Source: Spirochaetia bacterium (GTDB lineage Bacteria; Spirochaetota; Spirochaetia; DSM-27196; Salinispiraceae). From it: a stretch of 64,000 bases of DNA. Positions 1 to 64,000 of this stretch are shown here, piece by piece. Where the stretch lies: assembly GCA_038204425.1 (NCBI GenBank), contig JBBRCZ010000001.1:1-64000 (forward strand). Direction: 5' to 3'. Position numbers and translations under genes: made by a program. Position 1 is the stretch's first letter. Every line of letters begins with the position of its first letter. A model generated the notes under the pieces. It had not been told where the DNA came from. It did not search any database and saw only the letters and a program-made list of their open reading frames with translations.

Positions 1-65
1 GTGAAACGTCTTTGCGCCGATGGTACTGCATCTTGAAGGTGTGGGAGAGTAGGTCGTCGCCAGGC
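1..65 (+). rRNA. rrf: 5S rRNA, 3' half (truncated by window start)
   Basis: GTGAAACG..GCGCCGATGGTACTGC..GTGTGGGAGAGTAGGTCGTCGCCAGG matches the conserved 3' half of bacterial 5S rRNA. Confidence 0.93.
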
Positions 66-109
66 TTTTTTTTGCCCTAACGGCAACTAGGTTGCCTAGT
101 TAGGCAAAA
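63..109. repeat. 47-bp hairpin-forming direct repeat, copy 1
   Basis: GGC-T8-GCCCTAACGGCAACTAGGTTGCCTAGTTAGGCAAAA, identical to 172-218; internal arms TTTGCC/GGCAAA, TAAC/GTTA and GGCAAC/GTTGCC. Confidence 0.9.
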
Positions 110-124
110 TAAGCAAGCCTGGCT

Positions 125-182
125 AGCCAGAATCACGTACCGCAGGAGCGAAGGCGACGAGGAACGTGGTTGGCTTTTTTTT
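125..182 (+). terminator. Long hairpin + T8, probable rrn terminator
   Basis: AGCCA-GAATCACGT ... ACGTGGT-TGGCT followed by a T-run. Confidence 0.55.
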
Positions 183-218
183 GCCCTAACGGCAACTAGG
201 TTGCCTAGTTAGGCAAAA
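172..218. repeat. 47-bp hairpin-forming direct repeat, copy 2
   Basis: Identical to 63-109. Confidence 0.9.
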
Positions 219-263
219 AAATGGCTTAGAGCCGTGCACTTACGCGCCGTCTCTAAGCCATTT
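219..263. terminator. Inverted repeat AAATGGCTTAGA / TCTAAGCCATTT
   Basis: About 12-bp perfect arms between the rrn end and fliL. Confidence 0.5.
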
Positions 264-378
264 CTAATCTTGCCTTCCCGCATCTGAGGCCGCTGAGCGG
301 CAATTACAAAGACTTTTGCAATTGGCTCTTTTGAAAAATCCTGAATTGTCGATATAGAAGAGAGGAGTATTGCACGCT

Positions 379-936
379 ATGGCTGAAAAAGATGATGATT
401 TTCTTGATGGTGATGAGGTCGGTGCAGTTGATGCAAAAGAGGGTTCCAAGGGAAGACCAAAATTTGCATCGGCCATGCTCATGCAAATTCTCAAGTGGGT
501 CGCCATTGTTGTTGGTGCCATTCTCTTCATAATTACGGTAGTTGTAATAACCATAAATATTATGGGTGTTGGTAAAGAAGACAAGACTAGGATTGAGGAA
601 TCTCCCGAATACGCAGCTGTTGTGCCTGTTCTTTCTTGGTATGGTGAGGTCAAAGAACTTCGAGGTACAACCAACGACGATGTGCGACGAACCTACGTAG
701 TTAGCCCACAATTGGGATATACTGACAATGCTGCGGTTGTTAATGAATTAATTCTAAAAAAAGTTCAGATAACGGATATGCTTCTCAGCTGGTTCAGCGG
801 AAACAAGGCCGACTACTTACGTGATATTCGCAATCGTGAACAGATTAGAGAGACTTTAAAGGCCGAAATAAACAAAATGATGACTCTATCGATCGATGAT
901 GTGCGCTTTACCTCCTATCAGGTATTGGAGTTTTAA
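379..936 (+). CDS. fliL: Flagellar basal body-associated protein FliL
   Basis: Single N-terminal TM helix, position immediately before fliM; ATG 379 after GAGGAG (track start 370 is TTG). Confidence 0.85.
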   Translation: MAEKDDDFLDGDEVGAVDAKEGSKGRPKFASAMLMQILKWVAIVVGAILFIITVVVITINIMGVGKEDKTRIEESPEYAAVVPVLSWYGEVKELRGTTNDDVRRTYVVSPQLGYTDNAAVVNELILKKVQITDMLLSWFSGNKADYLRDIRNREQIRETLKAEINKMMTLSIDDVRFTSYQVLEF

Positions 937-999
937 GATTACTTGCATAAATTGTTGTCTTGTGCAAAATTGTAAGTTGGGAAAAAGGGGAACTATAAC

Positions 1000-2025
1000 A
1001 TGACCGAGACCTTGTCTCAGGACGAGATAGATCAACTTCTCAATGCTATATCCTCAGGTGAGATAAATTCTGAAGACGTTGCTCCGCAACAAGATCCTCG
1101 TAAGATCAAGATCTACGACTTTAAGCGCCCTGACAAATTTTCAAAAGAGCAGATAAGAACTGTGTCCATCATGCATGAAACTTTTGCTCGATTGACCACC
1201 ACAAGTTTGTCTGCTCAGCTTAGAAGTTTGGCGCAAGTGCACGTTGCATCGGTAGATCAGTTGACCTACGAAGAATTTATTCGATCTATTCCCAACCCTA
1301 CTACTTTGGCAATAATCAATATGGATCCTCTCAAAGGATCAGCTATTTTGGAAATCGACCCGGCAATTACCTTTTCAGTTATCGATCGTCTATTTGGCGG
1401 GCAAGGCGAAGGAACCAAGGTTACTCGTGACCTGACTGACATTGAAGCATCGGTTATGGAAGGCATAATTGTGCGAATTCTTGGCAATATGCGTGATGCT
1501 TGGACTCAGGTTATTGATTTACGACCTCGTTTGGGGCAAATTGAGACTAATCCACAGTTTGCGCAGATAGTTCCCCCGACTGAGATGGTTGTTCTGGTTA
1601 CGCTCGAAACCAAGGTTGGAGAAGTGGAAGGTATGATGAACTTCTGTATCCCCTACCTTACTATCGAACCGATTATCGGAAAACTCTCTGCACAGTACAT
1701 GTACTCGGCTATTCGTCGTGGCACCACAACTGAAAACTTAAACACCTTGAGAGAAAGGCTTTCTTCCATTGCTGTTGACGTAGTGGCCGAAATCGGCAAG
1801 ATGGAACTTACGATGCGTGAGGTGCTCTCTATTAGAGTCGGAGACGTGATAAGATTGCCCAATGTGAGGATTAATGATCCGATGGCATTGAATGTAGGAA
1901 ATAGAAAGAAGTTTATGTGTAAACCAGGACTGATGGGCAAGAAGCTTGCCGTGCAAATAGTACAAAAGCTCGAAGAAGTAGAACACCAAGAGTTTGAAGA
2001 GTTGACTGCGGAAGGAGACGAGTGA
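1000..2025 (+). CDS. fliM: Flagellar motor switch protein FliM
   Basis: LSQDEIDQLL CheY-binding peptide, YDFKRPDKFSKEQ, C-terminal SpoA domain. Confidence 0.97.
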   Translation: MTETLSQDEIDQLLNAISSGEINSEDVAPQQDPRKIKIYDFKRPDKFSKEQIRTVSIMHETFARLTTTSLSAQLRSLAQVHVASVDQLTYEEFIRSIPNPTTLAIINMDPLKGSAILEIDPAITFSVIDRLFGGQGEGTKVTRDLTDIEASVMEGIIVRILGNMRDAWTQVIDLRPRLGQIETNPQFAQIVPPTEMVVLVTLETKVGEVEGMMNFCIPYLTIEPIIGKLSAQYMYSAIRRGTTTENLNTLRERLSSIAVDVVAEIGKMELTMREVLSIRVGDVIRLPNVRINDPMALNVGNRKKFMCKPGLMGKKLAVQIVQKLEEVEHQEFEELTAEGDE

Positions 2026-3206
2026 TGATGATGAGTGAAGGTAGTGATGGATCCCTTTCGCAGGATGAGATTGATGCATTGCTTCAAGGTACCGGAGACA
2101 TGGATTTTGATGATGCATCGGCCTCCGCAAGTGAGAGTCTAGACAATCCACAGCTAGCTGCGTTTGCAGCTATAATGAACTCAACGGTTGAAAACCAAGC
2201 CTCTAATTTGGCCATGTTGGTTTCCAAAAGTGTTACCATCGGCATCCCGCAGGTAGATCAAGTCTCAAACAGTATGCTGGCAGAGGGAATGACTTTTGAT
2301 TTGGTTCAAATTAAAGTTAACATGCGCCAGGGACTGAGTGGTGAACACGGGTATATTCTTCCATCTGAAGTGGCATTGGCTATTGCCGGTCCTATGATGG
2401 GGCTCGACGGTGTGGAACTGAACGACGCTGCCATTAACGCTTTAGAAGAAGCCATGGGCAACATCAGTGGTCCGATTTTGACCGTTTTGGGAGACAAAAG
2501 CGGCAAAACAATAATGAATGACCCGCCGTCTGGTAAGCTTTCAAATGTTACTGACCTTGAACTTCCAGTTGGCAATCTGGTTAGAGTTGTCTATCCACTG
2601 ACTATCGACGGAGTACGAATCGGTACCTTTATCGAATATTACTCGGTTCCGATTGTTCAGGCGGTCACTGGACAAGTTCAACAAACCAATAATCCAGCTC
2701 AAAACAATGGCGGTGGTAATTTCCAGAATGCTCAAATGGGTAACCAAGGAAATTATAACCAGATGGGTAACCAAGGAAATTATAACCAGATGGGTAACCA
2801 AGGTAATTATAACCAGATGGGTAACCAAGGTAATTATAACCAGATGGGTAACCAAGGAAACTCCAACCAAATGGGCATGCCGAGTCAAAGTGTCCAGTCG
2901 GTTCAGTTTCCAAACTTCCAACAGGGTGGAACCGGTGGCATGGAACAAGGCAATATTGGTCTTCTCATGGACGTTTACATGGAAGTTACTGTTGAATTGG
3001 GCCGCACAAAGAAGCTTATTCGTGATATTCTCGGAATGGGCGAAGGTACTATCATAGAACTTGATAAACTCGCCGGTGAGCCGGTAGATATTTTGGTAAA
3101 TCACAAACTTATAGCCAAGGGTGAAGTGGTTGTTATTGATGAAAACTTTGGTGTACGTGTAACAGAAATAGTTTCGCCAGTTGAGAGAATGGGAACTATG
3201 TCTTAG
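2025..3206 (+). CDS. fliY: Flagellar motor switch protein FliY (CheC-like + FliN/SpoA domain)
   Basis: GSLSQDEIDALL, CheC-like middle, FliN domain VTVELGRT..IIELDKLAGEPVDILVN..GEVVVIDENFGVRV. Confidence 0.93.
   Translation: MMMSEGSDGSLSQDEIDALLQGTGDMDFDDASASASESLDNPQLAAFAAIMNSTVENQASNLAMLVSKSVTIGIPQVDQVSNSMLAEGMTFDLVQIKVNMRQGLSGEHGYILPSEVALAIAGPMMGLDGVELNDAAINALEEAMGNISGPILTVLGDKSGKTIMNDPPSGKLSNVTDLELPVGNLVRVVYPLTIDGVRIGTFIEYYSVPIVQAVTGQVQQTNNPAQNNGGGNFQNAQMGNQGNYNQMGNQGNYNQMGNQGNYNQMGNQGNYNQMGNQGNSNQMGMPSQSVQSVQFPNFQQGGTGGMEQGNIGLLMDVYMEVTVELGRTKKLIRDILGMGEGTIIELDKLAGEPVDILVNHKLIAKGEVVVIDENFGVRVTEIVSPVERMGTMS
2736..2870 (+). repeat. 5 x 27-bp coding tandem repeat (MGNQGNYNQ) in the FliY linker
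   Basis: ATGGGTAACCAAGG(A/T)AATTATAACCAG units at 2736, 2763, 2790, 2817 and a variant at 2844. Confidence 0.95.
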
Positions 3207-3252
3207 CGTTGCTTCGTGAGTGAGCAAAGGAACTGCAGAACCTTTGCTGACG

Positions 3253-3270
3253 TATAATAGGGGGGGGGGC
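3253..3270 (+). promoter_or_regulatory. TATAAT -10 box followed by a G10 homopolymer directly upstream of the fliO ATG
   Basis: TATAAT 3253-3258, G 3260-3269, ATG 3271; 8-bp inverted repeat AGCAAAGG/CCTTTGCT at 3223-3248. Confidence 0.55.
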
Positions 3271-3948
3271 ATGAATCGCACTATCTTGGGAATAGCCATT
3301 CTTGGTCTATCCCTTTTTTCGTTACAGGCACAAGCATCAGGCCCTATCGTAGAAGGCCGCGTTGTTGTCAGTGACTCTACAACTACAACTACAACTCTTG
3401 TTAATCCTGATGATCCAGCAATTCCTGAAGAGGGAGATTCTCAACCTGCACAAGTAGGTTCGATTGAAGCCTTTGGTATTTGGGATTTGCTACGCATGGT
3501 ATTGGTTCTTGGTTTGATTGCGGCTGCAGCATATGGAGCTCTGTTCTTCATCAAGAAAAACAAAAAACAAATCTTGCCCGAAACACAGTTAATCAGAATT
3601 CTTGGCAGTCAGGGACTTCCAGGTAATCGTTGGTTGCACCTTATTAATGTTCAAAAACAAGTCTTCTTGATAGGGTCGGCTGACAACGCTATTTCACTCA
3701 TTGCGGAAATACAAGATCAAGAATCAAAAGACGAAATTCAGATGCTCGCATCACAAGAAACTATCGAACCAAAAAAAGGGTTTGCTGAACTACTTGGAGG
3801 CATTCTGGGTGGCATTTCGGGCAGTGGAAACAAAGCTGACAGTAGCGAAGGCGGAAAGAAACCAGGTTCTGGCAAGAAAGCATCAACAAACAACGATGCG
3901 TTTTCCTTTATGCAGACACAAAAGAAGCGCCTTAAGGATCTACCATGA
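3271..3948 (+). CDS. fliO: Flagellar biosynthesis protein FliO (spirochaete FliZ)
   Basis: Signal peptide, TM helix, IRILGSQGLPGNRWLHLINV..LIGSADNAISLI; lies between fliY and fliP. Confidence 0.85.
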   Translation: MNRTILGIAILGLSLFSLQAQASGPIVEGRVVVSDSTTTTTTLVNPDDPAIPEEGDSQPAQVGSIEAFGIWDLLRMVLVLGLIAAAAYGALFFIKKNKKQILPETQLIRILGSQGLPGNRWLHLINVQKQVFLIGSADNAISLIAEIQDQESKDEIQMLASQETIEPKKGFAELLGGILGGISGSGNKADSSEGGKKPGSGKKASTNNDAFSFMQTQKKRLKDLP

Positions 3949-4772
3949 GAAGCGAGAAACCCATTAAATCTGGTCTTCGTTCTAAAGTTTTGCTCTGTCT
4001 TTTCTTGACGATTTTAGTCTCTCCGGTAACTTTGCTGGCACAGTCGAGTCCAGGGGTGATTAGGGATCGACAAGGTGGCCAAGTGCTCAACCAAATTCCT
4101 TTTATTGATTTGACCGTGCGTAATCCCCAAAATAACCAAGAAGTGGCACTATCGGTGCAATTGCTTTTGGTTCTTTCGGTCTTAAGCCTAGCTCCGAGCA
4201 TCATAGTAATGATGACTGCATTCTTGCGCATTAGCATCGTGATGGACTTTGTAAAGAGAGCGCTATCGTTGCAGTCTGTCCCACCTACGCAAGTTTTGCT
4301 TGGAATCTCATTGTTTCTGACCATATTTATTATGTGGCCGACCATAAACACTATCTATACCACTGCATACAAACCTTTCTCTGATGGAGATATGGGAATA
4401 GAAGAAGCATACCAGAACTTTGAAAAGCCAGTTAGACTGTTTATGTACAGGCAGATGGTTAATGATCCTGATAGTATTCGACTTTTCATGCGCATGAGTA
4501 ATTTGCCTCGCCCTAAAACACTATCCGATGTACCTACCTATGTACTTATTCCAGCTTTCATTCTTCACGAAATGACTGTCGCTTTTAAGATAGGCATTCT
4601 TTTGTTTATACCCTTTATTATTATTGATATGGTGATTTCTAGTATTCTGATGTCTATGGGCATGATGATGTTGCCGCCAGTGATGATTAGTATGCCGTTT
4701 AAGTTAATTTTGTTCGTTCTTGTAGATGGATGGACTCTGTTGACCCAACAGTTGGTCGCAAGTTTTAGGTAA
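3945..4772 (+). CDS. fliP: Flagellar export gate FliP
   Basis: LSLAPSI..MTAFLRISIV, GMMMLPPVMISMPFKLILFVLVDGW. Confidence 0.97.
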   Translation: MRSEKPIKSGLRSKVLLCLFLTILVSPVTLLAQSSPGVIRDRQGGQVLNQIPFIDLTVRNPQNNQEVALSVQLLLVLSVLSLAPSIIVMMTAFLRISIVMDFVKRALSLQSVPPTQVLLGISLFLTIFIMWPTINTIYTTAYKPFSDGDMGIEEAYQNFEKPVRLFMYRQMVNDPDSIRLFMRMSNLPRPKTLSDVPTYVLIPAFILHEMTVAFKIGILLFIPFIIIDMVISSILMSMGMMMLPPVMISMPFKLILFVLVDGWTLLTQQLVASFR

Positions 4773-4783
4773 GGAGGCGAGAG

Positions 4784-5053
4784 ATGGATTTTGGTTCAGC
4801 AGTATCAATTATGCGTTCGGCAATATTTCAGGTGCTCATCTTGTCAGCGCCTGTTTTGATCGTGAGCTTGGTGGTGGGACTAGTTATTTCTATTTTTCAA
4901 GCAACTACCAGCATACAGGAACAAACACTTAGCTTTGTTCCCAAGCTGGTTGCTATAATGTTGGCTTTAATGTTCTTGGGCCCTTGGATGTTGGGTACTC
5001 TGTCTAACTACACGAGGGAACTGTTTCGGCAGATTCCTTCGATAGCGAGTTAG
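4784..5053 (+). CDS. fliQ: Flagellar export gate FliQ
   Basis: GLVISIFQATTSIQEQTLSFVPK. Confidence 0.97.
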   Translation: MDFGSAVSIMRSAIFQVLILSAPVLIVSLVVGLVISIFQATTSIQEQTLSFVPKLVAIMLALMFLGPWMLGTLSNYTRELFRQIPSIAS

Positions 5054-5066
5054 GTATAACAAGTCA

Positions 5067-5894
5067 ATGTATTGGTTAGATCTGGCTGACAACGCGCAAC
5101 TATTTTTTTTACTCTTTGCCAGAATTATGAGTTTGATAATGATAGCGCCGATTATTTCAAGTGAAGCCATCCCCTCGATTGCCAAAGTAGGTCTTGCATT
5201 TTTAGTCGCAGCAGGCATTTATCCTTGGGCGTCTAAGCTTGGTTTTGTAATTCCTCAAGATGTCATGGCTTATGTTTTGCTTTTAATTGGCGAAATATTT
5301 ATTGGCATCATCATTGGCTTCTTTTTTCAATTGATCTATTCTGGCTTTCAAACAGCGGGGCAGTTTTTTAGTCTACAAATGGGGTTCGGCGCTTCGGAGG
5401 TATTTGATCCATTGTCAAACGAAGAACTTCCGTTGCTGGGCCAGTTTTTTAATCTGATTGCGATGTATGTTTTTTTGGCAAGCGCTGGTATGCAAAAAAT
5501 GTTTTTACACGGCGTATATGGCTCTTTCTTAGCACTTAAGGCACAAGATCTTGCATCTAGTAGCTCGATTTTGTCCTTATATTTTGTTGGGGCACTCGGG
5601 AGGCTCTTTACCCAGGCCTTTATGTTGGCCTTGCCAATAGTAGGTTCGCTCTTTTTGATTTCAATAGGCATGGGGCTTTTGTCTAAAGCTGCTCCGCAAA
5701 TGAACTTGCTATCGATGGGTTTTCCGATCAACTTGTTGGTTGCCTTTGCTTTGATGGTTTTTATTCTGCCTAATTTGATGGGGACCTTTTCAGGCATTGT
5801 CGACGATAGCTTTAAGCTGCTGGATGATTTGTTCCGCAACATGGCCGGACAAGTTCCTTCGTCAAGAGTACCTGTGCCAGGAGGTCAGCCGTGA
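5067..5894 (+). CDS. fliR: Flagellar export gate FliR
   Basis: Polytopic; AGQFFSLQMGFG, KAAPQMNLLSMGFP. Confidence 0.96.
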   Translation: MYWLDLADNAQLFFLLFARIMSLIMIAPIISSEAIPSIAKVGLAFLVAAGIYPWASKLGFVIPQDVMAYVLLLIGEIFIGIIIGFFFQLIYSGFQTAGQFFSLQMGFGASEVFDPLSNEELPLLGQFFNLIAMYVFLASAGMQKMFLHGVYGSFLALKAQDLASSSSILSLYFVGALGRLFTQAFMLALPIVGSLFLISIGMGLLSKAAPQMNLLSMGFPINLLVAFALMVFILPNLMGTFSGIVDDSFKLLDDLFRNMAGQVPSSRVPVPGGQP

Positions 5895-7036
5895 CGGGCC
5901 GCCAAGTACTTGAACGGGAAAAGCTTCAAGAGCAGCTGATCTTGATGCACCTTCAATGGTTTGCCGCTGAAGACGAAGGTCGAACCGAAGATCCCACCGA
6001 ACACAAAATAAAGAAAGCTCGTGAAGAAGGTCGTGTACCCAAGAGTCAAGATTTGACCGCAACAATCGTGCTCCTGCTGACAACAATTGGACTTGGAATT
6101 TTTGGTGCTTGGTTGCTCGAGACTATGGCCAACATGCTTAGATTTTTTTTGAGTCAAAGTACTCAATATGACCCGGTAAATGATCGCGGAATTATGCAAG
6201 CCTTTATTTCTTGGTTTTTTCAATTGTCCATGCCGCTGCTACTCGTTGCGATGTTAGGAGGTTTCCTGGGGGATTTTATGCAAGTTGGCTTTAAGTTTAC
6301 CACAAAGCCGCTCAAGCCTGACTTTAAGAGAATAATGCCTAAATTTGGCGAATATATTAAGCGAAGCATTCTTGGTACAGAGGCCATCTATAATCTCGGA
6401 AAGTCATTCGTCAAAATCGGTATCCTTGTTGTTATTGTATTTATCAATATACAGGGTAACCTCAATTTATTGCTAAACCTCAACAAACGGACAGTGCTCG
6501 CCGGTGTTGGCTTTGTATCCGGGCTTGTTTGGCAGGTCCTTCTCCAGTCTTCCATCGCTCTTTTGGCTTTGGCCTTGTTTGATTGGTGGTTTCAACGAAG
6601 ACAATTCAAAGAATCGCTCAAAATGACCAAGCAGGAAATCAAAGAGGAACGAAAAAGCTATGAGGGAGATCCACTGGTCAGGAATAGACTCAAGCAGAGA
6701 ATGCGCGAAATCCTCAACCAAAACATGATTCGCAATGTGCCTAAGGCCGACGTGGTAATTACAAATCCTACTCATTATGCGGTTGCTATGGAGTACAAAA
6801 AAGACAGCATGCAAGCGCCTACCGTTATTGCAAAGGGGCAGGATTTAATTGCCCAGCGTATTAAGGAAGTTGCTCGCGAAAATGGTATAGCTATAATCGA
6901 AAACAAGCCACTTGCACGAGCTCTTTTTGCTGAAGTCGAAATTGGGGATGTTATTCCAGATCGTTTTTATGAAGCGGTGGTTGTTGTTCTTAAAGAAGTT
7001 TACCGAATCAAGCGCAGGGAAAGGGAGGCTGTTTAG
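5891..7036 (+). CDS. flhB: Flagellar export switch FlhB
   Basis: RTEDPTEHKIKKAREEG, NPTH autocleavage motif. Confidence 0.97.
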   Translation: MTGRQVLEREKLQEQLILMHLQWFAAEDEGRTEDPTEHKIKKAREEGRVPKSQDLTATIVLLLTTIGLGIFGAWLLETMANMLRFFLSQSTQYDPVNDRGIMQAFISWFFQLSMPLLLVAMLGGFLGDFMQVGFKFTTKPLKPDFKRIMPKFGEYIKRSILGTEAIYNLGKSFVKIGILVVIVFINIQGNLNLLLNLNKRTVLAGVGFVSGLVWQVLLQSSIALLALALFDWWFQRRQFKESLKMTKQEIKEERKSYEGDPLVRNRLKQRMREILNQNMIRNVPKADVVITNPTHYAVAMEYKKDSMQAPTVIAKGQDLIAQRIKEVARENGIAIIENKPLARALFAEVEIGDVIPDRFYEAVVVVLKEVYRIKRREREAV

Positions 7037-7039
7037 TAT

Positions 7040-9160
7040 ATGTCAGATCTTTCCAAAATTTTGGGTTCAAGTTTGCTCAAACAAAGGGGCGACGTCGCGG
7101 TGGCAATTGGTGTCATCATGGTTGTGATAATGCTTATCCTACCAATGCCGACGATTTTGTTGGACCTTTTTCAAGCCGTCAACCTGGTAGTGGCGTTGCT
7201 TATACTATTGATTGTACTGTCAGTTAAGCGTGCGCTAGAGTTTAGTATTTTTCCGACCATGCTACTGATTTCTACGGTTTTTAGTTTGGCCCTAAACGTC
7301 TCCTCGACTCGCTTGATCCTTGGACAAGGTTCAGACTTTGATGGTCGACTCGTGCGCAGTTTTGGTACTTTCGTTGTCGGCTCTAGTGGCAACGAAGGTT
7401 TGGTGATAGGCATAATTATTTATATAATTATTGTTGCCGTGCAATTTTTGGTTATTACCAAAGGCGCCACCCGCGTTGCAGAAGTTGCTGCTCGTTTTAC
7501 CCTTGACGCATTGCCAGGTAAGCAGATGGCTATTGATCAAGAGTACTCATCGGGTTTTATCGGCGAGGAAGAAGCCCAAAAGAAGAAGGCAGACCTTCAA
7601 CGCGAAGTTGACTTCTATGGCCAAATGGATGGTGCTTCTAAGTTTGTCTCGGGCAACGTTACTATTGGTATTCTGATCACTTTGATTAATATTATTGGTG
7701 GAATGATCATAGGCATGACAATCCACGGCGAGGATTTAACGGTTGCCGTAAATACCTACGTTAACTTAACAGTTGGCGACGGTTTGGTGAGTCAGTTGCC
7801 TGCCTTGTTGATTTCTGTTGCCACGGGTTTGATAGTTACTCGTTCGGGCTCGGACGGCACGCTCGGCCAAGATGTAACGGCGCAGTTTAGTCAGCAAAGT
7901 AGAATATACTTCATCGGTGCGGCTTTTGTTGCTGGTATGGGATTATTGCCCGGTTTTCCTTGGTATATTCTGTTTCCCATGGCTGCTGGATTGGCTTACC
8001 TCGGTTTTAGATTGGGAAAAAAACAGATGGCTGAAGAAGAAAAGATTGCAGCCGCAAACGGTGAGGACGGTAGAGTTGCCGGTGGAAAGCAAAATGAAGG
8101 TTCAAAACCCAAAGATCCAGGGGATATCTCACCTGTCGCTCCGCTCGACCCAATCAGTATTGAACTTGGCTACGGACTAGTACCTTTGGTAGACAAAGAC
8201 CAAGGAGCAGAACTATTGGAGCGAATTACCAAAATTCGACGTGAAGCAGCCTTGGATCTGGGATTGGTGGTGCCGAGAATACGTATCATAGATAACATGC
8301 GACTCGAACCGACCGAATACTGCATGAAAATTCGTGGCGTGGAGCTTGGCAAAGGTTCTTTGCGCTTAGGAAGCTTTATGTGTATCAACCCAGGCAGTGC
8401 AAAAGAGGAAATCGCTGGAGAAAAAACCCGCGACCCTGCTTTTGGTCTACCTGCTTTGTGGATCAATGATGACCAACGCGAAAAAGCCGAACGACTCGGC
8501 TATACGGTAGTTGATCCTCCCTCGATTATAGCAACCCATCTCAACGAAGTAATCAAACGCAACGCCGCTGAAATCCTGGGTCGACAAGAAGTCAAAACTA
8601 TACTTGATGCACTCAAAAAGGACTATCCAGCTGTGGTTGACGATGTGCAGCAAAGCCTTGGTACCGGTGAGATTCAGAAAGTGCTACAAAATTTACTGCG
8701 CGAACAAGTCAGTATCAGAAACATGGTTACTATTCTTGAATGCTTAGGTGACTTTGGTAAGATCACTAAAGAAGTCTCCTTCTTGACCGAAAAAGTTAGA
8801 CAAGCTTTGGGCCGCCAGATTTGTATGCAATATGTTGATGATGATAAGCTTCTTCATGTGCTTACGATCGATCCAGATTTAGAACAACAAATAATTGATT
8901 CTCGTGTAGACACGTCGGCTGGCTTGGTTGCAGCGCTTGCCCCAGATGTGATGAGAAAGTACGTTACGGCGGTTCGTAACACGGTAAAACACGTCCAGGA
9001 TCAAGGCTACTTCCCTGTCATTGTTACCCAAGAGGCATCGAGACCCTTGGTTAAGTCCAGTATAGTCCGTGAACTACCCGACGTAGTTGTACTTTCTATT
9101 TCTGAGTTGGTAAATGATGTGAGAATTGAAGGCATTGGAGAAATTAGAATAGATGGGTAA
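7040..9160 (+). CDS. flhA: Flagellar export protein FlhA
   Basis: FHIPEP motif RVAEVAARFTLDALPGKQMAID, DFYGQMDGASKFV. Confidence 0.98.
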   Translation: MSDLSKILGSSLLKQRGDVAVAIGVIMVVIMLILPMPTILLDLFQAVNLVVALLILLIVLSVKRALEFSIFPTMLLISTVFSLALNVSSTRLILGQGSDFDGRLVRSFGTFVVGSSGNEGLVIGIIIYIIIVAVQFLVITKGATRVAEVAARFTLDALPGKQMAIDQEYSSGFIGEEEAQKKKADLQREVDFYGQMDGASKFVSGNVTIGILITLINIIGGMIIGMTIHGEDLTVAVNTYVNLTVGDGLVSQLPALLISVATGLIVTRSGSDGTLGQDVTAQFSQQSRIYFIGAAFVAGMGLLPGFPWYILFPMAAGLAYLGFRLGKKQMAEEEKIAAANGEDGRVAGGKQNEGSKPKDPGDISPVAPLDPISIELGYGLVPLVDKDQGAELLERITKIRREAALDLGLVVPRIRIIDNMRLEPTEYCMKIRGVELGKGSLRLGSFMCINPGSAKEEIAGEKTRDPAFGLPALWINDDQREKAERLGYTVVDPPSIIATHLNEVIKRNAAEILGRQEVKTILDALKKDYPAVVDDVQQSLGTGEIQKVLQNLLREQVSIRNMVTILECLGDFGKITKEVSFLTEKVRQALGRQICMQYVDDDKLLHVLTIDPDLEQQIIDSRVDTSAGLVAALAPDVMRKYVTAVRNTVKHVQDQGYFPVIVTQEASRPLVKSSIVRELPDVVVLSISELVNDVRIEGIGEIRIDG

Positions 9161-9165
9161 GGTAC

Positions 9166-10374
9166 ATGGGTAATTTGATGGAGATGGACTATTTTACCAT
9201 ACAGGCTACAAGCTACCGTGAGGCTATGAGCAAGGTCCAAGACAAGTACGGTCCAAATGCGCAAATCATTTCTCAAAGAACCATCCGCATGGGCGGGTTC
9301 ATGGGAATTATGGCTAAAGAGGGCGTAGAGGTCAGCGGCTATATTAAAAAAGAGACGCCTAAAAAGAAGGTGCTTGGTCTAGAAGAAGAAAAGAAACGGT
9401 TTATGGAACTTGGCAAAATCGATCAAGCGACAGTTATGACCCAGATTTTGGCTGAGGTTAAGTCCCTCAAGACTCAAATGAATGACAAATCCAATCAAAA
9501 CACTTCAGCACGACAAGATCATGAAGCCATAATTCGTATGGGCGAACTGCTAGAGTCAAACGAATTTAGCAGCCGCTATGCAAAAAAAATGTTGCAAAGG
9601 TTAAAGAACGAGTTAACCCTAGAAGACCTTGACGACTGGAACTTAGTTCAGGACAGAATGTTAGAGTGGATTGGTGAGTCGATCAACGTATTTGAGGAAC
9701 GAGGACGCGAGAAACCGCAAGTCTTTATTTTGGTTGGACCTACTGGAGTAGGAAAAACAACAACCATAGCAAAGTTGGCGGCTAAGTTTGGCATAGCTGC
9801 GTCAGGGGCTTCAAAAAAAAAGGTGCGCATAATTACCATAGACAACTATCGAATTGGTGCGCGACATCAGATAGAAACTTTTGGCGAAATAATGGGTGTT
9901 CCTGTCAATTGTGCCGAAACAGCTGAGGACTTACGCAAGTTTATGGCTTATTACCAAGATGTTGATGTGATTTTTATTGATACGATAGGAAAAAGTCCAA
10001 AGGACTACGAAAAGATTGGCCAAATGCGCGTCATGCTCAAGGAATGTGGGGCCAATCCACAAGTTCACTTAGCACTTTCTGCCACCACAAAAGGCAGCGA
10101 TATGGTTGAAATTGCACAACAATTTGAACCTTTTAATTATCGCTCTGTAGTCCTGACCAAATTGGACGAAACTAATAAGGTGGGTAGTGTAATCAGTACG
10201 CTTTCGGAAAAGCAAAAGTCTATTTCCTATATTACCACCGGTCAGGTGGTGCCCCACGATATTGAGGCCGCAAGCGTCATAAGACTGCTATGCAACCTCG
10301 AAGGATTCCGAGTAAATCGGGATCGTTTGGAACAAAGATTCTTGCAAAAAAAGGCGGACTACGAACATGGCTGA
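9166..10374 (+). CDS. flhF: SRP-family GTPase FlhF
   Basis: GPTGVGKTTTIAKLA, DTIG, TKLDET, GQVVP. Confidence 0.96.
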   Translation: MGNLMEMDYFTIQATSYREAMSKVQDKYGPNAQIISQRTIRMGGFMGIMAKEGVEVSGYIKKETPKKKVLGLEEEKKRFMELGKIDQATVMTQILAEVKSLKTQMNDKSNQNTSARQDHEAIIRMGELLESNEFSSRYAKKMLQRLKNELTLEDLDDWNLVQDRMLEWIGESINVFEERGREKPQVFILVGPTGVGKTTTIAKLAAKFGIAASGASKKKVRIITIDNYRIGARHQIETFGEIMGVPVNCAETAEDLRKFMAYYQDVDVIFIDTIGKSPKDYEKIGQMRVMLKECGANPQVHLALSATTKGSDMVEIAQQFEPFNYRSVVLTKLDETNKVGSVISTLSEKQKSISYITTGQVVPHDIEAASVIRLLCNLEGFRVNRDRLEQRFLQKKADYEHG

Positions 10375-11233
10375 TCAAGCAGAAGCCCTACGAGAAATTA
10401 TGCAAACTGGCTCACCACTTAATAAGTCTCGTACCAGAATTATAACGGTAGCATCAGGAAAAGGTGGGGTAGGCAAGTCCAATATTTCTACCAATCTTGC
10501 CCTAGCTTATGCAAAAACCGGAAAACGAGTAATTCTTATGGACGCTGACCTTGGCTTGGCCAACGTAAACGTCTTGCTTGGTATTATCCCAAAGTACAAC
10601 TTGTATCACTTGATCCGGAAACAAAAGACCATGAAAGACATTCTTATGGATACCAACTATGGTATCCAATTGGTAGCGGGTGCATCCGGCTTTTCAAAAC
10701 TGGCCAACCTAAGCGAAGAAGAGCGCGAAAACTTTATTAGAGAACTAACCGCGCTTTCGAATGCTGACATCATAATTATCGACACGTCTGCTGGAGTATC
10801 CAGAAACGTGCTTTCCTTTGTTGCTGCCGCTGATGAAGCAATTATTGTAACAACGCCAGAACCAACAGCAATCACTGACGTCTACGGTATCATAAAGATA
10901 ATTGCGACCGAAGTTGACAGCCTTGGCCTGTCCCTCAAGTTGGTTGTTAACCGTGTCAAAAGTGTCACCGAAGGCAAAAAGGTCAGTGAACGAATCATCA
11001 ACATTTCCAATCAGTTTCTAAATCTCAAAGTTGATTACTTAGGATACGTTTACGAAGATACGGCGGTACACCTCGCGGTTCAAAAACAAAAACCGTTTAT
11101 AGTAATGGATCCCAAAGGTAAAGCGAGCGCGTGTATTCATCAATTAGTTAGTCGCCTAGAAAAGGTGGAGTATAAAGAAGGTGGAGGACTTGGCAAATTT
11201 ATTAGAAAGCTCTTCCAAAACAGCGAAGAATAA
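10367..11233 (+). CDS. flhG: MinD-like ATPase FlhG
   Basis: MADQAEALR, SGKGGVGKS, DADLGLAN, TTPEPTAITD. Confidence 0.95.
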   Translation: MADQAEALREIMQTGSPLNKSRTRIITVASGKGGVGKSNISTNLALAYAKTGKRVILMDADLGLANVNVLLGIIPKYNLYHLIRKQKTMKDILMDTNYGIQLVAGASGFSKLANLSEEERENFIRELTALSNADIIIIDTSAGVSRNVLSFVAAADEAIIVTTPEPTAITDVYGIIKIIATEVDSLGLSLKLVVNRVKSVTEGKKVSERIINISNQFLNLKVDYLGYVYEDTAVHLAVQKQKPFIVMDPKGKASACIHQLVSRLEKVEYKEGGGLGKFIRKLFQNSEE

Positions 11234-11249
11234 AGCTTTCGCACTTTGC

Positions 11250-11277
11250 TTGACTGACACGTTTGATATGCCATAAT
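11250..11277 (+). promoter_or_regulatory. Sigma70-type internal promoter for flgV-fliA
   Basis: TTGACT-16 nt-CATAAT with extended TG. Confidence 0.55.
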
Positions 11278-11304
11278 CTATTAGTGTAGGAAACTGGGGG
11301 AAAC

Positions 11305-11946
11305 ATGAGCCTACAACTCAGATTTGGTTTATTCGGCGCGGCTTTTGGACTGTTTCTTGGGATAGTCGGAGGCATTCTGTCGGGTATACCTTTTGGTATT
11401 GTTCTATTTCGATCTCTTTTAATCGCAATCGGCCTAGGCCTTGCGGGTTTTCTTTTGTACACGGTCATCAATAAACTTATCCCGGAGCTTGCCAATGCAT
11501 TGCAAGGCAATGAAAGTGCCGAAGTGCTCTCCAGCACCGGCGGTACGATAGACATTACGCTCGCAGAAGATGACGACTCAAGCCCTAGTGAAAATGCAAG
11601 AATGCTCTACAGTGATTCTTCCGAAGAGAATCAATATTCGGCGGCAAGAGCTGAAGGTGACGGCATCGTCGAGGAACTTCGCGATGACACCCGTTATGGT
11701 AAAGTCGCAAACGATAATCAAGTGGATTTTAACGAAGACGAGTTTTATAATGGAGTGGAACACTTGCCGGACATTGGTGGATTTTCCGACCAGTTTCAAT
11801 CAAACGAAGCTAATGACGAATCAGACTCCGCCTCGTCCCTAGGCTCCAGTTCAGGAAAAAAACAAAAGTCAGGTGACAACAAAAATATGGACCCTGCTCT
11901 CATCGCTCAAGCGATTAGAACGGCACTCCACAAGGATGATCACTAA
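11305..11946 (+). CDS. flgV: Probable FlgV flagellar basal-body protein
   Basis: Two N-terminal TM helices, acidic disordered middle, C-terminal [13 protein letters not shown]; located between flhG and fliA. Confidence 0.7.
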
Positions 11947-12758
11947 TGGAAATTATGGAAAAAAAAGCTCAAACGACAGAACCTATGGAAGAGCATGCTG
12001 AAGATGAGCTTTGGAGAGAATACCGAAAGACTCAGAACCAGGCTATTCGAGAACGGTTGATCAAACAATATGCTCCGCTTGTCAAATATGTGGCCGGAAA
12101 GGTTGCAGTTGGCATGCCGTCAAATGTTGAGTTTGACGATTTGGTTGGCTATGGGGTTTTTGGCCTTTTTGATGCGATAGAGAAGTTTGATCCAGATAAG
12201 CACGTCAAGTTTAAGACTTATGCGGTCACGAGAATTCGTGGTGCGATCTTTGACGAATTGAGATCCATTGATTGGGTGCCGCGTTCGGTCAGGCAAAAAA
12301 CTCGTGAAATAGAAGATGCAGTGCGCAAACTCGAGTCATCGTTGGGTAGATCCGCTAGTGATGATGAAATTGCAAAACAACTCGGAGTAACGGTTCGAGA
12401 GTTTGAAAAAATGATGATGAAGATATCTTCGGCCTCACTTTTGTCGCTTAATGATGTTTGGTATACCGGCGAAGACAACGACAAAGTAAGTATAGGCGAC
12501 TCCATTGAGAGTCCTCAAAGTCTCAATCCCGATATAATTGTAGAAAAAGAAGAAATCAGAAGGGTAATTGTCCAAGCCATCGAAGATCTGCCAGAAAAAG
12601 AAAAAAAGGTTTTGATTCTCTATTACTACGAAGATCTAACATTAAAAGAAATAGGGCGTGTTTTGGAAGTGACTGAGTCTAGAGTGAGTCAGTTGCACAC
12701 GCGAGCTATAATTCGCCTAAGAGCTAAGTTGACCAATATCAAACGCGGAATAGTCTAA
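11946..12758 (+). CDS. fliA: RNA polymerase sigma-28 factor (FliA/WhiG)
   Basis: [40 protein letters not shown]. Confidence 0.96.
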
Positions 12759-12770
12759 AAGGAGCCTTTG

Positions 12771-14714
12771 ATGAAGCTCGCCGAACTGCAAGAAATCATG
12801 GGTCGCCAAGCTACAGAAGACAAAAAGCAAAAGTATGTCAATGCAACGGCACCGACTATGCAAGAGGCACTAGCAAAAGCGGCTGTCGAACTTGGAGTCC
12901 CCGTTCAACGAATTGCTTTTGAGATTGTTCAAAAAGGTGAGCTCGGAATGATGGGCGTTGGCAAAAAAGATTTTGTAATTATGGCCTATGCAATCAAAGA
13001 TCCGTCTGCGCTTCAAAGTGAAGATTTGGGGGACATGGATTTTGGATTTGATACCAACGCTAATAGAGACGGCAAGATTTTCGTTAGAAAGACTTCAAAT
13101 GCAGTATTGATTAAAGTTATTGCTCCAATTGGTAATGGCCAAGCAGTGAGTGAACATGTGGCATTGGCCGCCGTTCAACACAAAACCCAAGAGAATATTA
13201 ACTCAGGCATGGTCTCTAAAGCAGTTAAACGGCAAGATGAAGAATGGATCAAAGTGGCCGTCCTAGACGAATACAATCCCAATGAAGACGCCAGAATAGA
13301 AGTAGAAACCACGGACATGGAAATGAAGGCCTGGGTCACCTTGACGCGACCAGGTCGCAATGGCGCTGATGTTAGTACTGAGCAGATTCGCGCCGCCTTG
13401 AGTTCTAATCTGGTAGTCGAGGGCTTTTTGCCAGATGCAATTTTGGCCTTGGAAGAAAACCCTAGTTATGGCGAACCTGTTTTGGTCGCCGAAGGAAACC
13501 GTCCGCAGAATGGAGAAGACGCAAAAGTTGTCTATTCTTTTGAAACAAGCAGAAAAGTAAAAATTAAGGAAATGGAAGGTGGTAGGGTAGACTTTAAAGA
13601 ACTCAATACCATAAACAACGTAGTTGAGGGCCAAGTTCTGGCAAAGTTGCTAGCACCAAAGCGTGGCGAACCTGGTTTGACGGTAACCGGAAAAATGCTG
13701 CCAGCAAAAGATGGTAAACAAAAAGATCTAGTGGTTGGTAACAATGTACGCCTTTCGGAAGACAAAAAACAGGCCATAGCCAATGCCAACGGACAGGTTA
13801 TACTATCTGGCGAAAAAATAAGCGTCGAACCAATCCTTACCATTGAAGGTAATGTAAACATGAAAAACGGAGGAAACATTGTTTTCCTTGGTTCAGTCAA
13901 TGTTAAGGGCAATGTTGAAGACGGATTTAGTATCAAGGCAGCGGGAAACATTGAAGTCAATGGAACCATTGAAAAGTGCGAAATCGATTGCGAGGGCGAT
14001 ATTATTGTTCACAGTGGTATTACCGGCAAAGGCGGAGCATTGATTAAGTCAGGCGGAAACATTTGGGCCAAGTTTATTGAGAATGCAAATGTAGAAGCAG
14101 GTGGTTTAGTTATTGTCAGCGAAGGTATTGTTAATTCTACAATCGCTTGTGACCATAAAGTTATTTGTCGCGGCAAGCGAGCTTCAATAGTGGGCGGATC
14201 TATCAAGGCATGTGAAGAAATTGATGCCAAAAACCTTGGTTCGGTTGCCGGTGTAGAAACGATTTTGGAGGTCGGCTTTGATCCCAAGCTAAAAGCGTCG
14301 CTTGAAGCGTGTCTTGAGTCGATCAAGCTTATCCAAAAAGAAGAAACTGAAGTCATGCTCAATCTTGCAACACTGGATAAGCTCTTTAAGGCCAAAAAAG
14401 ACCAACCTAAAGAAAAGAAAGATTACTTTGACAACTTGAAAAAGCATTCAATGGAACTAAAGAAGTCGTTAAAAGAAAAACAAGAAGAACTGACTCAGTT
14501 TCAACAACAGATCAACGAACTCAAGACACTTGGTAAGATATCTTCGTCAGGTAAGGTTTATCCCGGCGTAAAGATTCAAATCAGGGATTCATACTTGGAT
14601 GTGCGCAATGAGTATAGAGCCGTAAGCTTTATAAGCGAACATAATATTGTTAAGATCACCAAATACGTAGAATCAGACGAAGACATCAGTTTGAATAAGG
14701 GCAACAAAAGATGA
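12771..14714 (+). CDS. FapA/DUF342 family protein with Jag-like N-terminus
   Basis: Jag_N-like AKAAVELGV..FEIVQKG, VDFKELN..NVVEGQVLA, beta-helix GNV repeats, VYPGVKI. Confidence 0.85.
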   Translation: MKLAELQEIMGRQATEDKKQKYVNATAPTMQEALAKAAVELGVPVQRIAFEIVQKGELGMMGVGKKDFVIMAYAIKDPSALQSEDLGDMDFGFDTNANRDGKIFVRKTSNAVLIKVIAPIGNGQAVSEHVALAAVQHKTQENINSGMVSKAVKRQDEEWIKVAVLDEYNPNEDARIEVETTDMEMKAWVTLTRPGRNGADVSTEQIRAALSSNLVVEGFLPDAILALEENPSYGEPVLVAEGNRPQNGEDAKVVYSFETSRKVKIKEMEGGRVDFKELNTINNVVEGQVLAKLLAPKRGEPGLTVTGKMLPAKDGKQKDLVVGNNVRLSEDKKQAIANANGQVILSGEKISVEPILTIEGNVNMKNGGNIVFLGSVNVKGNVEDGFSIKAAGNIEVNGTIEKCEIDCEGDIIVHSGITGKGGALIKSGGNIWAKFIENANVEAGGLVIVSEGIVNSTIACDHKVICRGKRASIVGGSIKACEEIDAKNLGSVAGVETILEVGFDPKLKASLEACLESIKLIQKEETEVMLNLATLDKLFKAKKDQPKEKKDYFDNLKKHSMELKKSLKEKQEELTQFQQQINELKTLGKISSSGKVYPGVKIQIRDSYLDVRNEYRAVSFISEHNIVKITKYVESDEDISLNKGNKR

Positions 14715-14740
14715 ACCTAAGTCTATGGGGGATAAACTAA

Positions 14741-15112
14741 ATGTCTATTCGGCCCATTGATATACAAACTATGCTGATGCAGCTCACTGAAGCAAGTAGG
14801 AGACAGGCGGCACTCCACGATGGAGCGGTTCAAAAGAAGGCTATAGATAACCTAGAATCGGTAGAAGAGACCTTAGAAGCGGAAGAAAAAATTGACAAGG
14901 CTCAAGCCGTTCCGGAAGGTCCAGAAAACGTCAACGAGCATGATGAAGAACGAAGAGAAAGCAAAAACAAAGTAAGCAAGCAAAAACAGAAGCGAAGTCA
15001 GACTGGCCAAGATCAGGATGATGAATCTAAACAGGATGACGAGCCGTCGGAAAATCCAGATGATATTTTTAAAGATCCACTTATGGGCAAGAATATAGAC
15101 ATAAGCGGATAG
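14741..15112 (+). CDS. Conserved flagellar-operon hypothetical protein
   Basis: MSIRPIDIQ start and KDPLMGKNIDISG end are typical of the small gene after fapA. Confidence 0.75.
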   Translation: MSIRPIDIQTMLMQLTEASRRQAALHDGAVQKKAIDNLESVEETLEAEEKIDKAQAVPEGPENVNEHDEERRESKNKVSKQKQKRSQTGQDQDDESKQDDEPSENPDDIFKDPLMGKNIDISG

Positions 15113-15128
15113 AGGTGAGGCGCTTAGT

Positions 15129-15770
15129 ATGGATTGGCTTATTTTTGGCGGACTAGTAGTAGTGGGCAACGTGATTGCTTTTTTGGTTCTTTCCAAAAGA
15201 CTTAAAGCCGAATACGGTGCGAACGTTTTTTTGAATCGATTCAAACTAGAAGCGGGCTCAGTGATTACCGAAATGAACCAGACCACCGAACGTAATATTC
15301 AAATTCTTGAAAATAAAATCGAACGGTTAATTGTTGTTCGCGACAACGCGGAGCGGTCGCTCAAAGTTTTGGAAGTGCAGAGTGAACGAAAGCAGCAGAA
15401 TGTAAGCACCTACGCCCATCTGCGACCAAGACAAGCCGATTCTGCTGTGGACAAAGTTGAAGCAAAGTCTGACAAAACAGACGAGCAAGTAGAAAACTTT
15501 GAGCTACAAGGCGAGAGGGGTGACAGGCATGCCAAACCAACAGAAGCTGTTCAAACGCATGAGGAGCGAATAATTTCCGGCAAAAATAATGAGATAGAAC
15601 AGAATACCAAAAATTTGAGTGAGTCAGTAAGAAAGATGCAGAATCGAGAGCAGCTCAAGGCGCGAGTGGTTTCCATGCATCGTGCTGGACTCGCGTCTTC
15701 AATGATTTCGCAATCTTGTGGCATCAGTTTAGGTGAGGTTGAGCTAATCGTTTCTTTGGCTGATGTCTAA
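15129..15770 (+). CDS. Membrane-anchored coiled-coil protein with C-terminal HTH-like motif (DUF6115/DUF2802-like)
   Basis: N-terminal TM, RNIQILE, C-terminal GISLGEVELIVSL. Confidence 0.75.
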   Translation: MDWLIFGGLVVVGNVIAFLVLSKRLKAEYGANVFLNRFKLEAGSVITEMNQTTERNIQILENKIERLIVVRDNAERSLKVLEVQSERKQQNVSTYAHLRPRQADSAVDKVEAKSDKTDEQVENFELQGERGDRHAKPTEAVQTHEERIISGKNNEIEQNTKNLSESVRKMQNREQLKARVVSMHRAGLASSMISQSCGISLGEVELIVSLADV

Positions 15771-15773
15771 AGA

Positions 15774-17462
15774 ATGATACTTGGGATAGACTTGGGGACT
15801 AGCAGCTGCGCTGCTGCAATGAAGCTAGATGCGGGGCTAAGAATCCTGAGTAATCAAGCAGGTCAGATTTTTACTCCTTCTGTATTTGCTTGTACTGAAA
15901 CCGGCCAGTTTTTATTGGGTGAGGCCGCTCTAAATGCGGCATTGACCAAAAACACCGTAACAATAGTGGATTTTAAACGATTTCTTGGAAGCGATCACAA
16001 GTGGCAGATACCAGGTGGTCAAATCTCCGCTCTGGAAATTGCTGCACAGCTGATAGCTTCTCTTAATCAGGATTGTTTGAAAACCATCAATCAACTTGCA
16101 AAAGAGTGTATCATTGCAGTGCCTGCGCACTTTGGCTTTAGGGCTCGACAGGATGTGATCAAAGCTGCGGCACTAGCCGGACTAAGTGTAGTGCGCCTGG
16201 TGCACGAACCAACGGCGGCCGCGCTAACACTTTTTGACAATCTAACACGAGACGGATACTTTGTAGTTTTTGATTGTGGCGGTGGCACGTGTGATGTAAG
16301 CCTGCTTCTAAAGAATAAAACCAAACTTAGGGTAGCCGCAAGTGCGGGTGATGAAAACCTTGGTGGCAACGATTTTGATAGGGCCTTAGTAGATTTTTTG
16401 CGCGACCAGATTAGGGAACAGGGATTTAAGGATCCTTACGATGACGCTGAATGTCGATGGTTTTTGATGCAGAATGCCGAAAAAGCAAAAAGAGAACTAT
16501 CAGTTTGTACTGAAGTGAGCTTACAAACCCCAGCTCTTAGTCAAACCGGCCAAAGAACCACATTAGAGGTTTCGCTCAGTAGGGGCCAATTTGAAGCGAT
16601 AACTATTGTATTGGTTCAGAAGGCTGTTGCATTGCTGGAGTGCGTTTTGCACGACAGTGGGCTCGAGGCAAGCCGCATAGACGGTCTAATTATGGTTGGT
16701 GGCTCTAGTCGCATGCCGATGCTGCGAAACGCTTTGAAAGAGTTTAGTGCCCAAGAACCCATTTTAGCTAAAAACCCTGATGAATCTGTGATAGTTGGCA
16801 CTGCCATGTTGGCCACAATGGTAGAAACCAAACAAGAACATGATCTAGTCGATCTAAATTCACTAGCGCTTGGCCTCGAGTTGGATGATGGGTACACTCA
16901 TATTTTGATTAATAGAAACACCACTTTGCCAATTCAAGTGGAGCAGTTTTTTACTACGGTAGCAGACCAACAGGATGAAGTCGAGTTTCATATTGTGCAG
17001 GGCGACAACGCGCTCGCAAAAGAAAATGAAAGTATCGCTAGAGTCAGTCTGCGCGGACTTGCGCCATCTAAATCCGGAGCGGTGCGTATCAAAGTAGTCT
17101 TTGCTCTGGATTTGAGCGGAATTCTTACTATAAGCGCCAATGACGAATCATCGGGGCAAGTCCAGACTCTTTCGGTTCTGATAAAAGCGAAGAGCACTCA
17201 AAGTTACGACAAAGAGCTTGAAAAATTACGCTTAGTGCACGAAGCGCATCGAATCGCTAGTGACCAAGCTTTGCCAGCCGAACTCAGGACTAGTTTAAGT
17301 AAATTGGCGCATAAATTAGCTCAAAGTGGTCTTAGTCGCAGTGGTGATCATGAAAAAGATGCGTTGCAAACGGCCCTGCTGGGTTCTAAGGTGGTGGCAT
17401 TGATTGTCGAATGCCAGGCTAGGTTAAGGGAACAGTCTAGCCACAAGAGGCTAAAGCAATAG
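15774..17462 (+). CDS. Divergent Hsp70-family protein
   Basis: GIDLGTS, FKRFLG, VPAHF, HEPTAAA, DCGGGTCDVS, LGGNDFD, AEKAKRELS, VGGSSRMP, SBD FTTVADQQ..VQGD. Confidence 0.93.
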   Translation: MILGIDLGTSSCAAAMKLDAGLRILSNQAGQIFTPSVFACTETGQFLLGEAALNAALTKNTVTIVDFKRFLGSDHKWQIPGGQISALEIAAQLIASLNQDCLKTINQLAKECIIAVPAHFGFRARQDVIKAAALAGLSVVRLVHEPTAAALTLFDNLTRDGYFVVFDCGGGTCDVSLLLKNKTKLRVAASAGDENLGGNDFDRALVDFLRDQIREQGFKDPYDDAECRWFLMQNAEKAKRELSVCTEVSLQTPALSQTGQRTTLEVSLSRGQFEAITIVLVQKAVALLECVLHDSGLEASRIDGLIMVGGSSRMPMLRNALKEFSAQEPILAKNPDESVIVGTAMLATMVETKQEHDLVDLNSLALGLELDDGYTHILINRNTTLPIQVEQFFTTVADQQDEVEFHIVQGDNALAKENESIARVSLRGLAPSKSGAVRIKVVFALDLSGILTISANDESSGQVQTLSVLIKAKSTQSYDKELEKLRLVHEAHRIASDQALPAELRTSLSKLAHKLAQSGLSRSGDHEKDALQTALLGSKVVALIVECQARLREQSSHKRLKQ

Positions 17463-17487
17463 ACCGGAAAGTGCGATACAATAGGGT

Positions 17488-18057
17488 ATGGCTTTGTTGA
17501 TTGATACTATTTTGGAAGTGCCTCAGGCTTTTCCTTTTGCATTGGTGCAAGAAGCGTACAGGTTGCGCTCTTGGGAACTACACCCTGACGTTTCCTTGCT
17601 TCCGGATGCTCACGATCGTTTTTTGGAATTGACTCAGTCTTTTAGCAATTTTCGCAAGGCAACTAGGCCTGATTCCAAGACTCCGTACGACTGGGATGAC
17701 CCTGACTGCTTGAGCTCAGCACTATATAGCGGCGTGCCTGACAGGATTAAGTCTGGTATGATTAGACGGATAGGAACATTGGATCCCTTTGGTCAAATGG
17801 CCGTGCTCTTGGATTGTCTGAAGCATGGGAGTCCAACTCTAGTATGGAGTGCGACTCATGTTCTGGCTAGGATAGAATGCAGATCTGCCTTTGCAATATT
17901 TTGTGATCGATTTTCTAGTATGCCTCGAGCTGTAAAACTTGCTATGATTCGGTTTAAGCATACCGTCGGTGGGCAGCAGGCATTCCAAATCGAACGTTTG
18001 GCTCAGATTGATTCTGATGTTATTATTAGTGGAAATTGGCGAGTGAAGACGCTATGA
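17488..18057 (+). CDS. J-domain protein with HEAT-like C-terminus
   Basis: ILEV..VQEAYRLRSWELHPDVS..AHDRFLELTQSF; HPD at 17581-17589. Confidence 0.8.
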   Translation: MALLIDTILEVPQAFPFALVQEAYRLRSWELHPDVSLLPDAHDRFLELTQSFSNFRKATRPDSKTPYDWDDPDCLSSALYSGVPDRIKSGMIRRIGTLDPFGQMAVLLDCLKHGSPTLVWSATHVLARIECRSAFAIFCDRFSSMPRAVKLAMIRFKHTVGGQQAFQIERLAQIDSDVIISGNWRVKTL

Positions 18058-18075
18058 AACAAAAGGCTATGAACC

Positions 18076-19878
18076 ATGGATAATTCTGAGCGATTAAAGG
18101 CGTTATCGGCAGGAGAATTGCCACGTCTACTAGACGAGTTTGAGGCCTTACTCAATAGTATGGAATACAGCTTTCGCATTTCAAACTTGGCACTTGGTGA
18201 TGGCTCGCCGGGGTTCTTGCGGTCTTTGCACAGTATCAAATCAATAGTCCAAACTGTGTATGGCAATGAGTCGGCACTAAAAGCACATGAACTAGAGAGC
18301 CTGTGGGCTCAAGCCGAAGACTGGCCTCGCTTTTATGCCCAAGCGGGCGGCTTGCGAGCAAGCATTGACGAGCTAACCCAAACAAGAGAACAAAGTACCT
18401 CCAGCCAGCAAGGTGCTGTAGCCGACAAGACGCTAGACGCTGTGGCTGACAAGATATTGATGCAATCGTTTTATTGTTCAATTCTCACGGTTCCTTCAAG
18501 TTCAGTTGAAAAAATTGCTCAGATGGTGCAGCGAGGACGAGGTCTTTTGCGTGTTCAGTTTTGGATTGCTGGAAACGAACCCTTTAAACTGATGCGTGCC
18601 CGGGTAGTTTTGAGTATTCTGCAGAAAAAATTGTGGATAGGTTCGATTAGAGCGCACTTTACTAACGATCATGGGCACGTGCAAAGTATTGAGGTTCAAC
18701 AGGCAACTGACGTCAACCAAGCAGTCGAGAGCACGCAAGCAGTTTTGATTGAGTGCCTAGCAATCGGAGATTGCAGTCGTGAAGAAGTGCTAGACAGTTT
18801 TAACGTGGACAATGTTTTTTTTCCAAGGACCGACAATATAGACTTTGCAGAAACATTTGATAGGCAAGGAAGTGACCAGACCAGGCAGACCTTGTGTCTT
18901 CTGATGAGAAAATATGCACCCAACAACGGTGTCAATCCAGAGCAGGCTTTCGTTTCTTTTTCGATGGAATGGCGGCCTCTGGCGATTGCTATCAACTCTC
19001 TTGGAAATGACTACAGCAGAGAATTTGTTGATAATGTTAGAGCTGTAATGGAGAACTTAGCACCACAACAAGCTAATCAACTAGAAGTCCACCTTGATTG
19101 GAGCGACTGTCAGCTTCCCAAGCTCTTGTGTGGTTTACTACTCGAGGTTTTCTTACACCTAGCCAGAAACGTTGTTTCGCATGCTTGTCAGTCACTAGAA
19201 CAAAGACGCTCCAAACGAAAGAACCCAGCGCTTCAACTTGGAATTTCGCTTGCGCTAGACGGAAGCGACCTTGTTTTAGTTGTCGAAGACGATGGGCCGG
19301 GCATCGAATCTGGCAGATTGCCCTTGGAAATGCTTTCCAAAAAACAGAAAAGTGATCTAAAGGGTGTGGACACACAAGATCTGCAAGCTGATTCTGGTGA
19401 GAAAGCCAACCTGCTTTCTGGTCGAAGTTTGGGGCTCTCAACAGCACTTCATTTAGTTCAAAATCGGCTTCACGGAACCGTACATTGTTCTTGGCAGAAG
19501 GACGTGGGGACACGCTTTGAAATACGGATTCCGCGCAACGCTAGTCAACTAGAAGTGAGATTTTTGAATACTCCCAATGGTTTGGTGGCTGTTCCTGAAG
19601 TACTGATTTTGGAAGAACTATCTCAGATTGACCAGTTTCGGTCTAATGGATCACAGTGGGTATATGCGTCTCGCCAAGTGCCGATTCTTTCTGGAGTACC
19701 AGAAAATCAAAGCTCACAAAAAAATGTCTACTTACTTCATCAAGATGGCCTTGTGCAGGCAGTTGTTTTTGCCGAGAGCAAGAACCACACTGAATCATGC
19801 CTTTTGCCTTTTGAAGGAACTTCTGTCTATTCGGAACAACTAGAACAATGGGTGCAACTACTGGAGTTGCCCAATTAG
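18076..19878 (+). CDS. Degenerate CheA-like protein (Hpt, P2-like, HATPase, partial CheW-like)
   Basis: FLRSLHSIKS (Hpt His), HLARNVVSHA (N box), VEDDGPGI (G1), SGRSLGL (G2), GTRFEIRIP. Confidence 0.8.
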   Translation: MDNSERLKALSAGELPRLLDEFEALLNSMEYSFRISNLALGDGSPGFLRSLHSIKSIVQTVYGNESALKAHELESLWAQAEDWPRFYAQAGGLRASIDELTQTREQSTSSQQGAVADKTLDAVADKILMQSFYCSILTVPSSSVEKIAQMVQRGRGLLRVQFWIAGNEPFKLMRARVVLSILQKKLWIGSIRAHFTNDHGHVQSIEVQQATDVNQAVESTQAVLIECLAIGDCSREEVLDSFNVDNVFFPRTDNIDFAETFDRQGSDQTRQTLCLLMRKYAPNNGVNPEQAFVSFSMEWRPLAIAINSLGNDYSREFVDNVRAVMENLAPQQANQLEVHLDWSDCQLPKLLCGLLLEVFLHLARNVVSHACQSLEQRRSKRKNPALQLGISLALDGSDLVLVVEDDGPGIESGRLPLEMLSKKQKSDLKGVDTQDLQADSGEKANLLSGRSLGLSTALHLVQNRLHGTVHCSWQKDVGTRFEIRIPRNASQLEVRFLNTPNGLVAVPEVLILEELSQIDQFRSNGSQWVYASRQVPILSGVPENQSSQKNVYLLHQDGLVQAVVFAESKNHTESCLLPFEGTSVYSEQLEQWVQLLELPN

Positions 19879-21494
19879 CTGCTTGTCTTTTTGCTCAAAT
19901 AGTAGTCAAAGTCCCCTTCAAAAATCCGCATTTTTCCGCTGTCGATCTCAAAAACTTTGCTGGCAAGCCGGCGTAAAAAGTATCGGTCGTGGCTAACAAT
20001 CATAACAGTGCCATCGAAGTCGACCAAAGAATCCAAGAGGACTTCTCGGCTTTGAATATCGAGGTGGTTGGTTGGTTCGTCGAGAACCAAGAAATTAACA
20101 GGTAGGGCCAGAATACAAGCAAGAATAACCCGGCTTTTTTCGCCACCCGACAGCACTGAAATCTTTTTTTCACTATCAGTGCCTGAGAACTGAAAAGCGC
20201 CCAGTATGCCTTTTATGGTGCCAATGCTGGCGTGCGGAAGGCGCTCGGCTATTTCTTCAAAGATAGTACTTTGCGGCCGCAGCACATCACTCGAATACTG
20301 GCTAAAGTAGCCAAGGTTAACACTGTTGCCAACCACGCTTTTGCCACTTGTTGCATCAGTTTGGCCGGTAATTACTTTGAGCAAAGTTGACTTGCCTGCG
20401 CCGTTGATCCCGGTTAAGGCAATGCGATCGTTTCGGTTGACTGTCCCAGTAAGACCCCTAAAGACCTGGTGCATGCTGCCGTCGGGATTGAGCCAGGCTT
20501 TAGATAAGTCTTCCATAACTAGCACTTGGTCCCCCGAACGTTTACAAGCGGCAAACTGGATTTTGAGCGCTTTAGGATAAGTTGGAAGTTCGATGCGTTC
20601 TATCTTTTCTATAGTTTTGACGCGAGACTGAACCTGAGCTGCGTGCGAGGCGCGAGCGCCAAACCGAGCAATAAACTGTTCTTCCTTGGCTAACATGGCT
20701 TGTTGGCGTTTGAAGGAGGCCACTTGTTGGTCTCTCCTAAGGACTCTTTCTGTTAAATAAAAATCGTAGTCACCGGTATAAGTGGTAATGGTGCCCGCGG
20801 CGACTTCAATCGTCTTTGAGCACAGGCGAGTCATAAATTCGCGGTCATGACTGGTCATAACCAGCTCGCCTTTATAGGACTTGAGCCATGCTTCTAACCA
20901 AACAATCGACTCCAGATCAAGGTGATTGGTGGGTTCGTCCATCAGAAGCACATCAGGCTGTAAAACCAAAATTTTGGCCAAAGCGATACGCATTTTCCAA
21001 CCACCGGAGAAGTTCTCTACCGGAAGTTTTTGGCGTTCAGTGGCAAAGCCCAAGCCGCTCAATATGGTTTCAGCTCTGTTTTCTAAATCGTATCCATCGA
21101 GATTCATGTACTCGGTCTGTATCTCGCCGTAATGTTCCATCTCCGTTTGGCTAAGGCTGTCGCCGCCGTGCCCTGCCATTCTGTCTTCTAAAGCAGCAAG
21201 TTTTTGACCAATCAGCCAAACTTTGCCGGCACCGGCGATTACTTCTTCTAAGACGCTTTTGCCTGACATTTCTCCCACATCTTGGCTAAAGTAGCCAATC
21301 ACGGTTCCTGGATCTACGGAAACTGTGCCCTCATCTGGTTTTTCTTGTCCACTTATTAGGCGAAACAAGCTCGTTTTTCCTGCTCCATTGGGGCCAACCA
21401 AGCCAATTTTATCGCCTGATTTTATGAGAAACTCACCTTGGTCAATTATGCAATGGTCCCCATAGCTCAAATGTATAGAAGAAAGATTGATCAC
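19875..21494 (-). CDS. ABC-F family ATP-binding protein
   Basis: Two Walker A motifs ([16 protein letters not shown]), [18 protein letters not shown] x2, no TM. Confidence 0.95.
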
Positions 21495-21874
21495 ACTACG
21501 CTCCCGAGCTTGCGAATGTATAGCATTAGCACGACTCGGTCAATTATTTGCACAATGCCGGTCTGGGCAGAGGCGTGTACTTAGTACGCTTGGGCGGCAA
21601 AAAGATGGATAGGCCAGAAAGAAAAGCAGCAGACTTATGGGCCATGGATTAAGATTACCAAAATCGATGGAGGTGAAGACTGGATTTTATCATTCTAGCT
21701 ATAGTTTGACTAAGGACAGAACCAGAAATAGTAGCTACCATTAACACTCCGGTTTTGTCTCTAAGCAATACCCTATGCAGCAACCCTTATTGTTGAACAC
21801 GAGGTTTGCTGACTCAGTTCTATTCAAACAAAACATTCTTCTTTTATCAGGCTTTTGACACTATTCTTTTGTCT

Positions 21875-22056
21875 ATGGATTTACAACATCCACATCACCG
21901 CTTTTGCAGGCCAGTATTCCTAGCGACGACCTGTCAATATTGGATTTGGATTCCTTAGCGGTCGACATGGGTACGTGGATAGATGAAGAACATCGAGAGC
22001 ATGTTTCTGATATTGCCGCAACTGTCATGCTCAAGGGCAAGCCCGCCAATAAGTGA
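21875..22056 (+). pseudogene. Remnant of Rpn/YhgA-family (PD-(D/E)XK) nuclease/putative transposase
   Basis: MDLQHPHHRFCRPVF in one frame, then ILDLDSLAVDMGTWIDEEHREHVSDIAATVMLKG* in another; resembles the Rpn N-terminus PHDRFFK..LDLDTL....SFIDEELREH.SD. Confidence 0.65.
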
Positions 22057-22246
22057 AATGGAACAGCTTAAGCACAAACTATAGTTGGGATTCTATAGCT
22101 TGGGAAATGTGGTGCTAACCAACGAGAAACCAACTTTCAACTTACCAGTTGCAACGTCGAGGATCCAAAAAATACCATGGCGAGCGAATTTGTATTTGTA
22201 AGAAACAGCGGTTTTTGCTTAGTAACCGCATTGCAACCACTAACAA

Positions 22247-23926
22247 TCAGCGACTGTCTGGTTTTATGGTTACTTGGTAGCGACTGGGCTTGTAACGAGA
22301 AACGCAGGCTTGGATGTTGTTGCACTCAATGCTTTCAAAAATTTCCGCCTGGTACGAAAGTACAATTTTTGAGCTCTGGCCCTCGATAAGCGCCTTACTG
22401 TAAGCGAGGTTAAAACCAATTAAATCTTCTATAAAAAGAGGTGTCTTTTTGTCTTCTGGCGACACGTTGTGGAACGCTTTTTGACAAAAGGCTATCTGTA
22501 AACTGGCAACTTCATCCAAACTGAGTTTATCGATTGTTCTTAAACTCGCTTTCAAATAGTGAGAAAAATCATTAAAAAAATCTGCGGGCTTTGTTTTTAA
22601 AAGTTTGAGTATCGCCAAAAACCAGCTGACCGCTCGGCCCCGTGAGTAAAAAAGGCTACACGCAACGGCAATCTCCTGTGCTTGGCTTAGGTCGTTGGCC
22701 GAAAAACTTGCTTGTGATTGCACTAAGTAGGGCGCCTCAGCTTGGCAAATCAATCCCAAAGAAGCGGCTTCGTTATGCAGCTCGGTCCCTGGTAGGACAG
22801 CCAATTTAAATATGTCGAGGTGGTTTGGTCTAAGCCCAATTGCAAAGTCTAGTGTCTGTTTAAAGAACTCTAAACTATCACCAGGTAAACCAAACATAAG
22901 GTCAAAACCAAAAATTAAGCCATGGTGGTCCAAAATTTTAATTTTTTGCTTAAAGGTTTCCTTGTCAAAATTTCGGCGCACTGTTTTTAAAATTCTCGCG
23001 TTAGCACTTTGTAAGCCAATTTGCAGACTACAGTTTAAACTGCTAAAAAGTTCAGCTTGAACCTGAGTAATGTGTTCGGCTTTAATCTCAAAATCAAAGT
23101 GAATAGTTGTCTTGGATTTTTTCAATATGTTTAGGATCTGTACGCAATAGTCATTATTGGCGTTAAAACTTGGGTCAAGAACGAAAACATAGGGTATTTT
23201 GCATTCAATAAAGTGTTTTAGCTCAGCTTCAACCATCTGTGTCGAGGCCTTGCGCAACTTTTTTTCTCCGCGTGATTCAAAGCAATAACTGCATTTAAAA
23301 GGGCATCCCCGACCTAGTTCCCATAAGGCCCCACCGTAAAGCTTGCAGTCAAGCGTGCCATCGAGGTAAGGCGAGCTTTGCTTTGCCAAATCGACAGCTA
23401 AAGGGGATTTATTGGACTCTTTATTATTGTACGCTGCGTTATGGTACTCAATGTCACAGCGCAACAGTTCTGTAAAGAAAGCGACAATGTCTTCTTCAGA
23501 TTCTCCGCTTTGTAGGTAGTCAAAAAGATTGAGCTTGCGAAAACTTTCTGGATTTGCACTTAGTTCGGGACCGCCAGCAATAAAAATCAATTCAGGCATG
23601 GCCAATTTTAAAATACGAGCACTTTCAATCAATTGGACTTTGTTCCAGACGTAAAATGAAAACCCTACGACCACACCTTGTATGTCCAGATGTTTTTTTT
23701 GTTCAGAAATTGAATCGAGACAGCGATTAGCAAATTGTTGAGCGGTTTCATGCAATGCTTTTTCAATCAAAAAAGTCTTAACCTTGTCGGTAAGTGCAAG
23801 GGCAGACTTAATTGCCGAGACAATTCGTGCTGCCCCGTAGGGAATTGCCTTGGGCGATTCTTCGACTGGTACACAAAGTATAGGAAACAGTAGTTGCGCA
23901 TGTGGCGCCTTTTCCGGTAAAGCCAT
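22247..23926 (-). CDS. B12-binding-domain radical SAM protein
   Basis: GFSFYVWN, GGPE, RGCPFKCSYC CxxxCxxC, DLMFGLPG. Confidence 0.9.
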   Translation of the reverse strand: MALPEKAPHAQLLFPILCVPVEESPKAIPYGAARIVSAIKSALALTDKVKTFLIEKALHETAQQFANRCLDSISEQKKHLDIQGVVVGFSFYVWNKVQLIESARILKLAMPELIFIAGGPELSANPESFRKLNLFDYLQSGESEEDIVAFFTELLRCDIEYHNAAYNNKESNKSPLAVDLAKQSSPYLDGTLDCKLYGGALWELGRGCPFKCSYCFESRGEKKLRKASTQMVEAELKHFIECKIPYVFVLDPSFNANNDYCVQILNILKKSKTTIHFDFEIKAEHITQVQAELFSSLNCSLQIGLQSANARILKTVRRNFDKETFKQKIKILDHHGLIFGFDLMFGLPGDSLEFFKQTLDFAIGLRPNHLDIFKLAVLPGTELHNEAASLGLICQAEAPYLVQSQASFSANDLSQAQEIAVACSLFYSRGRAVSWFLAILKLLKTKPADFFNDFSHYLKASLRTIDKLSLDEVASLQIAFCQKAFHNVSPEDKKTPLFIEDLIGFNLAYSKALIEGQSSKIVLSYQAEIFESIECNNIQACVSRYKPSRYQVTIKPDSR

Positions 23927-24191
23927 AGGCTATTTTACGTATAAGAGTTCTGCTTGTATATTATTAAAGTGATTTACTTGACAGCTGAGCTGGGTCTATC
24001 TTCTACTACAAATTTTTTTCAGAGCATACTGTCAGAAAACATTATGCCAACCAGAACCACAGCACCTTTTCCGTTGAGATATTTATATATTTTTAGCATT
24101 TGACTTTTTAGTTTTTAATTAGCATATTTTATTCATAATTGATTCACTTTTACACATATAGTGATTTTTAGTTTTTTAAAAAGGAGTTTCA

Positions 24192-24338
24192 ATGTTGTGG
24201 ACGATTGCGATAATTCTGTTTGTTTTGTGGTTGACGGGAACCATAGGTGGATTTTTTCTTGGAGGATTTATCCATGTGTTGCTTGTAATTGCTGTCATAG
24301 TCGTGGTGGTCAGGATCATTCAAGGTCGAAGACTCTAG
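24192..24338 (+). CDS. 48-aa small membrane protein (lmo0937/DUF5670-like)
   Basis: AAGGAG SD, MLWTIAIILFVLWLTG..GGFIHVLLVIAVIVVVVRIIQGRRL; below the ORF-track cutoff. Confidence 0.88.
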   Translation: MLWTIAIILFVLWLTGTIGGFFLGGFIHVLLVIAVIVVVVRIIQGRRL

Positions 24339-24389
24339 TTGTTTAGTCGATGAGTTTCCAAAAAAAAATGGAAGCTAAGACTTTCCTGG

Positions 24390-24419
24390 AAACAGCTCAG
24401 ACACCCGTCTGAGCTGTTT
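24390..24419. terminator. Hairpin between convergent genes
   Basis: Perfect 13-bp stem AAACAGCTCAGAC-ACCC-GTCTGAGCTGTTT. Confidence 0.75.
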
Positions 24420-24423
24420 GTCT

Positions 24424-25248
24424 TTATGAGTTAAACAGAAATTTGGCGAATGGCTCAACAAAGTCGGTGCTTAGCAGCACTCCGACAATGCCCCAGCTTG
24501 TGCCAAGTATTGCACCGCCCAGAACATCTCGCGGGTAGTGCATCCCAACATAAATCCTGGTGATTCCTACCAAGGACGCCACTGTGTACAGAATAACCCA
24601 GAGATACCCTGCCAGATGATTATATTGCAAGAGCAAAGTTGCCAAAAAAAAAGCTTGGCTAGTATGACCGCTGGGGAACGAGCGTCCGCTTTCCGCAGAT
24701 CCAACGATCCGGATGTTTTCTAGTCTAATGTAAGGTCGCCTACGACGAACAAGAATCTTAATAATGTGCACAAACAAAGTTAGACTCAAAACACCAATTA
24801 TAAGCGCATAGGCAAGAAGGTGATTACCCGTGCTATCGATGACTGTTGCCAATATTAATGCAAAAGCAAAGTTGCCTATCTGGGTGAATCCCAGCATCAC
24901 CTTATCCAGCCAAACTGGCCTCTTGCCGTGCATGTTAAAAAATAGAAATACCAAAACATCAATGCGTTGCCCTAATTTCCAAACCAAGGACACGGTAACC
25001 AAGCAAAAGACAATGATTAGGCCAACCAAAAAAAGCTGGGCCTTTATTCCCGACCAAAATATTTGCCAAACATAATCCGGCAGAAAGATGATAAGCAGCA
25101 CCAAAAACGCAGACAGCCCCACAATCCAAACGCGATGGCCAAACCGACCAATCCAGCTGCTAAATTTTTCCCAAAGGCCGTAAAGTCTTGTCTGTGATAT
25201 TTTGGTCTCTCGGATAGGTTTGGTATCAGGGTTTGGCAAGAATCTCAC
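24424..25248 (-). CDS. PAP2-family phosphatase
   Basis: K..VRRRRP, SFPSGH, TRIYVGMHYPRDV. Confidence 0.92.
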   Translation of the reverse strand: MRFLPNPDTKPIRETKISQTRLYGLWEKFSSWIGRFGHRVWIVGLSAFLVLLIIFLPDYVWQIFWSGIKAQLFLVGLIIVFCLVTVSLVWKLGQRIDVLVFLFFNMHGKRPVWLDKVMLGFTQIGNFAFALILATVIDSTGNHLLAYALIIGVLSLTLFVHIIKILVRRRRPYIRLENIRIVGSAESGRSFPSGHTSQAFFLATLLLQYNHLAGYLWVILYTVASLVGITRIYVGMHYPRDVLGGAILGTSWGIVGVLLSTDFVEPFAKFLFNS

Positions 25249-26197
25249 CAGGTTTTCGCATCCGTTTTTGCGGTGCTTTTGCCAATATTACGTTTAGAGC
25301 TTTGGGCTGCACTTCGATACAAACAGTTCCGGTGCCAATGTCTATTCCATCCGCCATAATTGGCATTGCTGGATTAGTTTTAATAAGCACACGCCGTACT
25401 CTCAAGTGTTGAATGCGCGGATCCTCTTGTTTCCGCGCCCTAGGTCCGGCCAGAACATAACCAAGCAAATCAAGTTTGGAAAGATCTGCAAAGAAAATAA
25501 TATCCAAATAACCGTCATGATAAGAACCTCGCGACCCGGTCACAATATTCATACCAACATGAGCCAAATTGCAGACCAAGACAATATGTCCGATTTTTTT
25601 GATCTCTTTCTTATCGTCAAGCACTAAATGAATCTCGGAGGGTGGCGTCGAAGTCAAGGTGGCCAAATAGGCACCAAGGCGGCCGATTTGGCCATGTTGG
25701 ATATCGTCGCCTGACGAAAATAACGCAGAAAATAAGCCAATTGAACAAAGTTCAATAAACGGGGTACTGATGCCACCGCACGTGCTCAGGCCCATGTCAA
25801 TTTTCCTACGACGCCCCTTGCGCAAGAGTGCAACGGCGGCCGAAATATCTGTTGGAATGCCCAAACTCAAAGCGACGTTGTTACGGGTTCCTATAGGAAT
25901 AATGCCTAGAATCGCTTTGGTCCCCAGAATAGCGTTTGCCACCGACGATACTGTTCCGTCGCCTCCACATACAACCACCATCCGGATTCCTTGGGCAATA
26001 GCGCTGCGCACAACCTGTGATAGGTTGCAACCAGGCTCAATCAAGTAAGGCTCGGGAATAAAATTGAGGGCCTGTAAGTCTTTGATGACATCCATCAATT
26101 GCTCCGGAGATTTTTCATTTGCGCCTGAACCGGCATTAAACATCAGTTTTATGCGGAGCGAACGATAGACCGTTTTCTTTTTTGCGACAAGACTCAT
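25226..26197 (-). CDS. Diacylglycerol/lipid kinase (YegS/DAGK family)
   Basis: FNAGSG, GGDGT, IPIGTRNNVA, DGYLDI, ADG. Confidence 0.92.
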   Translation of the reverse strand: MSLVAKKKTVYRSLRIKLMFNAGSGANEKSPEQLMDVIKDLQALNFIPEPYLIEPGCNLSQVVRSAIAQGIRMVVVCGGDGTVSSVANAILGTKAILGIIPIGTRNNVALSLGIPTDISAAVALLRKGRRRKIDMGLSTCGGISTPFIELCSIGLFSALFSSGDDIQHGQIGRLGAYLATLTSTPPSEIHLVLDDKKEIKKIGHIVLVCNLAHVGMNIVTGSRGSYHDGYLDIIFFADLSKLDLLGYVLAGPRARKQEDPRIQHLRVRRVLIKTNPAMPIMADGIDIGTGTVCIEVQPKALNVILAKAPQKRMRKPGEILAKP

Positions 26198-26337
26198 ATA
26201 GATTAAAGATACTGCTCAATTTAGATCTTAGATAAGCGAATTATAGGCCCGACTTGTGAATCTGTCTTAAATACAGGCTTGGATCTTGCACATTCGATGT
26301 TACAATAGGCTATAACTGTCAATAAGAAGGACGACCA

Positions 26338-27519
26338 TTGAACACGCTCAAAAATAGATTGAGATCCTGGTGGCAGACACCGCGTAAAGCAGGAGATCGT
26401 ATTGAGCATCGACAGGTCTCCTTTCTTGAACTATTCTATGACCTCGTCTACGTGGCGTTGATCGCCCAACTCTCACACGCACTGTCCAACAATATTAGCT
26501 GGGAAGGTCTGGGCTCATTCGTCTTTCTGTTTCTTATTGTTTGGTGGGCATGGCTTAACGGTACCATCTATCATGATATTCATGGAAACAACGATATCCG
26601 TACTCGGGTTTTTACCTTCTTGCAGATGTTCACTGTGGTGGCTATGGCAATCTTTGCTCATGATGCCCTTGGAACTAGCTCCGTAGGATTTGCGTTATCG
26701 TGTGCGGCTTTTCAGTTGATTCTGTCTTGGCTCTGGTGGCGAACTGGTGTCCATGATGCGTCACATCGCCCCTTAACCCGTCCTTATGTTATGGCGTACC
26801 TTTTGTCTACGGGCCTTTTCGTTGGTTCGATATTTGTGCCGGCACCCATCCGTTTTATCATCTGGGGCGCCGCTTTGCTCTTTTCTCTTTTGGCGCCGCT
26901 ATTTATGCGTTTGCGCAGCAATTCTCCTGAAGTTCAGGCTCAGCTTAATCTAGCAATGTCTGTTTCTAACTCTCTTGTCGAACGTTTTGGACTGTTTACT
27001 ATTATAGTTTTGGGCGAAGTTATCATTGGAGTAGTGGCAGGCGTAACTGAACACCACTTTCTTAGCTGGCAGGTGGGCATTACCGCAGCCCTTGGCATGC
27101 TGATTGCAATTGGATTGTGGTGGGTATACTTTGACCTTATCTCCTACCATCATCCGACTCGCAAAATGAGTACCGTTTTTGTCTGGCTCTACTTGCATTT
27201 CGCTCTTACGATAGCTATCACTGCTGTTGGCGCTTCATTGTTGCATGTTATCGAAAACGCTGGCGATAGTTTACCTACCCAGGTGCGTTGCCTACTATTG
27301 GCTGCAACAGCCATTTCGCTCTTCAGCACTGGTTTTTTAACAAAAACAATTGAATCACTTCCGCAGCAAATACACATAGCTCAGATAAGTAGACGAGCGT
27401 TGTTTATATCGGCATTTCTTATTCTGCTGCTTGGTTTGTTTCAAATTGACACGATTGCACTTTTGATCTCGATAGCAATTCTTTTGCTCGTGCCAGTCAT
27501 CTTTGTTGTTCGACGATAA
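26338..27519 (+). CDS. ltrA: Low temperature requirement protein A family membrane protein
   Basis: SFLELFYDLVYV, WWAW, ERFGLFTIIVLGE. Confidence 0.9.
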   Translation: MNTLKNRLRSWWQTPRKAGDRIEHRQVSFLELFYDLVYVALIAQLSHALSNNISWEGLGSFVFLFLIVWWAWLNGTIYHDIHGNNDIRTRVFTFLQMFTVVAMAIFAHDALGTSSVGFALSCAAFQLILSWLWWRTGVHDASHRPLTRPYVMAYLLSTGLFVGSIFVPAPIRFIIWGAALLFSLLAPLFMRLRSNSPEVQAQLNLAMSVSNSLVERFGLFTIIVLGEVIIGVVAGVTEHHFLSWQVGITAALGMLIAIGLWWVYFDLISYHHPTRKMSTVFVWLYLHFALTIAITAVGASLLHVIENAGDSLPTQVRCLLLAATAISLFSTGFLTKTIESLPQQIHIAQISRRALFISAFLILLLGLFQIDTIALLISIAILLLVPVIFVVRR

Positions 27520-27624
27520 GATCTCCACCAAGCCATGCTCAAACATTCAAGAACTACTTGGCTTTCGATCCCTCAACCGAATCAACGTGACCAGCCTGTC
27601 ACTAATCATGTATAGTTACGTGCA

Positions 27625-28548
27625 ATGCTAAAAACCAAACGCCAAGATTTGACACAGAAATCGCATCTACATGCGCGCAACAGGCATCGCGAGCGCTACG
27701 ACTTTAAACTGCTCAGTTGTACTTCTCCAGAACTAAATCACTTCGTCAAACTCAACGAATATGGCGATGAGTCAATCGACTTCTTTAATCCCTTGGCCGT
27801 AAAGGCATTAAATAAATCTTTGCTAAAACACTACTACGATATCGACTATTGGGATATACCGAACGGTTATTTATGCCCACCTATACCGGGACGCGCCGAC
27901 TACATCCATTGTGTGGCAGATGTTTTGGCTGCTAGTTCTAAGGGACAAATCCACACCGGTGCTGATCTGCGGGTATTAGATATTGGTGTAGGCGCCAACT
28001 GTGTTTATCCGATAATTGGCCACAAGGAATATGGTTGGTCTTTTGTCGGTAGCGACATTGATCCTCTGGCAATTGCTTCCGCACAAAAAATTATTAACGC
28101 AAATCCACTACTAACAAATAGTGTGGAACTGCGCCTACAAGCCAAGCCTATAAATATATTTGAAGGCATTATTCAACCAGGCGAAAAATTTGACCTGACT
28201 ATCTGTAATCCACCGTTCCATGCCTCACTCTCCGAAGCGCAGGCGAGTTCCCGTCGCAAACTGAGCAATCTGAAGCAAAAAAAGATAAACAAGCCGATTT
28301 TGAACTTTGCAGGCCAAAGTAACGAGTTGTGGTGCACGGGCGGCGAAGTAAGATTTATTAAGGATATGATTCAGCAAAGCAAGCAATTTGCAAAAAATAT
28401 CCGTTGGTTTTCTACCTTGGTTTCCAAAGGAACGTTGTTACCGCAGCTGCATGCTGAGCTAAAAGCAATAGGTGCCACTGATGCCCAAGTGATACCCATG
28501 GGCCAAGGCAACAAAATGAGTCGCGTCGTCGTCTGGACGTTTCTCTAG
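27625..28548 (+). CDS. rlmF: 23S rRNA m6A1618 methyltransferase RlmF
   Basis: LHARNRH, LCPPIPGRADY, DIGVGANCVYP, CNPPFH, ELWCTGGE, MGQGNK. Confidence 0.93.
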   Translation: MLKTKRQDLTQKSHLHARNRHRERYDFKLLSCTSPELNHFVKLNEYGDESIDFFNPLAVKALNKSLLKHYYDIDYWDIPNGYLCPPIPGRADYIHCVADVLAASSKGQIHTGADLRVLDIGVGANCVYPIIGHKEYGWSFVGSDIDPLAIASAQKIINANPLLTNSVELRLQAKPINIFEGIIQPGEKFDLTICNPPFHASLSEAQASSRRKLSNLKQKKINKPILNFAGQSNELWCTGGEVRFIKDMIQQSKQFAKNIRWFSTLVSKGTLLPQLHAELKAIGATDAQVIPMGQGNKMSRVVVWTFL

Positions 28549-28647
28549 AGCTCGGACGTTTTTCGCACTTGACAGATTCCGTGTCAGTCACAGTTTGTGA
28601 ATTGTTAGAATGTCTGATACTAGTATTTAGCAGTTTAGTGGTGTTAT

Positions 28648-29208
28648 ACGCAATTAAAGTTCAAATCATTATATATTGCGGCCATCAGCATTCTGATAGT
28701 TACATCATGTGTGACTAACAAAACTGATATTCAACCAAAAGCAAGACGAATTGCCCAGACGAATATTCACTTTGATGAGGGCTCAGGTAAAATTCATGCT
28801 GCTAACTTTCAGCCTTCGCTCTTTATACCTGCAGGATCAGAAATTGAAGTACTCGAATTTAACCCCAAACAACTTGTTTTCATTGTAAGTAGTTCAGGCA
28901 AAAAGTTCTACTATTTCAATCATAAACAAGCCGCGGGAAATTTTACTGCGCATATTCAAAAAGTATTTGCTAACACGTGGGATTCCAACAAAATTGGGTC
29001 ATTGAGTTCTATAGATCAAGAAGGCATTAGCAAAGGTAAACCATTGTTGGGGATGTCTAAAGATGGGGTGTTTTTAGCCATGGGATATCCGCCTTCTCTT
29101 GAGAATCCCGATTTGCAAGCATTTTCTTTCACATACTGGGTGAGTAGATTCAATCGTTTGAAAGTTATCTTCAATAGTAGTGATCTGGTGATCGAAATAA
29201 AAAACTAG
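28648..29208 (+). CDS. Putative lipoprotein (start uncertain: ACG at 28648; track uses GTG 28711)
   Basis: Frame open upstream of 28711 encodes (T)QLKFKSLYIAAISILIVTS-C lipoprotein signal; C-terminal GMSKDGVFLAMGYPP is SmpA/BamE-like. Confidence 0.65.
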   Translation, partial: TQLKFKSLYIAAISILIVTSCVTNKTDIQPKARRIAQTNIHFDEGSGKIHAANFQPSLFIPAGSEIEVLEFNPKQLVFIVSSSGKKFYYFNHKQAAGNFTAHIQKVFANTWDSNKIGSLSSIDQEGISKGKPLLGMSKDGVFLAMGYPPSLENPDLQAFSFTYWVSRFNRLKVIFNSSDLVIEIKN

Positions 29209-29289
29209 CGAATACGCATCACAACAAATTCCAAGGCATTTGGGCAAAAAAAAACGGAATGCCTGGACGTCGTGCGCATTCCGCCAAGG

Positions 29290-31083
29290 TCAATTAAATA
29301 CCTCACTATGAGTATCGGCACCACTTGCAGAAACTTGACTAAAAAGAGCTATTTGATAAGTCGCGGCTCGATGTAAGCTTTGGTAAAGCTTGAGACTTCG
29401 TTTGAGCACTGACTCCGCGTCCTTTGCCGCTTGTGGGCTTTGAACTTCGCCAATCACGTCTTCTACCAAAAACCCTAAGATGCGTAGATGGGGCGATTGC
29501 ACAAATTCGCGGTCCAACTGATCCAAACGATCCAATACTTGGATGTCAAGTTTGCTGCCATCAATGTCGTCATTTTCCAGTTGTTCTAGCAATGAGAAGG
29601 TCTTTTGAAGGCCTTCTTCGGTCATGGATTTGAGCGTTTTGAGTGCAGCAAATAGGTAGCTTTTAGACTGTCTAAGCTTGGCCTTTTTTTGTTCTAGGTC
29701 AAGTTGAGACTTTTGACTCCTAATGATTGCCAGTCGCTGGTCGATGGAGTCCCTGCATTGAGGAAGCAAAAGAATTTTTTCCAGTTCAGCTGGCTCAAAA
29801 CCTTCTATTTCTCTAACACCCGCACCCAGGCGCAAACAGGAAAGATTGTGGTAACGTACTTTTTGGTTTACAAACCACTGCGCAAACAAGTCCATACGTT
29901 GGTCACTTATTACCGGTATCCCCTGGCTATCGCTTCGTTTGACCGTAAATTCATTGTTGACATAGAGGTAGTGCGACTGATGAGCCGGATTTAAGCGGGT
30001 CGAGCTTTGGTGTATCAATTCTTCAAACAAGGCACCTCTAAAGTGAGTACTTCCTTTTGGATAGGAAAGATCAAGCCCAGCTGTCCAAATTTGACTACAG
30101 TTCATTATGCGGATTAGATCCCAAGCACTAGTAGCGACTGATCCTCCGGCGCCCAGTTTGCCAAGGTTTAGTCCCAGCGCATCTTCAAAAAATACACCCA
30201 GCGGAAAAATGCTGGAACAAAGCATGACGGGTCCAGCCCATTTGTGCAGGGTAGATGGATAGATGCTGGATTCGCTTACCAAGATCGAACGAGACTGCGA
30301 GCACCAATCCAAATGTCGGCTGTTCCAGTATTGGGGGTCCATACTTACAACAAAATCTGGATCAACACCGGCCCGCAAACATAACGATAAGGATGTATCT
30401 ACGGCTACTATCAGCATTCTTTTTCTAATTTCGGCCAGGTAGGGTTTTATCGCGTCCAAGCTTGGCCCCCCGGCCAGCAGAATTCCGGGAAGGTTGCCAA
30501 ACTGGCCTTCCACAGAAGCAACCGACAATACTCTGTCCATACAATCTAAATTGCGAAAAAGGTTCTTAACCCAGAGTTTTCCAAATCTCTTAAGTGTGTT
30601 GCTGTTTACTTGTGATCTTGAGACAAATAGTTCCAAGCCAAGTCTGAGTTCTTCATATTGATGGGCATATGCCAACTTGTAGGCAGGGTTGGCGAGCAGA
30701 ATTGGGCTTCGACAAGCGTTTTGAGACAGTATGGCTATCAGGTCATGACGACTTTCCGCATGTTGAATAGACCATACGAACCCCTCAGATAGCTGAGGCT
30801 GGCGGTGTAGCAGTTGCGCTTGATAGTCTTCATCGTTTGGCGCAATTACCACTACATCTCTGTCAGGATTCTGGATGGCCAACTCCTCCAAAACATAGGA
30901 AAGACCAAGCCCAAACAACACAACCAAGTCAGCGTTAGATGCAAGTTCGCTGCTACACATGCGCTGGGCTTCTTTTTTGGGATTTACAAGGCTGTTAAAG
31001 GCGTGTCCGTCTAACCAACCTAGCGTTGTGCCATCATGACGAGTAGAGAGATGATAGAGGTGCTTTTCATCTGCGTGGGGCAT
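29290..31083 (-). CDS. Motility-associated factor (Maf/DUF115) flagellin glycosyltransferase family
   Basis: WVKNLFRN, AGGPSLD, DPDFVVSMDPQ, GGSVAT, GLDLSY..HFRG. Confidence 0.85.
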   Translation of the reverse strand: MPHADEKHLYHLSTRHDGTTLGWLDGHAFNSLVNPKKEAQRMCSSELASNADLVVLFGLGLSYVLEELAIQNPDRDVVVIAPNDEDYQAQLLHRQPQLSEGFVWSIQHAESRHDLIAILSQNACRSPILLANPAYKLAYAHQYEELRLGLELFVSRSQVNSNTLKRFGKLWVKNLFRNLDCMDRVLSVASVEGQFGNLPGILLAGGPSLDAIKPYLAEIRKRMLIVAVDTSLSLCLRAGVDPDFVVSMDPQYWNSRHLDWCSQSRSILVSESSIYPSTLHKWAGPVMLCSSIFPLGVFFEDALGLNLGKLGAGGSVATSAWDLIRIMNCSQIWTAGLDLSYPKGSTHFRGALFEELIHQSSTRLNPAHQSHYLYVNNEFTVKRSDSQGIPVISDQRMDLFAQWFVNQKVRYHNLSCLRLGAGVREIEGFEPAELEKILLLPQCRDSIDQRLAIIRSQKSQLDLEQKKAKLRQSKSYLFAALKTLKSMTEEGLQKTFSLLEQLENDDIDGSKLDIQVLDRLDQLDREFVQSPHLRILGFLVEDVIGEVQSPQAAKDAESVLKRSLKLYQSLHRAATYQIALFSQVSASGADTHSEVFN

Positions 31084-32954
31084 TAAAGCTTACCATCCAA
31101 GCGCAAGCTAAGCTTCATACCCTTGGTAACTAGCGTGCCTGCTGAGGGTTCTTGAGTCTTTACGTAACCAGATCCAAGTATTTCCACAATTATGTCTTCT
31201 CGCAACAAAAGCGCACTGACGACGCTTGCTGGCAGTCCTCTAAAGTCAGGTACTTGATCTTTCATTTCTGGAAGTACCGGTATGGTAATCTTGAGTGAGC
31301 CGCCAGTTTCTACAATTTGGTCGCCTTCTCGATCAATACCAAAGTAGGGGATCAGAAATTCGGCACTTTCTTTTATGAGTGGAGCGGCGATGCGCCCACC
31401 ATAAATTTCACCTTGTGGTTTAAATATGACAATATAGACGATAATTCGTGGGCTTTCAGTTGGAAAAATTCCAAGCGAGCTGGCGATAAAGTCTTGTGAG
31501 GAGTACCTTGATGTAGCGGGGTCTATCATCTGAGCAGTTCCTGTTTTGACCGAAAGGTTAATACCCGCTACTCGGCTTCGTCGGCCAGTGCCACTATCTT
31601 CAGTTGCTGCATTCATATAATTCAGCATCAGCCGAGCAGTTTCTGGTTTCAATATGGTCCTGACAACTTCGCGCGGAAACTCCTTCAATGTTTTACCATC
31701 GGCACTCACAATACGTTTTAAGATGCGTGGTCTCAGCAGTGCGCCTTGATTTGATAAAGCTGTAGCTGCTTGAAGCATCTGGAGCACTGTTACACCCAGT
31801 TCTTGACCAAAGGCCATAGTTGGTTTAGTGCGAGGCGACCAAGCAGCCAAGGCTTTGACAAGTCCACCTTCTTCACCTGGCAAACCGACATCGGTCTTAG
31901 AGCCAAATCCCAAGTCTTGAATATCTTGCCAAAACTCTCGGTCCGATATAATTTCACTGGCCATGGCAGCTCCGACATTAGAACTGAACTTAATTATACC
32001 TTCTGGCGTAATGGTGCCATAGTCTACAAGGTCAGTAATGGGATCCCTAAAGCGCGAGTTTTTGTAGCCGCCTGAAGTAGGAAAGAGTGTTTCGTTACCG
32101 ATCTGTCCATGGTTCATGATCATTGCCAAGCTAAAGATCTTAAAGACTGAACCGGGTTCGTAAACGTAAGAAATCGCCAAATTTCGGCGTTGCTCGGCAG
32201 AGCTAGTGGTGTAAGTGTTGGGATCATAGCCAGGTCTAATTGCGGAAGCCAAAATTTCGCCATTACGTGCGTCCATAACTATAAAAGCCAATCCCTGCGG
32301 ATTATACTGTGCAACGGCTCGATCGGCCATTGATTCCATAAAATGTTGGATGGTGCTGTCGAGAGTCAACACCACCTGGTTGCCATAAGCTCTACCGTCA
32401 GCAAGTATGGTATCACGCGCATTGAGTGTTTGATCCAATAGGTATTCTAGCCCTTCCAAACCGCTGTTTTCACTACCAGTAAATCCAACAATGTGAGCGG
32501 CTCCTTGGCCCTCTGGATAGTTTCTTGCTTGATTGGGCTCCAAATAAATGCCTTCAAGTTTACCCTTACTTATAAGGTCTCGCACTTTGGAGGCCTTTTC
32601 CAAATCTAGACGTCTTTGTAGGATCACTGCACCTTGGGCGTCTTTGAGCTTCAAATAGATTGATTCTTCATCTTCTTGAATAATCTCAGATAGTAAGTGA
32701 GCGGACTCGTAGGCATCTGTGATATTGCGTCCCCAAGCAGCCAAAGTAAATACCGTAGTTTGAATAGCAAGCAATCGCCCGTTGCGGTCTACGATCGGGC
32801 CGCGTTCTTGTGCGGCTTGATTTGTCTGGTTGGCGGGTGTTTGGCCAAATAGCATGATTCCCGCATACTGAAGGATGATGACTATTGCGGCAATGCCAAG
32901 CACAATTGAAAAGATAAAGAGGCGTTTGCGAAATAGCGCTTCCATGGTAATCAT
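31083..32954 (-). CDS. Class B penicillin-binding protein (FtsI-like) with PASTA domain
   Basis: RGPIVDRNG, RNYPEG, EPGSVFK (SxxK), SSN, KTGTAQ. Confidence 0.93.
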   Translation of the reverse strand: MITMEALFRKRLFIFSIVLGIAAIVIILQYAGIMLFGQTPANQTNQAAQERGPIVDRNGRLLAIQTTVFTLAAWGRNITDAYESAHLLSEIIQEDEESIYLKLKDAQGAVILQRRLDLEKASKVRDLISKGKLEGIYLEPNQARNYPEGQGAAHIVGFTGSENSGLEGLEYLLDQTLNARDTILADGRAYGNQVVLTLDSTIQHFMESMADRAVAQYNPQGLAFIVMDARNGEILASAIRPGYDPNTYTTSSAEQRRNLAISYVYEPGSVFKIFSLAMIMNHGQIGNETLFPTSGGYKNSRFRDPITDLVDYGTITPEGIIKFSSNVGAAMASEIISDREFWQDIQDLGFGSKTDVGLPGEEGGLVKALAAWSPRTKPTMAFGQELGVTVLQMLQAATALSNQGALLRPRILKRIVSADGKTLKEFPREVVRTILKPETARLMLNYMNAATEDSGTGRRSRVAGINLSVKTGTAQMIDPATSRYSSQDFIASSLGIFPTESPRIIVYIVIFKPQGEIYGGRIAAPLIKESAEFLIPYFGIDREGDQIVETGGSLKITIPVLPEMKDQVPDFRGLPASVVSALLLREDIIVEILGSGYVKTQEPSAGTLVTKGMKLSLRLDGKL

Positions 32955-33086
32955 AAGGCATACATCTTATACCATAGAATTAGGTTTTGGTGCACCCGGC
33001 TTTGAAGCTGGGATACTATGCATTTTTCTCAAAAAGTGAATAAATTGCAGCTGTTTTGATTGGTCCGACCTGTCGATAGATATATC

Positions 33087-34304
33087 ATGGTTTCAGCAAT
33101 CAGCAACCAAAAGGTCGAACGACGAAAACTCTTTACCTCCAATAGCAAATGGGCAGAACGCAATAGTTCGGTAACCTGGCAAGGTTCCGCAGCTAGGTCT
33201 GATATTATTTTTGGAAATGGCATAGGAAGCACTGCTCGTCCTGCTAGCTTAGAGTCACTTACGAAAAAGAAAGTGTCAACAAAAGTGTGGGCCTGGCCAT
33301 GGTCCAACAAGGACCCTTGGTCGCGGATCAATGCCAGGTCCATTAGACTTAGTCCAAATCACTATCCATGGCTTATGGCTGCAGCATTGTTCACTGTTTT
33401 TTCGTTTTCAAACTTATTGACTCCTTCTTCGTTTTTGAGTGGCCTAATAAAGAGTCGCAATATTGTTTTTGCTACTGATCGCCAATTAGATACTATGCTT
33501 TTAGACTATGCTAGTCCGTTAGCAGAGGAGCAACTGGTCAAACTAGGTGATGACTTTGATCCGCGTAAACTGATGGAACTGAGCATCCAAAACTATGTAG
33601 TTGGCCCAGGTGACACGCTCGGTGGCATTGCCGAAAGGTTTAACCTCAATCTCGATACCATAATAAGCTTTAATGGAATTACCGACCCACGTCGCATTAG
33701 GCTAGGTTCAAACTACAAAATTCCCAATCGCGACGGACTTCTATACACAAGCAAAAAGGGTGACACACTAGCTGGATTGTCAAAACGATTTAACGTAACT
33801 TTGACTGCAATGTTAGATGCCAATGGATTGGAAGATACCAACATAACAGTCGGTATGGATCTGATTCTTCCGGAGGCCCGCCTTGATCCTACAGATCTAA
33901 AGTTGCTATTGGGTGAGCTCTTTGCTTGGCCCATCGGTGGTGCTAGATTTACGTCTACATTTGGCTATCGTAACGATCCGTTTACGGGCCAAAGGCGCTT
34001 GCACAACGGCGTAGATCTCGCCCGCTATCATGGCGCTTCTATTAAAGCCGCAAGCGCTGGAAGAGTAGTAGCAATTGACACGCAGATTGGCAACTATGGC
34101 AAGGTTATCATAATCCAACATCCACGCGGATTCAAAACGCTTTATGCTCACCTAGATTCGTTTCAAGTTAGATTGGGGCAGTATGTGAATCAAGGGCAAG
34201 TAATTGCTAAGATGGGAAATACCGGAAGATCTACTGGTACTCATTTACACTTTTCGGTTATAAAGAATGGGGTATTTGTCAACCCTCTAAAATACTTACC
34301 ATAG
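33087..34304 (+). CDS. LysM + M23 metallopeptidase
   Basis: Two LysM (GDTLGGIAERF, GDTLAGLSKRF), HNGVD, YAHL, STGTHLHF; start uncertain. Confidence 0.9.
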   Translation: MVSAISNQKVERRKLFTSNSKWAERNSSVTWQGSAARSDIIFGNGIGSTARPASLESLTKKKVSTKVWAWPWSNKDPWSRINARSIRLSPNHYPWLMAAALFTVFSFSNLLTPSSFLSGLIKSRNIVFATDRQLDTMLLDYASPLAEEQLVKLGDDFDPRKLMELSIQNYVVGPGDTLGGIAERFNLNLDTIISFNGITDPRRIRLGSNYKIPNRDGLLYTSKKGDTLAGLSKRFNVTLTAMLDANGLEDTNITVGMDLILPEARLDPTDLKLLLGELFAWPIGGARFTSTFGYRNDPFTGQRRLHNGVDLARYHGASIKAASAGRVVAIDTQIGNYGKVIIIQHPRGFKTLYAHLDSFQVRLGQYVNQGQVIAKMGNTGRSTGTHLHFSVIKNGVFVNPLKYLP

Positions 34305-34321
34305 TTTGTTGGAGTAGAAAA

Positions 34322-34447
34322 ATGAGAAAACTATTTCTTGTTGTGGTTTTATTGTTGGCCGTGTTCGTTTTTCTCAATGCCTACGCTTCAAGCAGCGACA
34401 CGCCGGCGCTTAGTCAGGTTCCTGCAAATTCGCTTACTGTCAACTGA
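34322..34447 (+). CDS. 41-aa putative secreted small protein
   Basis: GGAG 7 nt before ATG; MRKLFLVVVLLLAVFVFLNAYA-SSSDTPALSQVPANSLTVN; followed by a terminator. Confidence 0.6.
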   Translation: MRKLFLVVVLLLAVFVFLNAYASSSDTPALSQVPANSLTVN

Positions 34448-34466
34448 TTCCCCAGTATCACCAAGC

Positions 34467-34499
34467 AAAAAGTCAGGTCCCATGGGCCCTGACTTTTTT
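34467..34499. terminator. Bidirectional intrinsic terminator
   Basis: AAAAAGTCAGG ... CCTGACTTTTT between convergent genes. Confidence 0.8.
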
Positions 34500-34521
34500 A
34501 TCACCTTATACCCTGCGACCG

Positions 34522-37302
34522 TCACGCTCCGTGACAGTGTTTGTACTTTTTACCACTCCCACATGGACAGGGTTCGTTTCTTCCAACTTTAGGCACGTCT
34601 CTAACGACTGTAGCTGGCGCAGCGCCCGAGCTTCGCTGGGCCCGTTGAGTCGGGCTAGCTATGTTTTGGCGAGCGGGGCCACCCGAGCCAGAAAAAGTTT
34701 GCATTTGCTGGTGAACAGCATTGTTGATTCTAATATTGGGTGCATTGAGGCTTGGACTAGTTTGATTCTCAACTCGTGCTAAAAGTAGTTTGCGTGCCAA
34801 AGAAATCTTAATGTCAGCCAGCATCTCATCAAATATTTCAAAGCCTTCTAACTTGTATTCAAGCAAAGGATTTTTTTGGGCATAAGAGCGCAAGTAAACT
34901 GCTTCTCGCAAAGCTTCGAGGTTTTCGAGGTGATCCTGCCAACGGGCGTCAATGTGCCTGAGGTACTCATAGCGAAGAATCATGTTGAGGTGCTCGCTAC
35001 CAATTGCGTTGGCCTTGTCAGCAAAATCTTTTGACGCTTCAGTAAGTAGGGTAGCAAGCAATTCATTTGGCTTGAGCGTGTTCGCCTCGTCAAGTTTAAG
35101 GCGAGGAATCCAGAATAGCTTTTCCTTGATTTGTTCAAATGCCAAGTGCAAGGCGATTTTATCATCACCATTGTTTTTAAAGTACTCAGACAAGCAATCT
35201 TCTAACTCTTCTGCAACGGTTGTCATTATTCGCTTGGTTAAAGTTCCATCAGTAATTATCGCATCGCGTTGACCATAGACAAACTTTCTTTGTTCATTGA
35301 GAACATCATCAAAGTCCAATAGATGCTTACGAATGTCAAAGTTGCGTTCTTCTACTTTGCTTTGGGCTCGTTCAATCGCTCTATTGAGCAAAGGATGATT
35401 GAGTGCTTCACCACCCTTCATGCCGACTCTTGCCAACATGGACTTGAGGTTGGACGCGCCGCCGCCAAAGAGCCGCATTAAATCATCGTCGAGGCTAATG
35501 AAAAAGCACGATTTTCCAGGGTCACCTTGGCGACCAGATCTACCTCGCAGTTGGTTGTCAATACGCCGGGACTCGTGACGCTCGGTACCAATTATATAGA
35601 GCCCACCTAAATTCTTTACTTCTTCAGAGTCTTTCAGCCATTGAGGCCGTTCTTGATTGTATATTTTTTGGTAGCTGGCTTGGTCGGCATCGGTACCTGC
35701 CTTTTTTCGTGCCCGAAATTCAGGGTTTCCGCCAAGCTTTATGTCGGTACCGCGGCCCGCCATATTGGTTGCGATAGTTACCGAGCCCTTGGCGCCCGCT
35801 TCGGCAATAATCATTGCTTCTCGAGCGTGGTTCTTTGCATTGAGGACCTCATGTTTGACACCGCGGCGGGTCAATTTAGTCGACAGCCGTTCTGACTTGT
35901 CGATGCTTACCGTGCCTACCAAGACAGGTTGGCCCTTTTCGTTTACTTCAGCTATTTCTTCACAAATGGCATCAAATTTATCTTCTTCGTTTAAGTAGAT
36001 CAGGTCATCTTCGTCCTGTCGTGACACTGGTCGGTTGGTGGGGATTACTGCAACGTCCAATCCATAAATGTTGCCAAATTCTTTGGCTTCCGTTTCAGCA
36101 GTACCGGTCATGCCTGATATTTTGGTGTACATGCGAAAGAAGTTCTGAAAAGTAATAGTAGCAAGAGTTCGGTTTCTCTGAGCAACTTTGATGCTTTCTT
36201 TGGCTTCTATGGCTTGATGCAAACCATCGGAATAGCGACGTCCGTGCAAAATACGTCCGGTAAACTCATCTACAATCTGTACTTGTCCGTCTTTGACTAC
36301 ATATTCGGTGTCGCGTTTAAAAAGTTTGTGGGAGCGAATGGCTTGAGTCACCAAGTGAATGTATTCAAGATTCTCTCCATCGTAAATACTGCCAACGATG
36401 CTTTTGTTACGCTGTAAGAACTGTTCAATTCGATTGAGTCCTGCTTCGGTAAACATGACCCGTTTACCTTTTTCGTCGAGCTTATAGTCGCCTGGCTTAT
36501 CGGCCGGGTACTCCTGTGTCTCGGGATTCTTAAAATATTCTTCTGTGGCGCTGTCTTTGAGGCATTCAAGAACTAGGTTGACAATTTTGTTGGCCTCGGT
36601 GTACTTGCGTGTGTCTTCTTCGGCTGAGCCAGAAATTATCAAGGGCGTACGCGCCTCGTCAATTAAAATTGAGTCAATTTCGTCAATGATGCAGTAATAG
36701 TGCTCTTGCTGTAGCTTGTCGGCAATCTCGTAACGCATATTGTCGCGCAAGTAGTCAAAGCCAAACTCATTGTTAGTTCCGTAGGTTATGTCACAGCGAT
36801 AATGGGCTATTCGTGATTCGGGAGGCATGGTGCTAATTATCCACCCTACACTTACGCCAAGATAGTCAAAGACTGGCTTCATCCAAGCTGCATCGCGCTC
36901 GGCCAAATAGTCGTTAACGGTAATGATGTGGACGCCTTTTCCAGTAAGTGCATTTAGATAGGCTGCAGGCGTAGATGAGAGCGTCTTGCCTTCACCGGTC
37001 TTCATTTCCATGATCCGGCCTTGATGCAAGGCAATCGAGCCAAGCAACTGCACGTCATATAATCGTTCGCCCAAAGTTCTTCTGGCCGCTTCGCGTGCCA
37101 AAGCAAACGATTGAGGTATAAGGCTGTCAATCTTGGCGCCTTGCGTCAGCTCGTCACGCCATTTTTTGCCTTGTGTAACAAACTGATCTCTATCTAAAGA
37201 CATAGCCCAGGCTTCAAAGGTGTTTATCTGACCTAGAATAGGCAGAAGTTTTTTGAGGTCGGCATTGTTTTTATTGCCGAAAACCGCTTCGAATAAGTTC
37301 AT
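34522..37302 (-). CDS. secA: Preprotein translocase ATPase SecA
   Basis: [62 protein letters not shown]. Confidence 0.99.
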
Positions 37303-37308
37303 TTAACC

Positions 37309-37337
37309 AATGTATACTGGTGCTAACCTGCGGTCAA
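37309..37337 (-). promoter_or_regulatory. Sigma70 promoter placing the TSS at the secA ATG (leaderless)
   Basis: TTGACC-17-TACATT-6 nt-ATG, no SD. Confidence 0.65.
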
Positions 37338-37360
37338 GCTTGCCAGACTAAGCTGGTTGA

Positions 37361-37389
37361 TTGACATGGCCGGTTTGACCATCTACTAT
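37361..37389 (+). promoter_or_regulatory. Sigma70 promoter, near-leaderless, for the 37398 lipoprotein
   Basis: TTGACA-17-TACTAT-8 nt-ATG. Confidence 0.7.
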
Positions 37390-37397
37390 TAGCCAGA

Positions 37398-38630
37398 ATG
37401 ATTTTCCCCGTGACAAAATATGCTTATTTTCTGTGCGTTTCCCTTTTGCTTGTACTTGTATCTGCCTGTACCAGAGGTGCGCCGGACATACTTGATTCCG
37501 AAAACTTGTTTGACATCCCGCTGGGAAAACTTGAGAACTCAATTGACCTTTTTCAGATCAATGGAGTCAAGTCCAATCGAAAAAATAGGCTGTTTGCTCA
37601 GAACGGGCTGTTTTGGATTAGCAATGGCAATGCGTCCAAAGTTTTACAGTTTTCTTCCTATGGCGATCTACTTGGTTTGATTTACAATCCGCAGGAAAAT
37701 CCGCGACCGGTACTTACCGCAAGTAGTAGTGACAAACTCGCCAACAAACGCTCATTTGCGTTTGCACTTGAAGATGTTGGAGAAATTGTAGTCCAAAGAA
37801 GCGGTACTATTTTGCTAGAAGATAGGACACCCGAATCCCAAAAGACCCTAGATCCAAATCTGAATGCCGTCTTAAACAGGATTGTTTTACGCTTTGACCA
37901 AAACGGCAAATACCTTGACTACTTGGGTCAAGAAGGAAAGGGTGGTGCAGCCTTTCCTTACATTGTCAGTTTGCATGTTACCGCTTCTGACGAAATAGTG
38001 GTCGTTTCGCGAACGATAGACCAGTGGCTGGTGTTTTGGTTCGACAAAGACGGAAATCGCCGTTACGCTTATCAATTTAGTCAAAACCGGCTTCCAGTGC
38101 CGGCCAATGACGGCCGCTTTCCAGCATTGTTGTCTATTTTTCCAGATGCCGAGTCCAATCTTTTGTACCTGCATCTCGCCTACTACCCGATTCAGGAAGG
38201 TGGGCAAACAAGCGGGCAGGATATTAGTCTAATTGAAAGCCGTATATACACTTTGGACACCCTAAGTGGTAAGTTTGTTTCTTGGTTTTCACTTCCTGCC
38301 GAGTATCAGAACTCCAAAGCGGCCGAAGTGCTTGGCAAAACTGAAGACCAATTTCAGGCCTTGCAATCCTTTATCGGCGTGGCAGTTGGCGGACGATTAT
38401 ATTTTATTAACCATCGGTCTAAGAATACCCATCTACTGAGTGTGTATGATAGGAATGGACGGGTAATCTCCTTAGGCTATATTTCACTTGACGATAACAA
38501 GTTGTTTGAACTTCAATGGTCAGTAAGCCTTGACGGACTTATCTCGGCATTTCAAGGCTTCGCTGACAAAGCAAGTGTTAGTACGTGGAACACCAATCGC
38601 CTGTCCGGCTTAATGCGAGTCAATCGTTGA
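37398..38630 (+). CDS. Conserved spirochaetal lipoprotein (probable beta-propeller)
   Basis: Lipobox VSAC, FSSYGDL, YLGQEGKGGAAFPYI. Confidence 0.75.
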   Translation: MIFPVTKYAYFLCVSLLLVLVSACTRGAPDILDSENLFDIPLGKLENSIDLFQINGVKSNRKNRLFAQNGLFWISNGNASKVLQFSSYGDLLGLIYNPQENPRPVLTASSSDKLANKRSFAFALEDVGEIVVQRSGTILLEDRTPESQKTLDPNLNAVLNRIVLRFDQNGKYLDYLGQEGKGGAAFPYIVSLHVTASDEIVVVSRTIDQWLVFWFDKDGNRRYAYQFSQNRLPVPANDGRFPALLSIFPDAESNLLYLHLAYYPIQEGGQTSGQDISLIESRIYTLDTLSGKFVSWFSLPAEYQNSKAAEVLGKTEDQFQALQSFIGVAVGGRLYFINHRSKNTHLLSVYDRNGRVISLGYISLDDNKLFELQWSVSLDGLISAFQGFADKASVSTWNTNRLSGLMRVNR

Positions 38631-39244
38631 GTCGCTATGATTATGAAGCCGGAAGCCAGATTCCAATTATGTACAGACGTGGTCCAGAGTACTGGCAAAA
38701 GGGTAGGGCACCTGTTTATTCAGACCCAGAAAGACTGCGACAACAAGTCCCTGTCAAAAAATCTTTGTTGCAACGCATAAAAAGTGGAAGCCAGTGGCGA
38801 ATACTTGTGTTGCTTGCGTTAAATGTTGGAATTTTAGTTTTTGTAAGCACTATGATCGACCAAAACAAAGTGCAAGAACTTAGCAAAACGATTGATGGCA
38901 TGGAAATCAAGCTCTCGGTGGCATCCAGTCCCGACGAAGTGGATAGACGATTGGTGGTACTCAACTTCCGCCAAGTAAGTAAGTCCACCCATAGTAATCT
39001 ACTCGCAGACTTTTGGTTTGAGTCGCTTGATGCTCTGGGCGCCATTATTGACTCCCAGAGCCAAAACGATATTCTTCCAAGTTACGTTGGTGATGAGCGG
39101 CAATTCTTAGCCAAAATCCCACTGCAAGCCAATTCAGTTAGAACACGCGTGGTTTTTTTGGAAACCAATCAGTCGCTTGCACTCGGTTCCCAAGAGCCTT
39201 GGATACTTGAGGTATCCTTTGCTAAGTCTGGAGACGATCAATGA
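38627..39244 (+). CDS. Hypothetical single-TM protein
   Basis: ORF with one TM helix; TTG start overlaps the upstream TGA. Confidence 0.6.
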   Translation: MSRYDYEAGSQIPIMYRRGPEYWQKGRAPVYSDPERLRQQVPVKKSLLQRIKSGSQWRILVLLALNVGILVFVSTMIDQNKVQELSKTIDGMEIKLSVASSPDEVDRRLVVLNFRQVSKSTHSNLLADFWFESLDALGAIIDSQSQNDILPSYVGDERQFLAKIPLQANSVRTRVVFLETNQSLALGSQEPWILEVSFAKSGDDQ

Positions 39245-39645
39245 GTCAGCAGCGTTCTCTTGCAGCATACATAGCAAAGAATGGCAAGATACTACTTGGC
39301 CGAAGGAACAATGTTGGTGATATGGGCGGCAGGTGGGAACTTCCTGGCGGCAAAGCCGAGCTCAGCGAAACCGATCAAGAAGCCCTCACTCGAGAACTCA
39401 AAGAAGAGCTCTCTGTCGAAGCAACAATTCTTGACCAAATTGAGGCTGACAAATTTATTCATGATGGCCGTGAGCATCTTCTTTTTGTCTATGCGGTAAC
39501 TATTGAATGTGAGCCCACAATTCTAAGTGAACATCAACAAGTAGCTTGGTTTAGTCTAAACGCTCTTCCGAACCCAAGCGACTTGGTTGACTCAGACGCC
39601 AGAGTACTTGCTAAGATTGCAGCAAAATATCAAAATCCATGTTAA
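39241..39645 (+). CDS. NUDIX hydrolase (MutT-like)
   Basis: WELPGGKAELSETDQEALTRELKEELSV Nudix box. Confidence 0.92.
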   Translation: MSQQRSLAAYIAKNGKILLGRRNNVGDMGGRWELPGGKAELSETDQEALTRELKEELSVEATILDQIEADKFIHDGREHLLFVYAVTIECEPTILSEHQQVAWFSLNALPNPSDLVDSDARVLAKIAAKYQNPC

Positions 39646-40922
39646 ATAATGGTTCCATTGGGAACAATTCCATTCTTTGGTATAATAATTATGTTGTCGC
39701 GTATAAAGTGGGTTTGATAGTCGCCATCTTCCCGCGGCAATTTATCAATGCCAATTCTGCAATTTTCGCCTATTCGCGCGTTCTTGTCGATTATTGACTT
39801 CTTAACCAAAGAGCCGCGACCAATACCAATGTCCGGGATTCCTTTTTGCTTGTTTTGCGAGCGTTCCTCGATAGTCTCGTAAAAATCTGCACCCATACAA
39901 ACTACGCCATCTAAACTTGCGCCAGATTCGATTAAAGTTCTCAGGCCAACTATTGAGTTAACAATACTAGCGTTGGTGATTATACAGCCATCGGCAGCCA
40001 AACTTTCGGAGATGCTGCAAAAGTTAAACTTGCTGGCCGGAAGATCTCGCTTGTGTGTGTAAATGGGGCGATCTTCATCATAAAAATTAAACTTGGGGTT
40101 TATACTTGCCAAATCGATATTGGTCTCATAGAAATTCTTAATGGTACCAATATCTTCCCAAAAACCAGTGTAAATGTGCGACTGGACTTTGCATTTCTCA
40201 ATCAAAAAAGGAATAATTTCGTGGCCAAAGTCGGTAAAATCGTTGTCTAATGCGCGTTCTAAAACCTCAGCCTTAAAGAAGTAGATGCCCATGCTTCCAA
40301 GATACTCACGGCCAGCGCTCTGCATTTCCTTGCTCGGATGCAAATCATGAGGGATCTTGAGGTGTTCTATGTCCCGGCTAATCTCGGGTTTTTCTATAAA
40401 CTCAGTCACTCGACCCTTGCCGTCAACTCTCATAATGCCAAACCCTGAGGCGTCCTCTCGGCTAACTGGAGTTGTTGCAATGGTTATGTCAGCTTTTGAG
40501 TCCAGATGCTTTTTCATAAACTCTTGCATGTCCATACGATAGAGCTGGTCACCGGATAGTATTAAGTAATGGTCAGGATTTTGGCTAGAAAAATGATGCA
40601 TGTTTTTACGGACCGCATCCGCTGTTCCTTCATACCAACCGGCTTTGTCAAAACTTTGTTCCGCGGCAAGTATTTCTACAAAACCTCTAGTAAATGCGTC
40701 AAATATATACGTGTTACCCAAATGAAGATGCAGTGAAGCAGAATTAAACTGCGTCAGGACGTAGATTTTTTTAAAGCCAGCATTAATAGAGTTGGAAATG
40801 GGAATATCTACTAGTCGATATTTTGCACCAAAGGGAACTGCTGGCTTGGCCCGACTTCGAGTGAGCGGGTACAGACGAGTCCCTTTTCCGCCACCGAGAA
40901 TAATTGTAAGTACGCTTTGCAT
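39642..40922 (-). CDS. glgC: Glucose-1-phosphate adenylyltransferase
   Basis: GGGKGTRLYPLT, AKPAVP, GTADAV, GDQLY, WEDIGT; ATG 40922 after GGGGAG. Confidence 0.96.
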   Translation of the reverse strand: MQSVLTIILGGGKGTRLYPLTRSRAKPAVPFGAKYRLVDIPISNSINAGFKKIYVLTQFNSASLHLHLGNTYIFDAFTRGFVEILAAEQSFDKAGWYEGTADAVRKNMHHFSSQNPDHYLILSGDQLYRMDMQEFMKKHLDSKADITIATTPVSREDASGFGIMRVDGKGRVTEFIEKPEISRDIEHLKIPHDLHPSKEMQSAGREYLGSMGIYFFKAEVLERALDNDFTDFGHEIIPFLIEKCKVQSHIYTGFWEDIGTIKNFYETNIDLASINPKFNFYDEDRPIYTHKRDLPASKFNFCSISESLAADGCIITNASIVNSIVGLRTLIESGASLDGVVCMGADFYETIEERSQNKQKGIPDIGIGRGSLVKKSIIDKNARIGENCRIGIDKLPREDGDYQTHFIRDNIIIIPKNGIVPNGTII

Positions 40923-41028
40923 GAGGTCTCCCCTGCTATTGTAGGCTAAGCGACAAGTTGGGGTCAACAAGAAACTCATGCGCAGATATAGACTTTTTTG
41001 CATGGTAGTCAAAAAAGTGTCGGACAGC

Positions 41029-41057
41029 TTTACAACGATTTAGAGAAGTGTTATAGT
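41029..41057 (+). promoter_or_regulatory. Sigma70 promoter of the RRM gene
   Basis: TTTACA-17-TATAGT with extended TG. Confidence 0.6.
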
Positions 41058-41222
41058 CGGTTTATGCTGTTAAAAATTGATGGCATTTGCTTCCAACGTT
41101 CAGTACCGGTGTCTTCGTCTCTGCTGGAATCTGCTTCCTTTGGTGACCGCCCGAACCTTTATATTACTTTATAAAGGTGCTTTCCGTTGAGAGTGTGGGC
41201 TTTTAGCCCGAAAGGAAGCCTC

Positions 41223-41567
41223 ATGGCTACTAAGACTTTGTATGTGGGCAATATGGCCTACAGTACCCCCGAAAGCACCCTGCGGGTGGTATTTGAACCC
41301 TTCGGACCTATCCAAAGTGTTCGCGTTATCGGAGACAAAGGTTTCGCTTTTGTCGAGATCCCAGAAGAAAACTTGCAGGCAGCAATTGACAATGTCAACG
41401 GTAAGAACGTTGATGGTCGACCATTGACTGTAAACGAAGCTCGTCCTCGCACTGAGAACCGCGACAATGACCGTGGCGGATACGGTGGCGGTGGCGGCGG
41501 TGGCGGTGGCGGTGGCTACGGCAACCGAGGTGGTGGTGGTAATGGTGGCGGCGGTCGTCGTTACTAA
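41223..41567 (+). CDS. Glycine-rich RRM RNA-binding protein
   Basis: LYVGNM (RNP2), KGFAFVEI (RNP1), LTVNEARPR, Gly-rich tail. Confidence 0.93.
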   Translation: MATKTLYVGNMAYSTPESTLRVVFEPFGPIQSVRVIGDKGFAFVEIPEENLQAAIDNVNGKNVDGRPLTVNEARPRTENRDNDRGGYGGGGGGGGGGGYGNRGGGGNGGGGRRY

Positions 41568-41614
41568 GAAACCCAGTTTGGAACGATAGCTTTAATAGCG
41601 TAGTTTTTAAACAT

Positions 41615-41646
41615 AGCTGCTCTGATTTATCAGGGCGGCTTTTTTT
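41615..41646 (+). terminator. Intrinsic terminator
   Basis: AGCTGCTCTGA-TTTA-TCAGGGCGGCT + T run. Confidence 0.75.
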
Positions 41647-41783
41647 ACGCTTAAATTTTAAGAGTATTGTGTTTTTTTGCTTGCTCAAGTCGCTTAGTTA
41701 TTGTGCTATGCGAGCTCAGTGCCGATAAAAATAAGGTGCCATGCTTCCTGTATGGTCAATTTGGTATTTTTGGAGCTGGATTC

Positions 41784-43097
41784 ATGAGAACAATGGCAGT
41801 GATTAGTTCTGATCAAAAACTTAACGACAGAATAAAAAAAGTATGTGACATCTTTTCTCAAACCGACCTAGAGATTGTGCCAGTAGTTTTGGGCAACGAA
41901 GAAGAAGCTTTGGCCTTTATCAAATATGACTTGCCAGAAATTAATGTAATTCATTTTTCAGATAAAGATTTGGACATAGACAAGGTTCTAAAGGCCATAA
42001 AAAACGACCAATGGTTACACTATGGCGGTATTGTTGCCGTTCATGCTGACAAGGATAGAAAGCTATGCGCAGAAAAGCTAAAAGACTGCAATCTGCTGTC
42101 GTTGCTTTCAAGAAAAGAGTTTGTCCAAGGTTTCTATAGAATTCTTAAGATTCTGAGTCAAAATAGACAGGTAATCTTTCAACGCGACCTGCAAGCATTC
42201 TTAATGAAGAGCCTTTCGGGAAGCCTTGTAATGGATAATGATCCTCTAAACGTGCGAATTTACGCCAACCTAATTTCCAACTACCTTTTTAATTCCAACT
42301 ATGTTAACGCTGAACTTCGTGACCGCTTACACGTTGGACTACACGAAATGTTGATGAACGCGGTTGAGCACGGAAACTGCGAAATTAGCTACGAAGAAAA
42401 GACAAACTGGCTTGAGTCACACGGTGACATTCTTGAACTGATTCGGCTAAAGTGCCAGGATCAAGGAATTAAGGCAAAAAAAGTTTTCTTCAATTACCGA
42501 ATCAGCAAAGAAAAGTCGAGTTTTACTATCAAAGATGAAGGTGCCGGATTCGATTGGAACCATCATTTAAACAAGCGTGACCATTCAGACAATTTTGGCT
42601 TGCACGGTCGTGGTATTGCGATGACAGGCATCTACGTTGAAAACCTGCGGTACAACGATGTTGGCAACGAGGTCAGCTTTGACGTCAGCCATCAGCAAAA
42701 CGAAACCAACGTCTTGCCAAGTATATTTGTGGACCAAGATGAAGTCGAGTTTAAAGACGGCGAAGCGATATTCCGTGAAGGTGAAGTCTCAAACAATCTA
42801 TATTATATCGTTTCTGGAGAACTAGAAATAATTCGTAATAAACAAGTGGTATCCGTTTTGACTCCCGATGACTTATTTTTGGGTGAAATGTCTTTTCTGT
42901 TGGCAAACAGAAGATCAGCGACGGTAATATCCAAAGGAAGCTCGGTATTGGTTCCTGTTTCGAAACACAGTTTTGTAAATATTATCAGAGAACAACCACA
43001 TTATGGCATTTTTTTGGCACGACTTTTGGCCCATCGGCTTGAGCGAATGAACAATGCTATGGTGGAGCTACACAAGGACAGGTCCGCTATTATTTGA
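41784..43097 (+). CDS. REC-like / RsbW-type HATPase / cyclic-nucleotide-binding protein
   Basis: EMLMNAVEHGN, IKDEGAGF, HGRGI; C-terminal IFREGE..LGEMSFL..RRSATV. Confidence 0.85.
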   Translation: MRTMAVISSDQKLNDRIKKVCDIFSQTDLEIVPVVLGNEEEALAFIKYDLPEINVIHFSDKDLDIDKVLKAIKNDQWLHYGGIVAVHADKDRKLCAEKLKDCNLLSLLSRKEFVQGFYRILKILSQNRQVIFQRDLQAFLMKSLSGSLVMDNDPLNVRIYANLISNYLFNSNYVNAELRDRLHVGLHEMLMNAVEHGNCEISYEEKTNWLESHGDILELIRLKCQDQGIKAKKVFFNYRISKEKSSFTIKDEGAGFDWNHHLNKRDHSDNFGLHGRGIAMTGIYVENLRYNDVGNEVSFDVSHQQNETNVLPSIFVDQDEVEFKDGEAIFREGEVSNNLYYIVSGELEIIRNKQVVSVLTPDDLFLGEMSFLLANRRSATVISKGSSVLVPVSKHSFVNIIREQPHYGIFLARLLAHRLERMNNAMVELHKDRSAII

Positions 43098-43347
43098 CCT
43101 TGGCCTCGTAGCCGATTCTCCGTATTAGTTCAATAATTTGGTCTATGCTTTCTTTTTTTCCATCGTAGTCAACGTGGATTTCGGCCTTTACGCGGTCAAC
43201 CTCGACATCTTGTATGCCTTTAAACTTTTTACCAACGTGTTCTATTGTATGCGCACAAGAAGAACAAGTTCCACCAGTGCTTGTCAAAACAGTGTGAACC
43301 AGGTTCTCGCTTGCGATAGGTTCTTTCTTTCCTAAAAAAAATGCCAT
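43090..43347 (-). CDS. Heavy-metal-associated domain protein (CopZ-like)
   Basis: GGTCSSCA CxxC motif, IRRIGY. Confidence 0.85.
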   Translation of the reverse strand: MAFFLGKKEPIASENLVHTVLTSTGGTCSSCAHTIEHVGKKFKGIQDVEVDRVKAEIHVDYDGKKESIDQIIELIRRIGYEAKVK

Positions 43348-43413
43348 GTCTACAATATAATTAGAAAATATGCTTGAAGGCAAGCAAGTAACTAGGCTTG
43401 GTGCTGTTATAAC

Positions 43414-43442
43414 TTGAACGGAGCACCGATTTAGGATATATT
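43414..43442 (+). promoter_or_regulatory. Sigma70 promoter of glyS
   Basis: TTGAAC-17-TATATT. Confidence 0.5.
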
Positions 43443-43520
43443 TCGCTGCTACTTGGAACTGACTAAACGTTTCAAATCAAGAACCACATGCCGGTGGTTT
43501 TATCATTGAGAGGAGCCATC

Positions 43521-44894
43521 ATGGCCGAACTAGAAGAACGAGCTGACAGTCAGCTTATGGACAAGGTCGTGTCGCTTGCCAAGCGTCGTGGTTTTGTTTA
43601 CCAGTCGTCTGAAATTTACGGGGGACTCTCTGGCGCATGGGACTACGGCCCATTGGGCATTGAGCTTAAAAACAACATTCAGCGGTTTTGGTGGAAAGAG
43701 ATGACTCGCAAGCACGACAATATTGTTGGACTTGATGCATCTATCTTGATGCACCCCAAAGTCTGGGAAGCCTCGGGCCACGTGGCAAATTTTTCTGACC
43801 CGTTGGTTGACTGTAAGCAGTGTAAAAGTCGCTTTAGAGCTGACCACATTGATTTAAAGGCACCTTGTCCCAACTGTGGCACGAAAGACAGCTTTACCGA
43901 ACCGCGACAGTTTAACTTAATGTTTAAGACCCACCTTGGATCCAGTGAAGGACCAGAAAGTGTCGTCTACCTTCGTCCAGAAACAGCTCAAGGCATCTAT
44001 GTAAACTTTAAGAATGTCCATCAAACTTCCCGAGTCAAGATTCCTTTTGGTATCGCCCAAGTTGGTAAAGCATTTAGAAATGAGATTGTAACCAAGAGCT
44101 TTATTTTTAGATCCTGCGAGTTTGAGCAAATGGAGATGCAATACTTTGTTCATCCCAGTGAAGATGAAAAATGGTTCGCATTCTGGAAAGAAGAACGCTT
44201 AAAGTATTATACAAAAATGGGTATTGTAAGCGAGAGGTTACGTTTTCATCATCATGGTACTGAGCTGGCCCACTACGCCAAAGACGCCTATGATATTGAA
44301 TATTTGTTTCCGTTTGGCTGGAAAGAACTTGAAGGTATTCACAATCGATCTAACTTTGACCTAACGCAGCATGGTAACTATTCTGGAAAAGATATCAACT
44401 ATCTTGATGAGGAAAGCAAAGATCGTTTTGTGCCCTTTATTATTGAAACTTCTGCCGGCTTGACACGTAGTCTTTTGATGGCAATTTGTGACGCATACGA
44501 GGAAGAACTGGTGCAAGAAGCTAGTGAAGGAAAAGAAGCCGACACAAGAACCGTCTTGCGCCTGCATCCTGAACTTGCGCCAATTACAGTTGGAGTCTTT
44601 CCGCTAGTCAAGAAAGACGGTTTGTCGGAATTGGCCCAAGATATTTGCCAAGAATTATCTGACGACTATGCAGCGTTCTACGACGCATCGGGAGCTATTG
44701 GTCGACGATATCGTCGACAGGATGAAATCGGCACCCCTTTTTGTGTGACGATAGACTATGACAGCAAAGAAAACGGGACGGTTACCTTGCGGTTTCGTGA
44801 CAGTATGGAACAGATTAGAGTTCACAGAACAGAACTGTCTGCCGCGATCAAGGGGGCCATTAAATCCTATGTTAGAGTATCCTCCAAAGCCTAA
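43521..44894 (+). CDS. glyS: Glycine--tRNA ligase (alpha2 type)
   Basis: KRRGF, DYGPLG, LRPETAQG, GKAFRNE, IGRRYRRQDEIGTP. Confidence 0.97.
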   Translation: MAELEERADSQLMDKVVSLAKRRGFVYQSSEIYGGLSGAWDYGPLGIELKNNIQRFWWKEMTRKHDNIVGLDASILMHPKVWEASGHVANFSDPLVDCKQCKSRFRADHIDLKAPCPNCGTKDSFTEPRQFNLMFKTHLGSSEGPESVVYLRPETAQGIYVNFKNVHQTSRVKIPFGIAQVGKAFRNEIVTKSFIFRSCEFEQMEMQYFVHPSEDEKWFAFWKEERLKYYTKMGIVSERLRFHHHGTELAHYAKDAYDIEYLFPFGWKELEGIHNRSNFDLTQHGNYSGKDINYLDEESKDRFVPFIIETSAGLTRSLLMAICDAYEEELVQEASEGKEADTRTVLRLHPELAPITVGVFPLVKKDGLSELAQDICQELSDDYAAFYDASGAIGRRYRRQDEIGTPFCVTIDYDSKENGTVTLRFRDSMEQIRVHRTELSAAIKGAIKSYVRVSSKA

Positions 44895-44998
44895 GTTTTT
44901 GATAGAGTGAGATTTATGTCTCCCTCTATGTAGAGAAATCTAACCCAAGCAAGGGTAAATCCATTGAGCTTTAAGCTGAGCGCTATGGTATTTATTCG

Positions 44999-45025
44999 TA
45001 AGTCCCGTTTTGAAAATGCCGATGA
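44999..45025 (+). promoter_or_regulatory. Candidate sigma28 promoter for the diguanylate cyclase
   Basis: TAAG-15 nt-GCCGATGA versus consensus TAAA-N15-GCCGATAA. Confidence 0.5.
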
Positions 45026-45043
45026 TGACTAGGGAGTTCTAAC

Positions 45044-46393
45044 ATCGAGACAAATCGAAGCCCGAAAGCAGCCCAGCGCTATAGGTACTCACTCGTTTGG
45101 CGAACCGCATTGCTCTTTGTGGTGATGGCTATTTTGAACCTCAGTCTCTTTGTAATCATGGTTTTTGAAAATCAGTTGGACCTTATTCTGCAGAACGCGC
45201 TACTTTCTAGCCGGCTACAAGTTGCTACTTTCCAATCTACTTTGTTAGAGATCCTTGGTCCACAACAAGATTGGAGCGACGAAAAGGCCCGCGAACTGCA
45301 TCGTCGCGTCAGTCAAAACGGTATGGACAACTATACGCTCTTTAGGGAAGACGGCCGTGTAATAATGGATGTAAAGAACTGGGAAATCAGCAAACGCGAC
45401 GACGCAAGTCTTGATGAACTCAAATCTATTAACGCTGCAATGGCAAGAAAGGCATTTGAGAACGCTGCTTTTTCAGAAAAAATCGAACCAGAAAGTAAAC
45501 TGCTCGATCTTTGGGCGCCCTTTAATTTGGCGTCGGATAGCCAAGGGGTAGTTAGGTTAAGAACCAAACTTAGCGAAATTGGCTATTTGATGGAAATTTT
45601 GTACAGACAAGCTCTTTTTATTGGCTTGGCATTGCTGCTTATTCATTTTGTTTATGCTTTTCTCACCTTTAGACAAATCTTTGTACCTTTGCGACTATTA
45701 CTGATGGGCACCCGTGCTATTGCTTCTGGCCAGCTTGACGTACATATTCCGTTGCTAAAGCGCAACGAAATGGGCGAATTGGCCGCCGCCTTTAATGAAA
45801 TGGGTGTAGCCGTTAGAAATATGAAAGAGGAAGCCTTAGGTGCCAATCCGCTGACTGGTTTGCCGGGAAACCATGCGATTGCTCACAGCATAGAAGAACG
45901 TCTGCAAGGCGAACAGAAGTTCGCCGTTTTGTACTGTGATCTAGACAATTTTAAAGCGTACAATGACAAATATGGCTTCTCTAAGGGCGACGACGCCATC
46001 CTTTATGTTAGAGATTGTCTAAGCAAGCTAGAAAAAATGTTTCCCAATCGCAACGTCTTTATTGGACATGAAGGTGGCGACGACTTTGTGGTAATAATTG
46101 ATTATGTCGTAGCGATCGACTTTTGTGAGGCGTTTTTGCCTCTATTTGATTCTGCAATTTCACAGTTTTATAAACCGTCAGATATGTCCTCAGGCTTTAT
46201 AGAAAGCGTCAATCGACAGGGTGTGGCCATGATTTTTCCACTCATGTCCATCTCTGTCGCAATTGTTTCAAATAAATTTAGACCTTACAAACATTATGGC
46301 GAACTCGTCCAGGCTGCTGCTGAAATCAAGAAACTGGCCAAGAAAGTTAATGGGTCCTCCTATGTGGAGGATACAAGAGCAGATAGACCGTGA
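45044..46393 (+). CDS. Membrane HAMP-GGDEF diguanylate cyclase (GGDDF); start probably ATC 45044 (track uses TTG 45110)
   Basis: Two TM helices, HAMP, NPLTGLPGN, DLDNFKAYNDKYG, GGDDF. Confidence 0.88.
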   Translation: METNRSPKAAQRYRYSLVWRTALLFVVMAILNLSLFVIMVFENQLDLILQNALLSSRLQVATFQSTLLEILGPQQDWSDEKARELHRRVSQNGMDNYTLFREDGRVIMDVKNWEISKRDDASLDELKSINAAMARKAFENAAFSEKIEPESKLLDLWAPFNLASDSQGVVRLRTKLSEIGYLMEILYRQALFIGLALLLIHFVYAFLTFRQIFVPLRLLLMGTRAIASGQLDVHIPLLKRNEMGELAAAFNEMGVAVRNMKEEALGANPLTGLPGNHAIAHSIEERLQGEQKFAVLYCDLDNFKAYNDKYGFSKGDDAILYVRDCLSKLEKMFPNRNVFIGHEGGDDFVVIIDYVVAIDFCEAFLPLFDSAISQFYKPSDMSSGFIESVNRQGVAMIFPLMSISVAIVSNKFRPYKHYGELVQAAAEIKKLAKKVNGSSYVEDTRADRP

Positions 46394-48351
46394 CAAGTTT
46401 TTCGCGTTCGGCGGGTATACTGCTATTGACCTTGCTTTTAGTTATGTCCGCGTTTTTTGTAAACCTTGTACTTTTGGATTGGAGATTGACCGAGATCAAT
46501 CCAAACTTGGCATCCATGTCTGCCCAAAAAAGAGATGATATTTCGTTTTCTTTGCTTGGAAAAATGGAGTTGATCCGCCTAAGAAGTGAAAATGGCAACG
46601 AATCAGAAGGTGATGGTATTCTTGAAGCTCGGCTGGAGACACTTGGCGCCAACGATGCATTTGTACTAAATGAGGCAAAGTCACCTAGTTCAAAAGGGCG
46701 TTTCGAGTTTGCCGAGCCCGTTGTGCGGGTGTTTATCAACACGCTAAGAACCATCATTGGCAAAAAAGAACTGCCAAAAACTCAAAAGGAAGATCCGCGT
46801 TTAATAAACCTTCAGCAAGCTTACTTGTGGGAGCGCGCCCGCAAATATCCGATGGCAATAAGAATCTACCAAAAAATAAATATGGAAAGCAAGATCGCTC
46901 CGTCAATGCGAGCTAGTCTCTTAATTCATCTTGGTTATTGTTTGGCGCTCAACGGTCAAAAGCCGGAGGCGAGAAATATCCTAAACCAAGTTGTAGAAGG
47001 CGTGTTTTCAGAAGATTCTAAGCTCTTGGCAAGGGAAATGTTAGGGTATTTGGACTACTTTGAAGAAAAGCTGGTCGAGGCTGCCATCAAGAAAGATCCA
47101 CTTGCTAGAGCGCGCAACGAGTTTTTCTTGGGGGAATACGCAAGAGCCGTGGCTTCATTTACCGATTTTCTGAAAAAACCAGAAGCGGGCTATGTGCAAG
47201 AAGCATATTTCTATCTCGCCCGATCCGTTGAAGAGACAGGACAAATTGAGCAAGCAGAAACCTACTATCGACGAGTAATTTTTATTGAACAAGCCAGTGA
47301 GTGGACCACAAAGGCATGGCAACGCTTGTTTTTCTTGGGTGGCATCTACGCCAAAAAGCCCGAATTGGTAGACGAGGCCCGAAGTCAGTTGGAATCGGTT
47401 GGGCAGGCATATTGGATTAACGCGGTATCTGGATCGGTCAAAGTCGTTGCAGCACAGCCCGACTTGGCTACAAGAATAGAAGAGCTTTCAAGTCGCGGAC
47501 CTGATCTCGGTCTAGATAAGGCAGTTTTGGATGGCCAAAATGATCAGAATGGTCATTCTGTCTTTGCATCCAAAACAAATGAAGAAATTCTAAGCCAAGA
47601 GTCTCAGGTCTTAGTGACCAGCCAGTCAGGGTCGGCTGTATTGAGGATGGATGGTCAACTAATGGGATACACACCAGTTTTTGTTAAAGTCGAGCCCGGC
47701 AAAACGTATGTCTTTAGTTTAGAATCTGCGCGGGGATTCGTGGTACGTAAATGGACAGCTCCAAATAAGCAGGACTTTCTAGAACGGCTTATGATCGACC
47801 TTCCGCGACAGCGGTCAGTGCCAAGCAGCACAAGCAGCACAAGCAGCACAAGCAGCACAAGCAGCACAAGCAGCACAAGCAGCACAAGCAGCACAAGCAG
47901 CACAAGCAGCACAATAAGGCCACGCACGTCAACTACAAGTACTACGATAATTGTGCCTACATCAACGACCAGTACCTCTTCCACTTCTTCCACTTCGACG
48001 ACTACGACTACTGTGGGTGTTTCCAGCTTGTTTGAGAGTTTGAATAACAACGGTGGTTCCAATGGCACACCGACGGTTCCCAAGCCATTATCGGGCAACG
48101 ATCTACCAGCGATAATCTCATTTGCGATTGGTGGAGTTTCCATGGCAGTGTTGGGAATCTCTGCAGGAATTGGTGCTGGCTATTATAGCGACTATCAAGC
48201 GGCCGTTTCGGCAACGGAAATTACCAGACTGCGTGATTTGCTGCAAACACATGAAGCGATAAACGTTATTTCAGGAATTATTGGTGGTTTGGGGCTCGCG
48301 GGTGGTCTAGTTTTCGTTTTGATTCCAGATCAAAATGAAGCTCCGCCCTGA
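46390..48351 (+). CDS. Membrane-anchored TPR + PEGA-like protein with Ser/Thr stalk
   Basis: N-terminal hydrophobic helix, TPR-like helices, DGQLMGYTP PEGA-like motif, (SST)n, two C-terminal TM segments. Confidence 0.75.
   Translation: MTSFSRSAGILLLTLLLVMSAFFVNLVLLDWRLTEINPNLASMSAQKRDDISFSLLGKMELIRLRSENGNESEGDGILEARLETLGANDAFVLNEAKSPSSKGRFEFAEPVVRVFINTLRTIIGKKELPKTQKEDPRLINLQQAYLWERARKYPMAIRIYQKINMESKIAPSMRASLLIHLGYCLALNGQKPEARNILNQVVEGVFSEDSKLLAREMLGYLDYFEEKLVEAAIKKDPLARARNEFFLGEYARAVASFTDFLKKPEAGYVQEAYFYLARSVEETGQIEQAETYYRRVIFIEQASEWTTKAWQRLFFLGGIYAKKPELVDEARSQLESVGQAYWINAVSGSVKVVAAQPDLATRIEELSSRGPDLGLDKAVLDGQNDQNGHSVFASKTNEEILSQESQVLVTSQSGSAVLRMDGQLMGYTPVFVKVEPGKTYVFSLESARGFVVRKWTAPNKQDFLERLMIDLPRQRSVPSSTSSTSSTSSTSSTSSTSSTSSTSSTSSTIRPRTSTTSTTIIVPTSTTSTSSTSSTSTTTTTVGVSSLFESLNNNGGSNGTPTVPKPLSGNDLPAIISFAIGGVSMAVLGISAGIGAGYYSDYQAAVSATEITRLRDLLQTHEAINVISGIIGGLGLAGGLVFVLIPDQNEAPP
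47824..47913 (+). repeat. 10 x 9-bp perfect tandem repeat AGCAGCACA (SST)
   Basis: Directly visible. Confidence 0.95.
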
Positions 48352-48426
48352 ATAAGTAGAGCAGTTTTCAGAATCATAGACAAGCAGGAGTAGAGGGTTC
48401 CTATTTTTGCCGATCGGAGTATTTTG

Positions 48427-49485
48427 GTGCCAAACCCCCATGTTTTCCAAAGTCAACATGCAATCATAGCTGCCGATTCGCGTTCTCTCAAGGTTTTGGC
48501 CGATCAAAGTATTGATTTAGTTGTTACTTCTCCCCCTTATCCGATGATCGCTATGTGGGACAGTTTGTTCTCTGGATTTGACGCTGAGGTCAAAAAAGCA
48601 TTTGAATCACAAGACGGAATCTTAGCTTTTGAATTGAGTCACCTGCAACTTGATAGAGTTTGGCAAGAACTTTGGCGGGTTGTCAAAGAAGGTTCTTTGG
48701 TCTGCATCAATATTGGTGATGCGACCCGCAGTATAGCCGGCCAGTTTTCGCTTTTCCCCAACCAGGCTCGGATAACTATGGCAATGCAAAAAATTGGATT
48801 TTCTGTTTTGCCTAGCATAATTTGGAAAAAACCCACCAATAGTCCTAACAAGTTCATGGGTTCAGGTATGTTGGCAGCTTGCGCTTATGTGACACTAGAA
48901 CATGAGTACATACTGATATTTAGAAAAGGCGGCAAACGAGAATTTGGTTTAGGACAAGAAAGTTTGAATCGCCAGCGCAGTTCGTTCTTTTGGGAAGAGC
49001 GCAACGTTTGGTTTTCTGATCAATGGGAACTAAAGGGTCTTAGGCAAAAGTTGCCGCAAAACGCAACGCGAGAACGCAGCGCAGCCTACGTTCTTGAGCT
49101 TCCTTGGCGGCTAATCCAAATGTATTCTTGCTACACAGACACCGTGCTCGATCCCTTTGCAGGAACGGGTACCACTTCACTTGCAGCAGCAGTTAGTGCA
49201 AGAAATAGTATTGCCATAGAATATGAACAAGAGCTTTTGGTAACCATAATGGAGACTCTTAGAATGGCTCCGTCTTGTTCACAAGAACTGACAAAAAGAA
49301 GACTGCAGGACCACATAGATTATATCAAAAAACGCCAAGAAGCAGGGCTTGTGCCTAAGTATTTTAACGATCTACACAAAGTGTCGGTTGCAACCCGACA
49401 AGAAAGCCGGCTTGTTCTAACTGCTGTAAACCAAATCACTGAACGTCAAGACGGCGTTTTTGAAATGCGGCACACAAGCATATGA
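48427..49485 (+). CDS. Site-specific DNA methyltransferase (N4/N6, beta class)
   Basis: VTSPPY catalytic motif before the VLDPFAGTGTT SAM motif. Confidence 0.9.
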   Translation: MPNPHVFQSQHAIIAADSRSLKVLADQSIDLVVTSPPYPMIAMWDSLFSGFDAEVKKAFESQDGILAFELSHLQLDRVWQELWRVVKEGSLVCINIGDATRSIAGQFSLFPNQARITMAMQKIGFSVLPSIIWKKPTNSPNKFMGSGMLAACAYVTLEHEYILIFRKGGKREFGLGQESLNRQRSSFFWEERNVWFSDQWELKGLRQKLPQNATRERSAAYVLELPWRLIQMYSCYTDTVLDPFAGTGTTSLAAAVSARNSIAIEYEQELLVTIMETLRMAPSCSQELTKRRLQDHIDYIKKRQEAGLVPKYFNDLHKVSVATRQESRLVLTAVNQITERQDGVFEMRHTSI

Positions 49486-49488
49486 TTT

Positions 49489-49989
49489 TTAAACTCCGGA
49501 TAGTAACTTTTCTATAGGTAAAGCTAATCTACGAGGCTCCACTCCCGGTGCAAAGCGACTGAGCACTTTACCAGTCGGACTTACTAAAAATTTCGTAAAG
49601 TTCCACTTTATTGAGTCGCCCAGGATCCCGCCTGCCGATTGACGTAGGTAAATATAGAGCGCATGCGACCTTGGCCCATTAACGTCAATTTTGGAAAAGA
49701 CAGGAAATGTAACTTTGAAATTTTTGCTGCAAAAATCAAGAATCTGAGCGTCTGTTCCTGGTTCTTGGTGGCCAAATTGGTCGCAAGGAAAGGCCAAGAT
49801 TTCCAAACCACGCGGTGCATATTTTTGATAGAGATCTTCCAGTCCAGTGTATTGTGGTGTAAAACCGCAGCGACTTGCAGTGTTAACTATCAATAGTACT
49901 TTTCCGCGATACTCGCCGATATTCTGCTCTTTGCCATCAATGCGCACCGCGCTGTAGCTATAGATCTTTTCGTCAATTTCCGATTGCAC
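49489..49989 (-). CDS. Glutathione peroxidase (Cys type)
   Basis: NTASRCGFTPQY, FPCDQFG, WNFTKFL; GTG start after GGAGG. Confidence 0.93.
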   Translation of the reverse strand: MQSEIDEKIYSYSAVRIDGKEQNIGEYRGKVLLIVNTASRCGFTPQYTGLEDLYQKYAPRGLEILAFPCDQFGHQEPGTDAQILDFCSKNFKVTFPVFSKIDVNGPRSHALYIYLRQSAGGILGDSIKWNFTKFLVSPTGKVLSRFAPGVEPRRLALPIEKLLSGV

Positions 49990-50047
49990 CACTAAGCCTC
50001 CAGCTCTGGTTAAAATCTCCAAAAATAAAAACTAAGTCAAGTTTCTT

Positions 50048-51634
50048 TTAAAAAATCATTACCGGAGAAAGCAGGTAAACCATTATACCAAGAACGAATA
50101 CGTAAGCCAAACAAAAAAGCAAGGTTTGTCTAAGTATGGCACCTTCTTGGCCAGTTAGACCAGTAGAACTAGTCGCCACTGCAATTGATTGCGGACTAAT
50201 CATTTTGCCTGCCGTGGCGCCAGCAGTGTTGGCTGCAGCAAGCCAGTATGGATCGGCCCCAATCCTTCCAGCGACCTCAGTTTGAAGTTTACCAAAAAGG
50301 ATATTGGAGCTTGTGTCACTTCCCGTCACAAAGGTGCCCAGTGTACCGATTAGGCCGGCAATCAATGGATAAACGGGGCCAGCGACCAAAACCAGAAACT
50401 GTGCCAGCGTCGCTATCATACCAGAGTAGCCCATGATTTTGGCCATAGCCAGAATAGAAACCACGGTTATAGCCGAGTGCCGCAGCTTCCAACAAGTTTG
50501 GAAGAATATGCGCACCGTGTTGCCAATTTTTTGTTTTTGAATCAAAGATGCTGCAATTGCAGCAATAATGATGAGAACACCAGGTGTGTTTAGCCACTTA
50601 AAACTGACAGCTTTGCCCTGCTCGCCCCCAACAAACACAAAGGAACTTTGTACCGATGCCATAGCATGGTGCAAGCCGGATATTAGCGGGCTGCTAACAA
50701 GTATCAGTGTACAGATCAGAAGGTAGGGCAGCCATGCCAAGAAACCAGTCTTAAAGCTTATTTTATTTGCTAGTTCGACTGGAGATTCAGTGACTGTGGC
50801 CGGTGCTTGTTTTTGGCGTCGACGTGACAGCAGTATAGTTACTATCAGGCTCGAAATACTGCCAAGTAGTGCTGGAAGTTCGGCACCCAGAAATGCCGCC
50901 GCCAAGAGCTGTGGAACTGCGAAGGCCAAACCCGAAGCAAACGTAATGCCCCACACGCCTTTTAACGCGGCAAATCCATGACTTTGGCGAGTTTGGCCAG
51001 GTTTTTTGCGGTCGGCCACGGTTAGGCCGGTCATCATGACCAGCGCAAACGGAATTAGGATTATAAATGGGCTAAGTTGAATGCCGACTGCTAGGCTTAG
51101 TGTTTCTACGCGCAGTCCAGTAATCTGCGCTAAGGTACTCACTGGTATACCTACCGCACCAAAGGCGGTTGGCACGGTATTGGCTATCAAACTAAGTACG
51201 GCGGCAAAAAGCGGGTTAAAACCTAATGCAGCAAGTATACTTGCGGGAATTGCTACTGCAGTACCATAACCCGCTACAGATTCCAGAAATCCACCAAAGC
51301 CCCATGCCAAAATCAGAACTTGAATACGTCGATCTGACGAAATAGCAGTTAACATTTCTTTAATTACGTTGAGGCTGCCACTGGCTACGGCAAGGTTGTA
51401 AGTAAAGATCGCCGCAACAATTACCAGCATAATTGGCCACAATGCGATTGCCCCGCCTTCGGCTGCCGCGGCAAGTAGATCAACTATATTCATTTGAAAG
51501 ACAAAAAATGCTATTAAGGCACTACTCAACAATACTAATGGACTTGCAATATGAGCTGGCCACTTAAACGCTCCAAGGGCAATTAGTAAAAAAACTATCG
51601 GAACGAGAGTACTTATAATCAAAAGTGGATCCAT
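50048..51634 (-). CDS. lctP: L-lactate permease
   Basis: FLESVAGYGT, NTVPTAFGAVG, GSDTSSNILFG, GKMISPQSI. Confidence 0.93.
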   Translation of the reverse strand: MDPLLIISTLVPIVFLLIALGAFKWPAHIASPLVLLSSALIAFFVFQMNIVDLLAAAAEGGAIALWPIMLVIVAAIFTYNLAVASGSLNVIKEMLTAISSDRRIQVLILAWGFGGFLESVAGYGTAVAIPASILAALGFNPLFAAVLSLIANTVPTAFGAVGIPVSTLAQITGLRVETLSLAVGIQLSPFIILIPFALVMMTGLTVADRKKPGQTRQSHGFAALKGVWGITFASGLAFAVPQLLAAAFLGAELPALLGSISSLIVTILLSRRRQKQAPATVTESPVELANKISFKTGFLAWLPYLLICTLILVSSPLISGLHHAMASVQSSFVFVGGEQGKAVSFKWLNTPGVLIIIAAIAASLIQKQKIGNTVRIFFQTCWKLRHSAITVVSILAMAKIMGYSGMIATLAQFLVLVAGPVYPLIAGLIGTLGTFVTGSDTSSNILFGKLQTEVAGRIGADPYWLAAANTAGATAGKMISPQSIAVATSSTGLTGQEGAILRQTLLFCLAYVFVLGIMVYLLSPVMIF

Positions 51635-51681
51635 CTTATCAACCTTTTTTAAACGGTAGTTGGTTTAGGTAACGTGGATTC

Positions 51682-51720
51682 ATCATGTAGATTGCTTTTG
51701 CAACCGTCAAGTTGCAAAAG
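51682..51720 (-). promoter_or_regulatory. Lactate permease promoter with a palindrome around the -35
   Basis: Minus strand CTTTTGCAAC-TTGACG-GTTGCAAAAG; TTGACG-17-CATGAT. Confidence 0.65.
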
Positions 51721-51768
51721 ACTCATAATTCTCAAACTAGATGACTTATGTCAGGTTCTAGTCAAACT

Positions 51769-52404
51769 TTATTGATCGTCGGTCAAAGACTCAAGTTCTT
51801 CAAGGTGGTGATCATCAAGTTCTGTATCACAAGAGTTGTCCACTGAGGGTATTTCTAGTTCGTCAAAATTAAGGTCGTCGGGAACATCAATCACATCGTC
51901 TTCGATCTCGGCTCTAAATGCTTCTTCAAATTCTTCGTCAAATTCTATCTCGCCTTCCGATTGCCATAATTCCAATGCTTCATCGGAATAGCGGTCCATA
52001 GCCAAGTACCAAGAGTCCTGATCCAGCTCTATGGTTTGATGCAAGGCGTCTAAAACGTGTCTCGGAATCCGGTTTTGTTCGGCCAGCCAACTATAAAAAT
52101 CCACAATACTTGCTATCATTGACTTTTGATCCTCTGTGCCCGTCCACATCGCCTTATGGACCAAAAAATCGCCAATAAACTCGCTTACAACCGATGGCTC
52201 AGCACCGTAGTCAATATTCAGAGGCGCCTTTTTGGCAACGAAGTGTTCAAAGTAGAAGTCTAAATTGTTGTGGTGTTCTTCAATTTGTTCGCTAACTAGA
52301 CCGTCATCTGTGAGATGTCCCGTAAAAAGTTTGACAAACTGCTCAAAGTTGGGTGGGGGCGCTTGGTCTGTTGAATAGTTAAAAAGAGTATTCTCTTGGT
52401 CCAT
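51769..52404 (-). CDS. Acidic hypothetical protein resembling a stand-alone integrase N-terminal SAM-like domain
   Basis: GLVSEQIEEHHNNLDFY..FIGDFLVHKAMW..ASIVDFYSWL; D/E-rich tail. Confidence 0.6.
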   Translation of the reverse strand: MDQENTLFNYSTDQAPPPNFEQFVKLFTGHLTDDGLVSEQIEEHHNNLDFYFEHFVAKKAPLNIDYGAEPSVVSEFIGDFLVHKAMWTGTEDQKSMIASIVDFYSWLAEQNRIPRHVLDALHQTIELDQDSWYLAMDRYSDEALELWQSEGEIEFDEEFEEAFRAEIEDDVIDVPDDLNFDELEIPSVDNSCDTELDDHHLEELESLTDDQ

Positions 52405-52575
52405 ACTTGTATCTTCCACAAGTCAACCATAACCCCAAGCGCATCTTCCAGCAAGTATGGACCGTTAGTCGGTTTGCTTCAAATCGCTGTAAAACACTTT
52501 TTTGACACTATTTTCTTGAAAAATAGCCTGCGGAGAGCTAAACTTATTCCAATGATATTCTCAATGGAGGGAATT

Positions 52576-53502
52576 ATGAAGAAGATTACGTTTGTAAAGT
52601 TTGGATTGGCACTGCTTATTGCGGCTGCCTTAAGCAGTTGTTCATTGTTAAGTGTGGCAGGTACTGTCATTGATGCCAAGGCCGCAGCAGGTAGCCTTGG
52701 CACCCTTGATGGAGCTACAGTAACTTTAACTGGAGACAAGGGTATTTTTACTGGTAACGTCGTCAGTGGTAGCTACATTATTGATTTAGTACCAGATGGT
52801 ACTTACACCATCAATGTGACCAAGTCTGGCTACGCCTTTTTGCCAGAGACCTTTACCGTTTCGGGTTTGTTTGTGACAGCGCCTGACGTTATTGGGTTTC
52901 CTGCGCCATCCGTTAATTCAGTCTTGGTATTGTTGAAGTGGGAAAACAAGTCCAGAGACCTTGACTTGCATGCAGTTGCCGGTGCCGACAACGATTGGAC
53001 CACCCTCGACGGTAACGACAATGTCAAACATGTTTACTATGGCAACACGTCGTACGCAACCAACGGCTATGATCTTACTCTAGATAGAGATATTACTGAG
53101 GGCAATATCGCAGCAAATATTCCATTGGAAACTATTAGTATTTCTGACAGCGCTGCAGCAACAACACCAGAAGAAGTCCGTTTCTATGTACATAGTTATA
53201 GTACAACTAATGGGCTTACTGGAGGAATCAATGGTGGCACAACAACGGTTTCTGCAAAAGCCAAAGTTTATGCAATTCAATATGAACCTGCCAAGTCTGG
53301 AACTAAAGAAACGGTGCTGGGCATTTGGACACTTCCAACAGATACCTTGGAAACTTCACTGAGAGTATTTAAATTGACTCTTGATGAAGTTAGCGGACTG
53401 GTATTTGACAATTTAGTAACCGACACAGTCAACCTCGGTGCTGGTGTAGTTGTTAGGTCTGGAACTAATGGTGTTATAGGCATTCCTTCACAGATCAAGT
53501 AA
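52576..53502 (+). CDS. Lipoprotein with carboxypeptidase-regulatory-like domain
   Basis: GGAGG SD, lipobox LSSC, VPDGTYTINVTKSGY, W..DLDLH. Confidence 0.8.
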   Translation: MKKITFVKFGLALLIAAALSSCSLLSVAGTVIDAKAAAGSLGTLDGATVTLTGDKGIFTGNVVSGSYIIDLVPDGTYTINVTKSGYAFLPETFTVSGLFVTAPDVIGFPAPSVNSVLVLLKWENKSRDLDLHAVAGADNDWTTLDGNDNVKHVYYGNTSYATNGYDLTLDRDITEGNIAANIPLETISISDSAAATTPEEVRFYVHSYSTTNGLTGGINGGTTTVSAKAKVYAIQYEPAKSGTKETVLGIWTLPTDTLETSLRVFKLTLDEVSGLVFDNLVTDTVNLGAGVVVRSGTNGVIGIPSQIK

Positions 53503-53529
53503 TTTTTTAGAACTAAGAGTTGTTATAAT

Positions 53530-53558
53530 AATGGGAGGCACTAGGTCTCCCATTTTTT
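53530..53558 (+). terminator. Intrinsic terminator, preceded by a TGnTATAAT box
   Basis: AATGGGAGGC-ACTAG-GTCTCCCATT + T run. Confidence 0.7.
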
Positions 53559-53575
53559 CGTAAGGAGTTAGATAG

Positions 53576-54673
53576 ATGATAAAAAAGACATTGATTTTTT
53601 TGGCAGTGCTGTTGTTGGCGGCTGTGTCAGTCTTTGCGCAGCGTTCCGGTCGTCTCAGCACTGAGGCACAGAATTACACCTTAACCGTGGTTGTTAATGG
53701 TGCGCCTAATTTTCAGATATTTGTAAACAACAATGCTATCAAAGGCAATGCGCTACAATTGCCCGCCGGTAGCCACACGGTACGAGTCCAAGCAAACGGC
53801 TTTCAAGTGTGGCAGACAACGGTCAACTTGACTTCAAACCAGCAAATTAGAGCAGATTTGGTACCCTTAACTTTTGCACTTAGCTTTAATATCAGGGGCA
53901 GCAAAAGTTTTCAAATTGCCGTCAATGGTAACACTATCAAAGGCAACTCGATACAATTGTCGGCTGGCAATCACAACGTAGAGGTGAGTGCCAATGGTTA
54001 TCAGACTTACCAGACAACGGTTAACCTAAGTGGAAACCAAACTATCACGGTTGATTTGATTCAGAACAACTATACTTTGTCCATCAATGTTAGCGGTAGC
54101 AAGGACTATCAGATTTCGGTCAACGGTAGTTCGATCAAGGGTAATTCTGTAAGTTTGCCACCTGGCACTCATACGGTTCAAGTTAGTGCCAATGGTTTTC
54201 AGACCTATCAAACCAGCGTTAACCTTTCCTCTTCGCAGTCTTTAAACGTTCAGTTGGTATCACTAACTTATTCACTGGCAATAAATGTTAGCGGCAGCAA
54301 ATCTTTCCAGATTAGTGTCAACGGTTCGCTAATATCTGGCAACACGATTCAACTTCCTGCTGGTAGCCATACGGTGCAGGTTACTGCCAACGGCTTTCAA
54401 ACTTACCAGACTAGCATTAATTTAAGTTCCTCGCAGGTAGTCAATGTACAATTGGTGGCACTTACCGGAACTCTAAGGGTCAACCTTCCTCGAAATGCCA
54501 GCCTTAAGATCAATGGAAGGCAATCAAAAGATAGCACCGTTAGTCTGCCAGAAGGCCAGTATACGATCGAAGTAGAACTTGCCTCGTTAAAAACACAAAC
54601 ACAAGTACAGATTGTCGCAGGTCAGACAATCGAACTTAACGTTGGTTTGTCTCTATTAACCGTAAACAACTAA
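53576..54673 (+). CDS. Secreted PEGA-repeat protein (4 close ~66-aa repeats + 1 divergent)
   Basis: Signal peptide ending SVFA; repeated ..VNG..IKGN..QLPAGSHTV.V.ANGFQTYQT.VNL. Confidence 0.85.
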   Translation: MIKKTLIFLAVLLLAAVSVFAQRSGRLSTEAQNYTLTVVVNGAPNFQIFVNNNAIKGNALQLPAGSHTVRVQANGFQVWQTTVNLTSNQQIRADLVPLTFALSFNIRGSKSFQIAVNGNTIKGNSIQLSAGNHNVEVSANGYQTYQTTVNLSGNQTITVDLIQNNYTLSINVSGSKDYQISVNGSSIKGNSVSLPPGTHTVQVSANGFQTYQTSVNLSSSQSLNVQLVSLTYSLAINVSGSKSFQISVNGSLISGNTIQLPAGSHTVQVTANGFQTYQTSINLSSSQVVNVQLVALTGTLRVNLPRNASLKINGRQSKDSTVSLPEGQYTIEVELASLKTQTQVQIVAGQTIELNVGLSLLTVNN

Positions 54674-54705
54674 CTCTTTGTCGATCGTACTAATTTTATG
54701 CTTTG

Positions 54706-54734
54706 AGACCCCAGATTTTCTGGGGTCTTTTTTT
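54706..54734 (+). terminator. Intrinsic terminator
   Basis: AGACCCCAGA-TTT-TCTGGGGTCT + T run. Confidence 0.85.
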
Positions 54735-54846
54735 GTATTTGGCTTGGAATGCAAGACAAAAGTAAGATAATTTGGTTTAGTGAACAGAGTCGGCAACGTA
54801 TGCGCAGTCGAGGTGTCTTTAAGGTAACGAACAAAAGAGGATTACC

Positions 54847-55407
54847 ATGAACAAGATCAACAAATCAGCTTATTTGGTTCTGGCAGATGGATTTGAGGAA
54901 ATCGAGGCCATAACGGTGATAGACTTTCTGCGTCGTGGTGGCATTGAAGTACTAGTGCTCGGAGTAAATAAAGCCAGATTAAAGGGCAGCCATGGCATTG
55001 TAGTGGAGGCTGATTGGGCGCTCGCTGGCGATGAATCCTTGTGTGATGCACTGGTACTGCCTGGTGGTTCACCTGGTTCAGAAAATTTAGCCGCATCGCA
55101 AGAACTGGGAAAGCTCTTGGATGCGCACTTTAAAAATGATCGTCTTATTGCCGCTATCTGTGCCGCTCCGAGTTTGGTTTTGGGTCCGTGTGGCATTTTA
55201 AGAGATAGGCGTTATACCTGCTTCCCAGACAAGGAAGACGCAAGTAGTCAAGGCATCTATACGGCAAATAGAGTAGAAGTCGACGGAAGGCTGATTACTT
55301 CAAAGGCTGTAGGTACTTCGGCTGAGTTTAGCTTAGCAATTATTGAAGCCTTACTTGGTAGTGAAGCTGCAAAGCAACTAGAAGAACGAACTTTTGTAAT
55401 CCGATAG
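54847..55407 (+). CDS. DJ-1/PfpI (YajL/ThiJ) family protein
   Basis: ADGFEEIEA, LPGG, AAICAAP. Confidence 0.93.
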   Translation: MNKINKSAYLVLADGFEEIEAITVIDFLRRGGIEVLVLGVNKARLKGSHGIVVEADWALAGDESLCDALVLPGGSPGSENLAASQELGKLLDAHFKNDRLIAAICAAPSLVLGPCGILRDRRYTCFPDKEDASSQGIYTANRVEVDGRLITSKAVGTSAEFSLAIIEALLGSEAAKQLEERTFVIR

Positions 55408-55494
55408 TCACTCTAGTGCAATCAAAACCTATTGGCGTGTTGTTATTGTGCTGTGGACCAACAAAGATCGCTATTACACAGTCGCTGCACGCAG

Positions 55495-57024
55495 ATGTTC
55501 TGGATCAGATTATTTTTTTTGGGTCTTTTTTCTTTATTGCTTGTAGAAAAAAACAATGCCAGCGAACCAGATTGGCAAACCAAGTTGACTTTAGAATTTG
55601 AAGCCAGGCACGGCGTTCTTTATGGCCGTATGACTGGCGACTTGGAAATTGCAATGGCCAACGACCGCGCGTTTGTGCACCTACCATTCCAAGTTGACGA
55701 GTATTTTGCTAGTGCTCCCAGCTTGGGACTCGAGCAGACATTTGCCGACCTTCGTATTTGGTTTGATAGCAAGTATCTGCGAGGTGGCAATGTATACGCA
55801 GATGGTATGGTACGACTTCAGAATGGAACAAGTCCCCATTCTATATGGGGTTACCGTCTTTCGGGCCTTGATGGTATTAAGGCTGCTTTTAGAACCGTCA
55901 CCAGTGATAGCCAAGATGCCTGGTGGGGTGCCAGCGTTCTTTTACCGTTGACTAGAGCAGATCTTATACAAGGCTTTGTAGGTATTGACCCCAGCGGACT
56001 TGGGAAAGGCTGGGTTCTCAGCGGCTTAATGCATCAATCTGTGCTGAATAGTATTGTAGTAGCACCTTGGCAAAGTACCCAATTTGTATTTGATACGGGC
56101 CTGTTGCAAGGGCGATTTACTGATAAAGAAGACATCATACTAAGGCAAGATGATGCTTGGTTTAATGAATCATCTTTGTGGAATCCCAATGGAAGCCTTA
56201 AGTTTTTTGTCTGCCCAAATGTGACTACGCAGTTTGGCGATCCAAGCAACAAAACCAAACTAAGCGCTTTAGCAAACCTGCAGGTAAGTTTTAGTTGGCC
56301 ATTGCCTCCATCTCTATATTTGGTCTCTGCGTTCAGCTGGCTAGAAACTTGGCGCGATCAAGACAAACAGACTTGGACCTTGGACAGCTATCTGCAAGTA
56401 CTGGTAAAAGATAATCATTGGCGAGATTGGTTTGGAAAGAGTACAAGCGAAGACCTGAAGGCCATGATTCGCACTAGTCTTAGCATGCCCAACCGTAACA
56501 GTATAAGATGGCAAGCTCAGTTTGGTTTGCCATCTATTGCTGTGCAGCAGAATGAGTCTGATCAAGAGTCATGGCGCATCGGTATTGGTTTTAAGCATGA
56601 TAAACAAGCAAAGTTAATGGTAGACTTTTTTCTGGAAGATCAAAATCAATGGGACGCAAGCGCCGCCTTGGCGTACCTGTTTAAACTCGGTGCCAAAAGC
56701 GACACCTGGTTGTTGAGCTTGGCATCCAGTGTCAGTGAAAAAAAAATGGCACTTGAACTGGCGGGGCAACTTAAGCTTACTCAGCTGACCATATCGACCC
56801 AGTTTGAGCTCATGAGCCCTTGGGATAGCTGGCTTTTAGAATTTGGCCTAGATACCAAACTGGGCCTTACCTGCAACGATATAGAAATTGACCAAAAAAA
56901 CTTTTTAAATTTGGCAGCCAGTATGACACTGGATTTGGCTATTGCGCAGCAAAGTCTGGAGCAGATTTTGAATCTTGCACAATTTGGGTTTGAGATTACC
57001 GCCTCACTTACAAGCAAGCATTAA
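55495..57024 (+). CDS. Hypothetical exported protein, possibly beta-rich outer-membrane protein
   Basis: Long ORF, signal-like N-terminus, alternating aromatic/hydrophobic strands. Confidence 0.55.
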   Translation: MFWIRLFFLGLFSLLLVEKNNASEPDWQTKLTLEFEARHGVLYGRMTGDLEIAMANDRAFVHLPFQVDEYFASAPSLGLEQTFADLRIWFDSKYLRGGNVYADGMVRLQNGTSPHSIWGYRLSGLDGIKAAFRTVTSDSQDAWWGASVLLPLTRADLIQGFVGIDPSGLGKGWVLSGLMHQSVLNSIVVAPWQSTQFVFDTGLLQGRFTDKEDIILRQDDAWFNESSLWNPNGSLKFFVCPNVTTQFGDPSNKTKLSALANLQVSFSWPLPPSLYLVSAFSWLETWRDQDKQTWTLDSYLQVLVKDNHWRDWFGKSTSEDLKAMIRTSLSMPNRNSIRWQAQFGLPSIAVQQNESDQESWRIGIGFKHDKQAKLMVDFFLEDQNQWDASAALAYLFKLGAKSDTWLLSLASSVSEKKMALELAGQLKLTQLTISTQFELMSPWDSWLLEFGLDTKLGLTCNDIEIDQKNFLNLAASMTLDLAIAQQSLEQILNLAQFGFEITASLTSKH

Positions 57025-57039
57025 TTGGCCGCACGATGT

Positions 57040-57960
57040 CTACTGCCAGTCGCCAAGCAAGACTACTTCTTCTTCTAACTCAAATCCTAGTTGGTCTTTT
57101 ACTGCGCTTTTTATCAGAATCATTAGATCCCAAATGTCTTTTGAGCTGGCTTTTTTTACGTTTACAATAATATTGGCGTGTCGTTCAGAAATTTGTGCAC
57201 CTCCACACCGTGTGCCTCTAAGACCGAGGCTATCAATGATTTGGCCACTTGGTGCGCCAAAAGCACGATTATTTTTAAACACACTGCCGGCGCAAGGATA
57301 GTCAAAGTGACCTTTAGAGCGTCTATCGGCCTCAAACTCGTGCATTTTCTTCCAAGATTTGCGTTTGTTGCCAGCTTGCAGGTTAAAACAAGCCTCAGTA
57401 ATTATCCATCGGTTTTTCATAAACGGCGTGTCTTTGTAGTCAAATCGATGTTGCGTGGGTAGCAAGGTTTGCTCGACCAGATTTTGGTCCAAATAGCGAA
57501 CCCATACTAGTACCTCACGCAGCTCACTACCGTAGCAGCGAGCGTTCATGTAAACTGCGCCGCCAGTACTTCCGGGCATTGAGAATATAAACTCGAGCCC
57601 AGATAGACTGGCGTTAGCGGCCTTTGCTGAAACAGTTGAAATGGGCAAGCCAGACGAACAAACGATGGTTTGGGCTTTTGCATCAATTTTGCAATGCTTA
57701 AGTTTGGTGGTATCTATCACCAAGCCCCTAACTCCGGTATCACTGACTAAAATGTTTGCGCCTCCACCAATAGTGGAGCTATGAATTTGCTGTTCTTTTG
57801 ACCAAAAAAGCATTTTTTTGAGACTTTCTAGGTCATAGGGTTGGAAAAAAATATCGGCTGCACCTCCCGTTCTAAAGGTGCTGTGTTTGGCCATCGGTTC
57901 GTTAAAGTATAACGCTCCATTACAATTGATTTTTTTGAGGCTTTCCCGTACGCTATCCAT
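57040..57960 (-). CDS. murB: UDP-N-acetylenolpyruvoylglucosamine reductase
   Basis: HSTFRTGG, GGGANILV, PGSTGGAVYMNA, AGSVFKN, HANII. Confidence 0.96.
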   Translation of the reverse strand: MDSVRESLKKINCNGALYFNEPMAKHSTFRTGGAADIFFQPYDLESLKKMLFWSKEQQIHSSTIGGGANILVSDTGVRGLVIDTTKLKHCKIDAKAQTIVCSSGLPISTVSAKAANASLSGLEFIFSMPGSTGGAVYMNARCYGSELREVLVWVRYLDQNLVEQTLLPTQHRFDYKDTPFMKNRWIITEACFNLQAGNKRKSWKKMHEFEADRRSKGHFDYPCAGSVFKNNRAFGAPSGQIIDSLGLRGTRCGGAQISERHANIIVNVKKASSKDIWDLMILIKSAVKDQLGFELEEEVVLLGDWQ

Positions 57961-57967
57961 CTTCGGT

Positions 57968-57996
57968 ACTATAGCCGTTAGCAAGCCGCATGAAAA
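57968..57996 (-). promoter_or_regulatory. Sigma70 promoter placing the TSS at the murB ATG (leaderless)
   Basis: TTTTCA-17-TATAGT-7 nt-ATG (57960). Confidence 0.55.
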
Positions 57997-58008
57997 GAGA
58001 GGTTGTAC

Positions 58009-59475
58009 ATGGCGTTACAATTGTACAATTCCCGTACCCGACAGCTCGAACCTTTTGTTTCTATAGAAGAAGGGCTGGTCAAATTCTATTGTTGCGGTCC
58101 GACAGTGTACAATTTTGCTCATCTAGGAAACCTGAGAACTTATATTTTTGAAGATTTACTACGACGCACGTTTTTGGCTTTAGGCTGGAAGGTAAAGCAC
58201 GTAATGAATGTCACCGATGTTGGGCATTTAAGTGACGATGGCGACGACGGTGAAGATAAGATTATAAAAGCTGCTCGTCAAAAAAAAATGTCAGTGTGGG
58301 ATATTGCCCAATACTATACTGATACCTTTTTTGAGGATTGTAAAAAACTAAACATTCTTCGACCAGAAGTGGTCTGCAAGGCGACTGATCATATCCAAGA
58401 AATGATTGATCTTATAAAAAAGCTCGAACAAAATGGATTGACCTATCAAGCTGGTGGAAACGTTTACTATGAAGTGAGCAAATTTGAGCGCTACAATGAG
58501 CTTGCGCGTTTGGACAAACAAGAATTAAGAGACGGTGCGCGGATAGAAGTTGATGAGCATAAGAAGAACCCACGCGACTTTGCATTGTGGTTCACCAATT
58601 CAAAGTTTTCTGACCAGGCTATGTTGTGGGATTCGCCTTGGGGCAGGGGCTATCCTGGCTGGCATATTGAGTGTTCTGCCATGAGTACTCAATATCTGGG
58701 TGAGCACTTTGACGTCCATTGTGGTGGTGTGGATCATATCAACGTTCACCATACCAACGAGATTGCGCAGACGGAAGGCGCGTACGGAAACCATCCTTGG
58801 GTCAACTACTGGATGCATGCCGAGTTTTTGCTTTTAGATTCGTCCAAAATGTCAAAGTCTTCAGGACAGTTTTTGACGGTCGATCGGCTCGCTGAGGCAG
58901 GCTTTGAGCCTTTGGACTTTAGGTACTTTTGCTTAGGCGCAAGCTACAGAACCCAACTAAATTACAGTGATGAAGCAATGCAAGCTGCCAAAAATGCACG
59001 AAAAAGACTCATTGATCGACTTTACACTATATATGCGTCTCTAATGAGCAACTATAGCGACAATAATCTTATTGACCCCCTGTTAAGCATTACCCTAGAT
59101 AATCCTAGGCTATTGCGATTTGTTGATGCGATAAGTGACGACCTTAATATGCCACAAGCGATTGCTTGTGTTTGGGAAACATTAAAGTCCGACCTAGACG
59201 CATCCGAAAAATTGAGCGTAATCTTAGAAATGGACAAGGTTTTGGGTCTATCGTTACTAACTTGCTTGCGAGAAAGAAAAAACAATCAAGTCAACAAAGC
59301 TATTGCCAACAACGATAATGATAAAGATCGCATACTTGCTCTTATCGAAGAGAGAATCCAAGCACGAGCAAACAAGAATTTTCTACGTTCCGATGAAATC
59401 CGAGATTTACTCAAGGCAGAAGGCATAATTCTGGTTGATACGGCGGGCGGTACCACATGGTCAAAAGCCAACTAG
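58009..59475 (+). CDS. cysS: Cysteine--tRNA ligase
   Basis: CGPTVY, HLGN, PGWHIECSAM, KMSKS. Confidence 0.98.
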   Translation: MALQLYNSRTRQLEPFVSIEEGLVKFYCCGPTVYNFAHLGNLRTYIFEDLLRRTFLALGWKVKHVMNVTDVGHLSDDGDDGEDKIIKAARQKKMSVWDIAQYYTDTFFEDCKKLNILRPEVVCKATDHIQEMIDLIKKLEQNGLTYQAGGNVYYEVSKFERYNELARLDKQELRDGARIEVDEHKKNPRDFALWFTNSKFSDQAMLWDSPWGRGYPGWHIECSAMSTQYLGEHFDVHCGGVDHINVHHTNEIAQTEGAYGNHPWVNYWMHAEFLLLDSSKMSKSSGQFLTVDRLAEAGFEPLDFRYFCLGASYRTQLNYSDEAMQAAKNARKRLIDRLYTIYASLMSNYSDNNLIDPLLSITLDNPRLLRFVDAISDDLNMPQAIACVWETLKSDLDASEKLSVILEMDKVLGLSLLTCLRERKNNQVNKAIANNDNDKDRILALIEERIQARANKNFLRSDEIRDLLKAEGIILVDTAGGTTWSKAN

Positions 59476-59508
59476 GGCACTGTAACACAAGACGAGGATG
59501 GTTGTTTA

Positions 59509-60027
59509 ATGTCATGGGTGCATGATAAAGATTTACGATTTAAGCAAGTCTACGATGAGGTCTTTCCAATTGTTCTCAAACTGGTATGGCGGGTAACTGG
59601 TGACCAAGAGAGTGCTGAGGAGCTATGTCAGGATGCTTTCATCAAACTCTATGAACGCTTGGATAATTTTCCTGACAACAATCAGGCCAAATATTGGATG
59701 ATCCGTGTTGCCAAAAATCACGCGCTCAACTATGTGAAGAGGAAGCAGCGAGAAAGGCACGCTTATGAAAAGGTCTTAAAACAACCTGAGCGGATTTTGG
59801 AAGATGGCGAAGGCAAACTGATACGAGCCGAAGAAAAGCTATCGGTACAGTTAGCTCTGGAAAAACTGCCACCAAATATGAAAGAGATTTTGGTAATGAA
59901 AGAATATGGTGAGATGAACTATAGGGATATTGGAAAAGTGCTGGGTATTAGTGAGGCAAACGTAAAGGTTCGAATGTTTCGTGCCCGCCAACGATTACTT
60001 TCGATTATGGAAAAGGAGGGGGTATAA
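59509..60027 (+). CDS. ECF sigma factor (RpoE-like)
   Basis: AEELCQDAFIK, WMIRVAKN, YRDIGKVLGISEANVKVRMFRAR. Confidence 0.93.
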   Translation: MSWVHDKDLRFKQVYDEVFPIVLKLVWRVTGDQESAEELCQDAFIKLYERLDNFPDNNQAKYWMIRVAKNHALNYVKRKQRERHAYEKVLKQPERILEDGEGKLIRAEEKLSVQLALEKLPPNMKEILVMKEYGEMNYRDIGKVLGISEANVKVRMFRARQRLLSIMEKEGV

Positions 60028-60028
60028 T

Positions 60029-60721
60029 ATGAAGACCGAACTGCAAATACTGTCGGAGTATATTGATGGTGAGTTGCCGGTTGATGTTTCCAAACAATTG
60101 GAAAGCAGATTACGATCAGATCAATTGCTTTCACAAAAACTCGACTCGATGCGAAGTATTGGTCTGCAAAAAACCGACCTCAATCAAGATGCAGCCATAC
60201 AACAGTCCAGTGAACGCATCTGGCTGCGGCTACAATCTAGACTTGCTGACAAAAGACAGCCTGTTTCTAGGATCAATTCTTTGGTTCAGATACTGAAACA
60301 AAAAATTAGTATTCCGCTGCCGGCGCTCGCGGCAATGGCGGTTGTGGTATTTGCGCTCACCTTGTTTAGTTTGCCGCGCGCCACTACAAGCGGACCCAAC
60401 GAAGATAGTATCAGCAACAACAGATTAGAATTACCACGAGACCTTGTCAGTAGCGACTCTTTTCCTAGTAGGTCATTGGTCAGTGATTCAGCAACCCAAA
60501 CTTATCCCAGCGCAAACGATAGCACGGTACAAGTTACCTTTGAAGTGCAAAACATAAACGAGCTACTCAATCTCCTAGAAGGCAATGGAGAAATTCGAGA
60601 GTTGAGTATTAAGTTGCCACAGCTTAAGAGTATTCCAAAATCACGCGAGCCGGTTCTTATTCATTCAAGTGATTTGGTAAATGCCTCATTTAATCAAGCA
60701 AATGGTGGAGTCAGGCGTTAA
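60029..60721 (+). CDS. Probable anti-sigma factor
   Basis: LSEYIDGEL anti-sigma N-terminus, single TM; follows the ECF gene. Confidence 0.75.
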   Translation: MKTELQILSEYIDGELPVDVSKQLESRLRSDQLLSQKLDSMRSIGLQKTDLNQDAAIQQSSERIWLRLQSRLADKRQPVSRINSLVQILKQKISIPLPALAAMAVVVFALTLFSLPRATTSGPNEDSISNNRLELPRDLVSSDSFPSRSLVSDSATQTYPSANDSTVQVTFEVQNINELLNLLEGNGEIRELSIKLPQLKSIPKSREPVLIHSSDLVNASFNQANGGVRR

Positions 60722-61248
60722 TGATAATTTTGGCGACGATTAGGGTTAAGGCTTTTTTGGTGTGCCTATTCTTGTTGACTCAGCTTGCGTTTGCTCAACA
60801 AACCAAGCCGGCTCAGCCATCCGAGCCAATTGATAGTGAAATCAATAGCCAATTGGAAGAAATTAAAGCCAAGGCACTGATAGTCAAAGTTCATGCTAGT
60901 CTAGAAGGATCTCAGGGCACTGCTTGGTTTCAAGATTTGAAGCGATTGACCGTCCATGGATTGGCAGTCAGCCTTCGCATGGAAGGCGACGGCATGCTTA
61001 TCAACTTGCAACTGACGCCCTATCGGCAAGATGGTGAGCAGCTTTACCTGCTGTTACAAGCGCAAATTTGGTTTAAAGCACTTGGTAGTACTGTACTCCA
61101 GTACCATTCAACCGTTAAAGGCATTCGAACTAAAATGGGCGAGGCTGTTATTTTTTATCCGCTTGGACTCAAGGTTGAACCAGATGATCAGGTCATTTCG
61201 ATTCAGATTTTGGTCGGGCCGTATCAGCAACAAAGAACTATTCAGTGA
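60721..61248 (+). CDS. Exported hypothetical protein
   Basis: Signal peptide ending AFA; GEAVIFYPLG. Confidence 0.65.
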   Translation: MIILATIRVKAFLVCLFLLTQLAFAQQTKPAQPSEPIDSEINSQLEEIKAKALIVKVHASLEGSQGTAWFQDLKRLTVHGLAVSLRMEGDGMLINLQLTPYRQDGEQLYLLLQAQIWFKALGSTVLQYHSTVKGIRTKMGEAVIFYPLGLKVEPDDQVISIQILVGPYQQQRTIQ

Positions 61249-62861
61249 AGCAGCGCTTAATTGAGATGGTTGCCAAAAAGCGCATTCCTTTTTCGTTGAC
61301 CCTGACCTTGATATCCATGGCACTGTTTTTATTGAGCTTCCTATTTCTTAGTCAAAGCCCACGACTTGATTTAATACAACCCTCCTTGGCTTCCAGTGGG
61401 AGTGAGCTGGTCCTTAGTGGTGCGCACTTTGGCGATAGCATAGAACAGGGTACAGTTAGCATTGCTGGAGAAAAAATCCCTCGTGCTTCGATCAAGAGTT
61501 GGGAATCTTCTAAGATTGTACTGACCGTACCACGAGAAGCTCGCACCGGTTCCCTGGTGGTTGAAACTTCACTTGGTCTAAGTAGAGGTATTCTGTTTAC
61601 GGTTAAGAACCGAATCCCAGAACTGATAGGAAACGCAGAAACAGCGAGAAGGGAAATCATTGAGACAATTGAACCAAGTCCAGTAATTAGGGGACAGATT
61701 GTTACTATTCGTGGCCGCATGTTTGGCAATTCTGCCGCTGGTCGACACGTTTTTGTAAACGGTATTGCTGTAGCAGAAGAAGACCTAGTTTTCTGGTCAA
61801 ATTCAGAACTCAGGTTCATCATGCCAGCAACAAGTTTGAATTCAAATCAGGCTGTACTTAGCATAGGAGATTTGGCTGCCCGAGAGCCAGAGTCAACCTT
61901 TTCTCTTTCAGTGTCTCTATCACGTCAAGTATTTGAGTCCGAAGCAAACTACTTGATTAGCATTGCAACGGAGATAGGCGAACTTGAGATTTCCAAGTCA
62001 AACGAAGCATCTCTGATTGTCTATTTACCCAAGGTCTTGAATGATGTTTCTCAGCACGTACTTAGTGAGAAGATTGACGGTTCAGGCGAAAAGTTGGATC
62101 GCATTTACGGTTTACATGCCTTTAGTTTATCGCAACCAGATCCAATTAGAAACTACAAATTTGAGGTTCAAACCAGTGTAAGCACCAGATCGAGCTCATT
62201 GATAATAGATGGTGATCCAAAATTGAGTCTGGAAGCAAACTTGAGCGACCTTAGTGCCTTTTTAAGTTCCAGTCCTTTGGTCCCCCTAGGTGATCCAAAA
62301 CTCAAAAAATTTGTCAAAGATCTTATGCCGGCCAATGTCTCACTTTTAGAAAAATCACGTTTGCTCTATGAGGCAATTTTACAAAATATAAGTCCTAGCG
62401 ATCAAGAAGGACTGGGTTTTGCAGCTCAGGTTCTTATTGACAGGAAGGCGGGTGCTTTTGGCTACGCCAACTTGATGGTGGCCTGTGCTCGCTTGGCAGG
62501 GGTTCCAGCAAGATTAATTGGCGGGGTACGTGATAATGGCAATTCCCTGGGTTTGGATCACTATTGGGCAGAGCTCTTGATACCTGGAATTGGTTGGATC
62601 AACGTGGATCCCTACCTTGCGGATCACACATCCTCAGTAGGTCGCACGCAAGCTCGTGCCAATTTCTATTTTGGCGGCATCGATAAAAAACGCGTCGCAT
62701 TGATGCGTGGGGATGAGAAAAGTGCTTTGACTCGCAATGACAGCGGTACCAGAAAAATCTTTCAACGATTCATTCTAATGGCCGCACATGCTGAGTCCGG
62801 TGATGGCATTGACTCGTACGGACTTTTTATTCCAGAAGTGAGCATGCGCGAAGCTCTTTAG
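61245..62861 (+). CDS. IPT/TIG-domain + transglutaminase-like protein
   Basis: Two IPT motifs (LSGAHFG, IRGRMFG), ARLAGVPAR, HYWAE, GWINVDP. Confidence 0.82.
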   Translation: MKQRLIEMVAKKRIPFSLTLTLISMALFLLSFLFLSQSPRLDLIQPSLASSGSELVLSGAHFGDSIEQGTVSIAGEKIPRASIKSWESSKIVLTVPREARTGSLVVETSLGLSRGILFTVKNRIPELIGNAETARREIIETIEPSPVIRGQIVTIRGRMFGNSAAGRHVFVNGIAVAEEDLVFWSNSELRFIMPATSLNSNQAVLSIGDLAAREPESTFSLSVSLSRQVFESEANYLISIATEIGELEISKSNEASLIVYLPKVLNDVSQHVLSEKIDGSGEKLDRIYGLHAFSLSQPDPIRNYKFEVQTSVSTRSSSLIIDGDPKLSLEANLSDLSAFLSSSPLVPLGDPKLKKFVKDLMPANVSLLEKSRLLYEAILQNISPSDQEGLGFAAQVLIDRKAGAFGYANLMVACARLAGVPARLIGGVRDNGNSLGLDHYWAELLIPGIGWINVDPYLADHTSSVGRTQARANFYFGGIDKKRVALMRGDEKSALTRNDSGTRKIFQRFILMAAHAESGDGIDSYGLFIPEVSMREAL

Positions 62862-63031
62862 CCAAAATTAGATTAGCTAGTACTGAATCACTTTATATGC
62901 CATATTTTCGTGCCGATAAGGTATACTATAAGAAGGCTATGTAAGCTTTAGGCACGGATGTCTTGTTTTGAGCATTGACGATGTGTTTCGGCTCCTTTAA
63001 ACTGAACTGAACGGAGATGGACCAGTAAAAG

Positions 63032-64000
63032 ATGAGTAACCCCCTACAGCTTTCCATCGTTACCTTCAACAAAGGCGCCTATATTACTGTAGAAGGCAAG
63101 GCAAACGCCGATCAGTTTTATATTGTCCGCACCGGTAAGGTGCAGGTATCAAAAGAAGTACAAGTTGTTTCGGAAGAGGGTGGAAACATCCTCAACCCAG
63201 GCGATTTTTTTGGCGTTGTTGCGACTATGTCTGGGCACTCGCATATAGAAACTGGACAGGCTATCACTGACGTTAGCCTTATTGCCGTTTCGCGAGACAA
63301 GTTTGATCTCTTGATCGAAAAAAATACGCCTGTAGCAATGAAGATTATTGAAAGTTTTAGTAAGCAGCTACGCCATTTTGACGAGGCGCTAACTAGACTT
63401 ACCCAGAAAACAATTAAAACTGAGAGCGAACCCAGCCATCTGTTTCGTATTGGTGAGTTTTATGCCCGGCAAAATCAGTTTAACCAAGCCTATTATGCTT
63501 ACTATCAGTTTCTAAAGCTTTGCCCAGGTGATGAAAATGCTGCCAAAGCTCGCGAACGACTCGCAAAGATTAAGCCATATTCCAAAGCAGTTTTTCTCGA
63601 CGGAGACGATAAGGTCTTTACTCGTGAGTATCCAAAAGACAACATGATCTTTGCTGAAAACATGCCAGGAAAAGAACTCTACATTATTCAAAAAGGGACT
63701 GTCAAAATAACCAAGATAATGGGCGAAAATGAAGTTTTGCTTGCGGTTTTAAAGCCTGGAGATATCTTTGGCGAGATGAGCCTGATAGAGAACAAGCCGC
63801 GCTCGGCGAGTGCTATAGTGATGGAAGACAGCGTTATGCTTGCTGTCAATAAAGAAAACTTTGCGCGAATGGTAACATCGCAACCACAAATCATTACTCG
63901 GCTCACAACTCTTTTGGCTAAACGCATGTGGCTCATTTACAAACAGCTGGCCAACACGCTCATCTCTGACCCAGTGGGTAAACTATGGGACTATCTTTTT
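63032..64000 (+). CDS. Crp/Fnr-like tandem cNMP-binding + TPR protein (3' truncated by window end)
   Basis: MSNPLQLSIVTFNKG..FYIVRTGKV..PGDFFG; TPR-like helix pair; second cNMP domain LYIIQKG..GDIFGEMS..PRSASA; absent from the track because no stop is in the window. Confidence 0.88.
   Translation, partial: MSNPLQLSIVTFNKGAYITVEGKANADQFYIVRTGKVQVSKEVQVVSEEGGNILNPGDFFGVVATMSGHSHIETGQAITDVSLIAVSRDKFDLLIEKNTPVAMKIIESFSKQLRHFDEALTRLTQKTIKTESEPSHLFRIGEFYARQNQFNQAYYAYYQFLKLCPGDENAAKARERLAKIKPYSKAVFLDGDDKVFTREYPKDNMIFAENMPGKELYIIQKGTVKITKIMGENEVLLAVLKPGDIFGEMSLIENKPRSASAIVMEDSVMLAVNKENFARMVTSQPQIITRLTTLLAKRMWLIYKQLANTLISDPVGKLWDYLF

Follow-up and report, generated by a model that had tools for sequence, protein, structure and literature searches.

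What are an Hsp70 gene, a J-protein gene and a CheA-like gene doing together at the end of a spirochaete flagellar operon? In the 64,000-nucleotide stretch of DNA analysed here (the window), three co-oriented ORFs, all open, were separated from the gene preceding each of them by 3, 25 and 18 nt, respectively, and formed the last genes of the operon fliL...flhA-flhF-flhG-flgV-fliA-fapA-yjfB-TM+HTH (Table 1). The stop codon of the TM+HTH gene, whose product matched Pfam DUF2802 with 26.4 bits, under the cut-off, was located 3 nt upstream of the Hsp70 start. At the other side, the stop codons of the CheA-like gene and of a convergent ABC-F ATPase gene overlapped by 4 nt. The ORF calls together with the Pfam and profile matches agreed with the first-pass annotation, which had described an Hsp70, a J protein and a divergent CheA with these spacings, as an appendage to the flagellar operon. 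The FlgV-position gene had no Pfam match; in PMC11607428, flgV/bb0268 is described between flhG and fliA, and the name YjfB is taken from the sub-module described there.

Table 1. Coordinates of the operon and of its three terminal genes in the window.
Feature	Position	Strand	Basis
fliL, fliM, fliN/Y, fliO, fliP, fliQ, fliR, flhB, flhA, flhF, flhG	370..11233	+	Pfam matches; tightly packed co-oriented ORFs
FlgV-position gene (213 aa)	11305..11946	+	Position between flhG and fliA; weak BLAST orthologues, same place in related loci
fliA (sigma-28)	11946..12758	+	Pfam Sigma70 r2/r3/r4; 72-82% identity to orthologues
fapA	12768..14714	+	Pfam FapA 248.6 bits and FapA_N
Small acidic protein, YjfB position	14741..15112	+	Conserved position
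TM+HTH protein (DUF2802-like)	15129..15770	+	N-terminal hydrophobic helix, C-terminal HTH-like end in translation
Flagellar-operon Hsp70, 562 aa, HscC-like in form	15774..17462	+	Pfam, profile, alignment, tree
Hsp70 nucleotide-binding domain, lobe-I deletion (DnaK 76-101)	15774..16838	+	ATPase motifs; alignment
Interdomain linker HDLVDLNS (DnaK: VLLLDVTP)	16839..16862	+	Alignment
Substrate-binding beta domain, approximate bounds	16863..17192	+	Aligns well with DnaK 398-507, without HscC's L1,2 insertion
Short helical lid without acidic tail, approximate bounds	17193..17459	+	Alignment with DnaK 500-638
J-domain and HEAT-like co-chaperone, 189 aa	17488..18057	+	Pfam, alignment, AF2 model
HPD codons (residues 32-34)	17581..17589	+	Invariant in 22/22 and 42/42 sequences
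Alpha-solenoid (HEAT-like) tail, helices 72-188	17701..18051	+	AF2 model; HEAT_2 in orthologues
Divergent CheA homologue, 600 aa	18076..19878	+	Pfam, orthologue profile, AF2 model, Foldseek
P1/Hpt-like four-helix region, His52 at 18229-18231	18076..18396	+	LHSIKS aligns with orthologue motif AFRxxHSxKSE; AF2 helices
P2-like alpha/beta domain	18496..18861	+	AF2 model; Pfam P2 in 10/18 orthologues
Two long helices, P3 position	18874..18999	+	AF2 model; orthologue profile matches 1b3q from residue 34 onwards
P4 kinase domain	19006..19533	+	Pfam, orthologue motif table, AF2 model
P5/CheW-like beta domain	19543..19860	+	AF2 strands; profile aligns to CheA P5
Convergent ABC-F ATPase gene, operon boundary	19875..21494	-	ORF calls and Pfam

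In agreement with the first-pass annotation, the locus was not the housekeeping dnaK locus. The sole GrpE match of the genome was found on contig 10, beside DnaK (899 bits) and DnaJ in a separate operon, and no CIRCE element was visible within the window at up to three mismatches from the consensus. The window Hsp70 (Pfam HSP70, 372.7 bits) was 80 aa shorter than the DnaK of its own genome, with 33% identity over residues 76-501. It shared the fold and ATPase motifs of DnaK, its best solved-structure match (2v7y, E 4.3e-90). The motifs GIDLGT, FKRF, HEPTAAA, GGGT and VGGSSR and the degenerate linker were all present as first reported; the lid, which had been called unrecognisable, was short, yet helical and alignable to DnaK. 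The hydrophobic run of the linker was gone in the other Spirochaetales-type copies too (xLxDV) and was retained in the copies of other families (VLVDV).

On its sequence, the flagellar-operon Hsp70 is nearest in form to E. coli HscC: both belong to a class of 550-580 aa with a deletion of DnaK 76-101 in lobe I (common to HscC and all 22 aligned flagellar Hsp70s), a shortened helix B or lid and a short tail. In both systems a dedicated J-protein is encoded adjacent to the Hsp70 (the J-proteins of HscC are DjlC and DjlB) and no GrpE partner is expected; the E. coli locus, too, codes for helical-repeat proteins, of the Sel1 type (PMC8215388, section 12). DjlC and DjlB are however tail-anchored in the membrane according to the same review, whereas the operon J protein has a soluble HEAT-like tail, and the flagellar superoperon context and the degenerate linker of the Spirochaetales-type copies also set the two systems apart. 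Membership of the HscC group is not established, because the 4-8-residue loop L1,2 insertion of HscC is absent from all aligned flagellar Hsp70s and many DnaKs from outside the proteobacteria carry the lobe-I deletion as well (PMC8215388, section 12). In a quick tree HscC grouped with four non-Spirochaetales flagellar Hsp70s (SH-aLRT 95); the window copy, with a branch of 3.68 against a median of 0.55, was not placed by this tree, and its position inside the flagellar Hsp70 clade was not rejected by a topology test (p-AU 0.55). The HscA-HscB system likewise joins a specialised Hsp70 to one adjacent J-protein, with its client encoded in the same operon, but no isc genes were found near the trio, HscA is without the lobe-I deletion, and the NCBIfam HscA model gave 343.8 bits, nearly the DnaK score, for a cut-off of 708.55.

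The J protein was a weak match to Pfam DnaJ (19 bits, cut-off 27.8). In the AF2 model (pLDDT 90.1) three J-like helices were followed by an eight-helix solenoid, for which Foldseek returned weak matches to alphaRep/ARM/HEAT proteins (best E 0.06). Among 16 syntenic orthologues, DnaJ and HEAT_2 were each detected in 13 at the Pfam cut-off, and in 15 and 16, respectively, at E<=0.1. The intact HPD and HEAT-like tail seen at first reading were recovered.

The only Pfam match of the third protein was HATPase_c (36.1 bits), and Hpt was not found in this copy. Its identification as a divergent CheA was borne out by a profile from 23 orthologues, which matched E. coli CheA (6s1k, E 6.5e-71) over profile positions 10-593, and by the AF2 model (pLDDT 70.9), whose P1-P5-like layout gave CheA as best Foldseek matches (1b3q, E 2.5e-17). 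The domain order P1-P2-P3-P4-P5 was that of the E. coli and T. maritima CheAs. Unlike in these, H-kinase_dim was detected by Pfam in none of the 18 orthologues and P5 in only two (HATPase_c in 17, Hpt in 14), and no cheW, cheY, cheR or cheB was located beside the window gene; two canonical CheAs were present elsewhere in the genome. In the P4 domain of the window copy, the N box read HLARNVVSHACQ, G1 was DDGPG and G2 was GRSLGLS, and the F box was absent; a low-confidence stretch at residues 416-449 occupied, by our reading, the position of the ATP lid. His52, the N-box Asn and G1 were retained, but since the F box is missing and the N and G2 boxes are altered, this copy may be only weakly active as a kinase, or a pseudokinase. 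Such erosion of the catalytic boxes was observed in several lineages of the motif table.

The survey of named records covered 51 Spirochaetales-type loci in which fapA was followed by 5300 nt or more. The CheA-like gene was present in every one of them, accompanied by both other genes in 40, by J in two and by J and a cut-down Hsp70 in one; it stood alone in eight, with intact kinase motifs in seven of these and degenerate ones in the last (L042). J thus stayed with CheA-like after loss or reduction of Hsp70 in L061, L110 and L090, as also in L112, whose flank was too short for inclusion in the 51. No Hsp70-J pair without CheA-like was seen among the 51. In loci of the same order, Hsp70 and the third ORF directly followed flhA...fapA-yjfB-TM+HTH in 18 cases out of 18, with the middle ORF visible in 16.

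A wider survey comprised 60 loci from a 120-genome sample of the phylum and seven same-family genomes; 55 had enough flank, 50 of them outside the family of the window. Among these 50, the Hsp70-J pair was followed by a canonical CheA in five (L134, L144, L147, L169, L175), with cheW-cheR-(unknown)-cheD in between. Pfam matches on the first three gave cheW-cheR-(cheD)-cheA-cheY after the pair, cheD appearing in L134 and in L144. For L169 and L175 the assignment came from HMMs and ORF sizes alone. The pair alone was found in four loci, Hsp70 only in one, a weak J match only in one, che genes without the pair in four, and neither module at the operon end in 35. In the five other sampled genomes of the window's family, Hsp70 and J were absent throughout; CheA-like was missing in two and, in the three where it was present, nearly invisible to Pfam. 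The gene bb0264 of Borrelia burgdorferi presumably encodes an Hsp70 as well. The flgB superoperon of this species spans bb0294 to bb0264, with bb0268 co-transcribed with bb0272-bb0264 (PMC11607428). For comparison, in a 1.2-Mb genome of the same class and another family (L125), a 503-aa Hsp70 of this type directly followed fapA-yjfB-TM+HTH, but what came next, in place of J or CheA, was an ORF on the opposite strand and a gene for an M23/LysM peptidase.

Purifying selection was evident where it could be measured. Omega, from two unsaturated pairs (dS 0.9-1.1 for the trio genes) other than the window's own copies, whose genome has no close relative, was 0.07-0.08 for Hsp70, 0.04-0.17 for J and 0.09 for CheA-like. 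The first-pass annotation had held that a trio not conserved together or a dN/dS near 1 would speak against it; its proposed co-occurrence survey and dN/dS check showed neither. The three window proteins were fast-evolving outliers: the ratio of window-to-others to others-to-others median identity was 0.65 for Hsp70, 0.61 for J and 0.70 for CheA-like, compared to 0.87-0.99 for flhA, flhF, flhG, fliA and fapA. Hsp70, J, CheA-like and TM+HTH covaried in relative rate (rho 0.37-0.61, against 0.03-0.29 with YjfB), in crude figures that ignore shared ancestry and saturation.

Overall, the earlier interpretation was partly supported. The reading that we favour, with a probability of about 0.55, is that the trio is a conserved 3' end of the flagellar superoperon in the free-living Spirochaeta/Alkalispirochaeta/Marispirochaeta group and consists of two separable modules. 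An obligate three-part device, in which J-HEAT would hand the CheA-like protein to a private Hsp70 that folds, holds or gates it, would account for the 40 complete loci, for the persistence of J beside CheA-like when Hsp70 is lost or reduced, for the constant presence of CheA-like with the pair in Spirochaetales-type loci, and for the joint acceleration of all three genes in the window's lineage. Rates also covaried between CheA-like and both Hsp70 (rho 0.55) and J (rho 0.52), but equally strongly with TM+HTH. The device is nevertheless unlikely: CheA-like does without the pair in eight of the 51 loci, in seven without visible damage to its motifs, and in three of five same-family genomes; the pair does without CheA in four other-family loci; and in five more it is combined with a canonical CheA, which is separated from it by che genes and would presumably require no chaperone of its own. 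As the modules were found apart, the adjacency of the trio is at least partly inherited gene order.

That the window's trio is a functionless remnant, heading to loss in a family where constraint is relaxed, is suggested by the state of the other sampled family genomes, by the window branches of the CheA and Hsp70 trees, longest or near-longest (3.28 and 3.68), by a J domain under the Pfam cut-off and by the eroded kinase boxes. We consider this quite improbable, as each of the three frames (562, 189 and 600 codons) remains open without a frameshift, the HPD is retained together with His52, the N-box Asn, G1 and the ATPase motifs of Hsp70, and both AF2 models are well folded; such divergence without any stop would argue for selection on the coding frame. 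A second general-purpose stress pair merely adjoining the operon, with no tie to motility, would fit the DnaK-like substrate-binding domain and the source annotations, which say only "Hsp70 family protein", "heat-shock protein Hsp70" or "molecular chaperone DnaK". It is hardly credible given the constant place right after TM+HTH in many families of the phylum, where stop and start codons often overlap or nearly abut, the lack of CIRCE and grpE nearby, the 365 bits obtained against a DnaK equivalog cut-off of 648, and a J protein with a dedicated HEAT tail in place of the G/F and zinc-finger regions of general DnaJ proteins.

In the two-module reading, a CheA homologue with five domains makes up the second module. 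Because the same Hsp70-J pair precedes cheW-cheR-cheD-cheA-cheY in other Spirochaetota, the lone CheA-like gene is probably the fast-evolving, divergent survivor of that che operon; here synteny speaks rather than the tree, which is dominated by long branches and in which the operon-end CheA-likes all fell outside the clade of superoperon and other canonical CheAs, so that descent from a superoperon CheA is argued from position. Autophosphorylation probably continues in most lineages, since these retain the His that accepts the phosphoryl group as well as all four boxes (N, G1, F and G2), and the retention of the gene in lineages that lose boxes points to an added scaffold role.

The first module pairs a specialised Hsp70 with a dedicated J-protein of class C, with no GrpE gene nearby. 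In the proposed mechanism, the J-domain HPD loop would trigger ATP hydrolysis on the operon Hsp70, and the HEAT-like tail would pick the client. As the pair invariably comes after the fliA-fapA-yjfB-TM+HTH sub-module, this client is most probably a protein of motility encoded on the same transcript, with CheA-like and the membrane protein TM+HTH as candidates. With neither module in 35 of the 50 sampled loci outside the order, the pair is no general requirement for endoflagella; where it is kept, it is most likely a motility-dedicated chaperone.

By Pfam, the flagellar genes from fliL to fapA formed one long co-oriented run, and the open reading frames (ORFs) of the Hsp70, the J protein and the CheA-like protein (the trio) came next in it, with gaps of 3, 25 and 18 nt. 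The ORFs at the FlgV and "YjfB" positions and the "TM + HTH" ORF directly 5' of the Hsp70 gene lay at the places assigned to these proteins, in a sigma-28/FapA sub-module, in a paper on flgV/bb0268 (PMC11607428). The translation of the TM + HTH ORF showed a hydrophobic helix at the N-terminus and an HTH-like end at the C-terminus. The run ended at the CheA-like gene, whose stop codon overlapped that of a convergent ABC-F ATPase gene by 4 nt (19875–19878). ABC-type ATPase genes were also convergent to the CheA-like gene in three comparison loci (L026, L035 and L036). Scanning positions 11000–22500 for promoters and terminators gave counts no higher than chance (17 against 14.7 and 9 against 12.0 in shuffled sequence), so that by this simple scan nothing splits or bounds the operon. 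Elsewhere in the window, the FliMN_C match of the long FliN-type gene was confined to the C-terminal 70 residues, which may indicate a fusion of the FliY-like kind known from other spirochaetes. The genes listed last in the table, 3' of the operon, had no evident link to the trio.

Features of the flagellar operon end and its surroundings (positions in the window)
Feature	Position	Strand	Length	Remark
fliL, fliM, fliN/Y, fliO, fliP, fliQ, fliR, flhB, flhA, flhF, flhG, fliA, fapA		+		one co-oriented run
FliN-type gene	2022–3206		394 aa	long form
FlgV-position ORF	11305–11946	+	213 aa	between flhG and fliA
"YjfB"-position ORF		+	123 aa	3' of fapA
TM + HTH ORF	15129–15770	+	213 aa	3' of fapA
Hsp70	15774–17462	+	562 aa	
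J-HEAT protein	17488–18057	+	189 aa	
CheA-like protein	18076–19878	+	600 aa	
ABC-F ATPase	19875–21494	-		convergent
B12-binding radical SAM, PAP2 phosphatase and diacylglycerol-kinase-like genes	22247–23926 and 24424–26197	-		3' of operon

Among 5.8 billion proteins, no close relative of the window J or CheA-like protein was found, the matches being distant CheAs (best E 3e-10) and one 99%-identical protein of 187 aa, and conservation was therefore followed by synteny. In 40 related genomes, a short Hsp70 paralogue was present in most genomes of the order's other ten families, and for many genomes a CheA-type match was visible on the same contig approximately 3 kb downstream. All 18 fetched loci showed the order flhA-flhF-flhG-(flgV)-fliA-fapA-yjfB-TM+HTH-Hsp70, followed by a gap or middle ORF and then by an ORF of 573–709 aa. 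Sixteen of them had a listed middle ORF, the gaps of L028 and L032 containing no listed ORF of 90 aa or more. A FapA-alignment scan of named genome records provided a larger set, the best 80 of 427 FapA-linked loci, titled Spirochaeta, Alkalispirochaeta, Marispirochaeta, Sediminispirochaeta or unclassified Spirochaetales, Spirochaetaceae, Spirochaetia, Spirochaetes or Spirochaetota. The two sets share several records and are not independent. Using HMMs built from the 18 loci, 51 loci with at least 5300 nt after fapA were counted. The CheA-like gene was present in all 51; it directly followed TM + HTH, without Hsp70 or J, in eight, was accompanied by J in two and by J and a 187-aa Hsp70 stump in one, and all three genes were found in the remaining 40.

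The genes of the trio were under purifying constraint where this could be measured, that is, by the Nei–Gojobori method in two pairs of loci with unsaturated dS (L023/L024 and L025/L037; four further pairs were saturated). Omega was 0.07–0.08 for Hsp70, 0.04–0.17 for J and 0.09 for the CheA-like gene, compared with 0.02–0.06 for fliA/fapA and 0.03–0.20 for yjfB/TM+HTH. The value near 1 that would have marked decaying paralogues was thus not observed, and the trio is not decaying in these lineages. Altered Hsp70 genes were seen at individual loci, cut down to 187–221 aa at L090:12815-13378 and L112:7876-8541, where J and the CheA-like gene were whole, or split into ORFs of 89 and 492 aa in L147 (3047–4794). 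Such forms reflect either a gradual loss of the gene or faults in the assemblies.

Beyond the order, a sample of 120 genomes of the phylum supplied 55 loci, one or two being taken for each family code if the contig permitted. With five loci of the window's family this made 60, of which 55 had enough flank, 50 of them outside that family. In five of these 50 the Hsp70-J pair was followed by a canonical CheA gene, with Pfam showing the arrangement cheW-cheR-(unknown)-cheD-cheA-cheY for L134 and L144 and cheW-cheR-cheA for the scanned part of L147. The canonical CheAs of these three loci contained H-kinase_dim; for L169 and L175 the reading as canonical CheA comes from our own HMMs and ORF sizes only. 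The pair was present without CheA in four loci, and che genes directly followed TM + HTH without the pair in another four. In one 1.2-Mb genome, an opposite-strand ORF and an M23/LysM peptidase gene came after an Hsp70 of 503 aa, one locus gave a weak J match only, and 35 had neither module. The Hsp70-J pair is thus tied to the fliA-fapA-yjfB-TM+HTH sub-module and is often succeeded by a che operon. The first-pass annotation had described the three genes as a single unit. This held for the 40 loci in which they stood together, and failed for the eight with the CheA-like gene alone and for the families in which the pair occurs without CheA.

In the Spirochaeta group, the lone CheA-like gene sits exactly where the che operon starts in other families. 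The simplest reading of this synteny is that it represents the surviving, fast-evolving kinase of that operon. ORF and Pfam searches showed no CheY gene in the window's locus. In the CheA tree, which had long branches throughout, all operon-end CheA-like proteins fell outside a starred clade that united the CheAs of the superoperons with nine further canonical CheAs. This tree neither confirms nor rejects the descent of the operon-end proteins from a superoperon CheA.

The initial identification of the third protein as a divergent CheA was confirmed by a profile of 23 orthologues, which matched full-length E. coli CheA with an E-value of 6.5e-71 as well as T. maritima CheA P3–P5, and by Foldseek, in which the top matches of the window model were all CheA. 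HATPase_c was the sole Pfam match of the window protein, and two canonical CheAs are encoded elsewhere in its genome. In the AF2 model (pLDDT 70.9), a bundle of helices came first, followed by an alpha/beta domain, a pair of helices, the kinase domain, in which residues 416–449 were of low confidence, and a beta-rich domain. In P1, His52 aligned with the HSxKSE motif; Pfam Hpt was absent from the window copy and present in 14/18 orthologues. Pfam found P2 in 10/18 and HATPase_c in 17/18 of the third ORFs of the syntenic loci, and H-kinase_dim (P3) in none of the 18. Two long helices fill the place of P3 in the AF2 model, and the profile aligned to 1b3q from residue 34. In P4, the N-box Asn was kept with DHGIE changed to SHACQ, G1 was kept, the F box was absent, and G2 read GRSLGLS. 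The profile aligned through P5, to which the beta-rich domain (490–595) of the model corresponds; Pfam CheW was found in two of the 18 orthologues.

When 60 CheA-like proteins were aligned to the model of their family, four states emerged, forming a natural series from intact kinase to pseudokinase. Most kept the Hpt His and the N, G1, F and G2 boxes. Ten lacked the His and the F box and kept N and G1 (L040, L041, L044, L046, L049, L057, L064, L065, L070 and L081), and three were devoid of any catalytic box (L045, L054 and L097). Among cultured, non-pathogenic carriers of the trio, Alkalispirochaeta alkalica DSM 8900 (L070) thus has a His-less CheA-like protein, and a Marispirochaeta isolate (L073-type) has one with intact boxes. 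Every locus with such an eroded kinase kept Hsp70 and J. Among the survey loci without Hsp70 and J, the boxes were intact in 7/8, the degenerate one being L042. The retention of genes stripped of catalytic motifs suggests that the CheA-like protein may have a structural role, added to or replacing phosphotransfer.

Both features attributed to the J protein from its sequence, an intact HPD and a HEAT-like tail, were found. The HPD (residues 32–34) was invariant in 42/42 sequences, and it was located between helices 17–31 and 41–58 of the AF2 model (pLDDT 90.1), in which three J-like helices were followed by an eight-helix solenoid. The window protein scored 19 bits with Pfam DnaJ, under the 27.8 cut-off. 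DnaJ was detected in 15 of the 16 orthologous middle ORFs and HEAT_2 in all 16, each above its cut-off in 13. The most conserved stretch of the J alignment was the generic HPD region. Foldseek gave no match to the model at E ≤ 0.001, returning weak alpha-solenoid rows only. Automatic clusters of DnaJ + HEAT_2 proteins exist in the protein atlas, one of them mostly from Spirochaetota.

The window Hsp70 matched Pfam HSP70 (PF00012) with 372.7 bits against a cut-off of 20.6. As first described, its ATPase motifs were kept and its interdomain linker was degenerate, HDLVDL replacing VLLLDV in an alignment of 22 flagellar copies with DnaKs (including that of E. coli), HscA and HscC. The claim that this is not the housekeeping dnaK locus also stood. 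A grpE-dnaK-dnaJ operon of its own, with the sole GrpE match of the genome, lies on contig 10, the window protein missed both NCBIfam DnaK equivalog cut-offs (365.3 bits where 648 are required, and 353.9 where 822.55 are required), and a consensus-based search of the window found no CIRCE. It was also far under the HscA equivalog cut-off. Its best solved relative was DnaK; in the alignment the beta sandwich was DnaK-like, the lid short and the acidic tail absent.

The relationship to HscC was closer in form. A review of bacterial Hsp70s defines HscC by a length of 550–580 aa, a lobe-I deletion, a 4–8-residue L1,2 insertion, a helix-B deletion and a private J-protein (PMC8215388). The length agreed, being 562 aa in the window and 553–573 aa in syntenic copies from the same order. 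DnaK residues 76–101 of NBD lobe I were missing from the window protein, and this deletion was common to all 22 flagellar Hsp70s aligned, those of the window and the 1.2-Mb genome included, and to E. coli HscC. It is not diagnostic of HscC alone because, according to the same review, many non-proteobacterial DnaKs carry it (PMC8215388). The insertion in SBD-beta loop L1,2 was present in E. coli HscC and absent from 22/22 flagellar copies. In the window copy and the Spirochaetales-type copies, the helix-B gap of the lid coincided in position with that of HscC; flagellar copies of other families did not show it. In a quick tree, E. coli HscC, on a long branch (2.55), joined four non-Spirochaetales flagellar Hsp70s (SH-aLRT 95), and 13 Spirochaeta-group copies with two others made a separate starred clade. 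Since the L1,2 insertion is absent, the lobe-I deletion is wider in DnaKs and the clades are separate, the window Hsp70 is, as judged from its sequence, HscC-like in form and is not filed as HscC. Source annotations of flagellar Hsp70s read only "Hsp70 family protein", "heat-shock protein Hsp70" or "molecular chaperone DnaK". At the E. coli hscC locus (L178, K-12 675000–690000), the Sel1-repeat proteins YbeQ and YbeT adjoin the J-proteins DjlB and DjlC; these helical-repeat proteins loosely parallel the fusion of a HEAT tail to the J domain in the trio. In two genomes of one family of the same order, genes for DnaK-type Hsp70s of 644 and 635 aa (L030:2213-4147 and L034:110-2017) lay downstream of the CheA-like gene, on its strand and at a distance of 2.4–4.4 kb, and the flagellar and housekeeping-type genes are therefore near neighbours there.

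The window copies were the most diverged members seen. No Hsp70 paralogue was found at E ≤ 1e-30 in the other sampled genomes of the window's family; a CheA-like gene, barely detected by Pfam, directly followed TM + HTH in three of five fetched loci of this family and was absent from the other two. The window CheA-like protein grouped with two of these (SH-aLRT 88). The branch of the window Hsp70 measured 3.68, the median being 0.55, and the quick tree left this protein unplaced, so an AU test was run. The tree with the window protein inside the flagellar Hsp70 clade was slightly better and not rejected (p-AU 0.55). The relative median identity (window to others over others to others) was 0.65 for Hsp70, 0.61 for J, 0.70 for CheA-like and 0.67 for YjfB, against 0.87–0.99 for flhA, flhF, flhG, fliA and fapA, so the acceleration is specific to the operon end. 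The frames were open, the HPD and ATPase motifs were kept, and both AF2 models (J and CheA-like) folded with confidence. We take this to mean that constraint has changed or weakened, and not that the genes are pseudogenes. The window copies are a poor model for function and a good case of lineage-specific co-acceleration.

Whether the two modules interact was weighed from their distribution and rates. A link is favored by the co-retention of the trio (40/51), by the persistence of J with the CheA-like gene where Hsp70 is lost or cut down (L061, L110, L090 and L112), and by the absence, among the survey loci of the window's order, of an Hsp70-J pair without the CheA-like gene. Relative rates of the CheA-like gene covaried with those of Hsp70 or J (0.52–0.55), compared with 0.03–0.29 for YjfB, in a crude measure uncorrected for ancestry and saturation, whose p-values therefore overstate the support. 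Against a link, each module occurs without the other. The complex prediction between the CheA-like protein of L031 (alignment of 50) and its J-HEAT protein (alignment of 42) gave a score of 0.00, which carries no verdict. Among the sequencing runs listed for positions 14700–19900, none was of RNA. That the CheA-like protein is an obligate client of the chaperone pair appears rather unlikely. The TM + HTH protein, a membrane-bound protein whose gene is translationally abutted and whose rate covaries with that of the CheA-like gene (0.61), is an equally open candidate client; it also recalls the suggestion in the review that HscC acts on membrane proteins (PMC8215388).

No description of an Hsp70-J-HEAT/CheA-like module was found in the literature searched, as the first-pass annotation had supposed. 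The main text of PMC11607428, whose figures and supplements perhaps map these genes, does not mention hsp70, dnaK, dnaJ or cheA. The review of 2021 (PMC8215388) names only DnaK, HscA and HscC, and does not mention flagella, spirochaetes or Borrelia. A term search of a large J-protein survey found neither "chemotaxis" nor HEAT repeats (all five instances of "heat" were "heat shock"), and "flagell" and "spiroch", searched as whole words only, were unmatched. Specialised Hsp70/J pairs are known; what is new here is the partner (J-HEAT), the context (the flagellar superoperon) and the link to the CheA series.

The usual teaching divides bacterial Hsp70s into three kinds (DnaK, HscA and HscC). A short Hsp70 with its own J-HEAT protein, at one fixed place of the flagellar superoperon in many families of Spirochaetota, adds a fourth context, and the ancestral gene order would explain, by synteny, the lone CheA-like gene at the operon end. 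One member of this family is presumably the last gene of the motility operon of the Lyme-disease spirochaete. The family offers a defined, small and genetically testable link from chaperone to motility or chemotaxis. In a bolder and rather improbable reading, with a probability of approximately 0.15, Hsp70 and J-HEAT would constitute a fourth dedicated bacterial Hsp70 system, beside those of DnaK, HscA and HscC, acting at the flagellar or chemosensory apparatus. In this model, the membrane protein TM + HTH and the CheA-derived (pseudo)kinase would form a complex to which the HEAT tail docks, and which ATP-driven remodelling by Hsp70 would switch on or off. If this is true, the polar motors of spirochaetes would have a chaperone-gated signalling input.
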